Assembly: GCA_951406725.2 (NCBI GenBank)
Contig: OX597814.1
Coordinates: 169,218,001-169,280,000 of the forward strand
Length of the DNA stretch: 62,000 nucleotides
Origin: Octopus vulgaris
Lineage: Eukaryota
Reading direction: 5' to 3'
Shown: piece after piece, positions 1 through 62,000 of the stretch
Layout: each line of letters begins with the position of its first letter
Numbering within the stretch: the first letter of the stretch is position 1
Position numbers and translations under genes: made by a program
The notes under the pieces: generated by a model
What the model was told of the DNA's origin: nothing
Databases searched by the model: none
The model's input: only the letters and a program-made list of their open reading frames with translations

Positions 1-10
1 GTAAATAACG

Positions 11-250
11 TTCCGCTGGGCTGGACATGCCAAAAGGTTCACAGACAACAGGTGGACCCATGCAGTTGTCAAATGATATCCAAAAAATCAGTAAAGGCCA
101 TTCGGAAGGCCTCTACAACAATGGGAAGACAGTTTAATCAAGCTGGAAAAGAATGGCGCAGTTAAAACAGAATTGGAAGCGCATTGTGACCAGCAGTGTA
201 TAACAGAAGTTGATGGTGTGGTCGATACTGTGATAGTGTGATATGTGATG
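11..250 (+). mobile_element. RTE-clade LINE 3' end fragment (degenerate RT C-terminus plus 3' UTR)
   Basis: The frame from 11 reads FRWAGHAKRFTDNRWTHAVVK*YPKNQ*RPFGRPLQQWED. This matches the RWAGH..R..D.RW...RP.GRP..W C-terminal signature of RTE reverse transcriptases; it has internal stops. Confidence 0.75.
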
Positions 251-338
251 GAAACCTGGTAAATCTCTGGCCTTATGAGTCCCAAGGCTCATAATATATC
301 TAAATCTATTTACAGAATAAATATGTTATAAGACCTGT

Positions 339-832
339 TAGGGCAAGTGAAATCGAAATTGAACCAAATTCAATGACTGGCACCCGTGCCAGTGGAGCGC
401 TAACAGCTCCATCCAAGCGGTATCACTGTCAGAGCAGCTGTTTGGCTTCCGTGCCGGTGACACATAAAAAGCACCATTTCTGTGTGATTGTTACCAGCGT
501 CGCCTTACTGGCACTTGTGCCAATGGCACGTGAACAAAATATTCGAGCGAGTTCATTGCCAGTGCCACTGGACTGACTCCTGTGCAGGTGGCATGTAAAA
601 AATACCATTTGAGTGTGGCCATTACCAGTACCGCCAGACTGGCCCTCGTGCCAGTGGCACGTAAAAGCACCCACTACACGCTCGGAGTGGTTGGGGTTAG
701 GAAGGGCATCCAGCTGTAGAAACACTGCCAGATCAGATTGGAGCCTGGTGCAGCCATCTGGTTCGCCAGTCCGCAGTCAAATCGTCCAACCCATGCTAGC
801 ATGGAAAGTGGACATTAAATGATGATGATGAT
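339..832 (+). mobile_element. SINE-like repeat family C (internal GTGCCxxTGGCACGTAAAAGCACC repeats, CAACCCATGCTAGCATGG 3' end, (GAT)n tail)
   Basis: The same blocks recur at about 19660-20010(-), 22905-23175(+), 39710-40370(-), 41790-42110(-), 47885-48210(+) and 52510-52862(+). Confidence 0.75.
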
Positions 833-2263
833 GGAAAAGAAATTCAAAGAGAAAAATCTCACATTTAGTCAAAATATATATAAGAAAATCACATTAGGGT
901 TACTTTTAAAAACGGAATCATATATTATTGTCACTGTTTTAATGTCCGTCTTTCCGTACTTGCTTTAGTCTGATGGAATTTGTTGAATCAGCTTTTTTAG
1001 GGCTAGATGTCCTTGTCACCAAACCACACCTGTTTCCAAGCTAGTAAATATTTCCCTATGACCAGATACATTGTCATGAAATAAATGATATTGCTTGTGT
1101 GACAGTGATACTCATTCACAACTATCATGTGATGTCTTTCAATTTCTGTCTACCATATCAACTCACAAGGCTTTTGCTGGCTGAGGGCTATAGCAGAAGA
1201 CACTCGTTCAATGTGTCATGTAGTGAGATTGAACCTGAAACCACATGGTTTGGAAACAAATTCTTCACCACACAGCCATGCTTGAACTTTTCACACACAC
1301 ACACACACATGCGCGCACACACACACGCACACACACACACACACACACACATTTACAGGCAACACCAGTTTAAATTGGAAGAAAGAAGAAGCATTCTAAA
1401 ATGACAAATTGTAATGCATTTCAAATACTCAAGAACTGCAATTTCAGTTGCCTTTTTGCTGCACTATCTTTATATTTCTTTACACACTGTGGAATTTCTG
1501 CAGCAGTGATGTACTTTTTTTTACTTTTTGATCATTTCTTTATTTTCTGAATGTTCTTTTTCAAAGATTTCTGAGAATTTTTAAAACAGTTACCTGAAAT
1601 TTTTTGATTTTGGATTTCCTTTAATGAAATGCCACATATTTAATTTACTCTGCGGATAAAAAGCATGGTGATAAATTTACCGATGATATATTAGCTCAGA
1701 ATGAAATTACAGGTGATCTGTTTACTGCTAGTGTAATTAGCTCCGTTGAATTTACCATAAACTCTTTCATCAATCCAACTGCCTAATTATTATGTTGATT
1801 GCATTCAGTGCACACTTAATTTGTATCAGTTAATGCATGTTGTAGATATGCCTTTGTGATTGAGGAAGTTTGTTTCTGAAGCAGATGGTTTTGGGTTCAG
1901 TCCCACTGCATGACACCTTGGGCAAGTATCTTCTATCATAGACACAGGCTCACCAATACACTGTGATTAAATATGGTAAACAGGAATTCTGTGGAAGTCA
2001 AACATCTCCACCATCATCATTGTTTTAACATCTACTATTCTGTGCTTGCATGGGTCAGATGAAAGTATGTTGGGGTGGCAGAGTTTTCTATAATTGGATG
2101 CCCTATCTATTATCAGCCTGCACATTTTTCCAGACTAGGTTATAATCTCTTAATCTATTGAACAATGACCAGGTCAGACATATTTACATGAACTAGAAAC
2201 AAATGCCACCAAAACAAGTGGTTTTTGCCTACAAAGTTTATACAGTATGTCAAGACTTATCAA

Positions 2264-2345
<82 letters not shown>

Positions 2346-2559
2346 TATCTAGCTTTACATAGAACTAAGCCCTAATGATTTGAGGATCTGGGGGGAAAAC
2401 TTTCCCTGAGGAACAGAGAAAATATTAATTCATTGAACAATAATGCTTGTATAATAGGACCTGTGTAGGAAACCTCTCCCTACAAGTGAATAGCTAATGT
2501 TTGCAAAAATTTTCTTTCCAGATATCAAAAGCTGTCCCTCAGCTATTCATATATTCTTA

Positions 2560-4010
2560 TTGTGCAGTCCATAATCCTAGAGCTGTTGCAGTCAATGTGG
2601 ATACGATAGAAGATAAGTTTGGTGAGTTGTTGAAATGCAAGAATGGAGGTTTGAGGATGTGTGCTGCATGCAAGAGGCAAGCTGGAGGTGAGCCTCAGCC
2701 ATATTTCCTATGGGCTAATGACAAAGGAATAGATTCTTCTGTGTATGCAATAATGCTGATATGAGGTGGTGTGGGCATACTGTTGGCAGAGAAGTGGGTA
2801 CATAAAATGATCAAGGCATTTAGAAAATGTGATACAGTAATTCATCTTTGGCTAGTCTTGGACAACACAATAATGACATTTTTCTCTATATATGCTCCTC
2901 AACTGAGATTAGCAGATGTAGAAAAGAACCTATTTTATGAAGTCTTTTTGCAGATTACATTGATGATGAATGATAATCCCTTCTCTTCATGGTTGTTGTC
3001 TTTAATGGACATGTTGAGCAGTACTATGATAGATTTTATGGCATAGAAATGAGGAGTGAACAAAGCTGTTGGATGTATGTGATGTAAATGGCCTGATGAT
3101 CCACATCACTAACTTCAGGAAACTAGCCAACCACTTGATCATTTACCAGATTGACTACATTTTTTTTTAATGTAAAGTCCTCTGGGAAAAATGTATAACT
3201 CAAGTTAGTGACTTCAGAATTAAAGCTAAAAAGATTTTGAAAAATAAAGCAGTCTCTAAAAGGAAAATATGGATACTTAGAGATTCATTGAAGAGTCAAA
3301 AATGTAGAGAAGTACTAGTTGAAGCATAGGATGCAATGGAAGAGATCAAGACACACAAAATAGGATACGATTGGAGGTTCTTTCAGGCCAACATACTGAG
3401 AGCTATAAACTAAATCTGTGGCTAGTGTAATGTTCCAGCAAGACCAATGGGGACATAGTGGTGGAACAGTGAGAGAGTCATAAAAGCAAAGAGACAGGCT
3501 TGAACAAAAACTAGATGACATATTTAATAATGGGAGAAGCAGAAAGTAAGAGTTTTACCATCATGAGGTTCTACAGCATGAGGAACAGGTTTTCCAGATT
3601 GCAAGGCAATGTATCAGATGAAAATTTTTTTCTACTATAGGCACAAGGCCAGAAATTTTGCAGGAGGGGCTGGTCAATTACATTGACACAAGTGTTCAAC
3701 TGGTACTTATTTTATCGACTCTGAAAGGATGAAAGGCAAAGTCAACCTTGGCAGAATTTGAACTCAGAATGTAAAGACTGACAAAATGCCTCTAAGCATT
3801 CTGTTTGGCATGCTGACAACTCTGCCAGTTCACCACCTTTGCATCAGAGAAAATTGAGACATTGTGGGAGAGAAGTGTGTATGGATTGATAATGACACAC
3901 CTGCACTTAGTGGTTCTGAAAAGAGAGAGGCAAAGAAGTGCTCCTATGAAAGGTTATAAAATATGGAAAATGCATGGTAGGAAGAGTGTTTATCCAACAA
4001 TGGCCACCAT
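2560..4010 (+). mobile_element. Decayed RTE LINE: apurinic endonuclease and linker region
   Basis: ORF 2771-3046 GILLAEKWV...SIYAPQ...EKNLFY resembles an RTE endonuclease. Downstream fragments (WWNSE near 3435, VGEKCV...YERL near 3860-3960) are collinear with RTE ORF2. A SINE interrupts it at 3630-3839. Confidence 0.65.
3630..3839 (-). mobile_element. SINE family B copy
   Basis: Shares GAACTCAGAA / AAAGGATGAAAGGCAAAGTCAACC / ACTGGTACTTAT blocks with copies at 4030-4258, 18800-19028, 30745-30975, 46885-47375 and 55453-55628. Confidence 0.75.
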
Positions 4011-4029
4011 CCATTCTAATAGACAGCAA

Positions 4030-4258
4030 TATTATTTCTTTATTGCCCACAAGGGGCTACACATAGAGGGGACAAACAAGGACAGACAAACGGATTAAGT
4101 TGATTATATCAACCCCAGTGCATAACTGGTACTTATCTAAATGACCCAGAAAAGAATGAAAGGTAAAGTCAACCTTGGCAAAATATGAACTCGGAATGTA
4201 GTGGCAGACAAAATACTGCTAAGCATTCTGCCCGGCGTGCTAATGTTTCTACCAGCTC
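4030..4258 (-). mobile_element. SINE family B copy
   Basis: Near full-length match to other family B copies, from TATTTCTTTATTGCCCACAAGGGG to CCAGCTC. Confidence 0.8.
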
Positions 4259-4906
4259 ATGATAGATAAAACGATTATGGATATGCTTCTTTTATATGTA
4301 CTTATCTGACCATACTAGTATGGAAAAATGAGTATAAAATTAACACACTCAGTAGAAATGTATATCCATGAAGGTAAATCAAGTAACCGATGACATGCTG
4401 TTTGATGTACTTATGATATTCAAAACACCAACAATCAGCTTGATCTACATTAATCTATTCTAATAAGTGCATCTGAATTATTCCCCTTAGTTTATTTTGC
4501 TTAATACTCTCAGACCTGCCCCCCTGTGTCTAATTTTACTCTTTGTCTGGACTCCTGAGCAAAAACATAAATAGTTGCATATACTGCTAAAGAGTGATGA
4601 TTGCAGGTAAACTAATGGACAGAATCAAAAAAAAAAATTTAGACGAATAACAAAAATAGGCCTTTCTCTCAACAACTGTATTTGTTAGGCAAACTAATGG
4701 ACAAAATCATAAAAAAAATTCAGGAAAATAACAGTAATAGGGATTTCTCTCAACTACTGTATTTGTTTACCTGAATCACTACTTTCATCATCCCTTTCAC
4801 CTGTCTGATTGTCTGAATCACTCTCATTGCTAGTGTGAGTGTAAAATCTTTATCTGAAGAATAAATATCATCAATAATTTTCTCAGTTGCAAAGAGTTTC
4901 TTTTAC

Positions 4907-5122
4907 TCTTTAAACTTGTTTCAGTCATTTGACTCCGGCCATGCTGGAGAACCGCCTTTAGTCAAGCAAATCGACCCCAGGACTTATTCTTTGTAAGCCT
5001 AGAACTTATTCTATTGGTCTCTTTTTGCCAAACCACTATGTTATGGGGACATAAACACACCAGCATCGGTTGTCAAGCGATGTTTGGCAGAACAAACACA
5101 GACACACAAACACACACACACA

Positions 5123-5158
<36 letters not shown>

Positions 5159-5305
5159 GCTTCTTTCAGTTTCTGTCTACCAAATCCACTCACAAGGCTT
5201 TGGTCGGCCCGAGGCTATAGTAGAAGACACTTGCCACGCAGTGGGACTGAACCTGGAACCATGTGGTTGGTAAGCAAGATACTTACCACACAGCCACTCC
5301 TGCAT
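4907..5305 (-). mobile_element. SINE family A copy (tRNA-like head, internal microsatellite, GTAAAAGA tail)
   Basis: Reverse complement of the AGGAGTGGCTGTGTGGTAAG...GGTTCAGTCCC head (A/B-box-like) and the conserved 3' body. More than 15 whole or partial copies occur in the window. Confidence 0.85.
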
Positions 5306-6179
5306 CAAGACTACACCTTGCTCGTTTATAAGATGAAGTGCTGGGTTCATAACATGCTGGTTTAATTGCAATTTTTTTTTTCTTTTTTGATTAAAAACAA
5401 CAGTAGCAGCAGCTATGGGATCACAATTAACAATAAATCATAAACAAATTTGGGTGCAAAGCTGCAATATGTGATCGGTTATCTAATTTTGATATTTTAT
5501 CTTCTTTATTTTTTTATGTATATTATTCATTACTGCTTTAGTGGGAATGTGATAGAGATGACATTTAAGCTATTTCTGCTATATCAAGAACATAGTATGA
5601 CAGGGTTAAAATTATTCTTGGTCTATGTTTAGGTCTCCCATCAGTTTGCTTGGCTTGAAGAATCCATCTTGCAATATGTTCCTGCAACATTCTAATTACA
5701 TGTTTGTAGTACAAGAGGTATGACTTCTCATTGCAGAGAAATAGCAGCTTGACCTGGAGAACCTCTCTGTCTCCTAGCTATGCTCCCTGTTGAGTAACAT
5801 TACTCCAGAGATCATTCTGAACCCCATTTGAGCTGTTTGTATATGTGAGTATACTTTTTGGTCATTACACAGCATTCACAACCTTGGTGAGGAAAGGCTT
5901 GAAAACTGAACTGAAGATACCAAGTTTGGCCTTTTTTTACCAACCTCCTTTTTTCAGAGAATCAATCACTGGAACTAGTGCACTACTTTGCTGGCATCTG
6001 CAATTAAAAAATCAAAACTAGTATAGTAGATTTGATCTAAGGTGTGGTTTTAGGGATACCTGGCCGTTATTTCTGATAAATATCCTTCAATTTATATCTT
6101 ACTGCTTCAGAAAAGGAAGAATGCATTGGTAAATCTAATCTCGTCCTATGGATATGCAAAAAAAAAAGAAAAAAAGGGA

Positions 6180-6896
6180 TTGGCGCAAGAGTGGCTGTGT
6201 GGTAAGTAGCTTGCTTACGAACCACATGGTTCCAGGTTCAGTCCCACTGTGTGGCATCTTGGGCAAGTGTCTTCTACTATAGCCTTGGGCTGACCAAAGC
6301 CTTGTGAGTGGATTTGGTAGACGGAAACTGAAAGAAGCCCATCGTAGTCCAACCCATGCTAGCATGGAAAACGGACGCTAAACGATGATGATGATGATGA
6401 TGATATAACGGGAAAGTTTACGAAAATAAACAAAAGACGAAGGCAGGTGGAGTACAAACAAACAAATGTATTAGTATAGCGCTCAGGAATAGAAATAGAA
6501 AAAGTCTTTTACATTTCAAGCCTACGCTCTTCGACAGAAAGATACACAGAAAAATACAAGGAGAGAAACAAGGAGAGAAAAAAAATGCGTGTAGGAGCTA
6601 ACGATCTATCATGGCGTCCTGACTTCGGACAGTGGTCAGACGCGAGAGGGACAGTAGGGGAGATAACAGGGTCAAGTGACTTCCAATATACCCCCCCCCC
6701 CCCGCCCCAAAAAAACATTGCTTGACAATCGATGCTGGTGTGCTTATGTCCCCATAACTTAGTGGTTCAGCAAAAGAGACTGATAGAATAAGTACTAGGC
6801 TTACAAAGAATAAGTCCTGGGGTTGATTTGCTCGACTAAAGGCGGTGCTCCAGCATGGCCACAGTCACATGACTGAAACAAGTAAAAGAGTAAGAG
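6180..6896 (+). mobile_element. SINE family A copy with inserts in its internal microsatellite
   Basis: Head at 6180-6345, family C tail plus (GAT)n at 6345-6404, Penelope-like insert at 6405-6690, then the 3' body at 6715-6896. Confidence 0.8.
6505..6542 (-). ncRNA. Variant hammerhead-like motif (degenerate) in a Penelope-like pseudo-LTR fragment
   Basis: Minus strand: tcttt CTGTCGA a GAGC gtag GCTT GAAATGTA aaaga. Stem I is tcttt/aaaga and stem II is GAGC/GCTT; A6 is replaced by U. Confidence 0.5.
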
Positions 6897-7411
6897 TATA
6901 GTCATTGCTAAAATACCTTCCATTATAAGGTCTGTTTAACCAATACTGACCTGGGGTTAAAAAAACCAATAACAACCTTCTACTTTATGAGTCAATGATA
7001 GCAAAAAATTTGTTGTATTTTAACTAATTATATCTCTTCACAACAAATGTGTGGCCTTGAATTAAAGTTACAAAATCATTATTATTAGAATTTTTCTCTC
7101 TCCTTCTTTTTCTATATGAAGGAGAAACAATGTTGAGAGTGAGGAATACAAATCACTTTAACCAACCAACTAGCTAGCCAACCAACTAACCAGCCAACCA
7201 GTCCAGCCAGCCAACCAGCCAGCCAACCAGTCACACTAGCTTGTTCAGAACTGCAAATTGTTAAACTCACAACACTCCCTGAATCTTGCTGTTTTGAATG
7301 AAAAATCATAAAACTCAGCAGCTCTTAATACTTCCATTATTTGCTAATCAAGCAAAGAAAAATTGTAAAATTGCCATTCATTCTAGCTCACATTCAGAGT
7401 TCAGTATTCAT

Positions 7412-8042
7412 GGCATTATAAAACCTAGAGGGTATGAAAAAAAAAAAAAAAAAGGAAATTTTTAATGGTCTTTTCTGACATGGCTAAATATTGATTGGTA
7501 ACATAGGCATAGGATCATAAATTCTACAAAAGGTAACTCTGAATAAGATTCTTAAATTATTCCTAGTATTTGACTGGTGCTATGTTTTAATGACACTGGA
7601 AGGACAACTAGTACATCCAGCCCCAGTGAGATTTCTGCTGCAATGTAAAAAGGACACATCTTAATAAAATACCCAAAGGTATGGCTGTGCGATTTTGCAA
7701 CTACACGTTTTGAGGTTCAGTTCCGGCATTATAAAACCTAGAGGGTATGAAAAAAAAAAAAAAAAGAAAAAGAAAATTTTTAATGGTCTTTTCTGACATG
7801 GCTAAATATTGATTGGTAACATAGGCATAGGATCATAAATTCTACAAAAGGTAACTCTGAATAAGATTCTTAAATTATTCCTAGTATTTGACTGGTGTTA
7901 TATTTTAATGACACCGGAAGGACAACTAGTACATCCAGCCCCAGTGAGATTTCTGCTGCAATGTAAAAGGGACATATCTTAATAAGATACCCAAAGGTAT
8001 GGCTGTGCGATTTTGCAACCACACGTTTTGAGGTTCAGCTCC
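7412..8042. repeat. Head-to-tail direct duplication of about 315 bp (7412-7724, 7725-8042)
   Basis: The two copies align end to end, with a few substitutions and a different poly-A length. Confidence 0.9.
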
Positions 8043-8589
8043 ATGGAGCGACACCTTGGGCAAATGTCTTCTCCTATGTTAGCCCAGGCCAGTCAACACT
8101 TTGTGAGTGAGGCTGGTTGACGGAATCTGTCTGGAAGTTCATACTGTCATTGACTTTGTCCTCCTCCTCCTCCTCCTCCTCCTGCTTTTTACTTGCTTTA
8201 GTCTTTAGACAGTGGCCATGCTGAGCATCGCCTCGAAGAGTTCTTCGTAGAATGAATTGACCCCCAGTAAACTCTTTTACTCTTTTAACTTATATGTACA
8301 CACACATACACAAACACAGGGTTCCTCACAGTTTCCACCAACCAAATTCACTTACAAGGCAGTGGTCAACCCAGGACTGCTGTAGAAGACACTCGACCAT
8401 AGTGCCATACGGTGGGACTGAACCCAAAACCATGTGGTTGCAAAGTGAGCTTCTTAACCACCTTTAGTCGAGCACCTAGTACATTCTGTTAAGTAGTTGG
8501 TGTTAGGAGGGACATGAAGCCATATAAGCCATGTGAAAGCAGACATTGGAGCTTGGTACAGTCTCCCTGCTCACTAGTTCTTGTTGAGC

Positions 8590-8967
8590 CATCCAACCCA
8601 TGCCAGCATGAAAAACAGATGCTTACTGATGATGATGATGATGATGATGATGATTATGATGATAAGGGTTGGTGACAGGAAGAGCATTTGGCCATAAAAT
8701 TCTGCCTCAGATAAATCCTCATCTAACCCATGTAAGCATGGAAAACAGATGCTAAATGATGATGATGATGGTGATGATGATGATGATGATGACGACGACG
8801 ACGACGATGACGATGATGATGATGATGAGGAAGATGATGATGATGATGGTGATGATGATGATGATGATGATGATGATGACGACGATGACGACGACGACGA
8901 CTATGATGATGATGATGAGGAAGATGATGATGATGATAGTGATGATGACGACGACGACGACGACGAC

Positions 8968-9012
<45 letters not shown>

Positions 9013-9161
9013 ATGGGTCAGTGGCAGGAAGAGTATTTGGCCATAAAATTCCGCCAGCATGGAAAACAGATGCTAAATGATGATGACGATGGTGATGATG
9101 ATGATGGTGATGGTGATGATGATGATGATGATGATGATGAGGAAGATGATGATGATGATGG

Positions 9162-9193
<32 letters not shown>

Positions 9194-9300
9194 GTAACGA
9201 TGATGTTAAGAGTTGGTTTACAGGAAGAGTAATTGGCCATAAAATTCTGCCTCAAATAAGTCTTCATACAACCCATGCCAGCATGGAAAAGTGGATATTA
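8590..9300 (+). repeat. Tandem array of SINE 3'-tail units separated by expanded (GAT/GAC)n
   Basis: CAGCATGGAAAA-like tail motifs occur four times. GGAAGAG..TTGGCCATAAAATT linkers occur three times. Three (GAT)n tracts lie between them. Confidence 0.8.
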
Positions 9301-9807
9301 TTATTGAATGAAAGATCAAAAGGTAAGCCATCTGTTGCTCTGTTGATCCTGTTGCTCACTGCCCTCAACTTGGCTGAATATCAAAATGGCACCTCAAAGC
9401 AGAAGTAGAATATTTCTTGAAGACTTGAAAGAATTATTTATAGCTATGTGGTTAAGAAGCTCACTTTGCAACCACATGGTTTTGGGTTCAGTCCCACCGT
9501 ATGGCACTTTGGTCGAGTGTCTTCTACAACAGTCCTGGGTTGACCACTGCCTTGTAAGTGAATTTGGTTGGTGGAAACTGTGAGGAACCCTGTGTTTGTG
9601 TATGTGTGTGTGTACATATAAGTATATATGTATGTGGGTATATATGCATGTATGTATATATGTGTGTGTATTTGTGTTGTTTGTTCTCCATCACGGCTTG
9701 ATAACAGGTTTGTTTATGTTCCTGTGACTTAGTGGTTTGGTGAAAGAGACTAACAGAATAAGTAACAGACTTAAGAGATGAATAAATAAATAAATAAATA
9801 AATAATT

Positions 9808-10190
9808 AGGCACAGAAGTGGCTGTGTGGTAAGAAGCTTGCTTCCCAACCACATGGTTCCAGGTTCAGTCCTATGGTGTGGCACCTTGGGCAAGTGTTTC
9901 CTAATATAACTTTGGGTTGACCAAGCCCTTGTGAGTGGACTTAGTAGACAGAAACTGAAAGATGCCCATCAATGTATATATGTATCTGTGTGTGTGTGTT
10001 TGTCCCTCCGCTATCGTTTGACAATTGATGTTAGTGTGTTTACGTCTCCCTGTATCTTAGCGGGTCAGCAAAAGAACCTGATAGACTATAAAGAATAAGT
10101 CCTGGGCTCGATTTGTTCGACTAAAGGAGTTGCTCCAGCATGGCAGCAGTCAAATGACTGAAACAAGTAAAAGAATAAAATAAAAAAGAT
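9808..10190 (+). mobile_element. SINE family A copy
   Basis: Head, microsatellite, 3' body and tail are collinear with the other copies. Confidence 0.8.
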
Positions 10191-10206
10191 AAATACTGGG
10201 CGTAGG

Positions 10207-10795
10207 ATAGGCGTAGGAGTGGCTGTGTGGTAAGTAGCTTGTTTACGAACCACATGGGTCCAGGTTCAGTCCCACTGCGTGGCACCTTGGGCAAGTGTCT
10301 TCTACTATAGCCTCGGGCCGACCAAAGCCTTGTAAGTGGATTTGGTAGACGGAAACTGAAAGAAGCCCATCGTATATATAACGGGAAGCTTTATGAAAAT
10401 AAACAAAAGACGAAGGCAGGTGGAATACAAACGAACAATTGTATTTGTATGGCGCTCAGGAATATAAATAAAACAAGTCTTTTACGTTTCGAGCCTATGC
10501 TCTTTAACAGAAAGATACACAGAAAAGAAACACAGAAAGAAACAAGGAGAGAAAAAAATGCGTGCAGAGGCTAGCGATGTTTGTGTGTCTGTGTTCCCCC
10601 CTCCCCAACATCACTTGACAACTGATGCTGGTGTGTTTACGTCCCCGTAACTTAGCGGTTCGGCAAAAGAGACCGATAGAATAAGTACTAGGCTTACAAA
10701 GAATAAGTCCTGGGGTCGATTTGCTCGACTAAAGGCGATGCTCCACTCCAGCGTGACCACAGTCAAATTAACTGAAACAAGTAAAAGATATAAAA
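10207..10795 (+). mobile_element. SINE family A copy with Penelope-like insert at 10378-10578
   Basis: Head GGCGTAGGAGTGGCTGTGTGG, then an insert in the (TA)n homologous to 6405-6600, then the 3' body. Confidence 0.85.
10478..10515 (-). ncRNA. Variant hammerhead-like motif, second copy
   Basis: Minus strand: tcttt CTGTTAA a GAGC atag GCTC GAAACGTA aaaga. GAAAC and the ACGT palindrome are intact; G8 is mutated. Confidence 0.5.
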
Positions 10796-11089
10796 GCTAA
10801 AAAAAGAAAAGCAGTTTCAGTTTCACAAAATTCAAGATAGAAAGAGAAAATGAGAGGAAAAATGATAATAAATGACAGAAATAAATCAAATTTGAATCAA
10901 TAACAGAACCAAAGAAAGGATTTTTCCCCTTACTTTCTCTTTCTCTTCTCCTCACTTTCTCTTACCTGCCTGCTTGTTTGACAGTCTCTTTCTCTCACTC
11001 ATTCCCTCTTTCTCCCCTCTCCTTCTCACTTGTCAGCTTATTTGACACTTTCTCTTACTAGTTCTCTGTCTGCGACTCTTTTTCTCTCT

Positions 11090-11665
11090 CTCTCTCTCTC
11101 AGTTACTTTGTGGGTCTCTTAATCACTTCCTCCCCCGCTGTCTCTTGTTTTTCTCACTTTCCTTTGCTCACACCACAGTTTTTACTTCTTTCTTTTCCCT
11201 CCTCCCACTACACCTTTCAATCTCTCTCTTCTCTCCCCTTCTTTCTTCCTTTCTCTTTCTCCTCTCTCCCTTCCTTCCCCCCTCTCTCTCCTCTTTCCCT
11301 TGCCCTCTCTCTCCCCTTCTCTCCTTTTCTCTCTTCCTCTCTCCCTTCCTTCCCCCTCTCTCTCCTCTTTCCCTTGCCCTCCCTCTCCTTTTCTCTCTCG
11401 TTCGGTCTCCCCATATCTCTCTATCCTTCTCTCCTTTTCTCTCTTCCTTTTTCCCTTCCTTCCCCCTCTCTCTCCGCTTTCCCTTGCCCTCCCTCTCCTC
11501 TTCTCTCTTTCCTTCTGTCTTCATATCTCTCTCTATCATTCTCTCCTTTTCTCTCTTCCTTCCCCCTCTCTCTCCTCTTTCCCTTTCTCTCTCCTTCTGT
11601 CTCCCCGTCTCTCTGTCCTTCTCTCCTTTTCTCTCTTCCTCTCTCTTCTCCTTCCCCCTCTCTCC
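11090..11665. repeat. CT-rich low-complexity tandem region
   Basis: The unit CCTTCCCCCTCTCTCTCCTCTTTCCCTT recurs; the strand is almost purely pyrimidine. Confidence 0.85.
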
Positions 11666-12719
11666 AACCGAAAGAAAATCTCTACTTCCTCTGAACATAA
11701 GGAATAGTTATGATACAAAAAATATACAAAAAAACGATAATAGATTTATTCCGCGTTTGACAAACTTCCAGTCTGTGTTCTTAATAAGCGATATTAATTA
11801 CAGAGCATTAAAAGCCAAAATAATAATTACTACATAAGAAAGCGTGGTTTACAAGCAGACAGGATAGTCATGGCAGGAATGCTTTTCCTCATAGGTCTGC
11901 TCAATTAAGCTTTGAACTGGTTGCAGGAACGGGTGGCTTAAACAACAACAACAACAAAAGCAGTAAATCACAGCCGGAACAACTTTGATCAATAAGCCTG
12001 CTCAATCAGGTCTGACCTGGGGCTACACAATAAGAACAACGTAAATTTTCCAAACAAAGGGGGTGAAAAACAAGCCAAAAAAAAAAAATAAAATAAAAAT
12101 AAAATAAACACAAATATAAAAAAAGTTGCAATAGAAAAAAAAAACGGAACAAAGAAATATTAAAATAAATAAATAATAATAAAAAAAAATTAATTATCGA
12201 AAAATATTGGAAGAATCCTGGCAATCCAATTCATTATAACCATTAGTTTTAGCATAGCTTTTATTTGACAAAGAATTTCTTTTCGTAGTGAGTGAAAATC
12301 CTGTTCAATCATTCTGGCTGTGTTTAAATATAAAAAACAAAACAAAAAAAGAAGTCTAACAGCTGCAACTGTCTAAGGTGGGGGTGGAGAAGTGATGTAG
12401 TTTATGTTTATGATACAATCTTTCATTCTTCCTTTCCTCCCTCCCACCACCGCCGTCCTTACCTCCCCCTCCGGCATCTCTTTGTTTATCTCCTTTATAT
12501 TTTCCTCCCACCCTCTCTTCCTCCTCCTCCACCTCCGCCTCGTTTTCGCTCTCGCTCTCTCTCTTTCTTTCTCTTTCTCTCTCGTTCTCTGTCTCTTTGT
12601 CTTTTGCTTTCTGTCCTTTTCTTTCCTGTCTTGTCATATACCCCTCCTTCCCCAACCGCTGCTGTTACTACTACTCTCTCCCTTTTCCTATTGCTACAGC
12701 TAAAATCAGAGCTAGAGTG

Positions 12720-12735
12720 AGAGAGAGAGATATAG

Positions 12736-12774
<39 letters not shown>

Positions 12775-12840
12775 CCGACAGATAGAAGAGATAGATAGAT
12801 AGATAGATAGACCGACAGATAGATAGATAGAGAGATAGAG

Positions 12841-12883
<43 letters not shown>

Positions 12884-12924
12884 CCGACAGATAGATAGAT
12901 AGATAGATAGACCGACAGATAGAG

Positions 12925-13020
<96 letters not shown>
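12720..13020. repeat. (GATA)n microsatellite
   Basis: Read directly from the sequence. Confidence 0.95.
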
Positions 13021-14186
13021 TGATTGAGTGTGTGTGTGAGCCACAGTACTAATAATGTCTGGGGGTGGGGGAATGGCCAGGAGAGTCACTATCCTGTATT
13101 TTAAAAATATCGAATTATAGAAAACAAAATTCTACGTTATAAGTGAAAAGGATTAGATCGTGCGCGCACGTGTATATGTATGTTTTTTCTGTGTGCATAT
13201 GTATGTGTGTGGAGTTTGCCTGTGTGTATGTATATGTGTTTATTACAGTGAGTTATCTAATACACACGTATCAATGAAAAACAGCCTTCAACATTCCACG
13301 AGTTTTGTATTGTTAGTACTATATATAAATAATAAGACATAACGCATTCGTGTGCGTATTATTAATCCGCGCATGAATAGAAACACTCTTCAGCATTTAT
13401 TGAATTTCGTGTTATTATAATGATTACATTAACACAAATAATAGCACATGAATGAAATCAGTGAGTTGTGTTATTATTATGATTGTATTATTGGCTATAA
13501 TAATACAGTATTATTGTAGTCGGTACTATATTCGTAATAATAAAACAAGTCATTCTTGTGCATGTTAATACTACACACAAAAATAAAAAATTGCCTCCTA
13601 TAATCAGTGAGTCAACGCAAGTCATCACTATTAAAATGATAATAATCGCAAAGGGAATTGCCGTTCATCGTTTATCTAGATAATTCTTGTTTTGGAAATG
13701 TACCGTAATAAATCCGGATTTGGATGGGAAGAAAGAAAAGAAAAAAATTATGAAAGTATTTAGTGATCAGAGTTCATGTAAAGGACAACAGTGTAAAGTA
13801 CTATATGTATTGCTGAATTCAGGCTAAGTTATTCCATGCATATTTACTAGTGTTGATAAAATTAACCGTCATAGATTTTTACAATGACAGAAGGCATCTC
13901 TCAACCAGATGCCATTAACGAAGAGACAGTATATAAGCCAATTAAGCCAGTATATAAATAAGATAATAATATAAGCCAATTAAGTTTAGTCTGTTGCGAC
14001 AGATCATATGGCATTATCGGAATATTAGAAAGCGGGGTACATATTACCACTAAGGTTAATGGAGCTATAGAATAGGGAACACAAATGTTTCCAAAGGATC
14101 TTGTTTTGGGGCTTGTGTCTTTAATGCAACAAACTTGAAAATGGTGAAAAACTCTTGCTTAACTGGTTAGTATGGAGCAAATATAG

Positions 14187-14623
14187 GATCTTTTCAGTTT
14201 GAACGGCAGTTTTTTCTAGCGGTGTCATATGAAATTGTCACCCATAATTATGACCCTAGTATCGATCTATTGCATTTCAATCTGTTTTAGGGTTAGGATT
14301 AGTTAGGATTAATTAGGGTTAGGAGTGGGGGGAAGGGTATCTTTTTTCTTCAGAAAAGCAAATAAACCCAATCTGTTTCTTAAACGAGGGACATATTCAT
14401 ACGGCACAGAATGTTTTCACCTCAACAGACGTCATTGATTGGTTGAAATTGCAGAAATTGAAGAAAAAAACAACAACAAATATCTTACAAACTATAGAAT
14501 TTTCTCAATAAAGTCAAGAGAAAAAGATGTTTTATAAACACATTCTACCAGTATACAAAGTTTAAAAGTGTTTTAGTTACCTAGAAATTACGGTAAAAAC
14601 TGCCGTTCAAACCGAAAAGATCC
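14187..14623. mobile_element. Non-autonomous TIR element (MITE-like) with internal TTAGGG-like repeats
   Basis: TIRs of 29 bp with one mismatch: GGATCTTTTCAGTTTGAACGGCAGTTTTT / AAAAACTGCCGTTCAAACCGAAAAGATCC. TTAGGG/TTAGGA motifs lie near 14287-14325. Confidence 0.8.
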
Positions 14624-15445
14624 GAACTCTTTAGTATGGAGCAAATGTAATTTTTTTTTTAAAAAAAGACTTTTTTTTTTTGTTTTCTAAGTTGTCTAAC
14701 GAAAATTTTTTCTTCATCAATTGTTTAGTTTCGATTTTGACAGATCTGAAGCTGTCTTGAAGCAGAGAGAGCATGTCTGTCATCAATAAGGTCACAAATA
14801 GTGACAAAAGGACAGACAAAACTATCTGATTAATTGACTAACTGACTGAACGAGTAATCAAACAATTGATTAGTTAATTGATTAAATGGTTAAATAATTC
14901 ACTAATAAATAATATTAAAAGAAGTGAAACAGAACCAGTCATTGTGTTTATTATTGGCATAATGACCCTCCCAAGATGCAAAAAAAAAAAATCACGTTGT
15001 TTCAGCTATTTTAGAAGTAAATAATAAAGTTGGGGAAGCTTAGTGAAAATCTATTAGAGCAAGAATAGTGCTCATTGCAAACTTTGTCAACTGGCAAAGC
15101 TTGAAATAATGATTATCACAAATTATCTGATGGTGGTGTATTGGTTCAAAGTATTTGAAACCAGACAATTCTTTTGGAAGAAATATTAACAACGTATATT
15201 GGATGTGACACTCATTTTTCAAGGTAGAAGTCACATTGATAACAAAAAAATATAATGGGAATTTCTCAGTAGTTTGGGAACAGGTGGCCATTATGATAAC
15301 ATACTGAATAATCATTTGGACATAGTTTAAGGCTTCTAAAATTGAAAAGGAACACATGCAAGCTTATTGCTTGATAGTCAAAATGAACCCATTAATTGTT
15401 TTGCTGATCAAGTTAAGAAAAGGCTATTGTAAATGAATGTGAATA

Positions 15446-15969
15446 CCGTAAATCTTCGAGTATAGTCCGCCCTTGAGTATAATACGCAGGGGATTTTTAG
15501 GGGGCTGTACTTCTGAAAAACCTAAAACCTTGTGTATAATACACACCCCTTCTCTAACTCGAGTCGTGCGTAATTAAGCCAGCAGCACCTAGTCGAACAA
15601 ACACTTCCGTGCATGCATAATACAATAATGGTGATGTTCTTAACTGTTATATGGGAATGTAAATATGTTTGCAAATTGTTTTTGTTGCATGTTATTCTGT
15701 GTTCTGAATACTTTTATTTTAATAACTGTTGCGTACTGCAAGTTATGGATGATTCTTTTATGACTTCATTGCTTTCAGGCTTAGCTTAAGGTATTTTCGC
15801 GCCCGACATCATAAAATACATCTGAATAAACATTGCCAGACAGCAAATAGAGATTTGGACATTGCTTAGAAAATATCTTTCATTTTTAACCTCGTGTATA
15901 GTACACACTAGGGATTTTGACCTTTAAATTTTTGGGGGAAAAATGCAGATTATACTCGAGGATTTACGG
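15446..15969. mobile_element. pogo/Tigger-like MITE inserted in the hAT fossil
   Basis: TIRs CCGTAAATCTTCGAGTATA / TATACTCGAGGATTTACGG, flanked by TA at 15444-15445 and 15970-15971. Confidence 0.85.
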
Positions 15970-17274
15970 TATACAAAATGTTACAGTATGGTTGTGAATG
16001 TAACTCTTGATTCAGCATATTGAGAACAAAATGTTTATCTAAACAAATTTACAAGCCAATATGGAGTAAAAGAAAAGCTTCTTGATTTTGTTAACTGTAA
16101 TCAAAAGGAAATCAATAATATAGTCGAACTGATACTTGATAGTGTTAAAAAAAAAAGAAGAAAACAAAATATCAATACAATACTTCATTCTCTACGTGTT
16201 ATGTTGAAGGTTTTGATAATGAGAGTAACATATCTGGACAGTATATAATGGATGTCAAGTAATTTCCAAACTGTTTCCGATCCATTGGTTGTATTTTCTC
16301 TTTGAACTTGTCACAGTCTCAATTTAGGCAGAGTTAGAGCTGCAAAATGTTGCATTGAATTTACTGCTGTTCAGAATCTCTACAATATATTTAGCAGTAT
16401 TCTTTCATAATGGCTCAATCTGAAAACATTACCTTAAAGTTTCACAGCATGGTTCCTGATACTCGATGGTTTACAATAAAGCAATTATGTTCTTGCTTTG
16501 TCTAAATCTAATTCTTGGAAACACTTTCAAACACAAGAAGTATTCAAACTTATTTAAATTCCTTTGAGTGCATTGTGAGGGGATCAATTTGGATAAAAAC
16601 TGTAACAGCAATTCACCATTGTAATGTTTCCTTGGAACCAGGAATGCTACAACTGATACGGAATTGAATTATTGGAAATCAAAATGAAACTGTTTTCTCA
16701 ATGAAGTTAAAGGAGGTTGCTGCAAACATTGGAAGCTCAAATGAATTTTCCAATAAAAGACAAAGGGAAAAAATTCTTAAAAACTTGACAGGTAAAATCG
16801 TCGAATATACTTATTCTACCACTGAAGACAGGTTTAAGGGAGATATATTTTATACTGTATTTGATTTGGTAATTTCAAATATTTCAAGATGTTTCAATGC
16901 TGTATCTTATTTCAATAAAGTGTTTGGATGCATTTTAGAAATATTCTGAAATAGAAACTGAAAAAAAAAAAAAAATTGAGCACCAAAGTTAATCAACTAT
17001 GTGATACAATATCGACTTAATATAAAAGATGAAATATTCCATTTAAAATAAATACATGAATCAAATATTTCTCCAAACTCAATTCCACCAATTGAATTAT
17101 TAAGCAAACTTAGTTGCATATTGAAGTAGCATTCTTCAACTCTCAACTTGCTATATAACACAGTACTTCACAGGATTGCATTGGTCTGCTCGTTCTAAAA
17201 TGCATATCATGAGAAGTGTGCTGACTTTGTTTACATTCATTGCAAAGAAAGTAAGGAACCCTTTGATATAAGGG

Positions 17275-17486
17275 AGAAAAATTTAATTTTGTTTTTGGAT
17301 TTAGTTTGCAAGATTCTTTATATGAGTTCTGTTGTGTCTGAGGAGAGTTATTTTCTTTTTGTGCCTTATAATGTAACACACTCACCAGTAAAAATTCCAC
17401 TTATTTCTTATTTTACCAGTGACTGTGTTACATTATAAGGCACAAAAAGAAAATGACTCTCCACAGACACAACAGAAAAATTTAAT
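17275..17486 (-). mobile_element. Asymmetric fold-back element (Penelope-like pLTR type inferred)
   Basis: Inverted arms of about 52 bp (17318-17369 / 17425-17476), with an extra tail on the left only. The 13-bp direct repeat AGAAAAATTTAAT flanks it at 17275 and 17474. Confidence 0.65.
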
Positions 17487-17739
17487 CTTTTCCTCTATTG
17501 TTCATTTCTCTTCTGTAAGACGATCATTACAAGACTGAGCTTTTGACTGGAGTTTAAGTAGTTATAAAACTTTGAATAGTTTGTTTCCTATAGGTCATAA
17601 AAGATTTTTCAGTGGTTTAGCTTGTATTAAGAATGTTATGAGATCAGCAGTGTGTCAAGATAAATTATCTAGTCTGAGGATCTTTACTGTTAAATCAACT
17701 TTCACATGTGAATTATGATTGTCTTTACTTATCATAAAT

Positions 17740-17999
17740 TATAAGTCTTTATTTCGTTTTGGATTTTGTTTGCAAGATTCTCTATGTGAGTTTGTGTGTT
17801 GAAGCATATTCTGTTGTATCTGGGGAGAGTCATTTTCTTTTTGTGCCTTATAATTTAAATGCAACTTTTCAATAGTCTTGACTTGCAAGATGCAACGAAA
17901 ATTTTAGGAAAATAAAATAAGTGGAATTTTACTGATGAGTGTGTTAAATTATAAGGCACAAAAAGAAAATAACTCTCCCCAGACACAACAGTATAAGTC
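17740..17999 (-). mobile_element. Second copy of the same asymmetric fold-back family
   Basis: Arms CTGTTGTATCTGGGGAGAG...CCTTATAATTTAA / TTAAATTATAAGG...CCCCAGACACAACAG, with a left-only tail. The 8-bp direct repeat TATAAGTC flanks it at 17740 and 17992. Confidence 0.65.
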
Positions 18000-18799
18000 A
18001 TTACGTATCATAAAACTAGAACAGTTCCTTTTGATTCATTTTTACATCCATCTTTCCATGCTAGCATGGGTTAGATGAATATATTATTGACAAATTGTTT
18101 TACAGTCACTGTCCCTTACCTGTTTTTCGAATTGGGGATCTTTCGTTCTACTGCATTATGTAGTCATGGATACATTGAGAAATCAACATGATGGCCATGG
18201 CTGAAAAACTTTTGATCAAAAGTCTGCATGATCTAGTCTGACCAATATGTTATAGAATTGGCCAACAGTGATTCAAAGTTCAGAATCTAACAACAATGCA
18301 TAACAGATTTAGTCTGAAGAACAGAAATGGCTAAAAGTGATTCAGAATTCAGAATCTAACCAAATTTGGGACTTTAAAAATTTCTAATCCCTCAGAAAGA
18401 AAACAACAGCTGTTCAAATAAGTATTTACAACTATACTCTACCTTTTCAATGGTTAATAACTATGCTCCTTTAGGTTGTAAAGTCTAAATACTGTGACAT
18501 CATTAGGTCAGTACATAGCTTCAAACACAACAACACATGAACCAGGGTCGGAGCTTCTATATTCTTATCCATTGTAGTTCAAATCTCCCTCAAGCCACAC
18601 GTTTCAAAATTATTAATATTAATATTATTTGTGCCTTGCAACCATATGGCTCTGGTTTCAATCCCAGTTTGGGACACTTTTAGTGTTGTCTCAGGTTGAC
18701 CAATATCTTTTCGATAAAATTTACTAAGAAGCCTATTGCGTGCATGCATGTGTGTGTGTGTATGTGCGTGAGTGTGTGCATGTCTGTTTGCATTTATTT

Positions 18800-19028
18800 C
18801 TTATTTCTTTACTGCCCACAAGGGGCTACACACAGAGGAAACAAACAAGGACAAACAAACGGATTAAGTCGATTATATTGACCCCAATGCGTAACTGGTA
18901 CTTATTTAATCGACCCCGAAAGGATGAAAGGCAAAGTCAACCTCGGCGAAATTTGAACTCAGAACGTAGCGGCAGATGAAATACCGCTAAGCATTTCGCC
19001 CAGCGTGCTAATGTTTCTGCCAGCTTCC
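18800..19028 (-). mobile_element. SINE family B copy
   Basis: Full-length, high similarity to 46977-47208. Confidence 0.85.
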
Positions 19029-20741
19029 ATTTATGAATACATAAGACTGATGTCTGTTTTGTATTTAGGCCATTGCCACAATTGATAATTCTGAAAATAC
19101 GAAGAGGAAAAATTACAATAATGCAACAGTATAAACGTAAAACTAGAACACAATACAGAATCAAACACAAAATTCTCTATGCTCATCCCTGCCACTAGTA
19201 GTATTTCTGATAAAGTGAATTTAAATAAAAGCAATGACTTGAAAATTATTATCACCATCATCATCATTGCTTTAATGTCTCCCTTTCCACGATTGCATGG
19301 ATTAGATGAAGATTATTGGGGCAGATTTTTCTATGATTGGATACCCTTCCTGTCACAAACCCTCACCTATTTCCAAGCAAACTAATGTTTCCTTGTGGCC
19401 AGACCTGTTTTCACAAAATATTAGAAATGAATGGATATTGCTTGTATGACAGTGATGCTCATTTACAATGATTATGTGATGTCAAGACAAGGAGATACAC
19501 ATTCAGACACAATCTTGGGGTTAATTTGTTCGACTGAAACCCTTCAAGGCAGTGCTCCAGTATGGCCATAGTCAAATGACTGGAACAAGTAAAGAATAAA
19601 GGAATGCATGCAAATAATGATAAAGATATATTTATATATGGTGATGAAATGAGGATATATCATCATCATCATCATTTAACGTCGGTCTTCCATGCTAGCA
19701 TGGGTGGGATGGTACCACAAGAGCCAGCCAAGCCAAAGCCTGCACCTGCCTTCTGTGTCTGTTTTGGCAGGATTTTTACAGTTGGATGCCCTGCCTAACA
19801 CTGACCACTCAGCAGAGTGGACTTGGTGCATATTATGTGGCACAAGCACAGGTGAGGTGAGTAGTGCTTTTTATGTGGTACAAGCACAGGTAAGATCTAT
19901 TTTGGCAAGGTTTTTACAGCTGGATGCCCTTCTGAAAACCAACCACTTTACAGTATGGATTGGCTGCTTTTAAGTGGCACCTGCACTGACAGACTCACCA
20001 AGTATTTGCAAGACATTAAAAATTTTAAAAAATTCTAAGAGGGGAGGAGGCATTGCAGGTGGTGATGATGAAAAGGTTATAGTGAGACTGATATAGGTGT
20101 CTTGCTGTAGAGTAAGTACACGGTTACCCAGCCAGAGAGGGGGGGAGGGAGAGAGAGAGAGAGAGAGAGATCTGGAATGAAGACAGAAACAGGTGTGCTA
20201 CCGCAAAGAAACTATAGAGTTGCCCAACCAGAGGGTGGTGCAGGAGGAGAGAGAGTGGGAGATAGCAGGATAGAGATGGTGGCAAAATGCTGGACATACA
20301 AGGAATGGTGATTAGAATATAAATGGCCAGCGGTCACGTGAGAAGGAAGAGAAGAGAGAGAAAAAGAGGAGCAAAGGAATTAAGGAGGGGGAGAAGAGAG
20401 AGGAAAAGAGAAACAAAGGAATTAAGGGGGAGAGAAGAGAGAGAAAAAGAGGAACAAGGAATTAAGGAGGGGGAGAAAAGGAGGATTGGCAAGAAAAAAG
20501 AAAGACAGGGACAGTGAAGTGCAGAGTAAGAAAGGCAAAGGAATGTGAGAGAGTGGGGGAGAGAGTGTGTTGAAGCCACAAAGTTTAGTGAAATGTGTAC
20601 TTATATAAAAGAACAAAATGTACATACGCTGCTATATATATATGAAATATAAAATGGGGCAGAGAGAGAGAGAGAGAAAACAAGCCTCTTTCAGTTTCTT
20701 TCTATCAAATCCACTTGTGTGAATAGCCTGGGGCTATATTA

Positions 20742-20928
20742 TGAGTGGATGCTGAAAAGTTCCTGGCTTTAGGGGTATTGCAAAAGGCCTATTTGGTGGT
20801 CCAACTTTCAAGGACCCCTGCAATAATTGTGTGAATCTGAGAGGGAAATATGTTGAATAAAATCATAATTAACTGATTCTCCTGTATTTTCTTATACCGA
20901 AAGCTAGGAACTTTTCAGCACTCCCTTG
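20742..20928. mobile_element. mariner-type MITE
   Basis: TIRs GCTGAAAAGTTCCTGGCTTT / AAAGCTAGGAACTTTTCAGC; a TA precedes the left end. Confidence 0.7.
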
Positions 20929-21405
20929 TGGAAGACACCCAAGATTTATACTTAGAAAGAATCCTATCAGGTAGGGTTTTTTTTTATCATAATAGTAGAA
21001 AGTTGCTTCTAGTAATGTTTGTACTGGTTCATTTTGAGGAAGAGTACACTTGGCTTAGAGTGCTCACTGTTGAACAGCAGATAGTTCTCGACTGTCTTCA
21101 TGAATTTGCTGATTTTGATATTAGTCAGCACTTGTTCTATTAATTATGACAGAATTCTCTAAGGTGTTTGAGTCACAACAAGAATGGAATTTAAGAACAT
21201 TGCTGAATTGTTAAAGTAAAGTTTTATTCTGACTTTGTATATTTGATTTCAACAGGCAGTAGTCTAGACCAGTCTTTATATACTTAAGATTAGAGCCTAA
21301 AGAGAATTGCATTGTTTAGTAAAATTGAGAGAGGATGTAAAACTCTGCTGTCTCTCTTTAATTTCTCCCCTCACCATGACCTGTTGCTGTAACATTAAAA
21401 CATGA

Positions 21406-22015
21406 ATCGACCTTGCTTGCCAAGCCTTCAACTGACTCAATGCACAACTCTGGTCAAGATCTGAGATCCAACGCACCACCAAAGTACGGATCTACTAAGC
21501 AAGAGTGCGAATGATTCTCCTTTACGGCAGCAAGTCATGGCCAATGAGGGTGGAAGATATTAAGCGACTAGAATCCTTCAATCACCTCTGTCTATGCTGC
21601 ATCCTTCAGGTCCGATGGCATCACTTTGTCTCCAACAATTCAGTGCGACACCAGTGCAAAATCACTGCCCTCTAACACGTCATCCTAATGAGACGTCTGC
21701 ATTGGCTGGGTCATGCCCTCTGTTGTCAACCAGGAGAGTTCCTCTATGAAGCAATTGCCCCAGCTCCCCTTCAAGGTTGGCGAAACCGATGTGGTGGACA
21801 ACGAAAAACCTGACTGATGACAGTCAAGGCTGATCTGGAACCCAACCTAGGCCCCCATATCTACAGCATTCACCGCTGGAATAAGGAGTGGCTGGAGATC
21901 ACGCGGTTGTTAGTCTCAAATCGCCAGGTCTGGTTGGTGTTTGTGAGAGATGCAGCATTGAGGATGAATGAAGCCAGCTCAACCCATCCTGGGTGAATGC
22001 TGTCTCAAGACAAGA
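21406..22015 (+). mobile_element. 5'-truncated RTE LINE (RT C-terminus, one frame with stops)
   Basis: Frame 21406-21996 reads IDLACQAFN*LNAQLWSRSEI...KVRIY*ARVRMILLYGSKSW...RRLHWLGHAL...GGQRKT*...HPG*. Confidence 0.85.
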
Positions 22016-22177
22016 AAAGAAGAATTTCTCCCCTCTCAATTTTTTCCTGTGGATTTTTCCTTTTCTCATGGCAAGTTTTTTGCAGTATTTTCTTCTGGTA
22101 CATAGGAATATGAACGTGCCATCACAACAACTACCATGTTCTGTGTGGGGGTCAAGGTGTGTGGCGGCTTCATGTCA

Positions 22178-22452
22178 AGTGAAGGCATATGGCCTAGTGG
22201 TTAGGTTGTTGCACTCACAATCACTAGATCGTGAGTTCAATTCCCAGACCAGACAACACATTGTGTTCTTGAGCAAAACATTTCATTTCATGTTGCTCTA
22301 GTCCTCCTTTCAATCAGGGGGAATGTCACCTTTTTTGCTTGTTCACCTTGCCAGTGAGGTGGCATCATTTGAAAACTAAAACCCATGAAAATGTGCATTG
22401 TGACCAGGAATGTGTAACATCTGATAGCCTGGTCAGTCATATGATCATGTGA
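22178..22452 (+). mobile_element. tRNA-headed SINE with RTE-like tail
   Basis: A/B-box-like TGGCCTAGTGG / GAGTTCAATTCC. The 3' end GCATTGTGACCAG...ACATCTGATAGCCTGGTC resembles 176-240 and 51500-51580(-). Confidence 0.7.
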
Positions 22453-23714
22453 CATAGAAATATACTTTTCTAATAATTTCCAGTTATTTAATTAATTCTT
22501 TCAGAGCTGGCATGATAGTTAGTGTTGGACAAAACGCATAGCAGAATTTCTTTCGGCTCCTTACGTTCCAAGCTCATCATTTTGGTGTTGACAAAATAAT
22601 TACCATTTGAGCATGTAATCAGCTTGCCCACTACCCTCAAAATTGCTGGTCTTGTGCCAAAATATGAATTATATTAATCAAATCAATTTATCCTAGGATC
22701 TATCTATTGATTTTGTTATCTGTTATCTCTAATAAATAGGGGTTGTTTAATATCTACCAAAAGTTGTTAAGCTATTTTTCAAGTGCCACTTGCAGAGAGC
22801 TTCTTCCTTTGAAGAAAGTATTTCTTGCTATATTTTATGAGATGTGTGTTTGCCAAGCTATATAGACCTGAAATCCTTTATTATGTCCATATATGCTCTC
22901 CACTAGTAACATTTTGGTGGCATGTAAAAAGCACCAACCGATTGTGGCCATTGCCAGCCTTGCCTGGCACCTGTGCCGGTGGCGTGCAAAAAGCACCCAT
23001 TACACTCACGGAGTGGTTGGCATTAGGAAGGGCATCCAGCTGTAGAAACACTGCCAGATTAGACTGGGCCTGGCGCAGCCTCCTGGCTTCCCAGACCCCG
23101 GTCAAACCGTCTAACCCATGCTAGCATGGAAAGCAGACGTTAAACGATGATGATGATGATGATGATAATGATGATGTATTGCAATATTAAAGCGTATTTA
23201 TTTGGAAGGCATATGTATCTGATTCACAACTTGGTCTGTTGTTATCTGTGATAAAATATTTTAATTTCTCCACCTTACTTCAGCCTGGTAGTTGCTGTGT
23301 GGAAAAGAAAGTGAGAAAAAGTGTAGATGAACAGCCTAAAATTTAAAGAAATCTGTTGTTGATGAGATTGAACTCAGCTTCATTATCAGATAATATTTCA
23401 TTACATATTCCATTTATGACAAAGGTTCAATATAAATTTTTAATTAGGCTTTTGGCACCATCTTTTATCTTGTTTCAGTCAATAGACTGTGGCCATGCTG
23501 GGGCACTGTCTCGAAGAATTTTAGTTAAAGGAATTGACCCCAATAATTATTTTTTAAAAGCTGGTACTTATTCTATCAGTAACTTTTGCTGAACTACTAT
23601 GTTACATAGCTGTAAAGACACCAACACTGGTTGTCTAGTATTGGGCTGAGCAAGAGGGGGTTGGGGCAAATGCAGACACACACACACTCACAAACACAGA
23701 CAGACAGACAGACA

Positions 23715-23758
<44 letters not shown>

Positions 23759-23859
23759 ATGGGCTTCTTTCATATTCCATCTACCAGATCCACTCACAAG
23801 ACTTTGGTTGGTTCAAGGCTATAGTGTAAGGCACTTACCCAAGTTGTCACACAGTGGGA

Positions 23860-24152
23860 TTGTGGAGGCACATGGCCTAGTGGTTAGAGCAGCAGACTTG
23901 TGGTTGAGGGATCACGGGATCGAATCTCAGACCGGGCGATGTGTGTGTTTATGAGCGAAACACCTAAGCTCCACGCAGCTCTGGCAGAAGGTAATGGCGA
24001 ACTTCTGCTGGCTCTTTTCTCTCACTCTTTCCTCCTGTATCTTGCAGCTCATCTGTGACGGACCGGTGTCCCATCCAGGTGGGGAACCTATACACTGAGG
24101 AAACCAGGAAACCGGCCCTTATGAGCCAGGGATGGCTTGAGAAGGAACAACA
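23860..24152 (+). mobile_element. SINE family D nested in a minus-strand family A copy
   Basis: An 11-bp TSD ACACAGTGGGA lies at 23849 and 24153. The host SINE resumes after the insert. Confidence 0.85.
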
Positions 24153-24900
24153 ACACAGTGGGAGCGAACCCAGTGGCATGTAGATTGGAAGCGATCTTCT
24201 GACCACACAGCCACACTTGATTTTTTTTTTCTATGACTGTCAATGAAGACTAGGCATAATGAAACTATTCCTAGACATGTCTTTATTTTGTGAGACTAAT
24301 TTGCTTGAACAGATGCAGGCATGGTTGTGTGATTAAGACGCTTGCTTTGCCACCATGTGCAAAGAAGCAATATTTACCCAAAACAGTGGAACTGAATTCA
24401 AAACTACACGGTTGCAAAGTGAGATTCTTAATCACACAGCAATGCCTGACTTATTTAAAAAGACGTATCTTAACTCATATCTTAACTAACTAGAATTTGT
24501 ATAGCAGCTGTTGTAAAAAGAGATTTGTCTGCCAATTTTACAACAACAAGATTGTTTCAAAATAATAATAATGATGATGGACTCACCTGTCAAAGACAAC
24601 ATATGAGTGATCACCTTTTGTTTTGCCAAATGACCTGCACAAATGATTTGTTTATAGTGATCAAATGTATGTGCCATATATTAGCTTACTCTCTCCATTG
24701 GCTGAACAGGTGCAAGGTGTACCTTGTGTCAGGTGTCAAAGTGATTGCAGAGCAATATGAGATGAAATGTTTTGCTCAAAAACACAACACACTACCCAGT
24801 ATAGGAACTGAAACTATAATCTCATGATTGCGAGTGCAACACCCTAACCACGAGACCATGCATACTCACTCATAATGATAATAATAATATTAATAATAAT

Positions 24901-24958
<58 letters not shown>

Positions 24959-25360
24959 TGGAATAACAACAGAAAAAAGATGGTATAGGCACACACCAGA
25001 AAAGGTTACAGAAAATGAGAAAGCAACCATACTGTGGGATATGCCAATACACACAGATAGAGAAATTAAGGCCAACAGGCCAGATATAGTTGTCAGAGAT
25101 CATGAAGAAAAAAATGCTTTCTAATTGATGTATCAATACGAGCAGATGACAATGTGTCTCTAAAAGAAATGGAGAAACTTTCAAAATACAAAGACCTGGA
25201 AATAGAGATAACTTGAATGTGGAATCTAAAAACAGAAACAATTCCTATCAAAGTAGGCATATTAGGTATGATAAAAAATATTCAGACAAATACATAACAA
25301 AAACACCAGGACTCATAAACACATATAACATACAGAAAATTGCACTACTGGGCACTGCAC
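24959..25360 (+). mobile_element. R4/Dong-clade non-LTR fragment (restriction-like endonuclease domain)
   Basis: From 24981: WYRHTPEKVTENEKATILWDMPIHTDREIKANRPDIVVRD..CFLIDVSI...KYKDLEIE...IQKIALLGTA, with frameshifts. A (TAA)n tract precedes it. Confidence 0.85.
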
Positions 25361-26154
25361 TTAGCGGTTCGGCAAAAGAGACTGATAGAATAAGTACTAG
25401 GCTTACAAAAAATAAGTCCTGGGGTCGATTTGCTCAACTAAAGGTGGTGCTCCAGCATGGCCACAGTCACATGACTGAAACAAGTAAAAGAGTATAAGAG
25501 TAAAAGAGGTGTTTTATAATCCATCATTTTAATAAATGGCTGAGTCTGATTTAAGCAGTCTTTGGAATGGTTGAATATTACAGACCACATTAAATGCATA
25601 TGAAACGTAGCGAACATGTTCAAATTATGAGCATATGTCAGTAACAGTTATGGTAATTCTACTTGTAATTGCTAAATGACGGACATTATTTGGTGCTGCT
25701 TCAAAACCCATAAACTTCCTGACTTCAGGAAATATAAACTTTGCAGGATCAAGTGTTATGCAGTGTTTGCTGTTTAGATGAAGCCATTTGGAGACTCAGA
25801 AAATGTATTTTTCTCCAACTTGGTCAATGAATCCACATGAAAACTTCTGTCACACTACACTACAAGGAAACCTCTATAAAATATCTAGGCCTGCTAGGAA
25901 TAGCCCCTGACTCTCTTACAAATTGCACTTTGTTGTCTTAAGAAAAATAAAAGAAAACATTTCTTTAAAAATGTAGTTCAAAGAAAGCATTGAACTACAG
26001 TGTCCTGGATATACAAAAAAGACAGGCTGCTCACAGTTAAGATATCTTTGATCATAGATCTGTTTGACCAAGCTTGATTTAGAATTGAATAACAATTTAG
26101 TCTGTGGAGAATTAAGCAGCATACTGCTTACAAAATAAGAATATGGTTGATTCT

Positions 26155-26984
26155 TTGATTGTAGGTTCATTTGTTTATAGATTAAATTTGTTGATTGGTG
26201 GTTCATTTGTTTATAGATTAAATCTTTTGATTGGTGGTCCATTTGTTTATAGATTAAATTTTTTGATTGGTGGTCCATTTGTTTATAGATTAAATTTTTT
26301 TTTATTGGTGGCCCATTTGTTTATAGATTAAATTTTTTGATTGGTGGTCCATTTGTTTATAGATTAAATTTGTTGATTGGTGGTTCATTTGTTTATAGAT
26401 TAAATTTTTTGATTGGTGGTCCATTTGTTTATAGATTAAATTTTCTGATTGGTGGTCCATTTGTTTATAGATTAAATTTTTTGATTGGTGGTCCATTTGT
26501 TTATAGATTAAATTTGTTGATTGGTGGTTCATTTGTTTATAGATTAAATTTTTTGATTGGTGGCCCATTTGTTTATAGATTAAATTTTTTGATTGGTGGT
26601 CCATTTGTTTATAGATTAAATTTGTTGATTGGTGGTTCATTTGTTTATAGATAAATTTTTTTGGATTGGTGGCCCATTTGTTTATAGATTAAATTTTTTG
26701 ATTGGTGGTCCATTTGTTTATAGATTAAATTTTTTGATTGGTGGTCCATTTGTTTATAGATAAATTTTTTTGGATTGGTGGCCCATTTGTTTATAGATTA
26801 AATTTTCTGATTGGTGGTCCATTTGTTTATAGATTAAATTTGTTGATTGGTGGTCTATTTGTTTATAGATTAAATTTTCTGATTGGTGGTCCATTTGTTT
26901 ATAGATTAAATTTTTTGATTGGTGGTCCATTTGTTTATAGATTAAATTTTTTGATTGGGGGTCCATTTGTTTATAGATTAAATT
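26155..26984. repeat. 36-bp minisatellite, about 23 units
   Basis: Unit TTGATTGGTGGTCCATTTGTTTATAGATTAAATTTT, with minor variants and no spacers. Confidence 0.95.
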
Positions 26985-27370
26985 ATTCACATTCTCATAC
27001 AACATTATATTTCTGGTTAAAGGATAAATGATGCTCAAAAAATCTGACAGTCCACAGTACCCATGTGAGGAATATAGCTGAGGAATACAAAGAGGTTACC
27101 CAACACTTCAACAGTTTCTTCATCTTTGGAAGTGTTTCCAAATTGGTAGGCTAGTGATAGTCTGTAAGGATAGTCACTTGAACTGGAAAATCAATGGTGA
27201 TTTATATAGGATTGAATTGGATTCGAAAGTCAGTTCAAATAATTAAACCAACCTATGATCAAAAGTATTGCAATCATGACCATTGTTTTTTTTGTTCTTT
27301 TTGTTTCTGGAATAGTGTGCTGTGGAGTACATTATTCAGCGCATCCTTTTCTAAGATGATTGGGTGCAGT

Positions 27371-27822
27371 TTAACCCTTTTGATACCAACCCACCGGAAA
27401 CCACCTCTGACTCTGTAGTACAAATGTCTTGTTTTCAAAAGTTCAGAGTTAAAATCTTCTGCCAAACCATAGTCTTTTATGTTCCTAACACTAACTTAAC
27501 CCTTTTGTTACTGTATTTATTTTGAGATGCTCTGTGTTTCTTTCAATTACTTTAAATATAACAAAGAATATAATAAAAGAACTTGGTTTTCATTCAGCTA
27601 GTGTTAGGAACATAAATTGTGACTGAGGTTTGGTGAAAGATTCTAATTAAAAATTTATGAAAACAAGACATTTGTACTCAGGGCCAGAGCCGGTTTCAGC
27701 TGGGTTGGTAATGAAAGGGTTGATGATAACTAAGTTATCTTACTCAATTCTTTGTTATATTTAAAAATTCATTGAAAGAAACACAGATTATGTCAAAAGA
27801 AATATGGTGACAAAAGGGTTAA
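27371..27822. mobile_element. Two interleaved piggyBac-like MITEs (TTAA-CCCT termini)
   Basis: Inverted pair 27371-27495 / 27595-27723 (TTAACCCTTTTGATACCAACCCA...TGGGTTGGTAATGAAAGGGTTGA). A second pair lies at 27496-27570 / 27745-27822 (TTAACCCTTTTGTTAC...GTGACAAAAGGGTTAA). Confidence 0.6.
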
Positions 27823-28900
27823 GGGAGATTTGGTTGCTGTTTCTTACCAGTTGAACAACGACATAGGTGTATGTTGTAGTGGTGTGAGATGATGTGGAAG
27901 TTAACATTTGGAAAATGATTCCTCATCTGTATTTCATATCATGATGCTTCGTTTTTATTTTTATTTCTTCGTCTATGCAATCACATTGCTAAAGATAGTT
28001 GTGACAAAGATTACCTCATTCGCCCATACAGAAACCTTGACAACCAGGTGCAGTTTATAGTCACAGAGAAAGCAACTAGGTGCAGACATATATAAACATG
28101 TACGCTGACATGCAGACACACGTATACACATACATACTTAAGTGCCTCCAAGCTATCATGTTGTGTAGGAAATGTCAGTTATGTGAAGAAGATATTTTGC
28201 TGTGTAGAATGCATGCAAGAAATTACAATGCCATGAGACATGATGTCAATGAAATGCACACACACACACACACACATACACACATGCATACACATACACA
28301 CACATATGTAGTAACAAAAATGCTAAAAACTGCTCAATTAAACTATAGTTCATTTTATTAGTTACTCAGTTATTTTCCTTATTGGATATTTTATTTTTAA
28401 TGTTATAAATCATATATTATGGATTGTTAATCATATTTTGCTGATAACTAACTATTAAAAGATTTGATTATCAATAATCTTTTAATATGATTGTTAATGA
28501 TAAACTAAAACTACCAAAGCTAATTCAACATTCATCTTTACACAAAGTGAGATAAGCTACACGTTTATGGAGTGGTTTAATTTAAAGTTTCTAGATTTAA
28601 TAATTAAGCAATCTTTTCTGTTAATTTGATTATTAATAATAAAACTAAAACTACCACAGCATTTTTAACGTTTATCTCTGTAAAATACGATAAAACTACA
28701 GTGTGTTGATAGAATGGTTTAAATTAGTTAATAGATGTTAGGCTCAGGGAAAGGCTGTGTAGTAAGAAGTTTGCTTTCCAACAAAATGGCTCTTGGCTCA
28801 GTCCCACTGCATGACATGTTGGGTAAGTGTCTTCTACTATAGCCTCAGGCCAATCAAAGCATTATGACTGAATTTTGTAAAAGGAAGCTGTCAGAAGTCC

Positions 28901-28935
<35 letters not shown>

Positions 28936-29030
28936 CTTGACATTGCATAATAAACAAGTGTCCCTGACATGTGAGCAGTGTCTGTTTCCAGTATCCTTTG
29001 AAATCATCCCTGCCTGGTCATGGGGAAATA

Positions 29031-29593
29031 TTGGGTTGTCCGGAAAGTTTATGCCGATTTATAGCAGCTTACCTTTCGACTATTTTAGAACATGGTTGAG
29101 TCCATAAAATAGGATTTGCCTACTCTTCCATTTAGAGCACAGTTTAAGCTATCTTTTCACGGAAGAAGGTTTATGTTCCTATAACCTGTGTTAATTCTGT
29201 AACCCTAAAATGGAAGATAAGAAAGTTCATTTTCGGCACTTGATGCTTTGGGAACCAGACAAAAATTGCTGCAGCTTGGCTGGGATGTGTTACCTTACCC
29301 TCCATATTCACCAGATATTGCTCCTTCAGATTTCCACTTATTCAGGTCTCTGTAGTATAATCTTAATGGTAAAAATTTCAATTCCTTGGATGATGTAAAA
29401 AGATATCTTGATGAATTCTTTGCCATGAAACCACCTCAATTCTGGGGAGAGGGTATTTTCAAGTTAAAGGAAAGATGGAGACACAAAGTGCAACAAAATG
29501 GTTCATATTTGGTTGATTAAAAATGTAATGGCAAGTATTTCTTGACCTTTTTCTTTCCTTTAAAAATCGGCACGAACTTTCTGGACAACCCAA
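29031..29593 (+). mobile_element. Internally deleted mariner element
   Basis: TIRs TTGGGTTGTCCGGAAAGTT / AACTTTCTGGACAACCCAA with TA TSDs. The transposase start MEDKKVHFRHLMLWE is fused to the C-terminus QLGWDVLPYPPYSPDIAPSDFHLFRSL. Confidence 0.92.
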
Positions 29594-30531
29594 TATTACA
29601 TTACTAGGAAACAGGTAAGTGTTGGCAAGAGGAAGAACATTCAGCTGTAGAAAATCAGCCTCAACAAATTCTCTCTGACACATGCTAGCATGGAAAAAGT
29701 GGACATTAAAATGATGATGATGATTTAATAATTGAACAGAGAGGAGTGGTGAGTTTCTAAATTTGTAGAGCAGGGAATAAAACGCCATGTGATAAGTTGT
29801 TAATTTCCCATTAAGTTGTAATTTCAAATGCCTCTGACTTCAGCTTTGACTTTTAGTTTTTCTAAAAGGAGTGAAAAAAGAAATAAAATTAAGTATTGAC
29901 TTGATTTAAGCAGCTTCTCCCAAAATTGTAAGCATGCTTTTATATATGCATGTGAGTGTATGTAATAAATATAGAATGATATCGTTTTATTCATGTGGCA
30001 TGTAATAAATATAGAATGATATTTTATTCATGTGGTTCCTTCTAGTTATGGTCATTGTACAAGGGAGATAGCCATCCCCTCACAGCACAAGGTTGGATTA
30101 GACATTTCAATTTGAAATTAAAGAATACATGGAAAAAGGTGCATAGATTTCATATATTTAAATTTTTTTTTATCTATCATGAAGTTTTTATAATTTCAAA
30201 TTTGCAACAATCATGTATATCTCTATTTTGTTCTTTTTAGAAATCTTCATCATAATTTAGTCTGTAACATACTAATTAGATATATTGCAGAGAGAGACAT
30301 TTCATTAAAATTAAAGATGAAATTAATTACAATCTGGAAGAAATTCATGGAATATATATATACTTTTATTTCATTGAACATAAGTAGTTTAAGAATGGAG
30401 AGAAAGAGAAAGACATTTTTAGTGTCTGATTCTTTTCCAACTCATGAATTCCTTAAAAATCAAAGGCTACATTTGATTTCTATAGTAGATGAAAGTGTAA
30501 ATCCATACTATGTGTAAGTCTGTAATTCTTA

Positions 30532-30713
30532 CAGTTCTATATTTAAAAGATGAGGAATTATGTACATTATTTACATTATTTACATTCGACGGATATTTGT
30601 CCTCATCTTGTTTATTGTTAACACATATGGGCATTTGGCATAGTGGTTAAGAGCGTGAGCTACTAACCCCAAGATTCCGAGCTCGATTCCAAGCAGTGAC
30701 CTGAACAATAATG

Positions 30714-30744
<31 letters not shown>

Positions 30745-30981
30745 CTATTTCTTTACTACCCACAAGGGGCTAAACATAGAGAGAACAAACAAGGACAGAC
30801 AAATGGATTAAGTCGATTATATCGACCCCAGTGCATAACTGGTACTTAATTTATCGACCCCGAAAGGATGAAAGGCAAAGTTAACCTCGGCGGAATTTGA
30901 ACTCAGAATGTAACGGCAGACGAAATAGGCTACACATTTCACCTGGCGTGCTAACGGTTCTGCCAGCTTGCTACCTATTAC

Positions 30982-31030
<49 letters not shown>

Positions 31031-31177
31031 TTGAAGAATACCTTAGGAATGAGAACCCAGGTTTGAAATTTCCACAAGACACCTGGAGAAGGCTGGAGGG
31101 TATATCAGCCGTAAAGTTGTATTAACAACAAACAAGATAAGGACAAATATCCGTAGAATGTAAATAATGTAAATAAT
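30532..31177 (+). mobile_element. Penelope-like element with inverted termini, secondarily filled by SINEs
   Basis: Inverted repeat of about 60 bp (30563-30623 / 31119-31179). The 14-bp direct repeat GTCTGTAATTCTTA lies at 30518 and 31178. A degenerate hammerhead lies at 31079-31122. Confidence 0.65.
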
Positions 31178-31690
31178 GTCTGTAATTCTTAATGCAGAAA
31201 AATTTCAATCTAGTACTTGCCAATTGTACAGGGCAGCCACTGCTTATTGCAGGGGACTATATTTCCCATTATACCTTAGTACAAGGTAGTAAGCATGGAA
31301 AAGCAAGGTGTTTGATTCCATTCTTTTACTTTACAAAAATACTTAGCAATATGAAGCAACACAAAGCCCTGTCCAGTAATCTATCTGTTAGGCTTACAAG
31401 TCTCTGAAGAATACTTCCAGAATCTGTAGTTTCCAAAATGAAGTACCACAGACAAACATTCATACCCATTTTTTTCAACCAATACCCATTAACCTTATCA
31501 CACTGCCTCAAAACATACAGACAGCCTCACATGCAGGACATCACATTCCCATCCACCTAGTATTTTCCAGATTCTGGTGCACATCAACTCTGACTTCTTA
31601 AATGCCAGAGAAACCTGTCTCCAAAATACTAGTATTAAAGTAGACCTATGAAATCCAGTGTTGGATTAACCTAATAGCATGTTTAGCATA

Positions 31691-31993
31691 GTGGAGGCAC
31701 ATGACCTAGTAGTTAGAGCAGCAGACTCGCGGTCAAGGGATCGCAGGTTCAAATCTCAGACCAGGCAATGTGTGTGTTTATGAGCGAAACACCTAAGCTC
31801 CACGTGGCTCCAGCAGAAGGTAATGGCAAAATTCTGCTGACTCTTTCGCCAAAACTTTCTCTCACTCTTTCCTCCTGCATCTTGCAGCTCATCTTTGACA
31901 GACTGGTGTCCCATCCAGGTGGGGAACCTATACGCTAAAGAAACCGGGAAACCAGCCCTTATGAGCCAGGCATGGCTCAAGAAGGAACAAACT
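31691..31993 (+). mobile_element. SINE family D copy
   Basis: Homologous to 23860-24152; 11-bp TSD TGTTTAGCATA at 31680 and 31994. Confidence 0.88.
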
Positions 31994-32253
31994 TGTTTAG
32001 CATATACAACACGTTCTGCATTGTTAGGCATTCTGTATCAAATACATTGAGCTGACAGAATCACTAGAGAACTGAACAAAATACTTTGTGGTATTTCTTT
32101 TAGTTCTTTATGTTCTGAGTTCAAATCCCACTGAGGTTAGCTTTACTTCTCATCCTTTGATAAAATAAAGTAACGGTCAAGTACTAGGGTTGATATAATT
32201 AACTTGTTCCTCTCCTAAAATCTCTGGCTTTGTGCCAAAATTAGAAAGAATTA

Positions 32254-32285
<32 letters not shown>

Positions 32286-33232
32286 CATCATCATCATCAT
32301 CATCATCATTATTATTAATATTATTAGTAGTAGTATTAGTATTATTATTATTAGTATTATTATTATTATCATCATCATCATCATCATCATCATCATTATT
32401 ATTATTATTATTATAGTATTTCTATTGTCTTCAAATTTTATATATAACTGAGTTTTTAAAGTTGATCCAGTATTTAGAATACTTCTAAAATTCAGTTCAG
32501 TTTGAATGTGACAAATTTCAATAATAAAATTGAATAGTGATAATTAAATGGGCAGATTTAATTTGTTTTTATCAGATGCTAATTCATATACAAAATAAAG
32601 AACTTCTAGTTCTCTATTTTGGCACATTAAACTCATCATACAGTAATTGAAATTATTATTTTTCTCATAAATAAGATCAGCTGAATGAATCAGATTATTA
32701 TTAATATATTATTGACACCTTAATGCTAACCATTCCCATTAAATCAAATCAGAATTTTTAAACAGGAAAAGAAATATTTTATAATGTATAGTTTTTATTT
32801 ATTTAACCTTCTGCTATTAAGGAAAACTCTAGTAGGAAAAAAAAAAAAGGGAAAATACAAGTTTAAATAATTAATATAGTCTCATTTTCAACCATATACT
32901 ATGAAAGCAAATTTACATTATATTAGAGATCTGCATCAGGAGAGAATATATTTAACATTTTGCATTTTAGTTGCTTAAAGTAACACTGATATTAGTGAAT
33001 TCACACAATGTTGTTGCATTTAAGCTTTATGGTTTTAGGTTTGGAAGAAGGATCCAGCTATTCAAAATCATTTTTTAATCTATCACGTCTAAGCTGCATT
33101 TTTCTTAGGTTTAACCTTCTAAATGTCACAACTCAACTAGCAAGCAGATATCAAGTTTTAGATCAAAATGATAAATAGTGGAAGACTTGCATTAAATTTG
33201 GTTACATTACACTCCTTTGCAAATTAGCCTGT

Positions 33233-33640
33233 AGGTACAGGAGTGGCTGTTGTGGTAAGAACCTTACTTCCCAACCACATGGTTCCGGGTTCAGTTCCAC
33301 TGTGTGGCACTTTGGGCAAATGTCTTCTTCTATAGCCTCAGACTGACCAAAGCTTTGTGAGAGGATTTCATAGATGGAAACTGAAAGAAGCCTGTTGTAT
33401 ATATATCTATGTGTGTGTGTGTGTGTATTTGTATGTCTGTGTTTGCCCCCACCCCACCATCGCTTGACAACCGATGCTGGTGTGTTTATGTCCCCATAAC
33501 TTAGCAGTTCAGTAAAAGAGACCGATAGAATAAGTACTAGGCTTACAAAGAATAAATCCTGGGGTTGATTTATTCCACCAAAGGCAGTGCTCCAGCATGG
33601 CCACAGTCAAAATAACTGAAACAAGTAAAAAGAGTAAAAA
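33233..33640 (+). mobile_element. SINE family A copy
   Basis: Complete head, microsatellite, body and tail. Confidence 0.85.
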
Positions 33641-33949
33641 AAAGAATACTCTCTTGCACTTTTACTCTTTTACTTGTTTCAATCATTTTGATTGTGGCCA
33701 TGCTGGTGCACTGCCTTTAGTGAAACAAATCGACCCCAAGACTTATTCTTTGTAAGCCTAGTACTTATTCTATCAGTCTCTTTTGCCGAACTGCTAAGTT
33801 ACGGGGATGTAAACATACCAACATCGGTTGTCAAGCAATGGTGGGTGGGGACAAACACAGAAACGCAGACTATACACACAAATATATACATATATAGATA
33901 CATAGATACATACTCACATACATACATACATACATACATAGATACATAC

Positions 33950-34290
33950 ATTGGTATTGGTATTGGCATCCTTTCTGTCTCGGGAGACAATTGAGTTGCG
34001 CATGTTTTTTTTGTTTTTTTTGTAGTCTAGTCCGGCTTTTATATTTCATGTCCTGATACATTTTCTGCTGTGTCTGTGTAGTCCTATCCTGGACAAACAC
34101 TCCCTCTGGCAGGTACTGCAAATGTAGCGAAGACTGTTCCTGGCTGGTTGTAGTGCCATAGTCTCTTGTTTACATCTCTTCCTTTCTTTCCATTTCTCCT
34201 CTCTCTCTCTGTCACTCTTTTGTATTCCCTCTTTTACTGTACGTTGCCATTCTCCACGGTTGCCGGCAACTGCCTCCCAACCGCTAATAT
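33950..34290 (-). mobile_element. RTE-BovB-like LINE 3' end inside a minus-strand family A SINE
   Basis: The minus ORF ends YICSTCQRECLSRIGLHRHSRKC, the C2H2-like terminus of RTE ORF2. It is followed by ATTGTCTCCCGAGACAGAAAGGATGCC and an (AATACC)n tail. Confidence 0.8.
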
Positions 34291-35270
34291 TGATATTGAT
34301 ACATACATACATACATACATATATACGACGGGCTTCTTTCAGTTTCAATCCACCAAATCCACTCACAAGGCTTTGGTTGGCATAAAGCTAAAGTAGAAGA
34401 CACTTGCTTGACAACCGATGTTGGCTGTTATTTCTACATGGGTGGGTGAACCATATACAAAACTTCCTCCTTGGGGCTTAATACTGCAGTTTTTGAAAGC
34501 AGTAGAATATATGATGTTACAGCAAGAAAATTATTTAATTGATGAGCATTTCGTTAACTTTTATTAGTGAACTTGATTCTGAAATCCTCCCATGGGTTTG
34601 ATGAAGGCAAAAAAAAAAAATAAATAAAAGATAAAACATCAGTGTGTGTAACTTTAATTTAATCTCAAAGTCTTCAGTTGTTCTGCTGTGACATGATAAT
34701 GCTGTAGTGTAAGTATACTACGATGACAAGAATTATTGGAAATGGAAATTTAATTCATCTGATTCAATCCTATAAACCATCTCTTCCCTTACATTTTATT
34801 TAGAGCTATCTTTCCTCTACTTACTGTCAGAAAGCCAATGCCAATGATTTCAAACAGCTAAGTATAGACTAGCACGAGACTCATGCTTTAAATGTCAGAT
34901 TTATACAATTGGTGACTAGCGTTAAATTTGTTGAAATTTCTCAAGAAGAAAAGAAAAAAAAATTGCTTTCCTAAGTTAAGTATGTTTATCAAAGATCTAC
35001 ATTGTGAGAACATGATAATATAGTTTGTTATCCTTTTATTCTTTTACTTGTTTCAGTCGTTTGACTGCGGCCATGCTGGAGCACTGCCGTAAAGGGGTTT
35101 TTTTAGTTGAAGAAATCTATCCCATGACTTATTCTTTGTAAGCCTAGTACTTATTCTATCAGTCTCTTTTGCCGAAGTGGTAAGTTACGGGGGATGTAAA
35201 CACGCCAACACAAAGACACACTCATGCCAGCATGAAAGGCGAATGTTAAATGATGATGATGATATATATG

Positions 35271-35307
<37 letters not shown>

Positions 35308-35342
35308 AAAAAAATTTTTTTCACAATTATAATTTATTAAAT

Positions 35343-35453
35343 TCTCTGAAGAGGCCGTGGGGCATCCTTGTTAATGTCTCATTTATACCTGCCTTATATG
35401 GCTTATAGGTTAAATGAGGCATGATTGCCCTTACTGCCGAAACAGCTGTCAGA
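35343..35453 (+). ncRNA. Type I hammerhead ribozyme motif with extended stem II
   Basis: tct CTGAAGA GGC...GCC GAAAC AGCT GTC aga, with a canonical core and a GUC triplet at 35448-35450. Stem II has nested pairs GGGCA/TGCCC, CTCATTTA/TAAATGAG, ACCT/AGGT and GCC/GGC. AATAAA follows downstream near 35560. Confidence 0.8.
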
Positions 35454-35671
35454 TATGATATAATTACATATTATATTTTATATTTTATATTTCTATTTCC
35501 TTGTCTAATTATATTTACAATATATTTTGTATAATGCCTTTACTGTTATGTAATGGTGTAATAAAGTATTGATTGGGTATCATCTGTTGGTTGATGTTTG
35601 ATTGATTTAAGTATGTTTCTCCATTTTCTAATTTTGTATATATATATATATATATATGTATATGTATATAT

Positions 35672-35990
35672 ATAAATATAAGAGAGTAACCACTATGTGG
35701 TCGACTCTAGCACTAAAAATAGATCCGCTAGGTTTCAGCCACAAAGAATTGTTTCTGATGAAAGTTAGCACGACTACTAGCGCAAACGAACAGGGCAAAT
35801 AAAAATAACAAAAATGCAGAAAACCTAGCGGATCTATTTTTAGTGCTAGAGTTGACCACATAGTGGTTACTCTCTTATATTTATGTATAAAATTTATCGT
35901 AATCCAGGTTTTTATGCACTAAGCCACTTGGTGTTAAATGGATGTACTATTAAATTAGTATCCAATTTTCTCACCCTTATTAGTTTATAT
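35672..35990 (+). mobile_element. Short copy of the 38.8-39.6 kb fold-back family
   Basis: Arms of about 64 bp (35672-35735 / 35821-35884), plus a right-only tail matching 39512-39620. Confidence 0.8.
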
Positions 35991-36639
35991 GTATATATAT
36001 ATAATAATGGCCTTCTTTCAGTTTCCATCTACCAAATCCACTCACAAGGTTTTGGTCAACCTGAGGCTATAATTGAAGACACTTGCTGAAGGTGCCATAC
36101 AGTGGGACTGAACCCAGAACCATGTGTTGGAAACAAGCTTCTTACCACACAACCATGCCTGTGCCTATATTGGTTGTTTTACTTTTGCACTTTTTTCTTT
36201 TAAAATGATAGAAAAGTTGATTTAAAAGAGGGAAAGATGATATGGGGTGGGGTTGGGTGATAATGTGAAACCCACCATATTTGTGTATATAAAATTAATG
36301 TTGTTAGTTAACTTTTGCAATTCATCTCCATGATGATCATTAAGCAAGTACCAATAATATACTGAAGGATAGTTGGCTGTATGCTTCTGTCAAAACCTAT
36401 AGCTTTATGCCTATATTTAAAATCATTATTTTCTTTAGCTCATTTCACTGATGAATTCTAACATTCCTAGGGACAATTTTTAATTGCCATTTGTCTTGGG
36501 TGTTGACAAAATAGGTACCAAGTGAATAAATACTTAGGTCAACTTGACAAATTAAACCTGTCTTTATGAATTTGTATCCCTGAAAGTGCAAGTATGTCTG
36601 AGTAGATGCAGAGTTCCTTCTACAGTTAAGGAGTGACTC

Positions 36640-37040
36640 TTCCTCACACAGCTGTCTTCATTCATACATAACACATGGTTATACCAGTGCAGCCGCTTCT
36701 CTTGCACACCACATTTGATGCTTCTCATGCCCAACTTTTCTCTCAGGGCGCTTACACTCTGTCATGTATGCACACTGACATTACACATCCAGGGGATCAT
36801 ACTAGCTTCATTTCTTTCATTTCTACGCATGTCCTCAGCATTCAAGGCCCATGTTTCAGTGCTGTGTAGCATGGCAGTTTGCACACATGCATCATACAGT
36901 TTACCTTTCACCCTGAGTGAGAAGCCCTTAGTTGCCAGCAGAAGTAGGAGCTCCCTGCACTTTGCCCAAGCTATTCTTACTCTAGTCACTACACTCTCAG
37001 AGCAACTGCCCCTAATACAGACTTGGTTGCCTAGGTAGCA
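36640..37040 (-). mobile_element. RTE LINE RT C-terminal fragment
   Basis: RIAWAKCRELLLLLATKGFSLRVKGKLYDACVQTAMLHSTETW matches the RTE LYGSETW region. Confidence 0.8.
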
Positions 37041-37469
37041 GAAGCTATTAACTGCTTATAGTTTCTCCCCGTGGCATGTAATGGAATCTGTTTTCTATAC
37101 ATCTTCAGTGTTTATTGCCCCAGTGCATCTGCCATACGTAAAAACTATTCACCGTTTTCTATTTGTCTGTCTGTCTCCCTCTTCCACTTTTACTCTCTCT
37201 CATTGCTCACACGTGACCATCGTCCATCTTTCCTTTCCTCATGTGATCATCTTTCTTTTCCTTCAGTCTGTCATACAGACCAGACGCATTCTTATCTGTC
37301 TCCTTTTCTATCTTTTCTCTTGTCAAAGAATATTCCTCCAGTGTTTGTTACCTTACCTCGTCTGGCCCTCCATGTTTGTTTTCATTTGGTTTGTCATATG
37401 TCTCCACTGTCCTGTTTTTGTTACCAACTTTGACCCTCCGCAAATCCCAAATTTTATTTTGCTTTGCGA

Positions 37470-37625
37470 GAGCAACTGTTTTATGAAGCCTCATATTGTC
37501 GTTAATTGCTCGAAATCTTTCTTTATGTTACTTGTTTTGTTTTCCATTTATTTCTCTCATTGTTCTAATTCCCAAGTTTGCCTTCGTATTTCATGTTGTT
37601 TACGTTTTGTGACGTCCTGTATCCA
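37470..37625 (+). repeat. Dispersed repeat also present at 41115-41270
   Basis: About 150 bp near-identical (GAAGCCTCATATT...GTGACGTCCTGTA), each copy ending in (AT)n. Confidence 0.8.
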
Positions 37626-37629
37626 TATA

Positions 37630-37698
<69 letters not shown>

Positions 37699-37769
37699 AA
37701 AAACGGTAAGATAACAAAAGAAAGAAAGAGACCTCAATATTATGTAAATAGAGGAAATTTATCCGTAAA

Positions 37770-37829
37770 ATAACCGAAGAGATGGTATTGTGGATTTCCA
37801 CCTCGGCATCCAAATCTCAGAGTTTTATC
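37770..37829 (+). ncRNA. Degenerate hammerhead-like motif
   Basis: ataa CCGAAGA GATG...CATC C AAAT CTCAGAGT t ttat. Stems I and II pair, but the GAAA is mutated. Confidence 0.4.
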
Positions 37830-37865
37830 TTGGCTATTGAATAATTGTCACATATTATTTTACAG

Positions 37866-37896
<31 letters not shown>

Positions 37897-37955
37897 TGTA
37901 AGTATGTACATATATGTATGCAAATATGTATATATATTTATTTATATAATTATAT

Positions 37956-38068
<113 letters not shown>

Positions 38069-38699
38069 ATATATTTGTATCATCATCATCATCATCGTTT
38101 ATAGATATATATGTGTATGTATATGTGTATAAATTTGTGTGTGTATATGTGTATACATTTGTGTCTGTATGTATATGTGTACACGTTTGTGTATGTGTGT
38201 GTGTATATATATGTATAAATATACAAACACACACGCACACACACATATATATGTTTGTGTATGTGTCTACATGTGTGTGTGTCTGCGTGTGTATGTATAC
38301 ACACACACACACACTTACACGAGGGCTTCAGGTCCTAGACCAGCTGATGCATTGTGTTCAGCTCACGTTGCTTTGCAATTACTTTTGACGTGTGACATAT
38401 CGTATACTGTGCACCTGGTCAGGTAACATAGAATTGATGGAGGGAGTGAATTCCATCAAATACACTGCACATGTAAGTCAAGGAACCAGCTTTATTGCAC
38501 GTTGTGTTAAATTAAATCTGTGCATAATATTGAGTATCACATTCAGTACAAACATTTTATCACTATAAACAAAATTGTTTGTGTAGTTTGTTCAGCAAGA
38601 AATTGTAGAATCATATGTCTTGGATCACTAGAAACTCTAGTACTTATGCATAATATATTCTATATATATCCTAGATTTGTGTGTGTGTATATGTATATT

Positions 38700-38815
<116 letters not shown>

Positions 38816-38816
38816 C

Positions 38817-39621
38817 AAGAGAGTGACCATGTGGTCTACTCTAGCACTAAAAATAGATCCGCAAGGTTTCAGCCCCAAAAGAAATTGTTTCCGATGAAAG
38901 TTAGCACTACTACCAGCACAAATAAACAGGGCAAATAAACATAGCAAAATGTAGATTAGTTCGAGACAATTGTTTCACTATTAATAAATTATGTAATTTT
39001 ACTTACATAAATTCATCTGTAGCTCCTCGGTCGAACCCGTCCAGAATACAATTTACCCAATCGCACGCTAGACTTCACCATAACGATAAACGCACGTGCG
39101 GTCGAGTCGATTGTACTCACTGTTATAATTTAAGTGCCCCTGTTAATTTTGGATGTAGTATCTGTTTCCGTGAATTTTGGTGGGCGATACACACTTAAAT
39201 TATAACAGCGAGTACAATCGACTCGACCGCACGTGCGTTTATCGTTATGGTGAAGTCTAGCGTGCGATTGGGTAAATTGTATTCTGGACGGGTTCGACCG
39301 AGGAGCTACAGATGAATTTATGTAAGTAAGATTACATAATTTATTAATAGCGAAACAATTGTCTCGAACTAATCTACATTTTGTTATGTTTATTTGCCCT
39401 GTTCATTTGTGCTGGTAGTAGTGCTAACTTTCATCGGAAACAATTTCTTTTGTGGCTGAAACCTTGCGGATCTATTTTTAGTGCTAGAGTAGACCACATG
39501 GTCACTCTCTTACATTTATGTATAAAATGTATCATAATCCGGGTCTTTTATGCACTAAGCCACTTGGTGGTAAATGGATGTACTATTAAATTAGTATCCA
39601 ATTTTATCACCCTTATCGGTT

Positions 39622-39625
<4 letters not shown>
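38817..39625 (+). mobile_element. Long fold-back element (320-bp arms) with hammerhead motifs and 3' tail; Penelope-like
   Basis: Arms 38817-39136 and 39192-39511 have only a handful of mismatches and a 55-bp spacer. A tail at 39512-39625 is on one side only; both flanks are (AT)n. Confidence 0.85.
39292..39369 (+). ncRNA. Hammerhead ribozyme motif (U4C core variant); mirror copy at 38959-39036(-)
   Basis: gttcga CCGAGGA GCTA...TAGC GAAAC AATT GTC tcgaac. Stem I is 6 bp, stem II closes with G-C, stem III is palindromic and the triplet is GUC. Confidence 0.72.
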
Positions 39626-39662
<37 letters not shown>

Positions 39663-40399
39663 TACATATACACACACACACACACATATATATATATACA
39701 TATCATCATCATCATCATCATCGTTTAGCATCTGCTTCCCATGCTAGCATGGGTTGGACGGTTCAACTGGGGTCTGGGAAGCCAGAAGGCTGCACCAGGC
39801 CCAGTCTGATCTGTCAATGTTTCTACGGCTGGATGCCCTTCCTAACGCCAACCACTCCGTGAGTGTAGTGGGTGCTTTTTACGTGCCAGACGAGGCTGGC
39901 AAACGGCCACAATCGGATGGTGCTCTTTATGTGCCACCAGCACGGGGGCCAGGCGAGACTGGCAACGGCCACGAATGGATGGTGCTTTTTACGTGCCATA
40001 TATATGTATATATGTATCATCATCATCATCATCATTATCCTCGTTTAACATCCGTTTTCCATGCTAGCATGGGTTGGACGGTTCGACCGGGGTCTGGAAA
40101 GCCAGGAGGCTGCTCCAGGCTCGAGTCTGTTCTGGCAGAGTTTCTACAGCTGGATGCCCTTCCCAACACCAACCACTCCATGAGTGTAGTGGGTGCTTTT
40201 TACGTACCACCAGCACAGATACCAGGCGAGGCTGGCAATGGCCACGATTGGTTGGTGCTTTTTACGTGCCACCGGCACGGAAGCCAATCAAAGGCAGCAC
40301 TGGCATCAGCCATGTTCGGATGGTGCTTCTTATGTGCCACCGGCACAGGTATCGCAGCTACAATTTCCATATATATATATTTATATATATATATTTGAG

Positions 40400-40716
40400 A
40401 CCCACCTTCGGTCGTGATTGACCATGGGATTACACTTAGAAAGTTACCCTCCCAGGCACAAGTCTGGGCATGCAGTCACCCATGCATACCAGACTCCCCT
40501 CTCCACGCCACCAGTGTTATCCAGAGGAAAGGCAACAGCAGATACAGCTTGGCACCTGTGACGTCACAACTCATTTCAACAGCTGAGTGAACTGGAGCAA
40601 CATGAAATAAAGTGTCTTGCTCAAGAACACAACACGCAGCCTGGTCTGTGATTTGAATTCACAACCTCACAATCGTAAACTTGATGCTCTAACCACTGAG
40701 CCATGTGCCTTCACAC
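40400..40716 (-). mobile_element. tRNA-headed SINE (same head type as 22178 and 24690-24860)
   Basis: Minus strand TGGCTCAGTGGTTAGAGC...GAATTCAAATC, followed by GCAAGACACTTTATTTCATGTTGCTCCAG. Confidence 0.7.
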
Positions 40717-41268
40717 ACATATATATCATCATCATCATCATCATCATTTAACGTAAGTTTTCCATGTTGGTATGGGTTGAATGGTTTGACATGGAGCTGC
40801 CTAGCAAGGAGCTGTCCAGGTTCAAACTGTCTCTTGTGGCATGGTTTCTATGGCTTAACATCGTGACTTAACAGTGCAATGGATACTTTTCACATGTCAC
40901 CATGCCACTGGCAGGGGTGCGTTTATGCAGCACTGGCACAGGTGCATTAATGCAGTACTGACATGGGTGCTTTTTAAGTGCCACAGCTTGACATGTCTTA
41001 TCAAGTACAGCAGATTGCCTCATCTCCCGGTCCCTTGTCCTGTAAGTCCCTTATCTGGGCCTCAGTGAGGCCCAGCATCTGAAGATTCTTTCTCATCACT
41101 TCATTCCATATTTTCTTGGGTTTTACGAAGCCTCATATTCTCATTAATTGCTCGAAATCTTTCTTTATGTTACTTGTTTTGTTTTCCATTTATTTCTCTC
41201 ATTAGCATACCCAAGTTTGCCTTCATATTTCATGCTGTTTATGCTTTGTGACGTCCTGTACCCATATA

Positions 41269-41308
<40 letters not shown>

Positions 41309-41382
41309 TACATATACATGTAAGTATGTACATATATGTATGTATATATGCATATATATATATTTTATTTATTATTTATATC

Positions 41383-41427
<45 letters not shown>

Positions 41428-42259
41428 ATGTAGATAGACCACCCCGTACACAGGTACCCTCCACAATTAGAGCTCAGCATTCTTTTACACAGCTGTCCTC
41501 ATCCATGCGCACACTTCTTTATGCGCATAGATGAGGACAGCTAGTCCTCGTCCATATGCATATTTATGTATGGTGATGCAAACAGGAAAAATAGAGCTCA
41601 AAATATGAATATATGTATATTTTTATTAATATTCAACATAGGTAACAGAGCAACTGAAAGCCCGTGAATTTTATGTTGGCACTAGTGCCAATGTATGAAA
41701 CTCTCAGACCTTAAGTCGTACAGCAGAAATCCTTGTTTTACTGGCTATACATGTGTAAACCAACTAATATCTGCAGAATTCATTATCGTCACTATTGATT
41801 AACGTCTGTTTCCATGCTGGCATGGGTTGGGCAGTTTGACTGAGGTCTGGAAAGCCAGGGGCTGCACCAGGCTCCATCTGATCTGGCAACGTGTCTGCAG
41901 CTGGATGTCCTTCCTAACACTTATCACTCTGAGGGTGTAGTGGGTGTTTTTTTACGTGCCACTGGCACAGGAGTCAGTCAGGTAGGCCTGGCATTGATCA
42001 CGTTTGGAGTGCTTTTTTCATGTTACTAGCATGGGAGCCAGTCAGAGGGCACTGACATTGGCCATGTTCAGATGGTGCTTTTTACGTACCACTGGCATGG
42101 GAGGCTTTAAGACATGCAGGTACACAGTTATTGTTGATTCATATTAATGCAATAATGTGCATAATATGTGAAACACTCAGCAATTATCAGAGACATTTGT
42201 AGTGATTTGGCTTAAAGCCTGTTCATTCTATCATCTTGTATCCTAATTATATATACATA

Positions 42260-43094
42260 CAGGGAGCAATGGGTAAATTGTTGCCATTATATATTTTTAA
42301 TTTCGAGCATGTGCATTTTTTGTTTTTGATTTTACCGACTACACAGTATAGTAGAAAAACGTAATTCACTCTGCCAGAAATTTGGAAATGACATGCTGTA
42401 CTGCTTCACATTTGTGTCAGAAGCTCAAATTCAAACACTTCAGTATGTTGGGTGTCAATCTGAGTGACCAGAACATGTACTGAGATGGATAAAAATCAAA
42501 CATCCAGCCAACATCATGGTGTTAGGTGTGATCACTAGTGATGGCAACATTATACCTCCATTCATCTTCCCACACAGCCTCAGACCCAATACAGAGGCCT
42601 GCATTAAGTGCCTGGAGGAAGTAGTGCTGCCCTGGGTCAAGAGGGTGGTTGCTAGAAGACCCTATGTCTGGCAACAGGACTCTGCACCATGCCGCACAAG
42701 CTGGAGAACCCATTCATGGATGTCACACTATCTCTGCAACTACATCGCCCTTAACATCTGGCCAGCTAACTACCCAGACTGCTACCTACTTGATTATTAT
42801 GCGTGGGGCACAGTTGAGCAAGAGATCAACAAAACTCTTTATAACACCAAAGTTGAACTGAATGCAAGGATTATGGCAGCATTTACCAACTCAAACGAGG
42901 AAACTGTCCAGAACAGTTGCAGGAGATTCCAAAGTCATCTGGAGGCTATCAATGGCAATTTTATTGACTAAATTTACTCTTTAGTATTTCAAGATATTCT
43001 TATGTAATTTTGGTAAATATATCTGTTAAAATGAGATGTCAGTATTATTTTCATTTTTGCATAATTTAGATGACAATTCATTCACCACACCCAG
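42260..43094 (+). mobile_element. Internally deleted Tc1/mariner element, DD37D (maT) type
   Basis: Degenerate TIRs with TA flanks. ORF 42516-42971 has QQDSAP followed by WPANYPDCYLLD, with 37 residues between the second and third catalytic Asp positions. Confidence 0.85.
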
Positions 43095-43779
43095 TATATA
43101 TATATTATTTTATTCTTTTATTTGTTTCAGTCATTTGACTGCAGCCATGCTGGAGCACCACCTTGAAGGAATTTAGTTGAACAAATCGACCCAGGACTAA
43201 TTTTTTTAAAGCTTAGTACTTATTCTATCGATATCTTTTGTTGAACTGCTAAGTTACAGGGATGTAAACACAGCAACACTAGGTATCAAGCGATGATGGG
43301 GAGACAAACACAGACCCAAAGATACACACACACACATATGATGGGCTTTTTTCAGTTTCCATTTACCAAATCCACTTACAAGGCTTTGGTCAGCCCGAGG
43401 CAATAGTAGAAGGCACTTGCCCAAGATGCTACGCAGTGGGACTGAACCTGGAACCACGTGGTTGGGAAGCAAGCTTCTTACCACACAGCCATGCCTGCAC
43501 CTATATTCATGTATATATAGTAAGTCAGTAGAGTATAATTTGAGGGAGATTCGGTTGCTGTTTCTTCAAGGGTGAGCAACTGTGAGGCTCCCTCAGTAGC
43601 TCATTTTAATTCATATTTTCCCAGTAGTTATTAAATTGCAGCCGTTTAAACAAAATAAACATCAGGCCTATCATTCTATCCTCACCAGACTGGTAGGACC
43701 AGCAATGTATGCTAAGCCTCTCATTTTCCCCCTCCACCCCTCTCCTCCTCCTTCTTTGTCTTCTGCTTTCATTCTTCTT

Positions 43780-44150
43780 TACTTCTTTTTCAATCTTCTT
43801 TCAATCTCCTTTTAATCTTCTCTCTATCTTCTTTTAATCTTCTTCCATTCTTCTTCTTCTTCTTCTTCTTCTTCTTCTTCTTCTTCTTTTTCTCCTCCTC
43901 CTCCTTCTCTTCTTCTTCTTCTTTCATTCTTCTTCTTCTTCTTCTTCTTCCTTCATTCTTTCTTCTTCTCCTCCTCCTCCTCCTTTTCTTCTTCTTCTTC
44001 TTCTTCTTCTTCTTCTTCTTCTTCTTCTTCTTCTTCTTCTTCTTTCATTCTTTCATTCTTCTTTCATTCTTCTTTCTTCTTTCTTCTTTCTTTGATTCTT
44101 CTTTCTTCTTTCTTCCTTCAGTCTTCGCTTCTTTCATCCTTCTTTCGTTC
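43780..44150. repeat. (TTC)n-rich microsatellite
   Basis: Read directly; a similar (TTC/CCT)n tract lies at 46130-46550. Confidence 0.95.
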
Positions 44151-45469
44151 ATTCAATCTGACACTCGGGTCCAATTAAACAACAGACGAAAAGCATTAAA
44201 ATTTCCCCCTTTCATGTTGCAATGTTTTTTTTTTATTCACATATCAGTTTTTATACCTATGCACATGCTGATCACACACACGCATACGCACACACACACA
44301 CACAAACACACACACACAGCACACACACACATGTATACATGCTCATGCATTCATGCATATATATATATATATATATATAAAACAATCTAAGACTTAGGGA
44401 GATACCTCAGTAAAAGAGAAGAAAATTGATTTTCACAGAGGAGTTTTTCTCACCGAAGCAAGAGTTGTATGTAAAGTGCATATGGTAGTCTGTGTAACGG
44501 AAGCACAATTATCTGTGACTGAAGAGAAAATTATCGTTTTATAAGCCAGACTGACATACAGTAAGGACTAGATGGAATAAGGGTGGGAGTCATTGTTTTA
44601 CTATAGATATTTGTAAGTATAATGGATATTTAAGCTCAACATGTTGAAGAAATTGAGAGAAAGAAGAAGGGGAAATATAGAGGAGGGAGATAGAGATAGA
44701 GATAGAGAGAGAGACAGACAGAGATAGAGGAAAAGGAAAAGGAAAGATCTATGGTTGTTTTGTACAAGAACCATGTCAAAGAGGAAGCGGGAGAGAAGAG
44801 TAAAGTGAGAGCGAGGGAGAGGGAGGAGAGATGGAGAGTCAGACAAAAGGAAGTCAAGATTAAAGCTTTCAGTGTTTTTATTATACTTTGAAAATTTGAT
44901 ATCAGTATTAAGATAAATAAATAATTCCTGTTGAGATTATGGCATCAATGAAGTAAAACTAAATAAAACAAGATTACGAGACATGAAAGAACACACAAAC
45001 ACACACACGTGTGCATGTGCGCACATATGCACAATAATCACACTTAAGTTTAGAAGGTAATTACAGCACATTTCTTGTATATTTTTCTAAAAGTAACAAT
45101 GTTTATTTTCCAGTTGCTTCTTTCAAGTAAACAAATGAGCAGTGGGATAGCTAGACTGTGTGCCTCTCAGAGCAGCACTTGAGTATTTTCCCTACCCACA
45201 ACTGTGCCAATATAGCCTATACAGGCTTAGACAGCAGGCCTAAAAGTATTGCTTGAGGTGAAAGACCTTTGCTCCACAACTATATATAAGCCTTACAGGA
45301 GTGGCTGTGTGGTAAGTAGTTTGCTTACTAACCACATGGTTCTGAGTTCAGTTCCACTGTGTGGCATGGTGGGTAAGTGTCTTCTACTATAGCCTTGGGC
45401 TCTGTGAGTGGATTTGGTATATAGAAACTGAAAGAAGCCCGTAATATATATATATATATACATATATAT

Positions 45470-45650
45470 ATACCAGAGTAAGCACATAAATGCAAAACAA
45501 GGTGGAAAAAATGAAACTGGAATACCAGAGGTAGAGTAATATGCTTTATTGAAAAGCACCAGAAATATTACAAAAACTGTTACTCAGAGTTTCATGTTCC
45601 CGTTCGTCAGACAGTTTATCTCTCTCTCTATCTCTCTCTCTCTCCTCTAC
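45470..45650 (-). mobile_element. Penelope-like pseudo-LTR fragment
   Basis: On the minus strand a hammerhead is followed by AATAAA and an AT-rich tail ending in the (TA)n of a family A SINE head (45296-45445). Confidence 0.65.
45575..45616 (-). ncRNA. Minimal type I hammerhead ribozyme motif
   Basis: aactgt CTGACGA acg ggaa cat GAA ACTC t GAGT A acagtt. Stem I is 6 bp, the core is canonical and the triplet is GUA. Confidence 0.78.
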
Positions 45651-45683
45651 ATTTCCCCTCTTCTTTCTCTCTATTTCTTCAAC

Positions 45684-45888
45684 ATATTTGGTACTACCTC
45701 CGAGATCTGCACCCGCAGTTGGCTTCACCTGGGCTCGTGCTCGCAGCTTGCATGCACGCCACGGTGCCCTCCTACTTGACCGGGCATCGGAAAGTCGCCT
45801 TGCCAGCGATCGCGCAACCTGTTGCCTGGCCGGTCCGGCATCGGTTGCTCGCTCCAGCGCCATCCACTTTCGTGGCCAGTCGATTCGG
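45684..45888 (-). rRNA. Isolated 28S (LSU) rRNA fragment, about 205 bp (dispersed pseudogene copy)
   Basis: The minus strand has CCGAATCGACTGGCC.CGAAAGTGGATGGCGCTGGAGCG, AGTAGGAGGGC and GGTGCAGATCTCGGAGGTAGTACCAAATAT. These match conserved eukaryotic LSU blocks in order; the segment is a GC/CpG-rich island in AT-rich DNA. Confidence 0.9.
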
Positions 45889-46884
45889 TACACTGCACAT
45901 GTAGTTCAAGAAATAAACTTTAGTGCACATTGTGTCAAATTAAATCTGCTTGAATATCATGAAGGGCTATGTGGTTAAGAAACTTGTGGCTTTGTGGTTA
46001 AGACACCAGTATGGCCACAGTCTAATGACTGAAACAAGTAAAAGATGAAAATAGAAAAATTAAACCGGATACAAGATTCATCATGTGTGTGTGTGGGGGG
46101 GTGTAATTTCAGTCATTTTAATCTTCTTTCATTCTTCTTCTTCTTCTTCTTCTTCTTCTTCTCCTCCTCCTTCTTCTTCTTCTCCTCCTCCTCCTTCCCC
46201 TTCCCCTTTTCTTCTTCTTCTTCTTCTTCTTCTTCTTCTTCTTCCCCTTCCCCCTTTTCTTCTTCTTCTCCCTTTTCTCCCTTTTCTCCTCCTCCTCCTT
46301 CTCCCTTTCTTCTTCTTCTTCTTCTTCTTCTTCTTCTTCTTCTTCTCCTCCGCCTCCTCCTCCTCCTCCTCCTCCTCATTCTTCTTCTTTTTCTTCCTCC
46401 TCCTCCTCCTCCTCTCCCCCTCCCCTCCCTCCCCCTTCCCCTCCCCTCCCCTCCCCCTGCCCCTCCCCCTGCCCCTGCCCCTCCCCCCTTCTTCTTCTTC
46501 TTCTTCTTCTTCTTCTTCTTCTTCTTCTTCTTCTTCCTCCTCCTCTTCCTTTGAATTTGCTGCAGAAAGTTGGTCTATGTTTGTGGTGATGGGGAATGGT
46601 GGTGGTGGTGGTGGTAGGGAGTGCTAGGAGTGCTCAAAGCCATTACCAGCTCTTCATGACTGATGAGGTTCATGCAGGTAATGTTTAACTCGAACATCTA
46701 TAAATTGATGATGCCTGCAGGAAAGAAATATGTGAACGAAGAAAAGGAATCCAGGGGAAAACTCTTTTAGATGTGGGGAGGTCTAAGTGTCAGGAGGATG
46801 TTGTGAGGATGTGACAGGAAGACGAAAGACAGATGGAGCTAGTGGTGCACGACTTTCTACTTCAGGAGAATAGTAAGTTTTATA

Positions 46885-47375
46885 TATTTCTTTACTACCC
46901 ACAAGGGGCTAAACACAGAAGGGATAAACAAAGACAGACAAATGGATTAAGTTGATTATATCGACCCCAGTGTATAGGGTGGCGAGCTGGCAGAAACGTT
47001 AGCGCACTGGGTGAAATGCTTAGCGGTATTTCGTCTGTCGTTACCTTCTGAGTTCAAATTCCGCCGAGGTCAACTTTGCCTTTCATCCTTTCGGGGTCGA
47101 TAAATAAAGTACCAGTTTCGCACTGGGGTCGATGTAATTGACTTAATCCCTTTGTCTGTCCTTGTTTGTCCCCTCTATGTTTAGCCCCTTGTGGGTAGTA
47201 AAGAAATATATATCGACCCCAGTGTGTAACTGGTACTTATTTGATCGACCCCGAAAGTATGGAAGGCAAACCTCAACCTCGGCGGAACTTGAACTCAGAA
47301 TGTAGCGGCAGACGAAATACTGCTGAATATTTCGCCCGGCATGCTAACGTTTCTGCTAGCTCACCGCCCTTATGG
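46885..47375. mobile_element. SINE family B(+) nested inside SINE family B(-)
   Basis: The insert at 46974-47208 is flanked by a 17-bp TSD TATATCGACCCCAGTGT (46957, 47209). Confidence 0.9.
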
Positions 47376-49334
47376 AGAATAGTAAGTTTTATAGTAATGG
47401 TAGAAGAGACAAAGGCACGGACCAGTCTGTTGAGGTTGGAGGTTTATGAATCTATGGTCAGTCTTTCCTTTGCCTTGATGTTGTTTATCCCCAGGCCAGC
47501 TCTTATCTAAGGAATTTATTGCCAAAGATGTTCCATCTACGACTATCATATCTTTTATTATAATACACTATATCCAGAGCTACATTACTCATTTGGTCCC
47601 ATTTTTTTGTTTGTTTTTGTAATCTAATAGGGATGATTAAGGTGGTGAGCTGACAGAGTCGTTAGTATACTCTTTACTCTTTTACTCTTTTATTTGTTTC
47701 AGTCATGTGACTGTGGCCATGCTGGAGCACCACCTTTGGTCGAGCAAATTGACCCCAGGACTTATTATTTGTAAACCTAGTACTTATTCTATCGATCTCT
47801 TTTTTGCCAAACTGCTAAGTTACAGGGACATAAACACACCAGCATCGGTTGTCAAGCGATGTTGGGGGGACAAACACAGACCCGGTGCCAGTGACATGTA
47901 AAAAGCACCATCCGAACGTGGCAGATGCCAGCGCCGCCTGACTGGCATCTGTGTCGGTGACATGTAAAAGCACCAACCGATTGTGGCCGTTTGCCAGCTT
48001 CCTCTGGCTCCTGTGCCGGTGGCACGTAAAAATCACCCACTACACTCACAGAGTGGTTGGCATTAGGAAGGGCATCCATCTGTAGAAACACTGGCAGATC
48101 AGACTGGAGCCTGGTGCAGCCTCCTGGCTTCCCAGACCCTGGTCGAACCATCCAACTCATGCTAGCATGGAAAACGGACGTTAAACGATGATGATGATGA
48201 CAATGATGATGATACACATATATATATATACATATATACGATGGGCTTCTTTCAGTTTCCGTTTACCAAATCCACTCACAAGGCTTTGGTCGGTCCAAGG
48301 ATATAGTAGAAAACACTTGCCCAAGGTGCCACGCAGTGGGACCAAACCCGGAACCATGTGGTTCATAAGCAAGCTACTTACCACAAAACCACTCCTACGC
48401 CTGCTTAGCGACATTTCATCTGTCTTCACATTCTGAGTTCAAATTCTGCTGTGGCTGACTTTGCTCTTCATCTTTTGGAGACAATAAAATAAATACCAGC
48501 TGAGCACTGGGGTCAGTTTAAGACTTACCCCTTGCAACTGCTGGCTCTGTACCAACATTTGAAGCCAGTATAATGGGAATGATTTAGAATTGATTGCTAT
48601 TTTTATCAGGATGAATGATCATACAGTTCTTGGCTTGTTTTAGCCTTATATTATGGTGTAGGTGAGTTAATGCAACTTAGAATCTTTGTGACATGAGCAG
48701 CTGTGTTCTGAATAAAATATATGAACTTTTCTTTATCCTATAACAATGATAGCTACTAATTTCTCTGTTAGAAAGGAAATAGCATGTTGATAGCAATAAA
48801 TTGATCCTATCTAGATAGAGAGAATAAATATACAAGCACAAAAATAACAAACAACAAATATTATCATAAAAAAGATAGCATCAGTTTTCTATAAGTAATT
48901 TTTAGAAAGAATTTTGGAATTTATTTCATATATGTTTGTGTGTGTGTGCTTGTGTGCAAGCACAAGCATGGCTTTGTGGTGAGAAGTTTGCTTCCCAACC
49001 ACATGGTTTCAAGTTCATTCCTACTGTGTGGCACCTTGTGCATGGGTCTTCTATTATGTCCTTGAGCTGGCCAAGCCGTGTGAATTTGGTAGATGGAAAC
49101 TGAAAGAAGCTTGTCATGTATATATTTTTATGGTTATATACTGTTAAGAACATAGCATACAGTATAAAGCTTGTCTACCTTCAGAGTTCACACTGTGCTA
49201 TCCGGTAGTAGTATTATATGTACTTCTAGATATGTATTTGGGCTTCTGTCCAACCATACTCCTTCTTGTTGACTCCATCTTATTCAATTATATATATATA
49301 ATATAATATATATAATAATATTATATATATATAA

Positions 49335-50180
49335 TATAATTAGGGCTTAGTAAAATAAATTACTTCGCCACATACTGAACTTAATAGAAATAGCAGCCAA
49401 AAAAATTTTTTTAGCCATTTCTACTACTTAAAGAAAATTTCTCTCAGATAATGTTTACTCAAGATAACTCACGAAGGTATGGAGGTAAATACAGAAAAAT
49501 ATCACAAGTACAAAGATCGTTTGAGAACGTCAACGTTTCTAGATTAGCCAAATAAAATCAGCATTTCTTTCGTCAGCTCAAAATTTCTTAATTTGGATTT
49601 GGAAACACTAAAAAGAAAGAACTTTACCTCTCGGTAATTCATTTCTCTCTGTCATACTGCCTCGGTTCTCGCGGTTAAAATATAATGTTTGCTAGATAGA
49701 CCACGTGGGTGGAAGAGGAGTGCAGGAATTTACGCTTGCGCATTTTGAATTTGTTAGCACTGGCAGTTTGAGCTGGTTCATCTGAGGTGATAAGTTCGCC
49801 GAGAGGTAAAGTTCTTTCTTTTTAGTGTTTCCAAATCCAAATTAAGAAATTTTGAGCTGACGAAAGAAATGCTGATTTTATTTGGCTAATCTAGAAACGT
49901 TGACGTTCTCAAACGATCTTTGTACTTGTGATATTTTTCTGTATTTACCTCCATACCTTCGTGAGTTATCTTGAGTAAACATTATCTGAGAGAAATTTTC
50001 TTTAAGTAGTAGAAATGGCTAAAAAATTTTTTTTGGCTGCTATTTCTATTAAGTTCAGTATGTGGCAAAGTAATTTATTTTACTAAGCCCTAATTATATA
50101 ATGTAATATTTTGAATTCGCCTTAAATGGTCCTTTTACATACTGAACACTTGGTGAAATTGATTAATTAATTTTACCCTC
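49335..50180 (+). mobile_element. Long fold-back element (300-bp arms) with hammerhead motifs and 3' tail; Penelope-like
   Basis: Arms 49335-49634 and 49799-50098, with one mismatch seen and a 164-bp spacer. A right-only tail extends to the (AT)n near 50180. Confidence 0.88.
49851..49913 (+). ncRNA. Hammerhead ribozyme motif; mirror copy at 49520-49582(-)
   Basis: tttgag CTGACGA aAGA...TCTa GAA ACGT tg ACGT T ctcaaa. Stem I is 6 bp, the core is canonical and the triplet is GUU. Confidence 0.75.
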
Positions 50181-50281
50181 AATTGTTGATATATATATAT
50201 ATATATATAGAAATTCGGGGTGAGTACTTGATAATTATAAGCACCTGTGTATACCGTTTGGTGGTGTAGGTGGTGGAGTAA

Positions 50282-50544
50282 ATTGATCAAAATAAAAACA
50301 TGATGCCAAGGATTCAGCGGTACATATGTTTCGGGCCTTTATTAGACAGATTTATAACAATGCATAATGTATGTCTGTGGCCTTCTTCAGCCGCGCACAA
50401 CAGCGTAACACATGTCCTTGTGGAAGCTGTTGTGCGCGGCTGAAGAAGGCCACAGACATACATTATGCATTGTTATAAATCTGTCTAATAAAGGCCCGAA
50501 ACATATGTACCGCTGAATCCTTGGCATCATGTTTTTATTTTGAT

Positions 50545-50548
<4 letters not shown>
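50282..50548. mobile_element. Perfect fold-back (123-bp arms, 21-bp spacer) with hammerhead motifs
   Basis: 50282-50404 is the exact reverse complement of 50426-50548. Confidence 0.9.
50436..50513 (+). ncRNA. Hammerhead ribozyme motif; mirror copy at 50317-50394(-)
   Basis: gcgg CTGAAGA aGGCC...GGCCc GAAAC ATAT GTA ccgc. Stem III is palindromic and the triplet is GUA. Confidence 0.75.
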
Positions 50549-50582
<34 letters not shown>

Positions 50583-50588
50583 TAAAAC

Positions 50589-50901
50589 TTAGGGTATCTA
50601 CAAGACACTGTCATGCTGAAAATAGCAGCCAGGATCTGACTCTAAAATCACATTAAGTGTTCATATAGCACAAAGAGAGAAGACAAAAAGACAAAATAAA
50701 AGTAGTAAAAAATTAATGGATAATTCCAGATCTTGGATTTCTGACTTTGCATTTAGAAATGCTTTTTTTACTAGTAATTTTTTATTAGATTTATTTAGTC
50801 TTTTTGTCTTCTCTCTTTGTACTATATGAACACTTAATGTGGTTTTAGAGTCAGATCCTGACTGCTATTTTCAGCATGGTGGTATCTCGTAGATACCCTA
50901 A
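50589..50901. mobile_element. Imperfect fold-back (about 110-bp arms), no hammerhead core seen
   Basis: TTAGGGTATCTAC...GTAGATACCCTAA. It shares TAGGG termini and the AAATAGCAGCC motif with the 49335 element. Confidence 0.75.
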
Positions 50902-51064
50902 ATTATAATTTTAATAATAATTATTACCTTTGAAGGTTTTTATTTCCATGCTGGCTACTTGATAAGATCATTATTTAACTTAAATTAACGATCTTAGAAA
51001 ATAGGTTTCAAAGAAGAAAGACCACACGTAGTATAAATAGGGGAAAAGTAAAAAGGATGCAAAG

Positions 51065-51392
51065 AAAATGCACATTAGGTACAAAAAAATAAAGGCATTT
51101 TTAAGAAAAGCAAAGATATATGCATACTATTAGATGATTTGAAGTGGAATTTTGAAATATAAAAATCATAATTATGAATCGTTATAAAGATTCAAAGTCA
51201 TATCTGTCATATCTTTCATTTGAAAGTCAGTGATCAGCTCTGACGATACCAAAATGACTTTGAATCTCTATAATGATTCATAATAAGGATTTTTATACTT
51301 CATAATTCCACCTCAAATCATCTAATTGTATGTATATATATCTTTGCTTTTCTTAAAAAAGGCCTTTATTTTTTATATCTAATGTGCATTTT
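51065..51392. mobile_element. Imperfect fold-back (about 138-bp arms) with hammerhead relics in the spacer
   Basis: Arms 51065-51202 / 51254-51392. CTGACGA lies at 51240, and the minus strand has GAAAGATATGACAGA near 51203-51217. Confidence 0.7.
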
Positions 51393-51489
51393 TTGTTTTA
51401 TTTTTATTTTTCCCCTACATATATATAATATAAACCATTGGTCACTCATTGGCTGGACATAAACTTAATTACTTATATATATATATGAT

Positions 51490-51830
51490 CATGGTGATAT
51501 ATATATATATCACTGTGATCACCGTGACCGACCAGGCTATCAGATGTTGCTACACATCGCTGGTCACAATGCGCTTCGCATTGTTTTAGCCTACAAATGA
51601 CGCCACCCTGCTGGCTAAGTGAGAAGGCCAACAGAAGAAAGAGCGAGGGAAAGTTGCGGCGAAAGAGTACAGCAGGGATTGCCACCCCACCCCCTGCCGG
51701 AGCCTCGTGGATCTTTAGGTGTTTTCGCTCAATAAACACTCACACTGCCTGGTCTGGGAATCGAAACCGCGAGTCCGCTGCCCTAATTGCTGGGCCATTG
51801 CACTTCCACAAGCAGTAAAGGGTACAAGAA
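51490..51830 (-). mobile_element. SINE with family D head and RTE-derived tail
   Basis: The head matches 23863/31691 (GAGCGAAA.CACCTAA..TCCACG). The tail GAAGCGCATTGTGACCAGC matches 176-194. Confidence 0.8.
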
Positions 51831-52406
51831 TCCGGGCATTTCTAGGAAAGTTCTTCATTAGAGAGAGAATAATTTTTTTATGTTAATGGTGCTACTAAGA
51901 ACACAAGAATGATGCTCTCTTAATTGTTTCTAATTTTTCACCTCCTTGCTTAGCATGGCTTAGAATAAGTTTTCATAGCTTCTTTTGTAATTTTAATTTA
52001 TCCATCACATTTGAAAAGGAATAAAATCTATCTGTCACAAGGGGTGTGGTGTTTCATGGGAAAGGTGTTGAAAAGGACATTCATCATTGATAAGGACCAA
52101 AGCTGTGACAGATGAACTTTGACAAACTAATTAATCAATTAGTTAATTAGCAATTATTTAATTAATTGATAATAAAGCTGAAATAAAATACAACTAATGA
52201 ATGCATTTTAATTGATAGCTTAACCTCCACCATAAAGTGCAACAATATTCGTTTCAGTGCTGGAATTCACATTCAGAATCTTCTAAAATAGATAATCGTT
52301 ATTGGCCCAACCATACAGAAAATATATTCCTTAATACTATCTTTGCAATAAATGTTTTCTGCTATAATTGCTGAAATAACTGAAATAATATTTTTTTGAA
52401 TAATGA

Positions 52407-52467
<61 letters not shown>

Positions 52468-54378
52468 GTGTGTGTATATATATATATATATATACATATA
52501 TACATATTCCGTGATTGTTACCTACATCACCTCACTGGCACTTGTGCTGGTGGCACGTGAAAAAACATTCAAATGAGGTCGTTGCCAGTGCCGCTGGACT
52601 GGCTCCTGTGCAGGTGGCACATAAAAAGCACTATTTGACCGTGGCCACTGCCAGTACTGCCTGACTGGCCCTCATGCCGTGCCGGTGGCACGTAAAAGCA
52701 CCCACTACACTCTCGGAGTGGTTGGTGTTAGGAAGGGCATCCAGCCGTAGGAACTCTGCCAGATCAGATTGGAGTCTAGTGCAGCCATCTGGTTTGCCAG
52801 GCTTCAGTCAAATCATCCAACCCATGCTAGTATGGAAAACAGACGTTAAACAATGATGATGATATATATATATATATATATATATATAGGCGAGTTAAAT
52901 TAGAGGTTATAAAAACCGTCTAAGGGATACTTGTATCCAATGAATTAACTGGTGTTTTACCTAAAGGTTTTCAGAGGGATAGCATGTAACATATTGGAAT
53001 ATCCTTACTTTTTTTCTTTCTTTTTCTTTACTTTTCTGCTCTGATGAACTTCCACTATTTAAGTTGGCTTAATTAATTATTTACAATAATAATAATTATT
53101 ATTATTGTAGTAATTAGGCCTGATTATGCCCTAAATAGCCTCAACAAAAACAGCTGTTAGATGAGATAATGTGTCTTTTTTATAATCAATAAATAATAAT
53201 TGATGTTTGTCAATTATCAATTTTATCTCCACTTTCTTATTTTCCTTATGTGTGTGTATGTGTGTGTATTACTTATTTAGGACTAAATCAGCAAATGTGG
53301 ATAATTTGAAGGAATTTAGGTACTAGTTCTTGCAGATCAGGTGATCATATAAAAGCTTTTCCATTGGCTTCTATGAATTACACCCACCATTTTAAAAAGG
53401 TAGGAAGGACATCTTGGATATTGTCGTGCCAGTAGATACACTGTATTTGAAATTAAAAAGATTGGAAAATTATACCTGAAAAATCTTTAATCATTGGACA
53501 ATATAATGATAGATGGAAAGTCTTTTACCATTCTTTCATACTGTGTTCAGTGCCTGCAAGGAGTCTTTACACTGTTATTTGATATTCAAGAAATAACTAC
53601 CAAATCTCTCTTCAACCAGAAAGCTGAAGTTGTATCTTATTGGCACACTGGTTTTCTCCCCATTTTCTTAGTGCCGTTGTAGTAACCAACTGCAAAGGCA
53701 GCATGACTTCCAGTGTCTGAACACTGGATTAGGAAATTATAAACTGCCTCAAGAAAGCCATGTGTAACCTTTGGAAGACACACAAAAATTTTTTTCAAGT
53801 AACTATTTCTCCCTCCATTCCAAGATCCTTGTCTATCAGACAAGTCTATGCTTCTATTTCTTTGTATTGGTGCAAAACACGAATCATACTCTACAGCTGG
53901 ATGCCCTTCATAATACTAGTGCTATACAGTGTGTACTAGGTGCTGTTTTTCATGCCTCTGGCACTAGCATGGTGAACAAGTAACTTGCAAGAGAGGAAGA
54001 GAACAAAGGAAAAGAAAAGCCCACTTTACAAAGTGATTGACTATTTGAGAAAGGGGAGGTAGCTTTATGCAAAGTATTGGGAGGTAAAAGTATGAGAGAT
54101 GGACGAGCATGCATATCTTACTCTAGAGGAGATGCGTGACGACTCCACATTATATAAAGGTGGGTAAGAGGAGCTGTGAAGAAGTAATGATGGGGTGCTG
54201 GAAAAAAAAAAAAAACTTTAAGGAGCAAGGAAAGTGAAGCTTCTTGAAGTATAACTTTCAGTCGCACATTACTGATTATTCAAATGATTGAATAAATTAA
54301 ATGGTATTTTGAAATTAAGAAACTCAAGAGCTATAATTCAAGAAGGTTCAGCTTATACATGTGTGTGCACACACGTGT

Positions 54379-54418
<40 letters not shown>

Positions 54419-54755
54419 TCATGCGTGTGTGTATGTGCGTTCATGTGTGTGTGTGTATGTAAATACACACACACGTACAGACAGACAGATACACACACAC
54501 TGATATATATATATATATATATATATGTAATCTTTTATCACAGCATATTCCATAATGGATTCACAGCATCATGCATAATGAACAGCATAATTAATCACCA
54601 CTGCTGCTGTTCTTGCTTATGTTCAATATATTGATCTTCCCTAGTGGTTTGCTATTATTCCTGGTGAACAAACTTACGAACTATCTATCTACCTTGTGTG
54701 CATGTCTCTCTGTTTGTTGGTTTACCTGCCTCTCTGTATGTCTGTCCATTCATCC

Positions 54756-54845
<90 letters not shown>

Positions 54846-54857
54846 TTATCTATCTAC

Positions 54858-54914
<57 letters not shown>

Positions 54915-54916
54915 CA

Positions 54917-54947
<31 letters not shown>

Positions 54948-55098
54948 CTGGACAGACAGACGCAAGTCAAATGGGCTCCAAGTAAGTTGGTCATTTTGTA
55001 CGTTCAAAAGTGTTTATTGTTAAATATTTTGTGTTTAAAAGTTGTGCAACAACATCCACTGCAAACCTTGACTAATATCTACACAAAATTTCGCAAAA

Positions 55099-57126
55099 AT
55101 GGCTACTGGTCACCACGAGGCTGAGGCGCAACTGAAGCGTGACGCCAAAACAAAAAAGCAAGATTTCCTGTCACCATGCGCTGAACTTGACTGTGTAAAC
55201 ACTACTTACTCCAACACCACCACCATCAGCATCGACAACAGCAACAAATACAAAACAAAGGTCGTAAGACCAAGCACCGTCACCGCCACCAGTGATTCCA
55301 CCATCAACACCAACACCACCACCATGGCAGCATCTGCTACTACAACTGCTATCTCTGCTAACGACACCACTACCAGCAACAATAACAATACCAACATCAC
55401 CATCACCGCCACCAAAGACCGTGCCGTCAATGCCTCCCTTGCTACTAATACCTATTTCTTTATTACCCACAAGGGGCTAAACATAGAGGGGACAAGCAAG
55501 GACAGGCATAGGTATTAAGTCGATTACATCGACCCCAGTGCATAACTGGTACTTAATTTATCGACCCCGAAAGGATGAAAGGCAAAGTCAACCTCGGCGG
55601 AATTTGAACTCACAACGTAACGACAGACCTAATACCACCGCCGTCACCAAGAACGACAATAACAACAACAACAATTCCCTTCAGCCACTGTTCACTCCAT
55701 CACCAACAAGTGAAGGTGAGAAAAAAATAACAGCGACAATCAAACGAGGTGCCGAAATTTGCGCTAATGCAGGACCAAATTACGCAGACAATTTTCCACC
55801 CCTTGCCAGTTGCATAATCAGCAACCACAAACCTAATATACCCACAACCCACACCCCTGCCACCAACACCAACACCACCGGCAGTAACAACAATAACAAA
55901 ACAACAACAAACTTCGCCGAGGCGATAAAAGAAAAAATAACAAGAGTACCGTTTACTGCACAGCAAATAAAAGACTGCAGAGCCCTAATCACCAAAGAAA
56001 ACGGCAAAATACAATTACACATACCACAACACATACTGAATGAGGAAAAAAAGAGAACAATTGTATATAAAATAACAAACAACACAACTAAAAGTCCAGA
56101 AAAAGCAAGCACGGACAAAATAGAAAAGTGCCTACGCCCCATCTGGGGACACAAGGAGTATGTGACTTGGTCGAACAAGTTCGCCCACGTACAGGTGGTT
56201 TTTTCAGAATGAAGAGTTGGCAAAGCAATTCCCAACGCTAACTCTTCATTCAGATGAGCTAACAATGACACCCAGTTACCTTGGCCAGAAGGTGACAAAG
56301 GTCATTATCAATAATGTCCCGCAAATAACAACCACACTATGGATAACATCCGCCATAACATCCGAAATGGAGGACATTAACATCCTGGATATCACTGTTT
56401 CGAAACACAAGGACTGGGTGGGAAAGAGAATGGAGATTCTCTTCCACATAAGCCAAGACGACATTAACAAAATTCCCACCCACGTACATCTTGCGAATGA
56501 CCGCAAGTTGTATGTAGTAGTCGAGGGCAGAAGGCCACGCTGCTATACATGTGGCAGTGAGGCACACCTCAAAAAGGAGTGCAAATCTGCCGCGAAACAA
56601 CAACAACAACAGCCACAGGAAAAACCACAAAAGCCAGCATTATTGTCCACACCACAATATGGACGGCTAATCAAGAAGCTGTATGCAGAAATGCATGAAA
56701 AACAACAAAGAACGGACCAACCCAACCAAACAACACCACCACCTGCGCCAAGAACAGAATCATCACCACTAACAACAACTAAACCAATTCCAACACCGAG
56801 AACAACAACGAAGAAGACAAGCACCAAGGATGTAGGAGAGAAATCACCACACCAAACCCCCCAGCAACACACCCCACACCACAACAATATCTACAACCGC
56901 ACAAACAGACCCAGATGCTTTACCCTTACCCCCGGCTAATTCGTCAGGCTTTTCATCTAACGATGAAAGTTCGACAGAATGGCAAATAGCCACCGGGGGT
57001 AAAAGAAAAGATTAAAAAAAAAACAAACAAGAAAACGCAACCAAAGCAGGGAGATACCTGAACCCTGAAAGCTCCATACACAACCAAACAGGAACGAGGA
57101 AGCCAAAACTTTCGACACAAGTAAGT
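55099..57126 (+). pseudogene. Disrupted gag-like ORF1 of LINE copy 1
   Basis: ORFs 55099, 55538 and 56217 join up once the SINE and frameshifts are removed. It carries the zinc knuckle CYTCGSEAHLKKEC (C-X2-C-X4-H-X4-C). Confidence 0.8.
55453..55628 (-). mobile_element. 5'-truncated SINE family B inside ORF1
   Basis: 8-bp TSD CTAATACC at 55445 and 55629. Confidence 0.85.
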
Positions 57127-57173
57127 AACTCTCTGTACTTTCCTTTCTGTGTTTTAAAGCACACAATAGAATC

Positions 57174-58089
57174 ATGGTCAAGATTGGTTGTGTGAATGCG
57201 CGTGGCTTGGGGTCTCCTTGGAAACAAGGATACCTCCTAAATGACATGAAGTCACACGATTTGGGAATCAGCCATAAGTGAGACCAGACTCCACGAGCCA
57301 CGGGCCCTAAAGTCCATGTTTGGCGGACAGTTTAACATTTATTTTGCTCCCTGTCTGCCGAGGATGGGCGGTAGTGGCACCGCGGTACTTTTTCACTAGA
57401 GCCTGGATCTCGAAGTCAAGAAGATATTCGTAGACCCGGAGGGTAGACTGGTCGTTCTGGATGTCAACGGTAGCAGTGGGTGTGCTTTTCGACTCGTATC
57501 AGTCTACGCACCGCCTTTAACAGGTCGGCCGGATTTCTTTCAACGTCTAGAAGTATTCCTGGGAACGTCTCGTCCTTTACTTTTAGTGGGGGATTGGAAT
57601 GCTACCTTGGACACGCATCTAGACTATGTGGTGAGAGACAAAAACAGAAGGGGATGCAAATGCTTCAGAGACCTGCTCAGACAATTCCAACTGTCTGACA
57701 GGTACCGACTCGACCACCCAAATGCACCAACGTGGACATGGAGTAACCGCAGTGGGTCGTCGAGATCGTATCTAGATAGGATACTGTGTAGGACAGTAGA
57801 CAAGGATAACTTAGGATGTCCACAATTCCACACAGTCAGCTACACAGATCACAAATTCGTGACATGTACGCTAGACTTAGATAAGGCACATAGACAGGGT
57901 CCTGGTTACTGGAAACTGAACGTATCATTCCCGTCCAGACAAGATTTCAGAGACAGAATCAACACGTTTGTAAAAAGGGCTTTAACGGGAGCCATTGTCA
58001 ACAACAAATGGTGGTTCGCCCTCAAGAGAGCAGTAAAAGCGGAAGCAATTAGATATAGCAAGGCGCTAGCCGTAGATAGAAATAGAGTA
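57174..58089 (+). pseudogene. Frameshifted ORF2 apurinic endonuclease domain, copy 1
   Basis: MVKIGCVNARGL, SETR, LVSVYAP, VGDWNATLD, WTW...SYLDRIL, DHK and GPGYWKLN are L1/Tx1 APE motifs. Confidence 0.88.
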
Positions 58090-58614
58090 TCACTTGAAGA
58101 GGAAAGTGAGAGTAGAGAGGTAAGTTTTGTCTAGTGAATGTTTTAAAAAAAGATGGGTGAATGTAGCAAGGATGGCGCGTATGAATGACGAAGCCACCTT
58201 GACTATGATTCTATGAACCGTAAAAATTAATACAGAGAGTTGCTTATTTGCAAAAAAAAAAATAAAAGAAAGTAATATAACATGTGACTTCATTGACCGA
58301 GGTTACCGTGGTCTTTTCCGTAGGCTTTTCTTTCCACGGGTAAACCTCACCTGTCCTCCCCTTTGCACTTCATATTGACATTTCTGTGATAACGATCCCT
58401 ATTGATCAATTCCCCCCCTTTTTTTTTAAATTTTATTTTATCTCCCCCTTTTTTTGTCCTCTTTCTTTCCATTTACGATCTCTTTTGATCGAAAATCAAA
58501 CCCCCTTCTTTTACTCCCAAAAGAAAAGCTCTACCTTGTAATTTTGTTCTGTCTGTGTGCAGCCCTGTGTGGCTAATAAAGAAACATATCTATCTATCTA
58601 CATATGTATGTATG

Positions 58615-58665
<51 letters not shown>

Positions 58666-58677
58666 ATCTACCTATCT

Positions 58678-61600
58678 CGACATGGACGGACGCTAGTAAA
58701 ATCGGCTCCACGTAAGTTGGCCACTTTTACATGTTTAAAACTCCTTGTTGTCAAATATTTTGTTTTAATCGTTGTGCAAGTTAATTCACTAAAAAAACTG
58801 AGAATTATTCACGTAGAATTCCGCCCCTGTATGGGCGAAATTACCAAAAACTTTCAAAACTTTCGTGGGTTCCTTTTAGCCATTTTTCATTTTGAAAATG
58901 GCAACTAGAAACCACGTGGCTAGCCCGCCAGCCATGCGGAACGGTAGCGAAACACTATTGCTACCACTAGCTGCTAAACCTCGCAGCTTGAACACCGCTG
59001 TCACCACCACCAACCAACAACAACAACAAAACTAACGTCGCAAGACCATTCACCATCGCCGCGACCAAAGACATTAACTTAGATTTCCCCCCACTCCCTA
59101 CACTACTTGTCGATGATAAAAGGATGGAGAAAGGGATTTCAAAGACGAATACAGACGAAAACATGAATGCCAGCACCACCACCACACCACCAACAACAAC
59201 AACAACGAAATCAACACAAAGCCGCCTACCAAAGACAACACCGCCAACACCAACACCACTACCATGACTTCAACTGCTACAACTAACCCTTCTGCTGCTA
59301 ACACCGCTAAAATTAAAACGAATTTCGCGGATGCGACAAAATAAAAACGAACAATCGTAAAATTCACCACACAGGAAATAAACCTCACAAAAGCACTCTT
59401 CACCAAAGAAGGAGATAAATTGCATCTTCACATTCCACAGCACATCGTGGAAAACACACAAAAAATACAATAATCTACAAAGTAATAAACAAGAAAACAA
59501 GACGACCAGAAAATGCACCGCAGGAAAAAATTGAAAAATGCCTTCGTCCTGCATGGGACTCCAAGGAGTATATCAGTTGGGGAAATAAATTTGGTACAGT
59601 CCAAGTACGTTTCCTCAACGAAAATTTAGCAAAACGATTTTCCACATTGGAGCTGCATTCAGACGACTTGGTAATGATACCAATCTATTTAAACCAGAGA
59701 GTGACGAAAGTCCAAATAAAAAATGTACCCCCTGAAGTCGAAACACAATGGTTAGTCTCTGCCATCTGCTTTGAAATGGCAGAGACAAACATCCTTGAAA
59801 TCGCTGTTCTAGGACAGAAAGACTATGTGGGAAAATCAATCCAATTCCTTCTTCAATTGGATGAAACAGCAAGAGAAAAAATACCCACACTATAGAACTG
59901 CCAGGAGGCTACAAACTTTATGTAGTGGTAGAGGGCAGGCGACCACGTTGCTATTTGTGTGGAAGCGAAACACACTTGAAAAAGACGTGCCCAACCACTG
60001 CACACCAAGAGCAACAACAACAACCACTACCACAACCAAAACACTCCGGAAAAAAGCTCTACTACCCACACCACCATCAACACAGAAGACGACAAGAGAA
60101 GCACACCAAGCTAATCCGTCAACAACCAAAAATTACTCAACACCTGAGAAAATACCAACACCACCAACAACAGCAAGAACCAAAGGAACAGAAAAACAAA
60201 GAAAATACACAAAAACTGATTCCCCATCCCTTATACCGCACTCACCACACACAAACACTCAACAAACAACAGCACAACCACTTACACAGACATACATAGA
60301 AGCCTACAACATACCCCTACCCACTACTGATTCCTCAGAAAATTCGTCGGAAGACGAAACCAGTGAGGAATGGCAAATAGCTAGAAAAAGAAGGAAAATA
60401 AAGATCAGAAACACAACCAAACCAAATGCAAACACTAACAAAGCAGGGGGAAATACATCTCCCGAAGACATTTCAAAACCCAACACAAACAACAGCCACA
60501 CCAACACCACAAAAATATATACAGCAAACATGCTCACAGCTATAGACACCAAAAACACAAATTTGATGGAATACATCCAAAAAAAACAAACATAACAGAA
60601 GATGACATAAAAGCAAACAATCACCCATACACAACACCACCAGACCACATCAAAATATTACACATCTCCAAAAGTCTGCACCACACACTCAAAGGCATTT
60701 TCCCCAGTGCGGTTGGTAAATGCCAAAAATATCTCACAAAGAAACTGTACTGGGATCTCCTCGAGGACAAACCAAAGGAGGAGAAAGCAAAACCTTTCGA
60801 GCAGTAAGTAACCCTCTGTTCCTTTCACTTGTATTCTAATTCATTAGGATTATGATCAAGATTGGTTGTGTAAATGCGCGTGGCTTGGGGTCCCCTTGGA
60901 AACAAGGGTACCTCTTAAATGACATAAAGTCACATAAGTTAGAAATCATAGCCATAAGTGAGACCAGACTCCACAATCCACGGGCCCTAAAGACCATGTT
61001 TGGCGGACAGTTCAACATTTATTTTCCCCCTGTCTGCCGAGAATGGGCGGTAGTGGCACCGCGGTACTTTTTCGCAAGAGTCTGGATCTCAAAGTAAAGA
61101 CAATATTCATAGACAATATCCAGGACGACCAGTCTACCCTCCGGAGGGTAGACTGGATGTCGACAGCAGCAATGGGTGCATTTTCGACTCGTATCAGTCT
61201 ATGCACCGCCCTTAACAGGTCAGGCAGATTTCTTTCAACGTCTAGAAATATTCTTGGGAACATCTCGTCCTTTACTCTTAGTGGGGGATTGGAATGCTAC
61301 CTTGGACACGCATGTAGACTACGTGGGTAGAGATAGGAATAGACGGGGATGCAAATGCCTCAGAGACCTGCTCAGACGCTTTCAACTGTCTGACAGGTTC
61401 CGACTAGACCACCTGAATGCGCCAACGTGGACATGGAGCAACCGCATTGGGTCGTCGAGATTGTATCTAGATAGGATACTGTGTAGGACAGTAGATAGAG
61501 ATAGCATAGGATGTCCACAATTCCACATAGTCAGCTGCACGGATCACAAACTTGTGACATGTACGCTAGACTTAGATAAGACACTTAGGCAGGGTTCCGG

Positions 61601-62000
61601 ATACTGGAAACTAAACGCGTCTTTCCCATCGAGACAGGTTTTCAGAGACCGGATTAGCACACTAATAAAGAGGGCTTTGAGGGGAGCCATTGTCAACAAC
61701 AAATGGTGGTTTGCCCTCAAGAGAGCAGTAAACGCAGAAGCAATTAGGTACAGCAAAGCACTAGCCATAGATAGAAATAGAGTAGAGGGTGAGCTAGTTA
61801 AGAAGCTAGAAGAGGCAATTAGAAGCGGCATCACATTCGACGTTTTGGTGGCGAGGTTTGCCCTCGACCAACACTTCAACGCCAAACACGAAGGGTGTGC
61901 TGTCAGGGCTAGGATGCGTGCTCTAAGGAACGAAGGTGTTGGAGCCGCGAGAGAGGCCCGGGTGGCAGAGGCGCAACAGGGCAACAAAGCCACCATTCGG
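58678..62000 (+). mobile_element. Tx1/L1-clade LINE copy 2 (runs off the window end)
   Basis: The 5' UTR is homologous to copy 1. ORF1 starts at 58898 (MATRNH) and has CYLCGSETHLKKTC. ORF2 starts at 60852 (MIKIGCVNARGL) with APE motifs and frameshifts, and continues past the copy 1 deletion point. Confidence 0.9.

Follow-up and report, generated by a model that had tools for sequence, protein, structure and literature searches.

The fold-back in the window (the whole 62-kb stretch of DNA that was analysed) is very probably one insertion of a non-autonomous and non-coding 504-nt hammerhead retroelement of the Penelope-like element (PLE) or animal non-LTR retrozyme kind within a (TA)n microsatellite, with its copies placed head-to-head. 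The locus belongs to a known class, in the usual head-to-head form of insertion, and is in that respect mostly ordinary.

Structure of the fold-back and its two hammerheads

The arms of the inverted repeat (38804–39136 and 39192–39524) were 333 nt long and 97% complementary, with a spacer of 55 nt. An earlier sequence-only reading had recognized the fold-back correctly; its arm length of 320 bp fell short of the measured value. When mapped onto the 504-nt unit of the repeat family described below, the element had the layout [- 394..53][+ 7..504], between (TA)n tracts (Table 1). By eye, the left copy reaches the CAGGGG at 39137–39142. At its outward-facing 3' end this copy stops at unit 394, with no tail, and the right end of the right copy is uncertain by ~10 nt within the (TA)n. 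The apparent loop of the fold-back corresponds to the first ~50 nt of the right copy, i.e. the surplus 5' part of the longer copy. The earlier reading had placed the element at 38817–39625: the stretch 39525–39625 does belong to it, but on the right side only, and the left arm starts at 38804. The GC content of the element was 36–37%, and no ORF of ≥180 aa, the shortest frame listed, was present inside it.

Table 1 Coordinates of the insertion, its flanking tracts and its hammerheads in the window.
Feature	Position	Strand	Basis
(TA)n microsatellite, presumed target tract, left flank	38688..38815	.	TRF row and sequence
Fold-back proper	38804..39524	.	Inverted-repeat row: 333 nt, 97%
Left copy of 504-nt unit, 5'-truncated, unit ~53–394	38804..39142	-	L001 1113–1451 = unit 394..55
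Left-copy hammerhead, core CCGAGGA	38959..39036	-	Reverse complement reading (39036–38959)
Right copy, nearly full length, unit 7–504	39143..39625	+	L001 1452–1945 = unit 7..504; junction sequence
Right-copy hammerhead, type I	39292..39369	+	Direct reading; constrained fold 2.8 kcal/mol above MFE
Right copy, stem I (GUUCGA/UCGAAC, 6 bp)	39292–39297 / 39364–39369	+	
Right copy, core C3-C4-G5-A6-G7-G8-A9 (C4 = 39299)	39298–39304	+	
Right copy, stem II (GCUA...UAGC) with long distal hairpin	39305–39351	+	
Right copy, G12-A13-A14	39352–39354	+	
Right copy, helix III (A-U and C-G, 2 bp, closed by AAUU; ACAAUUGU, palindromic)	39355–39362	+	
Right copy, C17 of the GUC triplet (predicted cut after this C)	39363	+	
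'Tail', unit 395–504, last 110 nt of unit, right outer end only	39525..39625	+	Unit mapping
(TA)n/(CA)n microsatellite, right flank	39626..39700	.	Sequence

Direct reading bore out the earlier description of mirrored hammerheads with the core CCGAGGA, C at position 4, a 6-bp stem I and a GUC triplet in both arms. The two hammerheads lie on opposite strands and read outward. In the left copy, C4 is opposite 39029, and cleavage is predicted between the bases opposite 38965 and 38964. This copy has one additional deviation, C11.1 to U opposite 38977, by which the conserved G10.1-C11.1 pair becomes G·U. The departures of the window copies from the RF00163 core consensus (C3 U4 G5 A6 N7 G8 A9 ... 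G12 A13 A14, NUH) were C4 in both arms and U11.1 in the left arm; the remaining core bases and the GUC were intact in both copies.

Rfam detected no hammerhead in the window, neither at the gathering threshold nor at E ≤ 10, and restricting the search to 39280–39380 did not change this. Runs on the whole window, on 38700–39700 and on three 3.3-kb loci returned microsatellite-driven miRNA artefacts only, and within the family a match to RF00163 was obtained only when the search was confined to ~100 nt of a canonical copy. The matches to mir-297, mir-1277 and mir-466 at 38700–38770 and 39617–39700 scored up to 55 bits, which is below gathering, and were rejected as (TA)n/(TG)n artefacts.

When folded as RNA, 38804–39625 was predicted to form a single hairpin of ~335 bp with an energy of -613 kcal/mol, compared with -188 ± 7 kcal/mol for shuffled sequences (z = -63). 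This prediction agrees with the earlier proposal that read-through from either side would sequester the ribozyme: whichever strand is transcribed, the ribozyme arm would follow its complement and be taken up in the duplex.

The element was CpG-rich relative to its flanks, as previously noted, with an observed/expected ratio of 1.19 (34 CpG in 822 nt) as against 0.45 in the 62-kb window and 0.38–0.46 in the 5-kb flanks, a value within the top 1% of same-size windows. The subfamily consensus sequences had ratios of ~1.3, and all sampled family copies fell between 1.0 and 1.5. CpG richness is a trait of the family, which is younger or less methylated than its CpG-depleted surroundings. The suggestion that the element is young holds only relative to this CpG-depleted background; the family-wide CpG richness does not show this copy to be especially young. 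The two arms were already 3.6% diverged, and among the changes was the decay of CpG at 38977 and one other site of the left arm. The window copy was among the more diverged of the copies sampled.

Two other repeats were observed in the window. A ~320-bp tandem duplication (86–90% identity) at 39687–40350 consists of a SINE-like repeat that starts with (ATC)n and has ~62-nt internal repeats; unrelated SINE-like sequences also adjoined the (TA)n tracts at L020, L023 and L029. An open frame at 57400–58131 (+) encodes an Exo_endo_phos (AP endonuclease) domain (E = 3e-7) and is probably a LINE fragment.

The repeat family and its ribozyme

Matches to the arm were present on many chromosomes of the 2.8-Gb genome; a first look gave 1409 candidates, of which at least 55 were scored. 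L030 served to derive the 504-nt unit, and the family loci compared were L001–L030 and L061–L065. The unit is non-coding and contains one type I hammerhead, whose core starts at unit 167 and whose cleavage site is at 231; alternative 3' ends are located at 394 and 504. Copies were found singly, in partial direct tandems with 503|1 junctions (at many loci), and as head-to-head pairs of the form [- copy][+ copy] in which the inverted copy is 5'-truncated. Head-to-head pairs made up 20 of 31 distinct loci, a proportion which, like the others reported here, was obtained from best-scoring matches and may not apply to old copies. Tandem arrays of 2–3 units with a period of 503–506 were found at G000:C9:101600414.., C9:106833476 and C18:16793175. 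The window element and every family copy inspected had (TA)n on both sides.

The architecture of the head-to-head insertions was variable at the centre and regular at the ends. The position of the 5'-5' junction was different at each locus, and the 3' ends faced outward. The outer ends were exactly 394 and 504 in 11 of the 20 insertions and lay within 18 nt of these positions in 14; in none of the 20 was the outer-end position identical on both sides. Genome-wide, all 11 close inverted hammerhead pairs had the order (-,+), and none had the order (+,-). The 110-nt interval between 394 and 504 resembles the PLE 'tail', at ~3 times the length described.

At two loci, L007 (~1167–1171) and L013 (~1165–1169), the 5' junctions of the + copies lay 1–2 nt past the cleavage site (unit 232–234). 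Such junctions accounted for 2 of ~40 ends, compared with ~0.3 expected by chance, and could reflect either microhomology (GAAC / T) or cDNA synthesis that ran off the end of self-cleaved RNA. The idea that some insertions copy hammerhead-cleaved RNA was left as a note, the two junctions both having possible microhomology.

The consensus core of the family hammerhead is CUGANGA, and nearly all copies other than those discussed below carried CUGAGGA or CUGAAGA. In a set of 65 copies anchored outside the core, 58 had the canonical CUGANGA. The canonical copy at L018:2035–2111 matched the full RF00163 model with 31.5 bits (E = 1.2e-6 in a 106-nt search); its score remained 2.5 bits under the gathering score of 34 because loop II contains an insertion of 34 nt. 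Stem II is unusual in its length, with 4 bp, an internal loop and then ~14 bp. The hammerhead fold was 1.3–3.6 kcal/mol above the unconstrained MFE, and stems I and II were kept by the MFE structure every time.

Across subfamilies all four bases were found at N7, and C3, G5, A6, G8 and A9 were fixed except for singletons. Compensatory changes were observed at 2.2-1.2 (U-A/A-U/G-C/G·U), 2.1-1.1 (G-C/A-U/G·U) and 10.4-11.4 (A-U/G-C). Among 45 distinct sequences from several subfamilies, 95.9% of cells were paired as against 92.3% after shuffling, and double-change cells numbered 48 as against 22, counts that are inflated by kinship among the sequences. The observed values were reached in 0 of 500 shuffles, and slid controls were 25–44% paired. 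Within the 27 closest sequences there was no covariation signal, shuffles giving equal values; the signal was present once distant subfamilies were added. The invariant core, the free N7 and the covarying stems imply selection on ribozyme function in the source elements.

A search of the whole genome with RF00163 listed other type I hammerheads, at G000:C5:6546758–6546804 and ~48 other places, with scores at or close to the threshold of the model (45.5 bits for the best). They occur in compact forms of 42–47 nt and long forms of ~105 nt and presumably represent further PLE or retrozyme families.

Descent and frequency of the C4 variant

Eight derived substitutions relative to the subfamily, including U4C and G2.1A, were common to both arms and to L003 (G000:C2:171617415–171617743), a solo copy on another chromosome. 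G2.1A changes the core-adjacent G·U of stem I to A-U. Each of these three GA-CCGAGGA copies was 96.4% identical to the other two. Since the derived substitutions are shared by both arms and L003, U4C predates the window insertion, and the C4 source gave rise to at least two insertions. The earlier reading had offered, as the alternative to a functional core variant, a mutation that preceded arm duplication. A mutation before the arms is what the substitutions shared with L003 indicate; duplication into a hairpin gives way to head-to-head integration, the arrangement at 20 of 31 loci with junctions that differ. An origin of the lineage substitutions in ADAR-type hyper-editing was rejected, A-to-G accounting for only one of the eight shared changes.

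The frequency of U4C among copies, a check suggested by the sequence-only reading, was determined both genome-wide and in the anchored set. The variant was not private to this locus, as the refuting condition named in that reading would require: C4 was present in 19 of 148 related hammerheads (TTCNNC[C]GANGAGCTNCNGAT, 19 matches; U4 version, 129), and in 4 of the 65 anchored copies, in which C3A, G5A and G8A were found once each. The C4 copies were spread over many chromosomes and had at least four backgrounds, namely GA-CCGAGGA (three copies), AG-CCGAGGA (seven), GG-CCGAUGA (five) and GYC-CCGACGA (three), plus a single GG-CCGAGGA. The intact 3' anchor AATTGTCNNGAA was matched by 15 of the 19, and most of those 15 also kept the GAAA. 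Hence, C4 is neither private nor dominant in the family: it is a recurring minority variant, and the sole core deviation observed in lineages that continued spreading. Substitutions of U4 in the hammerhead are generally strongly deleterious, and C4 probably lowers self-cleavage without abolishing it.

An inverted pair at G000:C4:134463960 (-) and G000:C4:134464113 (+) had C4 in one arm (TTCAGCCGAGG) and U4 with a different stem I in the other (TTCTGCUGAGG). This difference suggests that the two arms of a single insertion may derive from different template RNAs.

The recurrence of C4 might be explained by function. C4 would then be a tolerated or favoured variant of the core: CCGANGA would cleave adequately in vivo, perhaps more slowly, sparing full-length template RNA, and selection would let C4 sources amplify. 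Being limited to the ribozyme, this explanation does not conflict with an origin of the fold-back by insertion. The number of C4 copies and the diversity of their backgrounds and chromosomes are in its favour, as are the retention of the 3' anchor and the GAAA, the singleton status of the other core substitutions (1/65 each), and a core that is otherwise invariant across subfamilies with N7 free and covarying stems. Two C4 lineages also have an A opposite the stem I G·U position, giving A-U; however, the A-U change of the AG lineage was found with U4 as well and is therefore not a specific compensation. A precedent is provided by a natural viroid U4C variant that is much less active in vitro and sufficient in vivo (Perreault et al, 2011; PMC3088659). 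The viroid shares the identical core substitution in a natural propagating RNA, but its hammerhead is of type III with tertiary contacts, whereas that of the family is a type I retroelement hammerhead. The counts, moreover, represent copies and not events, so that a few lucky sources could suffice, and U4 is part of the conserved uridine turn, where most substitutions do strong harm (Perreault et al, 2011; PMC3088659). Hammerhead catalytic mutants were inserted normally by a PLE protein in vitro (Frangieh et al, 2024; PMC11167929), and because such insertion is independent of hammerhead cleavage, C4 lineages could still spread, which need not mean that they are active. Weighing these points, we regard a functional C4 as possible and rather doubtful.

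Integration of the unit and its relation to Penelope-like elements

The family resembles PLEs in many respects. In PLEs, 5' truncation is frequent, partial tandems make up pLTRs, an inverted copy that is itself 5'-truncated lies beside the 5' end, a tail of 30–40 bp is present at only one end, the pLTRs contain hammerheads and, in one clade, (TA)n is a preferred target (Craig et al, 2021; PMC8557442). Type I hammerheads of metazoans have a helix I of 6 bp, a helix II of 4 bp and a helix III of 1–2 bp with a small palindromic loop favouring dimers, and pairs of hammerheads on opposite strands, separated by 100–700 bp, have been described (Cervera & de la Pena, 2014; PMC4209133). The 504-nt family has the same 5' truncation, partial tandems, inverted 5'-truncated copy at the 5' side and (TA)n target and a comparable extension at one end, together with a type I hammerhead whose helix III has 2 bp and whose loop is palindromic (ACAAUUGU), and opposite-strand pairs a few hundred bp apart. 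It differs from PLEs in that its unit is 504 nt long and non-coding, lacks an RT/EN ORF and showed no DNA similarity to those PLEs of the genome with which it was compared, and in its one-sided extension (~110 nt vs 30–40 nt) and unusually long stem II.

The family also compares well with animal non-LTR retrozymes, which are non-coding tandem repeats with type I hammerheads and circular RNAs (Cervera & de la Pena, 2020; PMC7229834) and have been argued to derive from PLE termini (Li, Clavereau & Pollet, 2026 preprint; doi 10.64898/2026.07.22.740005). Common features are the absence of coding capacity, a low GC content (~36–37% in the family), one type I hammerhead per unit, the tandem arrangement and the co-occurrence with PLEs; in tandem units, two cleavages would release unit-length RNA, as predicted for the family. 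In contrast, the family unit is longer (504 nt vs 150–450 nt), and its arrays are mostly of 1–3 units and often inverted.

Based on these likenesses, we infer that the fold-back arose by two-strand priming. A PLE enzyme would cut both DNA strands in the (TA)n, and each 3' end would prime reverse transcription on element RNA. The two cDNAs would be directed away from each other and joined mid-way at an arbitrary point, here left unit 53 to right unit 7, to give head-to-head copies with their 3' ends outward. One cDNA would begin at unit 394, the internal site, and its counterpart at unit 504, the distal one, which would leave the 110-nt tail on one side only. The mirrored hammerheads would be a by-product of this insertion geometry, C4 and G2.1A having already been in the source RNA and copied into both arms. 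A related process is LINE-1 twin priming, or 5' inversion, in which both cut target strands prime cDNA and an inverted 5' segment results. The priming from both cut strands is the same, but LINE-1 inverts an upstream part of one RNA, whereas the arms of the family copy the same region from defined 3' starts. With one hammerhead per strand, release of unit-length RNA from the locus is impossible, and the element at the window site is most likely an inert relic.

In support of insertion, the head-to-head order at 20 of 31 loci comes with variable junctions and the 394/504 asymmetry; the adjacent inverted copy and the (TA)n flanks match published PLE traits, and the one-sided tail resembles that of PLEs. 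Biochemical work on a PLE protein is in line with this: it cleaves and extends both strands in vitro, and reverse transcription starts at two internal sites, the interval between which is the tail (Frangieh et al, 2024; PMC11167929). Several observations count against the model. The one-sided tail is 110 nt rather than the 30–40 nt of PLEs, target-site duplications are unreadable inside (TA)n, the C4 copies of the window were not matched by Rfam and canonical copies scored 2.5 bits under the gathering score, and a comparison with 30 GIY-YIG loci and three full PLE copies revealed no autonomous PLE with DNA similarity to the unit.

Long and near-perfect inverted arms with a short spacer are also typical of Foldback elements, and the structure might thus have arisen at the DNA level, either as a Foldback/MITE DNA transposon bearing long terminal inverted repeats or as a palindrome formed by replication or repair after insertion. 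However, each arm represents a sense copy of an oriented unit, and this unit is also found singly and directly repeated; the junctions vary by locus, and the orientation was head-to-head in 11 of 11 pairs. In place of the shared ends and terminal inverted repeats with target-site duplication of Foldback elements and MITEs, the outer ends were asymmetric (394 vs 504). Moreover, the identity between the arms (96.4%) was no higher than that to a copy on another chromosome. We consider an origin at the DNA level extremely improbable. The predicted hairpin of ~335 bp (-613 kcal/mol) raises a different question, namely a possible co-option of the locus as a gene for a hairpin RNA, whose read-through duplex would be diced to endogenous siRNAs against the family or be heavily A-to-I edited. 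Head-to-head pairs are the commonest arrangement of the family, so that such hairpins would be a regular by-product. Against co-option, the arms are 3.6% apart with CpG decay, as for neutral sequence, and the eight lineage-defining substitutions have no A-to-G bias; we consider it unlikely.

A source of the enzyme required for two-strand priming may be present in the genome. GIY-YIG candidates numbered at least 5955 genome-wide in a first look, many with 781-aa open frames. PLEs of this EN+ type have been reported from animals only, except for a single horizontal transfer to conifers. At L066 (G000:C16:20834500–20843500), an ORF1 of 346 aa and an ORF2 of 765 aa, the latter with RVT_1 plus a GIY-YIG domain at the C terminus, were found together with 456-nt direct repeats (pLTRs) that were 99.3% identical and with (TA)n on both sides. 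Judged by this sequence, L066 is apparently an intact and recently active PLE, and L067 and L068 are further full PLE copies. A simple scan revealed no canonical hammerhead core in the L066 repeats, and a generic type I hammerhead regex scan of the PLE loci returned one weak match. No DNA similarity between the 504-nt unit and an autonomous PLE was found beyond TA-rich runs in 30 GIY-YIG loci, L066–L068 and L061, a comparison that sampled a small fraction of the PLE diversity of the genome. Nevertheless, we infer that the unit is mobilised by a resident PLE.

At L061, a second, divergent and 5'-truncated PLE was observed at 5146–6419 (-) and 6724–7450, with 37–43% aa identity to ORF2 of L066. 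It lies ~300 nt from the family insertion in the same (TA)n tract, which is consistent with a shared target preference.

A bolder combined reading, which we advance only tentatively and think somewhat unlikely to hold in full, is that U4C is a tolerated natural core variant with several origins and amplifying sources, every other core position being fixed, and that the strict 394/504 pairing records coordinated, asymmetric two-strand priming in PLE integration. If U4C is indeed tolerated, the family would be a natural test of the amount of cleavage that a retrozyme or PLE needs. The recurrent C4 and the clean covariation would also make it a ready natural substrate pair for probing the U4 requirement. 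The head-to-head order in 11 of 11 pairs and the 394/504 pairing in 11–14 of 20 loci fit the two-strand extension from two internal start sites seen in vitro, and the 394/504 asymmetry is an addition to that in vitro PLE work, which did not report asymmetry. Fold-backs with mirrored ribozymes are to be expected in invertebrate genomes wherever PLE-type elements are active, and should be read as products of integration and not as designed hairpin genes.

What the first reader, a model, noticed from the sequence alone, without database searches (positions are those of the whole stretch)
45470..45888. 28S rRNA fragment joined upstream of a hammerhead pseudo-LTR on the same strand
Seen on the minus strand, 5' to 3': about 205 nt of LSU rRNA, a ~65-nt purine-rich linker, the hammerhead, AATAAA, then a tail ending in (TA)n. 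No other rDNA is nearby. Established: RTs can template-switch onto abundant RNAs, and rRNA-derived SINEs exist. Inference: a Penelope-like RT jumped onto 28S rRNA, or this is a member of an rRNA-headed, ribozyme-processed retroelement family.
Basis: partly seen in the sequence, partly recalled or inferred. Interest (0 to 1): 0.75.

Follow-up and report, generated by a model that had tools for sequence, protein, structure and literature searches.

The report
One-off 28S rRNA–retroelement chimeric insertion
A 205-base piece of the animal's own 28S ribosomal RNA sits, together with two short copies of nearby DNA, at the front end of a truncated Penelope-like retroelement copy; it is a single old patchwork insertion, not a new element family, and is one of several rRNA–retroelement fusions in this genome.

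Summary
On the minus strand there is a 28S fragment (45888..45684, 90% identical to the genome's own rDNA), a purine-rich stretch of about 66 nt, a hammerhead-like motif, AATAAA and a (TA)n end.

The junction is unique in the 2.8-Gb genome, so the "rRNA-headed family" idea is refuted. It is not an assembly artefact, because contigs from other public runs, including two other labelled organisms, carry the same junctions.

New points:
- The linker is a 90% copy, inverted, of window 44638-44708.
- The 68 nt upstream of the rRNA are a copy of window 38461-38526, so the locus is a four-piece mosaic.
- The element is the last 145 nt of an abundant family at least 1.7 kb long. The family has Penelope-like hallmarks: 5' truncation, head-to-head inverted copies, (TA)n ends and a tail extension.
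- The family's master sequence reads CCGACGA, not CUGACGA. The window's canonical core is a CpG decay product, and Rfam finds no hammerhead.
- Three other 28S fragments elsewhere are fused sense-to-sense to SINE 5' ends. Two of them end at an apparent hidden-break 3' end of 28S.

Best reading: reverse-transcriptase template jumping at the 5' end of one retro-insertion. It is a known kind of event with a new partner. Interest is modest.

The parts
45889..45956 (-). Patch 1: 68-nt copy, in the same orientation, of window 38461-38526. It ends exactly where the rRNA begins.
   Evidence: The only other match in the whole genome is the site 7.4 kb away, at 85%. Local alignment score is 43 against a shuffle maximum of 24.
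45684..45888 (-). 28S rRNA fragment, in sense orientation, matching rDNA reference (L003, oriented) positions 1501-1705.
   Evidence: Rfam LSU hit. 90.2% identity to the rDNA. Of 20 differences, 14 are CpG-type transitions; non-CpG divergence is about 4.4%.
45618..45688 (-). It overlaps the rRNA end by the 5-nt microhomology AATAT/AACAT.
   Evidence: 90% identity over 71 nt. It is the best and only match genome-wide for the non-repetitive left half.
45473..45617 (-). 5'-truncated 3' end (145 nt) of an abundant Penelope-like family. It contains the hammerhead-like motif at 45617..45574, AATAAA at 45550..45545 and a tail extension at 45538..45473.
   Evidence: 4482 first-look candidates, with copies 90-93% identical. 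The family extends at least 1.5 kb upstream in other copies. Only the last 174 nt occur in the window.
45444..45472 (.). (TA)n shared by the minus-strand element and the plus-strand SINE.
   Evidence: Family copies and SINE copies both run into (TA)n.
45300..45443 (+). SINE copy lying tail to tail with the element. It is a neighbour, not part of the chimera.
   Evidence: Many 75-85% identical copies in the window.
44638..44708 (+). Probable template of patch 3, at the start of a purine-rich tract of about 220 nt.
38461..38526 (-). Probable template of patch 1.

Best explanation
This is the fossil of one complex retro-insertion.

A short RNA of a Penelope-like, (TA)n-targeting retroelement was reverse transcribed from a nick in a (TA)n tract. 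The RNA was the last ~150 nt of the element, including its hammerhead-like motif.

When the enzyme reached, or nearly reached, the 5' end of that RNA, the growing cDNA did not join the chromosome at once. It jumped templates in series:
1. about 70 nt of nearby sequence, 1 kb away and inverted;
2. 205 nt of 28S rRNA, entered through a 5-nt AATAT overlap and copied as antisense cDNA;
3. 68 nt of sequence 7.4 kb away.

It was then ligated to the upstream target end.

The result has no function and has decayed neutrally since, by about 4-6% at non-CpG sites.

Shown: the four-piece anatomy, its uniqueness, its presence in independent read sets, the comparable ages of the parts, and the recurrence of 28S-retroelement fusions in this genome. 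Inferred: that all junctions arose in one event, that a reverse transcriptase rather than a repair polymerase made them, and that the rRNA template was RNA.
For: - **Coincident boundaries.** Patch 1 ends at 45889 and the rRNA starts at 45888. The rRNA and patch 3 overlap at 45684-45688. Patch 3 ends where the element starts, at 45617/45618. Four independent events with coincident ends are unlikely.
- **Orientation.** The rRNA is in the same sense as the element.
- **Similar ages.** rRNA non-CpG divergence is 4.4%. The element differs from the family majority at 11 of 139 sites. Patch 3 is 10% and patch 1 is 15% pairwise from their templates, which is about half that per copy.
- **Preferred 5' end.** The element starts within 8 nt of a preferred 5' end of the family. 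Many copies end, or meet an inverted partner, 4-12 nt upstream of the motif. That is where end-to-end template jumping is expected.
- **Recurrence.** L019, L021 and L033 are 28S pieces fused sense-to-sense, with 6-32 nt spacers, to full-length SINE 5' ends. L033 shares the window's rRNA 3' end (reference 1705/1706). L019 and L021 end at one discrete rRNA 3' end, and L023 skips 30 nt of the loop there, which shows an RNA origin.
- **Precedent.** 28S/LINE-1 chimeras with a median 28S segment of 269 nt, 83% in sense orientation, are described in primates (bioRxiv 10.1101/2025.02.02.635956).
- **Not an artefact.** A 388-nt contig of run X4 spans 45579-45966. Contigs of organism B span both rRNA junctions.
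Against: - The two local patches come from opposite strands of nearby DNA. This is easier for a DNA-templated repair polymerase than for an RT copying RNA.
- No target-site duplication can be read, because the target is (TA)n.
- The direction of copying between the linker and 44638-44708 is not proven.
- No Penelope-type RT was linked to this family.
- No empty or intermediate orthologous site was seen, so a single event is inferred, not shown.
Confidence: 0.6

Rival explanations
1. Later break repair. A longer or similar element copy was already there. A later double-strand break or deletion at its 5' side was repaired by end joining with templated filler. The filler was two patches copied from nearby DNA by a repair polymerase, plus a captured rRNA-derived cDNA or rDNA piece.
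For: The local patches lie within 1 and 7.4 kb, in both orientations, with short microhomology (AATAT) at one junction. This is typical of templated insertions at breaks (for example PMC11724301). No upstream element sequence lies beyond the mosaic, which is compatible with a deletion.
Against: The element starts at the family's preferred 5' end, not at a random internal point. The rRNA is sense-oriented with the element. The same genome holds three clean 28S-SINE fusions at SINE 5' ends, which points to RT jumping. The ages of the parts are not distinguishable.
Confidence: 0.22
2. Independent neighbours. An rRNA retro-pseudogene with a purine-rich tail inserted first. The Penelope-like copy and the SINE landed beside it later, and the two local similarities are unrelated small duplications.
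For: L033 shows a 28S piece ending at the same rRNA position, followed by an A10/GA-rich stretch. A purine-rich tail after this rRNA end therefore has a parallel. The genome is very repeat-rich.
Against: This needs four events whose ends coincide to the base. The left half of the linker has its only genome-wide match 1 kb away. In L033 the tail is itself followed at once by a SINE 5' end, so that locus too is a chimera.
Confidence: 0.12
3. Member of an rRNA-headed, ribozyme-processed retroelement family.
For: None beyond the single locus. rRNA-derived SINEs exist in other animals (cited).
Against: Searches with 45470-45900 and 45590-45720 find no other locus joining these parts among 4482 and 45 candidates. 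Other family copies have different upstream sequence.
Confidence: 0.01
4. Assembly artefact: a chimeric join of an rDNA read and a repeat.
For: The locus is flanked by repeats and a microsatellite.
Against: A run X4 contig of 388 nt (13 differences) spans all three junctions. A run X1 contig (0 differences) and contigs of organism B (6-7 differences) span the rRNA junctions. The rRNA piece is 10% diverged from the rDNA.
Confidence: 0.01

Closest known systems
28S rRNA/LINE-1 and U6/LINE-1 chimeric insertions of mammals (template switching or RNA ligation during target-primed reverse transcription)
   Same: A fragment of an abundant non-coding RNA lies sense-to-sense upstream of a retroelement's 3' part. 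The 28S segment is of a few hundred nt (205 nt here; median 269 nt in primates). These are single-copy events, not families.
   Different: The partner is a Penelope-like, (TA)n-tailed element, not LINE-1. The junction is not direct: a 66-nt inverted copy of nearby DNA lies between the parts and a further 68-nt local patch lies upstream. No target-site duplication is readable. The host is an invertebrate-type genome.
Pseudo-LTR / 3' terminal region of Penelope-like elements with hammerhead motifs (Cervera & de la Pena 2014, PMC4209133; Craig et al. 2021, PMC8557442; Frangieh et al. 2024, PMC11167929)
   Same: High 5' truncation, head-to-head inverted 5'-truncated copies, (TA)n at the ends, and an optional tail extension present in direct but not in inverted arms. 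A type-I hammerhead-shaped motif with a short palindromic helix III lies near the 3' end.
   Different: No RT/GIY-YIG ORF was linked to this family here. The master copy has C instead of the invariant U at core position 4 (376 against 58 genome matches). Rfam models do not match.
Templated (filler) insertions at double-strand breaks / microhomology-mediated template switching
   Same: Short patches are copied from nearby sequence in direct and inverted orientation, with microhomology at a junction.
   Different: The patches are longer (68-70 nt) than most reported foldback insertions (about 5-34 bp). They sit exactly at a retroelement 5' end together with an RNA-derived piece.
rRNA-derived SINEs (5S-derived SINE3, 28S-derived SINE28)
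   Same: rRNA sequence at the head of a retroposed unit.
   Different: Those are multi-copy families with a constant junction. This junction is unique.

Membership tests
Hammerhead ribozyme, type I | Conserved core CUGANGA ... GAAA with a cleavage triplet NUH | tested here: inconclusive
   The window copy reads CUGACGA ... GAAA ... GUA. The family master reads CCGACGA: 376 against 58 exact genome matches. The CTG share (13%) equals the CpG-decay share at a neighbouring CpG (14%), and CTG copies are more decayed at the other CpGs. The canonical core here is therefore secondary.
Hammerhead ribozyme, type I | Helices I, II and III closing the core | tested here: inconclusive
   Helix I has 7 bp. 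Helix III has 2 bp with a near-palindromic loop of the dimer type. Helix II (3 bp, GGAA loop) has a C-A mismatch in the window copy from a CpG-to-CpA change at 45595, but is intact in most copies.
Hammerhead ribozyme, type I | Match to curated covariance models | tested here: not met
   No Rfam hammerhead hit at gathering score or at E<=10, either in the window copy or in copy L024.
Hammerhead ribozyme, type I | Self-cleavage | not testable with these tools
   Needs in vitro transcription of monomer and dimer constructs.
Penelope-like element (terminal repeat region) | ORF with PLE-type RT and GIY-YIG endonuclease belonging to the same element | tested here: inconclusive
   No coding ORF in up to 1.5 kb upstream of family copies. 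GIY-YIG domains in open frames of 781 aa are abundant in the genome, with 6136 candidates, but none was linked to this family. Further fetching was blocked.
Penelope-like element (terminal repeat region) | Variable 5' truncation, adjacent inverted 5'-truncated copies, microsatellite (TA)n targets, optional tail | tested here: met
   Inverted arms stop after 79 nt, about 10 nt past AATAAA. Direct arms carry about 65 nt more.
Chimeric retrocopy made by RT template switching | 5' part from an abundant cellular RNA, 3' part a retroelement 3' end, same orientation | tested here: met
Chimeric retrocopy made by RT template switching | Whole chimera flanked by one target-site duplication | tested here: inconclusive
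   The 3' side is (TA)n shared with a SINE. No duplication is readable.
Chimeric retrocopy made by RT template switching | Recurrent in the same genome with varying partners and junctions | tested here: met
   L019, L021 and L033 are 28S pieces joined to SINE 5' ends.
rRNA-headed retroelement family / rRNA-derived SINE | Many copies sharing the same rRNA-to-body junction | tested here: not met
   The junction is unique in 2.8 Gb.

The most novel reading that the evidence does not exclude
The locus records serial, end-to-end template jumping by a Penelope-type reverse transcriptase. The path would be from its own short RNA to local nucleic acid, then to 28S rRNA, then to local nucleic acid again. 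It would be the first described rRNA chimera of a Penelope-like element. Together with the 28S-SINE fusions, it would show that rRNA capture at retroelement 5' ends is a regular process in this (probably cephalopod) genome.
Probability: 0.4. Interest if true: 0.5.

Novelty: new member of a known kind. Interest (0 to 1): 0.38.

Why it matters
In itself the locus is a dead, single-copy fossil without function. Its value is as a record of mechanism.

It shows what happened at the unresolved 5' junction of a Penelope-like insertion, a step about which little is known for this class (PMC8557442, PMC11167929). It also shows that rRNA capture by retroelement machinery, so far catalogued for LINE-1 in primates, occurs in an invertebrate-type genome with SINE and Penelope-like partners.

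The side observations could be followed up more profitably than the locus itself. These are the genomic fossils that mark a discrete 28S 3' end and a skipped 30-nt loop, and two abundant hammerhead-shaped families with a C at core position 4.

Tried and rejected
- **Rfam.** Scans at gathering score over the whole window and at E<=10 around the site and on a second family copy found no hammerhead.
- **MFE folding** of the motif region has no signal, z 0.44.
- **Coding partner.** I looked in the flanks of longer copies for the family's coding partner. Only low-complexity ORFs turned up.
- **GIY-YIG search.** It shows many PLE-like ORFs in the genome, but none near the listed motif positions.
- **Swamped search.** A search with the upstream part of copy L028 was swamped by an unrelated young 680-nt repeat.
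- **Terminal inverted repeats.** I rejected reading the two 71-nt inverted repeats (44638-44708 / 45619-45688) as the ends of a DNA transposon. There are no other copies in the genome and no flanking duplication.
- **R2 co-transcript.** I rejected this origin for the rRNA piece, because the R2 site lies about 1.4 kb further 3' in the 28S.
- **Continuation of the patch 1 paralogue.** I looked downstream of the mosaic for it and found none.
- **Earlier findings.** The search of earlier findings never opened.
- **Organism.** Not identified. Run labels are coded. The repeats look cephalopod-like to me from memory only.

Full report
**Observation.**

The rRNA piece is window 45888..45684. Rfam's eukaryotic LSU model aligns it to model positions up to 1454 at 40.4 bits, E 4.5e-8. 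It is 90.2% identical over 205 nt, without gaps, to the genome's own rDNA, which forms an array with a period of about 18 kb on contig C20. The window is C1:169218001-169280000 of a 2.8-Gb, 227-contig assembly. No other rRNA is in the window.

Downstream come a purine-rich stretch (45683..45618), a hammerhead-shaped motif (45617..45574), AATAAA (45550..45545) and (TA)n (45472..45444). The (TA)n is also the tail of a plus-strand SINE at 45300-45443, whose relatives are numerous in the window. The two elements therefore lie tail to tail.

**Uniqueness and reality of the junction.**

A genome search with 45470-45900 returned rDNA and 28S pseudogene hits confined to the rRNA part, and repeat hits confined to the last 148 nt. 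No hit spanned both. A search centred on the linker and both junctions (45590-45720) found only the locus itself, one site 1 kb away, and low-complexity matches.

Contigs from public runs carry the same joins:
- A 388-nt contig of run X4 covers 45579-45966 with 13 differences.
- A contig of X1 covers 45652-45858 with none.
- Two contigs of a differently labelled organism (X2) cover 45652-45836 and 45838-46034 with 7 and 6 differences.
- A third organism's contig (X3) covers 45656-45819.

The mosaic is therefore real. It predates lineages that differ by about 3-4% here.

**The locus is a four-piece mosaic.**

The linker is not anonymous. 45688..45619 is a 90% copy, in inverted orientation, of window 44638-44708, which is the start of a purine-rich tract of about 220 nt. 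For the non-repetitive left half, this is the only match in the genome.

The 68 nt immediately upstream of the rRNA (45956..45889) are a copy, in the same orientation, of window 38526..38461. This is again the only other match in the genome, and the homology stops exactly at the first rRNA base.

The rRNA end and the linker overlap by AATAT/AACAT. The patch 1/rRNA junction is blunt.

**The element.**

Other copies begin with the same motif but continue upstream. Homology among copies runs at least 1.5 kb further, with variable 5' ends. Only the last 174 nt are present anywhere in the window.

Many copies end, or meet a head-to-head inverted partner, 4-12 nt upstream of the motif. The inverted arms stop after 79 nt, about 10 nt past AATAAA, and run into (TA)n. 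Direct arms carry about 65 nt more before (TA)n.

High 5' truncation, adjacent inverted truncated copies, (TA)n targets and an optional tail are the published hallmarks of Penelope-like elements (PMC8557442; PMC11167929). So is a type-I hammerhead with a short palindromic helix III (PMC4209133).

I could not link an RT/GIY-YIG ORF to the family. GIY-YIG domains in 781-aa open frames are abundant in the genome.

**The hammerhead claim needs qualification.**

Exact-pattern counts give 376 copies with CCGACGA against 58 with CTGACGA. The 13% CTG share equals the decay share at a neighbouring CpG, and CTG copies are more decayed at the other CpGs. The master therefore had C at core position 4.

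The window's canonical CUGA is a CpG-to-TpG product. Its helix II carries a CpG-to-CpA mismatch. A structural descriptor finds the motif only with one helix II mismatch allowed, and finds no hits in 100 shuffles. Rfam finds nothing.

The shape is far beyond chance, but activity is doubtful.

**Ages.**

Of the 20 rRNA differences, 14 are CpG-type transitions. Non-CpG divergence is about 4.4%. The element differs from the family majority at 11 of 139 sites. The patches differ from their templates by 10% and 15% pairwise. These values are compatible with one event.

**Context that decides between readings.**

Other small 28S pieces elsewhere are also chimeras:
- L019: rDNA reference 1476-1824, then 6-9 nt, then a SINE 5' end.
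- L021: reference 1323-1824, then 16-22 nt, then a tRNA-like SINE 5' end.
- L033: reference 1603-1706, then 29-32 nt of A10/GA-rich sequence, then the same SINE's 5' end.

All three are sense-to-sense. L033 shares the window's rRNA 3' end.

L019 and L021 end at one discrete position. L023 reads through it but skips 30 nt of the loop (reference 1827-1856). This is what a cDNA made on a 28S with a hidden break would look like.

These fossils argue that dispersed rRNA pieces here are RNA-derived. They also argue that jumping from a retroelement RNA's 5' end to another template is recurrent.

The closest precedent is the set of 28S/LINE-1 chimeras in primates.

**Verdict.**

This is a real, unique, old chimeric insertion. 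It was most likely made by serial template jumping at the 5' end of one Penelope-like retro-insertion (0.6). The main rival is later break repair with templated filler (0.22). It is not a new element family.

Noticed in passing
genome-wide; examples L024, L028/L053; C4:127188794/127189159/127189524: Two unrelated, abundant hammerhead-shaped families both carry C instead of U at core position 4 (CCGANGA). The window's family has 376 CCGA against 58 CTGA matches. A second family has 223 exact matches, of which 98 of the first 100 listed are CCGA. That second family occurs in tandem pairs and triplets about 365 nt apart and in inverted pairs, like retrozymes or pseudo-LTRs. This is either a natural core variant or disabled relics.
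   Followed up: partly
L019 (C20:3599722-3602926), L021 (C6:112943840-112947044), L023 (C21:24138639-24141845): Three dispersed 28S fragments mark one discrete rRNA 3' end (rDNA reference 1824-1826, in the D7a-type loop). L023 continues after skipping 30 nt (reference 1827-1856). These look like genomic fossils of a 28S hidden break with an excised gap.
   Followed up: partly
L019, L021, L033 (C13:11210469-11213530): 28S fragments are fused sense-to-sense, with 6-32 nt spacers, to the 5' ends of full-length SINEs of two families. In L033 the spacer starts with A10, which might be an adenylated rRNA fragment.
   Followed up: partly
window fragment, L019, L020, L022: The 5' ends of four independent small 28S fragments fall within 43 nt (rDNA reference 1476-1519). 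Three 3' ends fall at 1705-1713. This may reflect a preferred RT stop or preferred fragment ends. The sample is small.
   Followed up: no
L002, L013, L017, L018; L015: 28S pieces outside the main array end at the canonical R2 target (…CTCTTAAG) or, in L002, at an internal 28S position. They are joined there to the same R2-like 5' end. L015 carries a different element inserted a few bases upstream. Units of the C20 array differ from L003 beyond that site.
   Followed up: no
genome-wide: GIY-YIG endonuclease domains lie in uninterrupted 781-aa frames at many loci (6136 first-look candidates). Penelope-like elements therefore appear numerous and some may be intact.
   Followed up: no
L028 1640-3148 (query 386-1064): A repeat of about 680 nt with copies 96-98% identical to each other and thousands of candidates. 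It is a young, probably recently active family, and was found inserted into a copy of the Penelope-like family.
   Followed up: no
window 46006-46064: The 3' end of another very abundant repeat. In other loci it is followed by an A-rich tail and often directly by the start of the 45300-type SINE (joints and loose ends).
   Followed up: no
run X4 against the window: A run labelled as the same organism as the best holder differs by 3.4% over 388 nt, as much as the runs labelled as other organisms. This could be mislabelling, a cryptic species, or low-depth contig errors.
   Followed up: no

Follow-up and report, generated by a model that had tools for sequence, protein, structure and literature searches.

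The fold-back at positions 49334–50189, designated FB1, is probably a single insertion of a short non-coding retrotransposon of the Penelope-like element (PLE) kind, made up of two head-to-head copies that lie within a TA microsatellite, the surrounding genome being octopus-like. Positions are those of the window, the whole stretch of 62,000 nucleotides that was analysed. It would represent a non-autonomous derivative or else a copy with heavy 5' truncation, and is best read as belonging to a known kind of element rather than to a new one. Its sense motifs on outward-reading arms, one-sided tail, TA-repeat flanks and head-to-head copies lead to the Penelope-like reading, and its anatomy supports a retroelement of this (RT plus GIY-YIG) kind rather than a DNA transposon with terminal inverted repeats (TIRs).

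Structure of FB1

Repeat finding gave a raw inverted repeat of 307 nt (49328–49634 and 49799–50105) that is 99% complementary, with 164 nt between its halves. Base-by-base comparison revealed four mismatches across this raw repeat, two of which (49330 and 49333) are part of the TA-rich edge. The real arms are 49334–49634 and 49799–50099, with two mismatches in 301 nt (C/T at 49366 and T/A at 49406) instead of the single mismatch in 300 bp originally counted, a divergence of 0.7% of sites. The 164-bp spacer (49635–49798) and a tail on one side, first put at about 85 bp and here at about 90 nt (50100–50189), were both recovered. The parts of FB1 and its flanks are:

49286–49333, no strand assigned: left TA-rich microsatellite remnant, the presumed target (sequence; TRF period-2 array at 49289–49338)
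49334–49634, minus strand: left arm, the inverted tail-less copy (inverted repeat; two mismatches against the right arm)
49520–49582, minus strand: hammerhead-like motif of the left arm, with core box TCGTCAG at 49570–49576 as written on the plus strand (descriptor scans)
49635–49798, no strand assigned: spacer of 164 nt, occurring once within the window and without an open frame
49799–50099, plus strand: right arm, the direct copy running on into the tail (inverted repeat, base comparison)
49851–49913, plus strand: hammerhead-like motif of the right arm (descriptor scans and folds; no Rfam match)
50100–50189, plus strand: one-sided 3' tail of about 90 nt, homologous to the tails at 39517–39624 and 35884–35988
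50190–50213, no strand assigned: perfect TA repeat of about 10–12 units (TRF 50189–50209; tract start 50189/50190)

The sense strand of the left arm is the minus strand, its 5' end lying centrally and its 3' end at the TA-rich tract (49286–49342), which adjoins the arm directly with no tail between. The TA repeat at 50190–50213 forms the 3' flank common to FB1 and to FB2, its neighbour on the opposite strand. The tail terminus reads ...ACCCUCAAUUGUUGA and the terminus at the internal, tail-less site ...AGCCCUAAUU. The ends of FB1 can be written TA/GGGC...GCCC/TA; a TA duplication at this place is indistinguishable from the TA-rich context. The GC content of the spacer is 43%, against 31% in the arms, and we read the spacer as the extra 5' stretch of whichever FB1 copy is the longer. 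The whole unit measures about 560 nt in FB1 and about 210 nt in FB2.

Because the two arms would have been identical at birth if each derives from a cDNA of the same RNA, their present divergence of 0.7% dates the insertion as recent, in line with the very recent insertion of the original prediction.

Hammerhead-type motifs

Each arm of FB1 contains the series CUGACGA...GAAAC...GUU; the triplet is of the NUH form, and both helix I and helix III keep register with the core boxes. The CUGACGA boxes lie, as first reported, on both strands (49857–49863, plus; 49570–49576, minus), and the GUU triplet was likewise confirmed at 49905–49907. In the right arm, helix I is formed by 6 bp, UUUGAG/CUCAAA (49851–49856 paired with 49908–49913), the helix II region (49864–49893) is an irregular 30-nt stem in which A faces A at 10.1/11.1, GAAA occupies 49894–49897, and helix III consists of 3 bp, ACG/CGU (49897–49899 paired with 49904–49906), with the loop UUGA. 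The predicted cut falls between 49907 and 49908. The hammerheads had been called canonical on both strands: the core boxes and helices I and III bear this description out, but the irregular helix II, the A·A juxtaposition and the lack of an Rfam match do not.

The Rfam hammerhead models gave no match at the gathering score in the whole window, and none at E<=10 in stretches of 2.2 kb, 141 nt, 121 nt and 111 nt; the Rfam searches returned only spurious miRNA and snoRNA matches produced by the hairpins. Folding FB1 as a hammerhead costs 2.4 kcal/mol relative to its structure of minimum free energy, and thermodynamic z-scores of the hammerhead-like motifs did not differ from those of shuffles. 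The topology of the FB1 motif fits a type-I hammerhead, though not a canonical one, and as a monomer the motif is probably weak or inactive.

Two controls were run on permuted cores. When identical helix rules were applied within the window to all 720 permutations of the core boxes, the true core gave five loci, against a permutation mean of 0.17 and two loci for the runner-up. With helix II additionally required, the permutation mean was 0.115 and five loci were reached by the true core only. Dinucleotide shuffles yielded 0.28 motif loci per window. The hammerhead architecture in the window is beyond chance and specific to the true core. Four independent motifs are present in the window, in FB1, FB2, U3 and U4, and in both motif-bearing fold-backs (FB1 and FB2) the sense motif runs from the centre outward towards the tail. 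A (TA)n tract of at least five units follows 100–290 nt downstream on the sense strand in all four units (background probability 0.118 per position).

About 70 kb of retrieved loci, among which only a 20.5-kb Octopus bimaculoides stretch is close to the window, contained no hammerhead-like motif in a descriptor scan. The window also matches an O. bimaculoides protein, and repeats are shared at 85–90% identity.

Neighbouring elements and the 3' tail

Further elements in the window share an anatomy, (TA)n, inverted tail-less copy, direct copy with tail, (TA)n, or carry a solitary motif:

35305–35636, plus strand: U4, a solitary hammerhead unit between two TA tracts, with CUGAAGA and GAAAC-AGCU-GUC
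35675–35988, plus strand: FB0b, another member of the FB0 family, 88–90% identical, with TA tracts on both sides
38812–39624, plus strand: FB0, with inverted arm 38812–39136, loop, arm 39192–39516 and tail 39517–39624, and (TA)n on both sides
45574–45617, minus strand: U3, a solitary hammerhead-like motif with a 7-bp helix I and a weak helix II
50214–50551, minus strand: FB2, built like FB1 (repeat finding, descriptor scans and folds), with tail 50214–50281, arm 50282–50404, loop 50405–50425 and tail-less arm 50426–50548

The FB2 arms are identical at 123 of 123 positions and its hammerhead-like motif runs from 50394 to 50317. U4, whose motif is the most canonical, has the G10.1-C11.1 pair and a long helix II, the core of FB0 is only degenerate (CAGAUGA), and U3 precedes a TA tract of its sense strand by about 100 nt. 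TA tracts flank FB1, FB2, FB0, FB0b and U4 on both sides. Instead of being free microsatellites, the TA tracts may in part belong to an abundant SINE-like family as its 3' tails. Arm identity among the five like-built elements is 100% in FB2, about 99% in FB1, about 98% (by eye) in FB0b, 97% in FB0 and 89% in FB3.

The tail of FB1 is homologous to those of FB0 (39517–39624) and FB0b (35884–35988), with a local alignment score of 20 (null 10 +/- 2, p<=0.002), and is therefore part of the element rather than flanking sequence. An nhmmer profile of the tails matched only three places, namely FB1, FB0 and FB0b. Since three elements have a conserved tail beyond just one end of the inverted repeat, the mobile unit is asymmetric. 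Tail lengths range from 65 to 108 nt, and the 3' ends of the fold-backs share a ...UUUUA(U)CACCCU... motif 8–12 nt before the TA repeat. Alignments of whole units among FB0, FB1, FB2 and U3 showed nothing significant beyond the tails. FB0 and FB0b have their outer ends and tail in common and differ in their inner break points, a difference that an internal deletion of a DNA element would explain equally well.

Coding capacity and searches for further copies

The original prediction had looked to ORFs for a GIY-YIG endonuclease or reverse transcriptase (RT) as a sign of the partner, but no Pfam match to RVT_1 or GIY-YIG was obtained among the 148 longest stop-to-stop ORFs (at least 81 aa) of the window. 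A six-frame check of 49335–50190, covering spacer, arms and tail, found stops throughout and no coding trace. Without an RT/GIY-YIG ORF and with its frames full of stops, FB1 is at most a non-autonomous or truncated derivative. The longest arm ORF peptides of FB1 and FB2 had no match in protein collections, and neither arm nor spacer of FB1 has a second copy within the window. A 20-mer of the tail and a 24-mer of the motif had no match in viral and prokaryote genome contigs; in metagenomes, a 21-mer taken from the motif gave a lone match, dismissed as a 22-mer occurring by chance in a bacterial contig of high GC content. The spacer had been proposed to hold sequence of the partner, which stays conjecture because it has neither an open frame nor a match in the searches made. 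Those searches also turned up no DNA transposon with a transposase and a fixed target-site duplication that matched the spacer or the arms, the finding named at the outset as the one that would count against a retroelement. The nearest LINE relative carries a zf-RVT domain, for which reason a plant origin was considered; the O. bimaculoides protein match and the shared repeats led to its rejection.

A model for the insertion

The PLE protein cuts and extends both DNA strands and reverse transcription begins at two internal sites of the RNA, explaining the tail, according to a model based on a single in vitro study (PMC11167929). By analogy with this published biology, a PLE RT/GIY-YIG endonuclease supplied in trans by a partner would have cut both strands of the TA repeat, and each cut strand would have primed cDNA synthesis on the RNA of the element. 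One cDNA would have begun at the RNA's 3' end, giving the tailed copy 49799–50189 and possibly reaching into the spacer; the other would have begun at an internal site about 90 nt upstream, giving the tail-less copy 49634–49334. Both would have headed for the 5' end of the RNA and stopped at different points, so that the 164-nt spacer would represent the excess of the longer one, before the two were joined head to head. On this reading the hammerhead-type motif that each arm bears on its sense strand would be the family's own processing motif, which in a unit-length or tandem transcript would cleave upstream RNA off the template.

An active autonomous PLE partner is plausible, given that recently active Penelope-like families, 31 in number, are reported from Octopus vulgaris (PMC13282606). 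More tentatively, octopus genomes may harbour currently active, very short (about 200–560 nt), non-coding PLE parasites that have a 3' tail module in common and insert as solitary head-to-head pairs in TA repeats. If so, each such head-to-head insertion would document, in nature, a reverse transcription with two start sites and with priming on both strands, and would also create a perfect hairpin of 120–330 bp that, if transcribed, could feed small-RNA silencing of the family.

Alternative explanations

FB1 could instead be a DNA transposon of the fold-back or MITE type, equipped with very long TIRs, mobilised by a TA-targeting transposase and bearing hammerhead-like boxes that are incidental. 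The long, almost perfect inverted repeat would suit such an element, as would the TA/GGGC...GCCC/TA ends, which are compatible with a TA duplication; TIR and Tc1/mariner elements are common in octopus (PMC13282606), a Tc1/mariner-like transposase fragment is present in the window at 42468–42968, and FB0b could derive from FB0 by internal deletion. A conserved tail outside the inverted repeat, on one side and in three elements, is nevertheless difficult to reconcile with this origin, and so is a hammerhead architecture that is specifically enriched and oriented towards the tail. FB1 moreover lacks a direct duplication of 8 bp (hAT) or of the 3-bp TWA (PIF), FB2 lacks TA/.../TA termini, and arms and spacer have no transposase match, which together make a DNA transposon a rather unlikely source.

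Three narrower assignments were considered and rejected. For a hAT element (TAGGG ends, 8-bp duplication) the flanks of FB1, AATATAAT and ATTATATA, are not the same; for PIF/Harbinger, the left-hand TTA and the right-hand TAA do not constitute a direct duplication; and a Helitron on the minus strand (A/TC...CTAA/T) fits FB1 loosely and FB2 and FB0 not at all.

We also consider it unlikely that FB1 is a non-autonomous element moved by a microsatellite-targeting non-LTR element, such as the Dong-R4 LINEs active in octopus, in which case its inverted half would stem from twin priming or a template switch and its own 3' tails would be the TA repeats. The TA repeats are indeed located at outward 3' ends, and the abundant SINE-like family in the window likewise terminates in (TA)n, but the 3' ends of the fold-backs are unlike that of the SINE. 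LINE remnants occur within the window. Twin priming on one RNA is not known to give a duplication of 300 nt. The hammerhead motifs also count against a LINE, as these go with PLEs, Terminons and retrozymes, and HDV-like ribozymes with R2-/RTE-type LINEs (PMC4209133). Of the LINE subdivisions in O. vulgaris, Dong-R4 has the most recently active insertions (PMC13282606), but a one-sided tail combined with two start sites has been called a feature of PLEs only (PMC11167929).

It is highly improbable that FB1 is a palindromic chimera introduced by assembly or amplification, or an inverted duplication that arose locally and spontaneously and bears its hammerhead motif by chance, for while the arms of FB1 are nearly perfect and PLE-type structures are known to trouble assemblies (PMC8557442), FB1 has two real mismatches and a unique 164-nt spacer, a like anatomy is found in five elements of different ages (arm identity 89–100%), and the decoy-core controls exclude a chance motif.

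Significance

The mechanism by which PLEs integrate is still poorly understood. On the Penelope-like reading, insertions of the FB1 type are the product that the two-strand model predicts, a tailed and a tail-less copy placed head to head inside a TA repeat, and such a product in elements without coding capacity implies mobilisation in trans via the shared 3' tail module. Current views are not overturned; rather, a clean natural example is added from a lineage with reported active but undissected elements. Judging by the motifs found here, hammerhead-type sequences of cephalopod genomes are invisible to Rfam, from which it follows that ribozyme censuses in these genomes are likely to undercount.

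Comparison with known systems

Long inverted arms, a non-coding sequence and TA or (TA)n flanks like those of FB1 are features of fold-back/MITE DNA transposons, including the microsatellite-targeting Micron of rice. FB1 differs from these in its tail beyond the repeat on one side, its hammerhead motifs and the absence of a demonstrable target-site duplication. A plant LTR retrozyme, with direct LTRs, type III hammerheads, a PBS and a PPT, was rejected for FB1, which has inverted repeats, type I topology and an animal host.

As a short, AT-rich, non-coding unit with a type I hammerhead, FB1 resembles the metazoan non-LTR retrozymes (Cervera & de la Pena 2020, PMC7229834), which measure 170–400 nt, are non-autonomous and likely PLE-dependent, and are found in molluscs (mussel); retrozymes have also been proposed as PLE derivatives (bioRxiv 10.64898/2026.07.22.740005). 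Retrozymes are, however, head-to-tail tandem arrays that yield circular RNAs, whereas FB1 is a solitary head-to-head pair: TRF detected only microsatellites in 48800–51600, with no tandem or direct repeat of the FB1 unit. Because its two motifs are on opposite strands, a single FB1 transcript cannot release the unit or form a dimeric ribozyme.

PLE hammerheads are atypical for type I: helix II is large, helix I short and helix III palindromic, one nucleotide is added after position 9, activity is low, and standard descriptors miss them (PMC4209133). The motifs described here are like these minimal hammerheads (Cervera & de la Pena 2014, PMC4209133) in their type I topology, large helix II and helix I of 3–7 bp, in the unpaired or extra A directly after CUGAnGA in FB1, FB2 and U3, in the short palindromic helix III of FB2 (ACAUAUGU) and U4 (ACAGCUGU), and in escaping standard models. 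They differ at the G10.1-C11.1 pair, highly conserved in PLE hammerheads (PMC4209133), where FB1 has A·A and FB2 A·C and only U4 has the pair; in FB1, moreover, loop 3 is non-palindromic and the triplet is GUU, not GUC.

PLE insertions are marked by truncation at the 5' end, by a neighbouring copy that is inverted and likewise 5'-truncated, by an optional tail at one end, by (TA)n as the target and by hammerheads within the terminal repeats (Evgen'ev & Arkhipova 2005; Craig et al. 2021, PMC8557442). Unlike autonomous PLEs, FB1 lacks an RT/GIY-YIG ORF, and it has no partial tandem (pseudo-LTR); the tails in the window (65–108 nt, about 90 nt in FB1) are longer than the 30–40 bp published for PLEs. 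FB0 and FB0b combine a constant 3' end with differing inner breaks, but an internal deletion would account for this equally well. As in PLE insertions of the Penelope/Poseidon, Neptune and Hydra clades (PMC8557442), FB1 possesses an adjacent inverted 5'-truncated copy, a one-sided tail, and a TA-repeat or AT-rich target with an unclear target-site duplication. Its hammerhead-type motif is, as in those insertions, in sense orientation upstream of the 3' junction, and the distance from the predicted cut to this junction, about 105 nt in FB2 and U3, compares with about 90 nt in PAc (PMC11167929).

Structure of FB1

Repeat searching placed the fold-back FB1 in an inverted repeat of 307 nt (49328-49634 and 49799-50105, 99% complementary) with 164 nt between the arms, bearing out the predicted 164-bp spacer. 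Base-by-base comparison of the 307-nt arms identified four mismatches, two of them (49330 and 49333) in the TA-rich edge, where the match between the arms is probably fortuitous, and two (49366, C/T; 49406, T/A) inside the real arms (49334-49634 and 49799-50099). The fold-back with 300-bp arms was therefore confirmed, but with two mismatches rather than the one that had been claimed. A TA-rich tract (49286-49342) directly adjoins the left arm. Beyond the right arm a perfect TA repeat was found by TRF at 50189-50209, and the intervening stretch (50100-50189) constitutes the one-sided tail, of about 90 nt against the predicted about 85 bp.

No further copy of the arm, spacer or tail was found within the window, and a second member of the FB1 family was absent both from it and from the metagenome, viral, prokaryote and protein collections searched. 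The spacer and arms contained no open frame, and no RT or GIY-YIG ORF was identified in the window.

Neighbouring fold-backs and hammerhead-like units

The window contains other fold-backs, four of them listed here, and two solitary hammerhead-like units:

U4, 35305-35636: solitary unit between two TA tracts
FB0b, 35675-35988: another copy belonging to the FB0 family (88-90% identical), flanked on each side by TA repeats, tail at one end only
FB0, 38812-39624: (TA)n, first arm 38812-39136, 55-nt loop, second arm 39192-39516, tail 39517-39624, (TA)n
U3, 45574-45617, minus strand: solitary unit with a TA tract about 100 nt downstream
FB2, 50214-50551, minus strand: fold-back directly adjoining FB1 on the other strand; in minus-strand reading, TA repeat, tail 50214-50281, arm 50282-50404, 21-nt loop, tail-less arm 50426-50548, (TA)14
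FB3, 50590-50900: third fold-back, beyond the next TA repeat, 142-nt arms, 89% identical

The layout of FB1, in which two facing arms have a tail on one side and TA repeats at both flanks, recurs in FB2, FB0 and FB0b. FB2 and FB1 have the TA repeat at about 50190-50213 in common; the arms of FB2 are identical (123/123), and it has a 65-nt tail of its own. The arms of FB0 are 97% identical. FB0b resembles FB0 in its outer ends and tail and differs from it in the inner break points, its tail-less copy being about 150 nt and its tailed copy about 57 nt plus the tail. Neither a tail nor a hammerhead was found in FB3, whose outer ends (GAUACCCUAA(A/G)UU) are both similar to the FB1 end that is internal and lacks the tail (AGCCCUAAUU). 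A match of 19/20 nt in the same orientation, TGCTAGA(G)TAGACCAC(A/G)TGG, was noted between the FB1 spacer (49690-49709) and the 3' portion of the FB0 arm (39482-39502); taken alone it falls short of significance (score 28; shuffles reached 34), and if real it would make plus the sense strand of the spacer. A small fold-back at 51116-51339 (86-nt arms, 90% identical) carries a CUGACGA box in its loop (51240) and was rejected as a hammerhead, having neither a GAAA box nor helices.

Hammerhead motifs

As predicted, CUGACGA is present on both strands of FB1, at 49857-49863 (plus) and mirrored at 49570-49576 (minus), as is the GUU triplet (49905-49907). The plus-strand motif reads UUUGAG-CUGACGA-(30 nt)-GAAAC-G-UUGA-CGU-U|CUCAAA and has type I topology, with a helix I of 6 bp flush with the core and a helix III of 3 bp closed by A15.1-U16.1. 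In helix II a 3x3 internal loop separates stems of 3 bp and 5 bp, an A·A juxtaposition occupies positions 10.1/11.1, and the hammerhead fold (-7.3 kcal/mol) lies 2.4 kcal/mol above the minimum free energy. The Rfam hammerhead models gave no match at the gathering score in the window, nor at E≤10 in searches of 2.2 kb and of 141 nt. Because of the irregular helix II, the A·A at 10.1/11.1, the fold above the minimum and the lack of an Rfam match, the hammerhead cannot be called canonical beyond its core boxes, and the original prediction, although right in direction, was overstated. Since the two motifs lie on opposite strands, a single FB1 transcript could not form a dimeric ribozyme; it would instead fold as a 300-bp hairpin.

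The motif of U4 is the most canonical in the window (CUGAAGA, a proper G10.1-C11.1 pair, GAAAC-AGCU-GUC, helix III palindromic). Helix II of this unit is a very stable hairpin of unusual length, about 85 nt. The sense motif of FB2 runs from 50394 to 50317, within the tailed arm, and its predicted minimum-free-energy fold is the hammerhead three-way junction, in which helix III is palindromic (ACAUAUGU). The core of FB0 is degenerate (CAGAUGA ... CGAAAC-AAUU-GUC), identically so in both arms. Upstream of U3 on the minus strand, a GC-rich island of about 200 nt (45690-45900; window 37% GC) separates the motif from a (CA)n/(GA)n stretch. Several frames are open on each strand of this island, which gave no Pfam match and no Rfam match at the gathering score.

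Enrichment was assessed using two descriptors. The first called for CUGANGA followed after 4-60 nt by GAAA, with 2 bp or more in helix III and A-U as its closing pair, no G at H17, and 4 bp or more of helix I directly against the core. It identified five loci, three of them independent (FB1 on both strands, FB2 on both strands, and U3), against 0.28 loci per window in dinucleotide shuffles, or 0.05 with a helix I of at least 6 bp. As a real-sequence control, the letters of the two core boxes were permuted in all 720 combinations; on average 0.17 loci were obtained and the runner-up reached two, five being obtained for the true core only. The second descriptor additionally required 3 bp or more in helix II, which was permitted to be long; U3 was lost and U4 (35343-35453, plus) gained, the true core again giving five loci, a number attained by no other core (mean over the 720 combinations 0.115). 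Given this enrichment of the true core in both controls, the hammerhead architecture is a real and recurrent feature of the window, though missed by Rfam, and it is evidence that hammerhead motifs of cephalopods are overlooked by Rfam. None was found in about 70 kb of fetched loci, among which a 20.5-kb Octopus bimaculoides stretch alone was close to the window.

A shared 3' module

A (TA)n tract of at least five units lay within 300 nt downstream in all four motif-bearing units (4/4), the probability for a random position and strand being 0.118. Local alignment of the FB1 and FB0 tails scored 20 against a null of 10 ± 2 (p≤0.002), a null that shuffled sequences and genuine AT-rich stretches of the window gave alike. 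An nhmmer profile built from these two tails matched at 39499-39625, 35865-35984 and 50081-50186 and nowhere else in the window; all three matches end at a TA tract. The last 20-25 nt before the TA repeat hold a common motif in FB0 (AUUUUAUCACCCUUAUCGGUUGUU), FB0b (AUUUUCUCACCCUUAUUAGUUUA), FB1 (AAUUUUACCCUCAAUUGUUGA) and FB2 (CUCACCCCGAAUUUC). Judged by the tail homology, the tail is part of the FB1 element. Outside the tails the fold-back and hammerhead units showed no significant likeness; with similar tails and dissimilar bodies, they thus represent different non-coding bodies with one common 3' module, the pattern expected of several non-autonomous elements using one enzyme.

Repeat content of the window

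The window has a CpG observed/expected ratio of 0.45, 37.6% GC and 5% microsatellites. In an abundant SINE-like family (45296-45472, 35986-36161, 5126-5302, 48212-48396 and many others; copies 75-90% identical) a (TA)n tract is invariably found at the same end, and tails of this family may account for many of the TA tracts that the fold-backs use. By eye, tRNA-like A and B boxes were seen at the opposite end; neither ARAGORN nor Rfam called a tRNA. SINE-like repeats are common to the window and the 20-kb O. bimaculoides locus (85-90% identity). Degenerate LINE copies at 54600-62000 and 37039-37770 (81-84% identical to each other) encode a zinc-knuckle ORF1 and an AP-endonuclease domain; in their nearest database relative (64% identical) RVT_1 and zf-RVT domains follow. 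An open fragment of 167 aa (42468-42968) resembles the C-terminal half of a Tc1/mariner-type transposase and shares 59% identity with an uncharacterised O. bimaculoides protein, with no Pfam match. The composition of the window and its O. bimaculoides matches point to an octopus or a near relative as the source, and on these grounds a plant origin, suggested by the zf-RVT domain of the nearest LINE relative, was rejected. Shifted self-matches revealed a tandem array at 26150-26987 (period about 72 nt, units about 93% identical).

Origin and age of FB1

FB1 is probably a short non-coding insertion of the Penelope-like element (PLE) kind. That it is a fold-back or MITE DNA transposon appears rather unlikely, given the asymmetry of the conserved tail, the orientation and enrichment of the motifs and the lack of a direct duplication. 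Dependence of a non-autonomous element on a microsatellite-targeting LINE is quite improbable, as it is at odds with the hammerhead and the duplicated arms, and an artefact or chance is very improbable indeed.

For an insertion of the PLE kind, we propose that a PLE enzyme supplied in trans would open both strands of a TA repeat, each opened 3' end then priming cDNA synthesis on the element RNA. The tailed copy would be cDNA begun at the RNA 3' end and the tail-less copy cDNA begun at an internal site; the two would proceed to differing distances towards the 5' end and be joined head to head, the 164-nt spacer representing the surplus of the longer copy. The proposed internal start site of FB1 (AGCCCUAAUUAUAU) appears to resemble the terminal one (UACCCUCAAUUGUUGAUAUAU), a likeness that would fit two start sites with a common mode of recognition.

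The FB1 arms differ at 2/301 sites. With the calibration implied in PMC13282606 (Jukes-Cantor distance 0.065 = 18 My, 0.2 = 56 My), and assuming no gene conversion between arms, rough estimates would put FB1 at an age of the order of 1 My, FB2 (0/123) as young or younger, FB0 (3%) at a few My and FB3 (11%) older still.

Comparison with Penelope-like elements

PLEs are present in cephalopods (PMC8967140), and in O. vulgaris 31 families with 336 insertions classed as recently active have been reported (PMC13282606). PLE insertions (Craig et al., 2021, PMC8557442) are highly 5'-truncated, often with an inverted 5'-truncated copy immediately adjacent that gives rise to inverted repeats, have a tail of 30-40 bp at one end only, prefer (TA)n as target, and carry hammerhead motifs in terminal repeats near the 3' end. 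FB1 agrees with them in all architectural points, its tail of about 90 nt being longer. PLE hammerheads (Cervera and de la Pena, 2014, PMC4209133) are of type I; helix II is large, helix I short and helix III palindromic, and position 9 is followed by an additional nucleotide. They have low activity, probably act as dimers, and some were missed by the authors' own descriptor. In vitro, the anole PAc protein cuts and extends both DNA strands, using two internal RNA start sites for reverse transcription, the interval between which corresponds to the tail, and the hammerhead cut site lies about 90 nt upstream of these sites (PMC11167929). FB2 and U3 agree in this respect too, with about 105 nt from the predicted cut site to the 3' junction. 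FB1 would offer a clean natural example of the two-strand, two-start-site model of integration.

Follow-up and report, generated by a model that had tools for sequence, protein, structure and literature searches.

At least four families of L1/Tx1-type LINEs in Octopus vulgaris, F1 to F4, appear to favor (TATC)n/(GATA)n microsatellites as integration sites, with TATC always on the sense strand of the element. We consider this reading about 85% probable, and the presence of an array before insertion is judged from the anatomy of the copies and their flanks. Microsatellite-specific LINEs are few, and their known targets are TC, TTC, TTCC/TTTC, AC, ACAY, TAA, and TG. Site-specific LINEs are also under study as tools for safe-harbor gene insertion. 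If (GATA)n/(TATC)n arrays are indeed the target of this clade, whose copies number in the thousands, a new specificity in a new phylum would join the known ones, and the targeting would explain in part why GATA-type arrays are so abundant, and how they are oriented, in this genome. Because their junctions are clear, some copies are off-target, and several families have diverged, these elements lend themselves to mapping what in the endonuclease and the RNA determines the choice of target.

Two LINE families in tandem among TATC repeats

The 62,000-nucleotide stretch of DNA that was analyzed (the window) carries two defective LINE copies near its end, along with the following features.

12727..13022, minus strand: unoccupied (TATC)n array of ~300 bp, with TATC on the minus strand
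54752..54947, plus strand: (TATC)n/(ATCT)n array directly 5' of copy 1 (TRF period 4, 50 copies, 92% matches)
54948..58586, plus strand: copy 1, a family F1 LINE, 5'-intact but defective, 3.6 kb versus ~6.1 kb at full length
55099..57051, plus strand: ORF1 remnant of copy 1 in three frames (tblastn to the ORF1 of locus L010, 85-90% identity)
55453..55629, minus strand: tRNA-headed SINE, 5'-truncated, within ORF1 of copy 1 (84-92% identity to four other window copies)
57165..58083, plus strand: N-terminus of copy 1 ORF2, apurinic-type endonuclease, residues 5-311 of 1143 (tblastn, 91-97% identity to the ORF2 of locus L037)
58082..58586, plus strand: C-terminal 44 codons of copy 1 ORF2 and the 3' UTR
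58587..58677, plus strand: (TATC)n array between the copies (TRF period 4, 23 copies)
58678..62000, plus strand: copy 2, a family F2 LINE, 5'-intact, continuing past the window end

The first-pass annotation had placed copy 1 between TATC repeats and copy 2 directly after them in the same orientation. Both descriptions are borne out, as the TRF arrays abut both ends of copy 1, and copy 2 (5' end CGACATGGACGGACGCTAGT) begins on the same strand where the second array stops. That array thus serves copy 1 as its 3' array and copy 2 as its 5' flank. The first array is interrupted by TTTA, ACAT, and CTCT and is preceded, from ~54680, by degenerate GTCT/CATC-type repeats. Copy 1 opens at 54948 with CTGGACAGACAGACGC... 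(5' end CTGGACAGACAGACGCAAGTC) and closes at 58586 with ...GGCTAATAAAGAAACA (3' end GCCCTGTGTGGCTAATAAAGAAACA), after which TATC follows immediately; its terminal box, AGCCCTGTGTGGCTAATAAAGAAAC, includes AATAAA six nt before the end. Throughout the window, the 12-mer TATCTATCTATC occurs 83 times versus 0.01 expected. No element fragment is found at either side of the minus-strand array at 12727-13022, so such arrays exist independently of the LINE. A search with Rfam gave only sub-threshold matches, which are low-complexity artefacts of the (TG)n tract that spans 54355-54577.

Copy 1 aligns to the full-length reference L037 at 1-148, 220-2033, 2303-3307, and 5670-6162. Its defects are ORF1 frameshifts, the SINE insert, which is bounded by a 7-bp duplication (TAATACC at 55446-55452 and 55630-55636), and an internal ORF2 deletion that joins residue ~311 to ~1100 at ~58083-58090, with loss of the reverse transcriptase. 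The ORF1 remnant retains one CX2CX4HX4C zinc knuckle (CYTCGSEAHLKKEC). Elsewhere in the genome, 40 other copies match the 5' 147 nt of copy 1 at 97-100% identity, and 39 others match its 3' 287 nt at 89-97% identity. Copy 2 has an ORF1 remnant at 59291-60397 and an ORF2 that begins at 60846 (residues 6-385, 81% identical to F1), with several stops in the part inside the window; its 5' end and upstream array together match 39 other genomic places.

Comparison of the two copies by blastn gives DNA identities of 80% (5' UTR), 65% (ORF1), and 84% (endonuclease region), and the proteins are 38-55% identical in ORF1 and 81% in the ORF2 N-terminus. The copies therefore belong to different families, and we agree with the earlier view that their diverged ORF1s argue against a simple duplication.

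The clade formed by F1 to F4 consists of elements of ~6.1 kb, in which ORF1 has a CCHC knuckle motif and ORF2 has an endonuclease, a reverse transcriptase, and a zf-RVT domain. In the intact ORF2 of L037 (1143 aa), Pfam identifies Exo_endo_phos at 27-217 (4e-13), RVT_1 at 516-755 (1e-31), and zf-RVT at 977-1029 (5e-6). The best match of this protein in a PDB search is human L1 ORF2p (8sxt; E=4e-55, residues 10-854), and its match to R2 reaches just 3e-20 and is confined to the RT. The ORF1 knuckle fits the CX2CX4HX4C motif exactly, with Pfam zf-CCHC matches at E=0.0014-0.0033 that fall below the gathering threshold (E=0.0014 for the copy 1 remnant). Pfam detected no Transposase_22, RRM, or RBD_ZCCHC3/ZCCHC3-type domain in ORF1, with matches considered up to E<=10 for the RRM and ZCCHC3-type domains. 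Domain architecture, a best match in the L1 group, and an ORF1 of CCHC type are the grounds for calling these elements L1/Tx1-type and, provisionally, “Tx1-like.” Indirect evidence for the latter comes from a repeat annotation of Octopus vulgaris in which L1-Tx1 is the sole L1-group superfamily among recently active insertions, with 13 families and 421 insertions of ~5.4 kb each (PMC13282606). More distant relatives (L041 and L045, ~40-50% identity) form head-to-tail tandems without microsatellites and are uninformative regarding TATC.

TATC arrays at both ends of genomic copies

The flanks of other copies were surveyed in samples of 39-40 copies, which are the best-scoring matches in the same genome and not random draws. 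For F1, a same-strand TATC array of at least 8 bp (median 83 bp) lies directly 5' of 35/39 sampled 5'-intact copies. For F2, the array is present in 37/39 (at least 54 bp in 33/39 and at least 26 bp in 4 more), and for F3 all 39 of 39 matches take in the 10 TATC bases upstream. None of the sampled F1, F2, or F3 copies follows the GATA strand. Background TATC coverage is ~0.3% per strand (window positions 1-54000), and the sampled copies differ by 3-7% from their nearest neighbor. When exact F1 5' 19-mers were located genome-wide, 59/107 had at least three perfect ATCT units 0-3 nt upstream. At the other end, TATC follows in a fixed phase (N|TATC) after 38/40 3' ends, and an array of at least 29 bp follows the 3' ends of 33/39 further copies. 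Under the criterion of Kojima 2015, a repeat flanks both ends in >20% of copies (PMC4494074), and the fractions given above for the 5' and 3' ends are far higher.

These results favor the proposal in the first-pass annotation of a (TATC)n-targeting family, for which that annotation had suggested examining the TATC phase and strand bias of genomic copies; among the sampled copies, both the fixed 3' phase and the strand bias are evident. The outcome that it had specified beforehand as contrary, TATC solely as a 3' tail with random 5' flanks, is not what the three families exhibit.

Truncated copies are informative because short ones are unable to bring 5' repeats with them, which indicates that TATC is a target and not just a 3' tail. 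All five resolvable truncated copies in the examined loci are preceded directly by TATC arrays, in one orientation (L010:196-323, L010:371-394, L031:7063, L035:6402, and L037:6631), and the array at L010:196-323 is bounded by unique DNA. A search for (TATC)3, a spacer of 0-30 nt, and the terminal 19-mer, which captures copies of <50 nt, found 410 matches (~170 loci) genome-wide, versus one match each when (GATA)3 or (TG)6 was substituted. We estimate that about half of such micro-copies lie within arrays, a figure that derives from a strict exact-match pattern and is not a full count.

Copies also cluster. The genome holds 7,035 exact sites of the 3' end plus TATCTATC, and the first 100 sites include 10 neighbor pairs <1.5 kb apart versus ~0.5 expected, with 9/10 pairs on the same strand. 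Different families share arrays both in the window and at L033, L035, L006, and L015. At several loci a compound microsatellite is common to both outer flanks (TACC at L001; GTCT at L013, L031, L034, and L038). Microsatellite matches aside, no target-site duplications of unique sequence were found outside the arrays. A fold alignment of the 3' box, in which one reference (L013) was wrong, recovered no structure; the AGCC/GGCT stem is too short for such an analysis.

Some of the 5' TATC sequence appears to be supplied by the element. The off-target copy at L020 lies in a TATG/TATT-rich site and has a 12-15 bp duplication that encloses (TATC)4T at the 5' junction, with no 3' array. This arrangement suggests that short stretches of TATC form the ends of the transcript itself. 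The off-target site at L018 is likewise TATN-rich, and neither copy has TATC at its 3' junction. Five copies (L002, L014, L016, L018, and L020) have just 9-17 nt of 5' TATC before unique DNA. Thus, TATC seems to be both target and element-borne, as the fixed 3' phase and the four TATC units inside the L020 duplication indicate, and short 5' runs on their own prove nothing.

A proposed integration route and its alternatives

In the mechanism that we propose, the GATA strand of an array would be nicked by the endonuclease, and the freed ...GATA-3' end would pair with UAUC repeats downstream of the terminal box in the transcript (...AATAAAGAAAC-A/U-UAUC...), thereby priming reverse transcription. 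With such priming, no poly(A) would be copied and the phase of the 3' junction would be constant. The second strand would be cut ~12-15 bp away, and the resulting duplication would be invisible inside the array. Joining at the 5' end might then produce either a full-length copy, in which a few AUCU units come from the transcript, or a 5'-truncated copy, often via TATC microhomology. Because a TATC array would be left on both sides of each insertion, arrays would draw further copies, so that unrelated copies come to lie in tandem in the same orientation, like the pair in the window. GATA-type repeats mutate quickly, so some array length may postdate insertion.

Targeting could instead be real and yet be set mainly by pairing of the UAUC tail with nicked GATA DNA, the endonuclease being relaxed rather than GATA-specific. 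We regard this version as possible though somewhat doubtful. It draws on the major SINE, which has ~45 nt in common with the LINE 3' box and ends AAAGAAATA without TATC; 6/6 of its window copies lie outside TATC arrays, and TATC flanks are also absent from a relative in Argonauta hians with the same box. If the same proteins move this SINE, then the endonuclease alone cannot account for the specificity. However, the SINE may depend for its mobility on another relative that lacks this specificity, for example a LINE ending AAAGAAAT(A) without TATC. Furthermore, the 3' junctions of L020 and L018 lack TATC and yet lie in TATN-rich sites, which argues for a preference at the nick site. Strict strand choice is expected regardless of whether the endonuclease or tail pairing sets the target.

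A second alternative, which we judge improbable, is that TATC is present at both RNA ends, that insertion occurs without sequence preference, and that long arrays grew later via slippage. The TATC units inside the L020 duplication, the lack of a 3' array at that locus, and the five copies with short 5' runs are compatible with this alternative, as is a mutation rate of ~2-4e-3 per generation for human GATA repeats (literature table). Nevertheless, truncated copies that cannot carry 5' repeats of the RNA directly follow arrays, outer flanks share compound microsatellites, copies cluster ~20-fold on the same strand, unrelated families share arrays, and both off-target sites are TATN-rich.

The idea that TATC is nothing more than a 3' tail made or carried by the element, as in RTE, CR1, and I elements, with random insertion sites, has a very small chance of being correct: it accommodates the fixed 3' junction phase, the AATAAA just upstream, and the known seeding of microsatellites by LINE tails (PMC2887409, PMC3812793), but not the same-strand 5' TATC in three families or the ~170 micro-copies directly after TATC versus 1 per control repeat. 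Equally implausible is random insertion with preferential survival in microsatellite safe havens, as in the passive buildup of Drosophila Waldo-A/B near CA repeats that is proposed in the literature, or tandem duplication by unequal crossing-over between arrays, given that junctions fall exactly at the first and last element bases, orientation is invariant, selection against micro-copies of 25-49 nt elsewhere is hardly likely, and the window copies are 65-84% identical and so not duplicates.

Preferential integration into existing arrays also permits a broader model, which we offer tentatively and consider rather unlikely in its entirety. LINE and microsatellite might form a self-reinforcing system in which both ends of the transcript lie in the flanking TATC array, the UAUC tail guides integration, and each insertion makes two new arrays, so that the family supplies landing sites for itself. 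Since the most abundant octopus SINE uses the same 3' box, the unrecognized force behind SINE expansion in octopus genomes might then be this clade or else a close relative without the specificity. The link between the 3' box and the major SINE bears on the cause of repeat expansion in octopus genomes.

Comparison with known microsatellite-specific elements

We found no prior description of a GATA- or TATC-targeting Tx1 or other non-LTR element in the searchable literature (Repbase was outside this scope), which accords with the first-pass annotation in not recognizing a (TATC)n-specific family as described. We conclude that the octopus families extend an established type of element, the microsatellite-specific L1/Tx1 LINEs, to a new target.

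The Tx1 clade includes Kibi, in (TC)n, and Koshi, in (TTC)n, of teleosts, and crocodilian families in (TTCC)n/(TTTC)n (Kojima & Fujiwara 2004; Kojima 2015, PMC4494074). Like these, the octopus elements are APE-type L1-group LINEs with one microsatellite on both sides, a single orientation, and a target common to related families. They differ in occurring in an octopod mollusc, in targeting the tetranucleotide TATC/GATA rather than a pure pyrimidine/purine repeat, and in probably also bearing TATC repeats at both ends of the RNA. Waldo (ACAY)n and Mino (AC)n of the R1 clade, Dong (TAA)n of the R4 clade, and the NeSL-related Togen (TG)n are likewise microsatellite-specific non-LTR retrotransposons whose 3' repeat is shared with the target. 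However, they belong to other clades, and R4 and NeSL use a restriction-like endonuclease, whereas the octopus ORF2 is collinear with human L1 ORF2p.

The octopus elements resemble human LINE-1 in ORF2p architecture, frequent 5' truncation, 5' junction microhomology, and the 12-15 bp duplication of the off-target copy. Unlike human LINE-1, they have no poly(A) tail, their ORF1 has a CCHC knuckle motif and no Transposase_22 match, and they display strong target and strand specificity. Finally, as with lepidopteran RTE elements that have microsatellite tails (PMC2887409), the element supplies a 3' microsatellite and so multiplies arrays; the 5' flanks of those RTE copies are unrelated, whereas the 5' flank of the octopus element is the same repeat.

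Two diverged LINE copies and their families

The end of the window carries two L1/Tx1-type LINE copies in tandem, arranged with their TATC arrays as follows.

LINE copies and TATC arrays at the end of the window
54752-54947: TATC array 5' of copy 1 (period 4, TRF)
54948-58586, + strand: copy 1, flush with arrays
58587-58677: TATC array between the copies (period 4, TRF)
58678 to window end, + strand: copy 2, flush with array

The first-pass annotation had described two diverged LINEs on the same strand, and this is confirmed by the TRF arrays flush with the elements and by ORF1 sequences that are 65% identical (38-55% as proteins), compared with 80% for the 5' UTR and 84% for the endonuclease region. 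Copy 1 is without a reverse transcriptase, since its alignment leaves out the reference between positions 3307 and 5670, at approximately 58083-58090; a SINE was later inserted into it at 55453-55629, flanked by a 7-bp duplication. Copy 2 contains stops and is cut off by the window edge. The window has 83 occurrences of TATCTATCTATC, where 0.01 would be expected, and a 300-bp TATC array at 12727-13022 is unoccupied. Sub-threshold Rfam matches at 54355-54577 (mir-297, mir-466, SCARNA7, etc.) were rejected as low-complexity artefacts, all lying in a (TG)n/(TA)n tract.

Full-length relatives are ~6.1 kb long, and their architecture and conserved end motifs are common to at least four families.

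LINE families
F1: includes copy 1
F2: includes copy 2
F3: 5' end CGGACGTGCTGTCCGTTCGGCTCC (locus L033, position 3655)
F4: 5' end F1-like; ORF2 76% identical to F1; 3' end GGCYACAATAAAAAGT

Sampled full-length copies have nearest-neighbour identities of 93-97%. The intact ORF2 of the F1 reference, L037 (1143 aa), contains Exo_endo_phos, RVT_1, and zf-RVT domains and is collinear with human L1 ORF2p (E=4e-55). ORF1 of locus L010 (~580 aa) has a single exact CCHC knuckle, and a search of ORF1 for a Transposase_22 domain found none, a type of ORF1 that has been reported as consistent with Tx1 (PMC5203782). Judged from sequence, the families probably belong to the Tx1 clade.

Splice-donor-like GTAAGT motifs are present at window positions 54982-54987, 57121-57126, 58712-58717, and 60804-60809. 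Both families keep them in the 5' UTR and ~45 nt upstream of the ORF2 ATG, where a pyrimidine tract lies after the second site, with an AG immediately before the ATG; the motifs may serve as splice signals in the expression of ORF2. Separately, a 43-nt mini-copy inside an array (L007:322-365) consists of the first 22 and the last 21 nt of the element, an extreme internal deletion.

TATC arrays as probable targets

The first-pass annotation had also proposed that TATC is a target rather than a 3' tail, and the 5' flanks bear this out because they are not random in F1, F2, or F3. We searched the 2.8-Gb assembly (~30 chromosome-size contigs) and fetched 39 F1 copies selected by 5' end. Immediately 5' of 35/39 is TATC on the same strand, in arrays no shorter than 8 bp and with a median of 83 bp, and a GATA-strand array precedes 0/39; background TATC coverage per strand is ~0.3% (window 1-54000). 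Approximately eight of these arrays are the tail of an upstream element, and the remainder border on unique DNA, other microsatellites, or a SINE tail. For F2, a query made of the 5' end and the 63 nt of array before it had alignments reaching into the array at 37/39 places, and for F3 the 10 upstream TATC bases were included at 39/39. Among the 107 exact F1 5' 19-mers genome-wide, 59 have at least three perfect ATCT units 0-3 nt upstream, with joining phases (slash marking the joint) of ATCT/GG (27), ATCT-CT/GG (21), and ATCT-ATC/GG (10).

At the other end, TATC follows 38/40 3' ends in a fixed phase, directly after AAAC(A/T), and an array of at least 29 bp is 3' of 33/39 further copies. Exact 3' ends followed by TATCTATC number 7,035 genome-wide; AATAAA lies 6 nt from the element end, and poly(A) is absent. 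Downstream of elements at L012:5290-5500 and L018:6470-6560 are palindromic compound arrays of the form (TATC)n(TA)n(GATA)n, or GATA arrays close by.

Copies truncated at the 5' end are the discriminating case between tail and target. An array is directly 5' of 5/5 resolvable truncated copies in the fetched loci, and the one at L010:196-323 abuts unique DNA. A genome-wide pattern of (TATC)3, a gap of 0-30 nt, and the terminal 19-mer gave 410 matches at ~170 loci, versus one match each for control patterns with (GATA)3 or (TG)6; these are ~170 micro-copies of 25-49 nt inside TATC arrays (e.g., C1:3733497-3733540). Truncation points vary, and there is a hot spot between TATCTATC and TGTGTGCAGCCC, where the element has a TCTATCTG of its own, as would be expected if 5' ends are joined to a TATC end through microhomology.

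At several loci, one and the same compound repeat lies outside both arrays; a search of the fetched loci for unique-sequence duplications outside the arrays found none. Among the matches listed, 3' ends are clustered ~20-fold within 1.5 kb, with the same strand in 9/10 pairs, and single arrays are occupied by different families in the window and at L033, L035, L006, and L015. Together, the 5' flanks, truncated copies, compound flanks, clustering, shared arrays, and unoccupied array reject a model in which TATC is only a tail. Random insertion of RNA that carries TATC is rejected by the truncated copies, compound flanks, clustering, and shared and unoccupied arrays.

On a larger scale, contig C1 (0-27.6 Mb) has long same-strand runs of element 3' ends, for example 12 consecutive + strand ends at 1.6-2.4 Mb and seven consecutive - strand ends at 19.1-19.6 Mb. 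Full-length copies are also regionally clustered: C22 holds 10 of the 40 best F3 5' ends at 32.6-35.2 Mb, and C8 five exact F1 5' ends at 17.7-19.9 Mb.

Element-borne TATC and a candidate mechanism

The proposal of a (TATC)n-targeting family requires one qualification: TATC, although supported as the target, is also carried by the element. A full-length F4 copy (L020, G000:C3:149089181-149096581) is inserted off target in a TATG/TATT-rich non-array site, with junctions at locus positions 383-400 and 6470-6487 and a 12-15 bp target-site duplication, ATGTATTTATGT(A/G)TT. It has no 3' array, and (TATC)4T lies between the duplication and the first base of the element, so the cDNA itself can bring ~4 5' units. 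Therefore, the five copies with 9-17 nt of 5' TATC followed by unique DNA (L002, L014, L016, L018, and L020) are no proof of targeting.

The alternative that survives best, though less likely than not, is a target choice set mainly by pairing of the RNA tail with nicked DNA, combined with a relaxed endonuclease. A nick-site preference is favoured because both off-target sites, L020 and the TATA/TATG site of L018, are TATN-rich. A role for the RNA tail is favoured in turn by an abundant tRNA-headed SINE ending in TTGTCCCCTCTATGTTTAGCCCCTTGTGGGTAATAAAGAAATA, whose last ~45 nt are homologous to the LINE 3' end. It shares the 3' box, has no TATC tail (0/6 window copies are followed by TATC), and is dispersed, which supports this role unless another LINE moves the SINE.

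tRNA-headed SINE copies in the window
55453-55629, - strand
30736-30927, - strand
47025-47208, + strand
46886-46902, - strand
18802-18985, - strand
4033-4216, - strand

The homology suggests a SINE/LINE partnership with this TATC-flanked LINE clade or with a non-specific relative. Tails of the TA/TG/ATCC/ATCT type follow another SINE-like 3' end, GGATTTGGTAGACGGAAACTGAAAGAAGCCC.TC (window 5167, 6316, 10344, 48253, etc.). LINE-occupied TATC arrays begin right after this end at four loci (L009, L018, L022, and L035), and such tails may thus seed target arrays.

For insertion into TATC arrays, we propose that the GATA strand would be nicked and that the freed end would prime on UAUC repeats of a transcript ending inside the downstream array. 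A second nick would fall 12-15 bp away, and the 5' end would be joined in the three phases.

Relatives and known microsatellite-specific LINEs

The nearest named protein relative is from Argonauta hians (L043, BAAFZT010000001.1:9779835-9797847), with an ORF2 56% identical; this relative and the SINE content both suggest an octopod as the source of the window. Some ~100 bp beyond the L043 element lies a second copy on the same strand, downstream and truncated at its 5' end. The 3' ends in L043, at 10291 and 10651, keep the 3' box GTGGCTAA(T/G)AAAGAAAT but, unlike those of the octopus families, run into AT-rich unique DNA with no flanking TATC. Based on this single locus, TATC specificity may be younger than the clade. 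Relatives ~40-50% identical (L041/L042, ERZ25071366 ctg14421c; L045/L046, ERZ21867824 ctg122906l) form head-to-tail tandems with periods of 6484 and 6596 bp and no microsatellite between copies. The 38-bp spacer of L045 resembles its upstream flank and may reflect a different specific target; one contig among these relatives is flagged circular, and its tandem may be an assembly artefact.

A recent repeat annotation of Octopus vulgaris lists 13 active L1-Tx1 families, their targets unmentioned (PMC13282606), and the literature searched, with Repbase outside that search, held no report of a GATA/TATC-specific LINE family. The GATA/TATC target appears to be new; microsatellite-specific LINEs as such are already known, with targets of TC, TTC, and TTCC/TTTC in the Tx1 clade and of ACAY and AC (R1), TAA (Dong), and TG (Togen) elsewhere.
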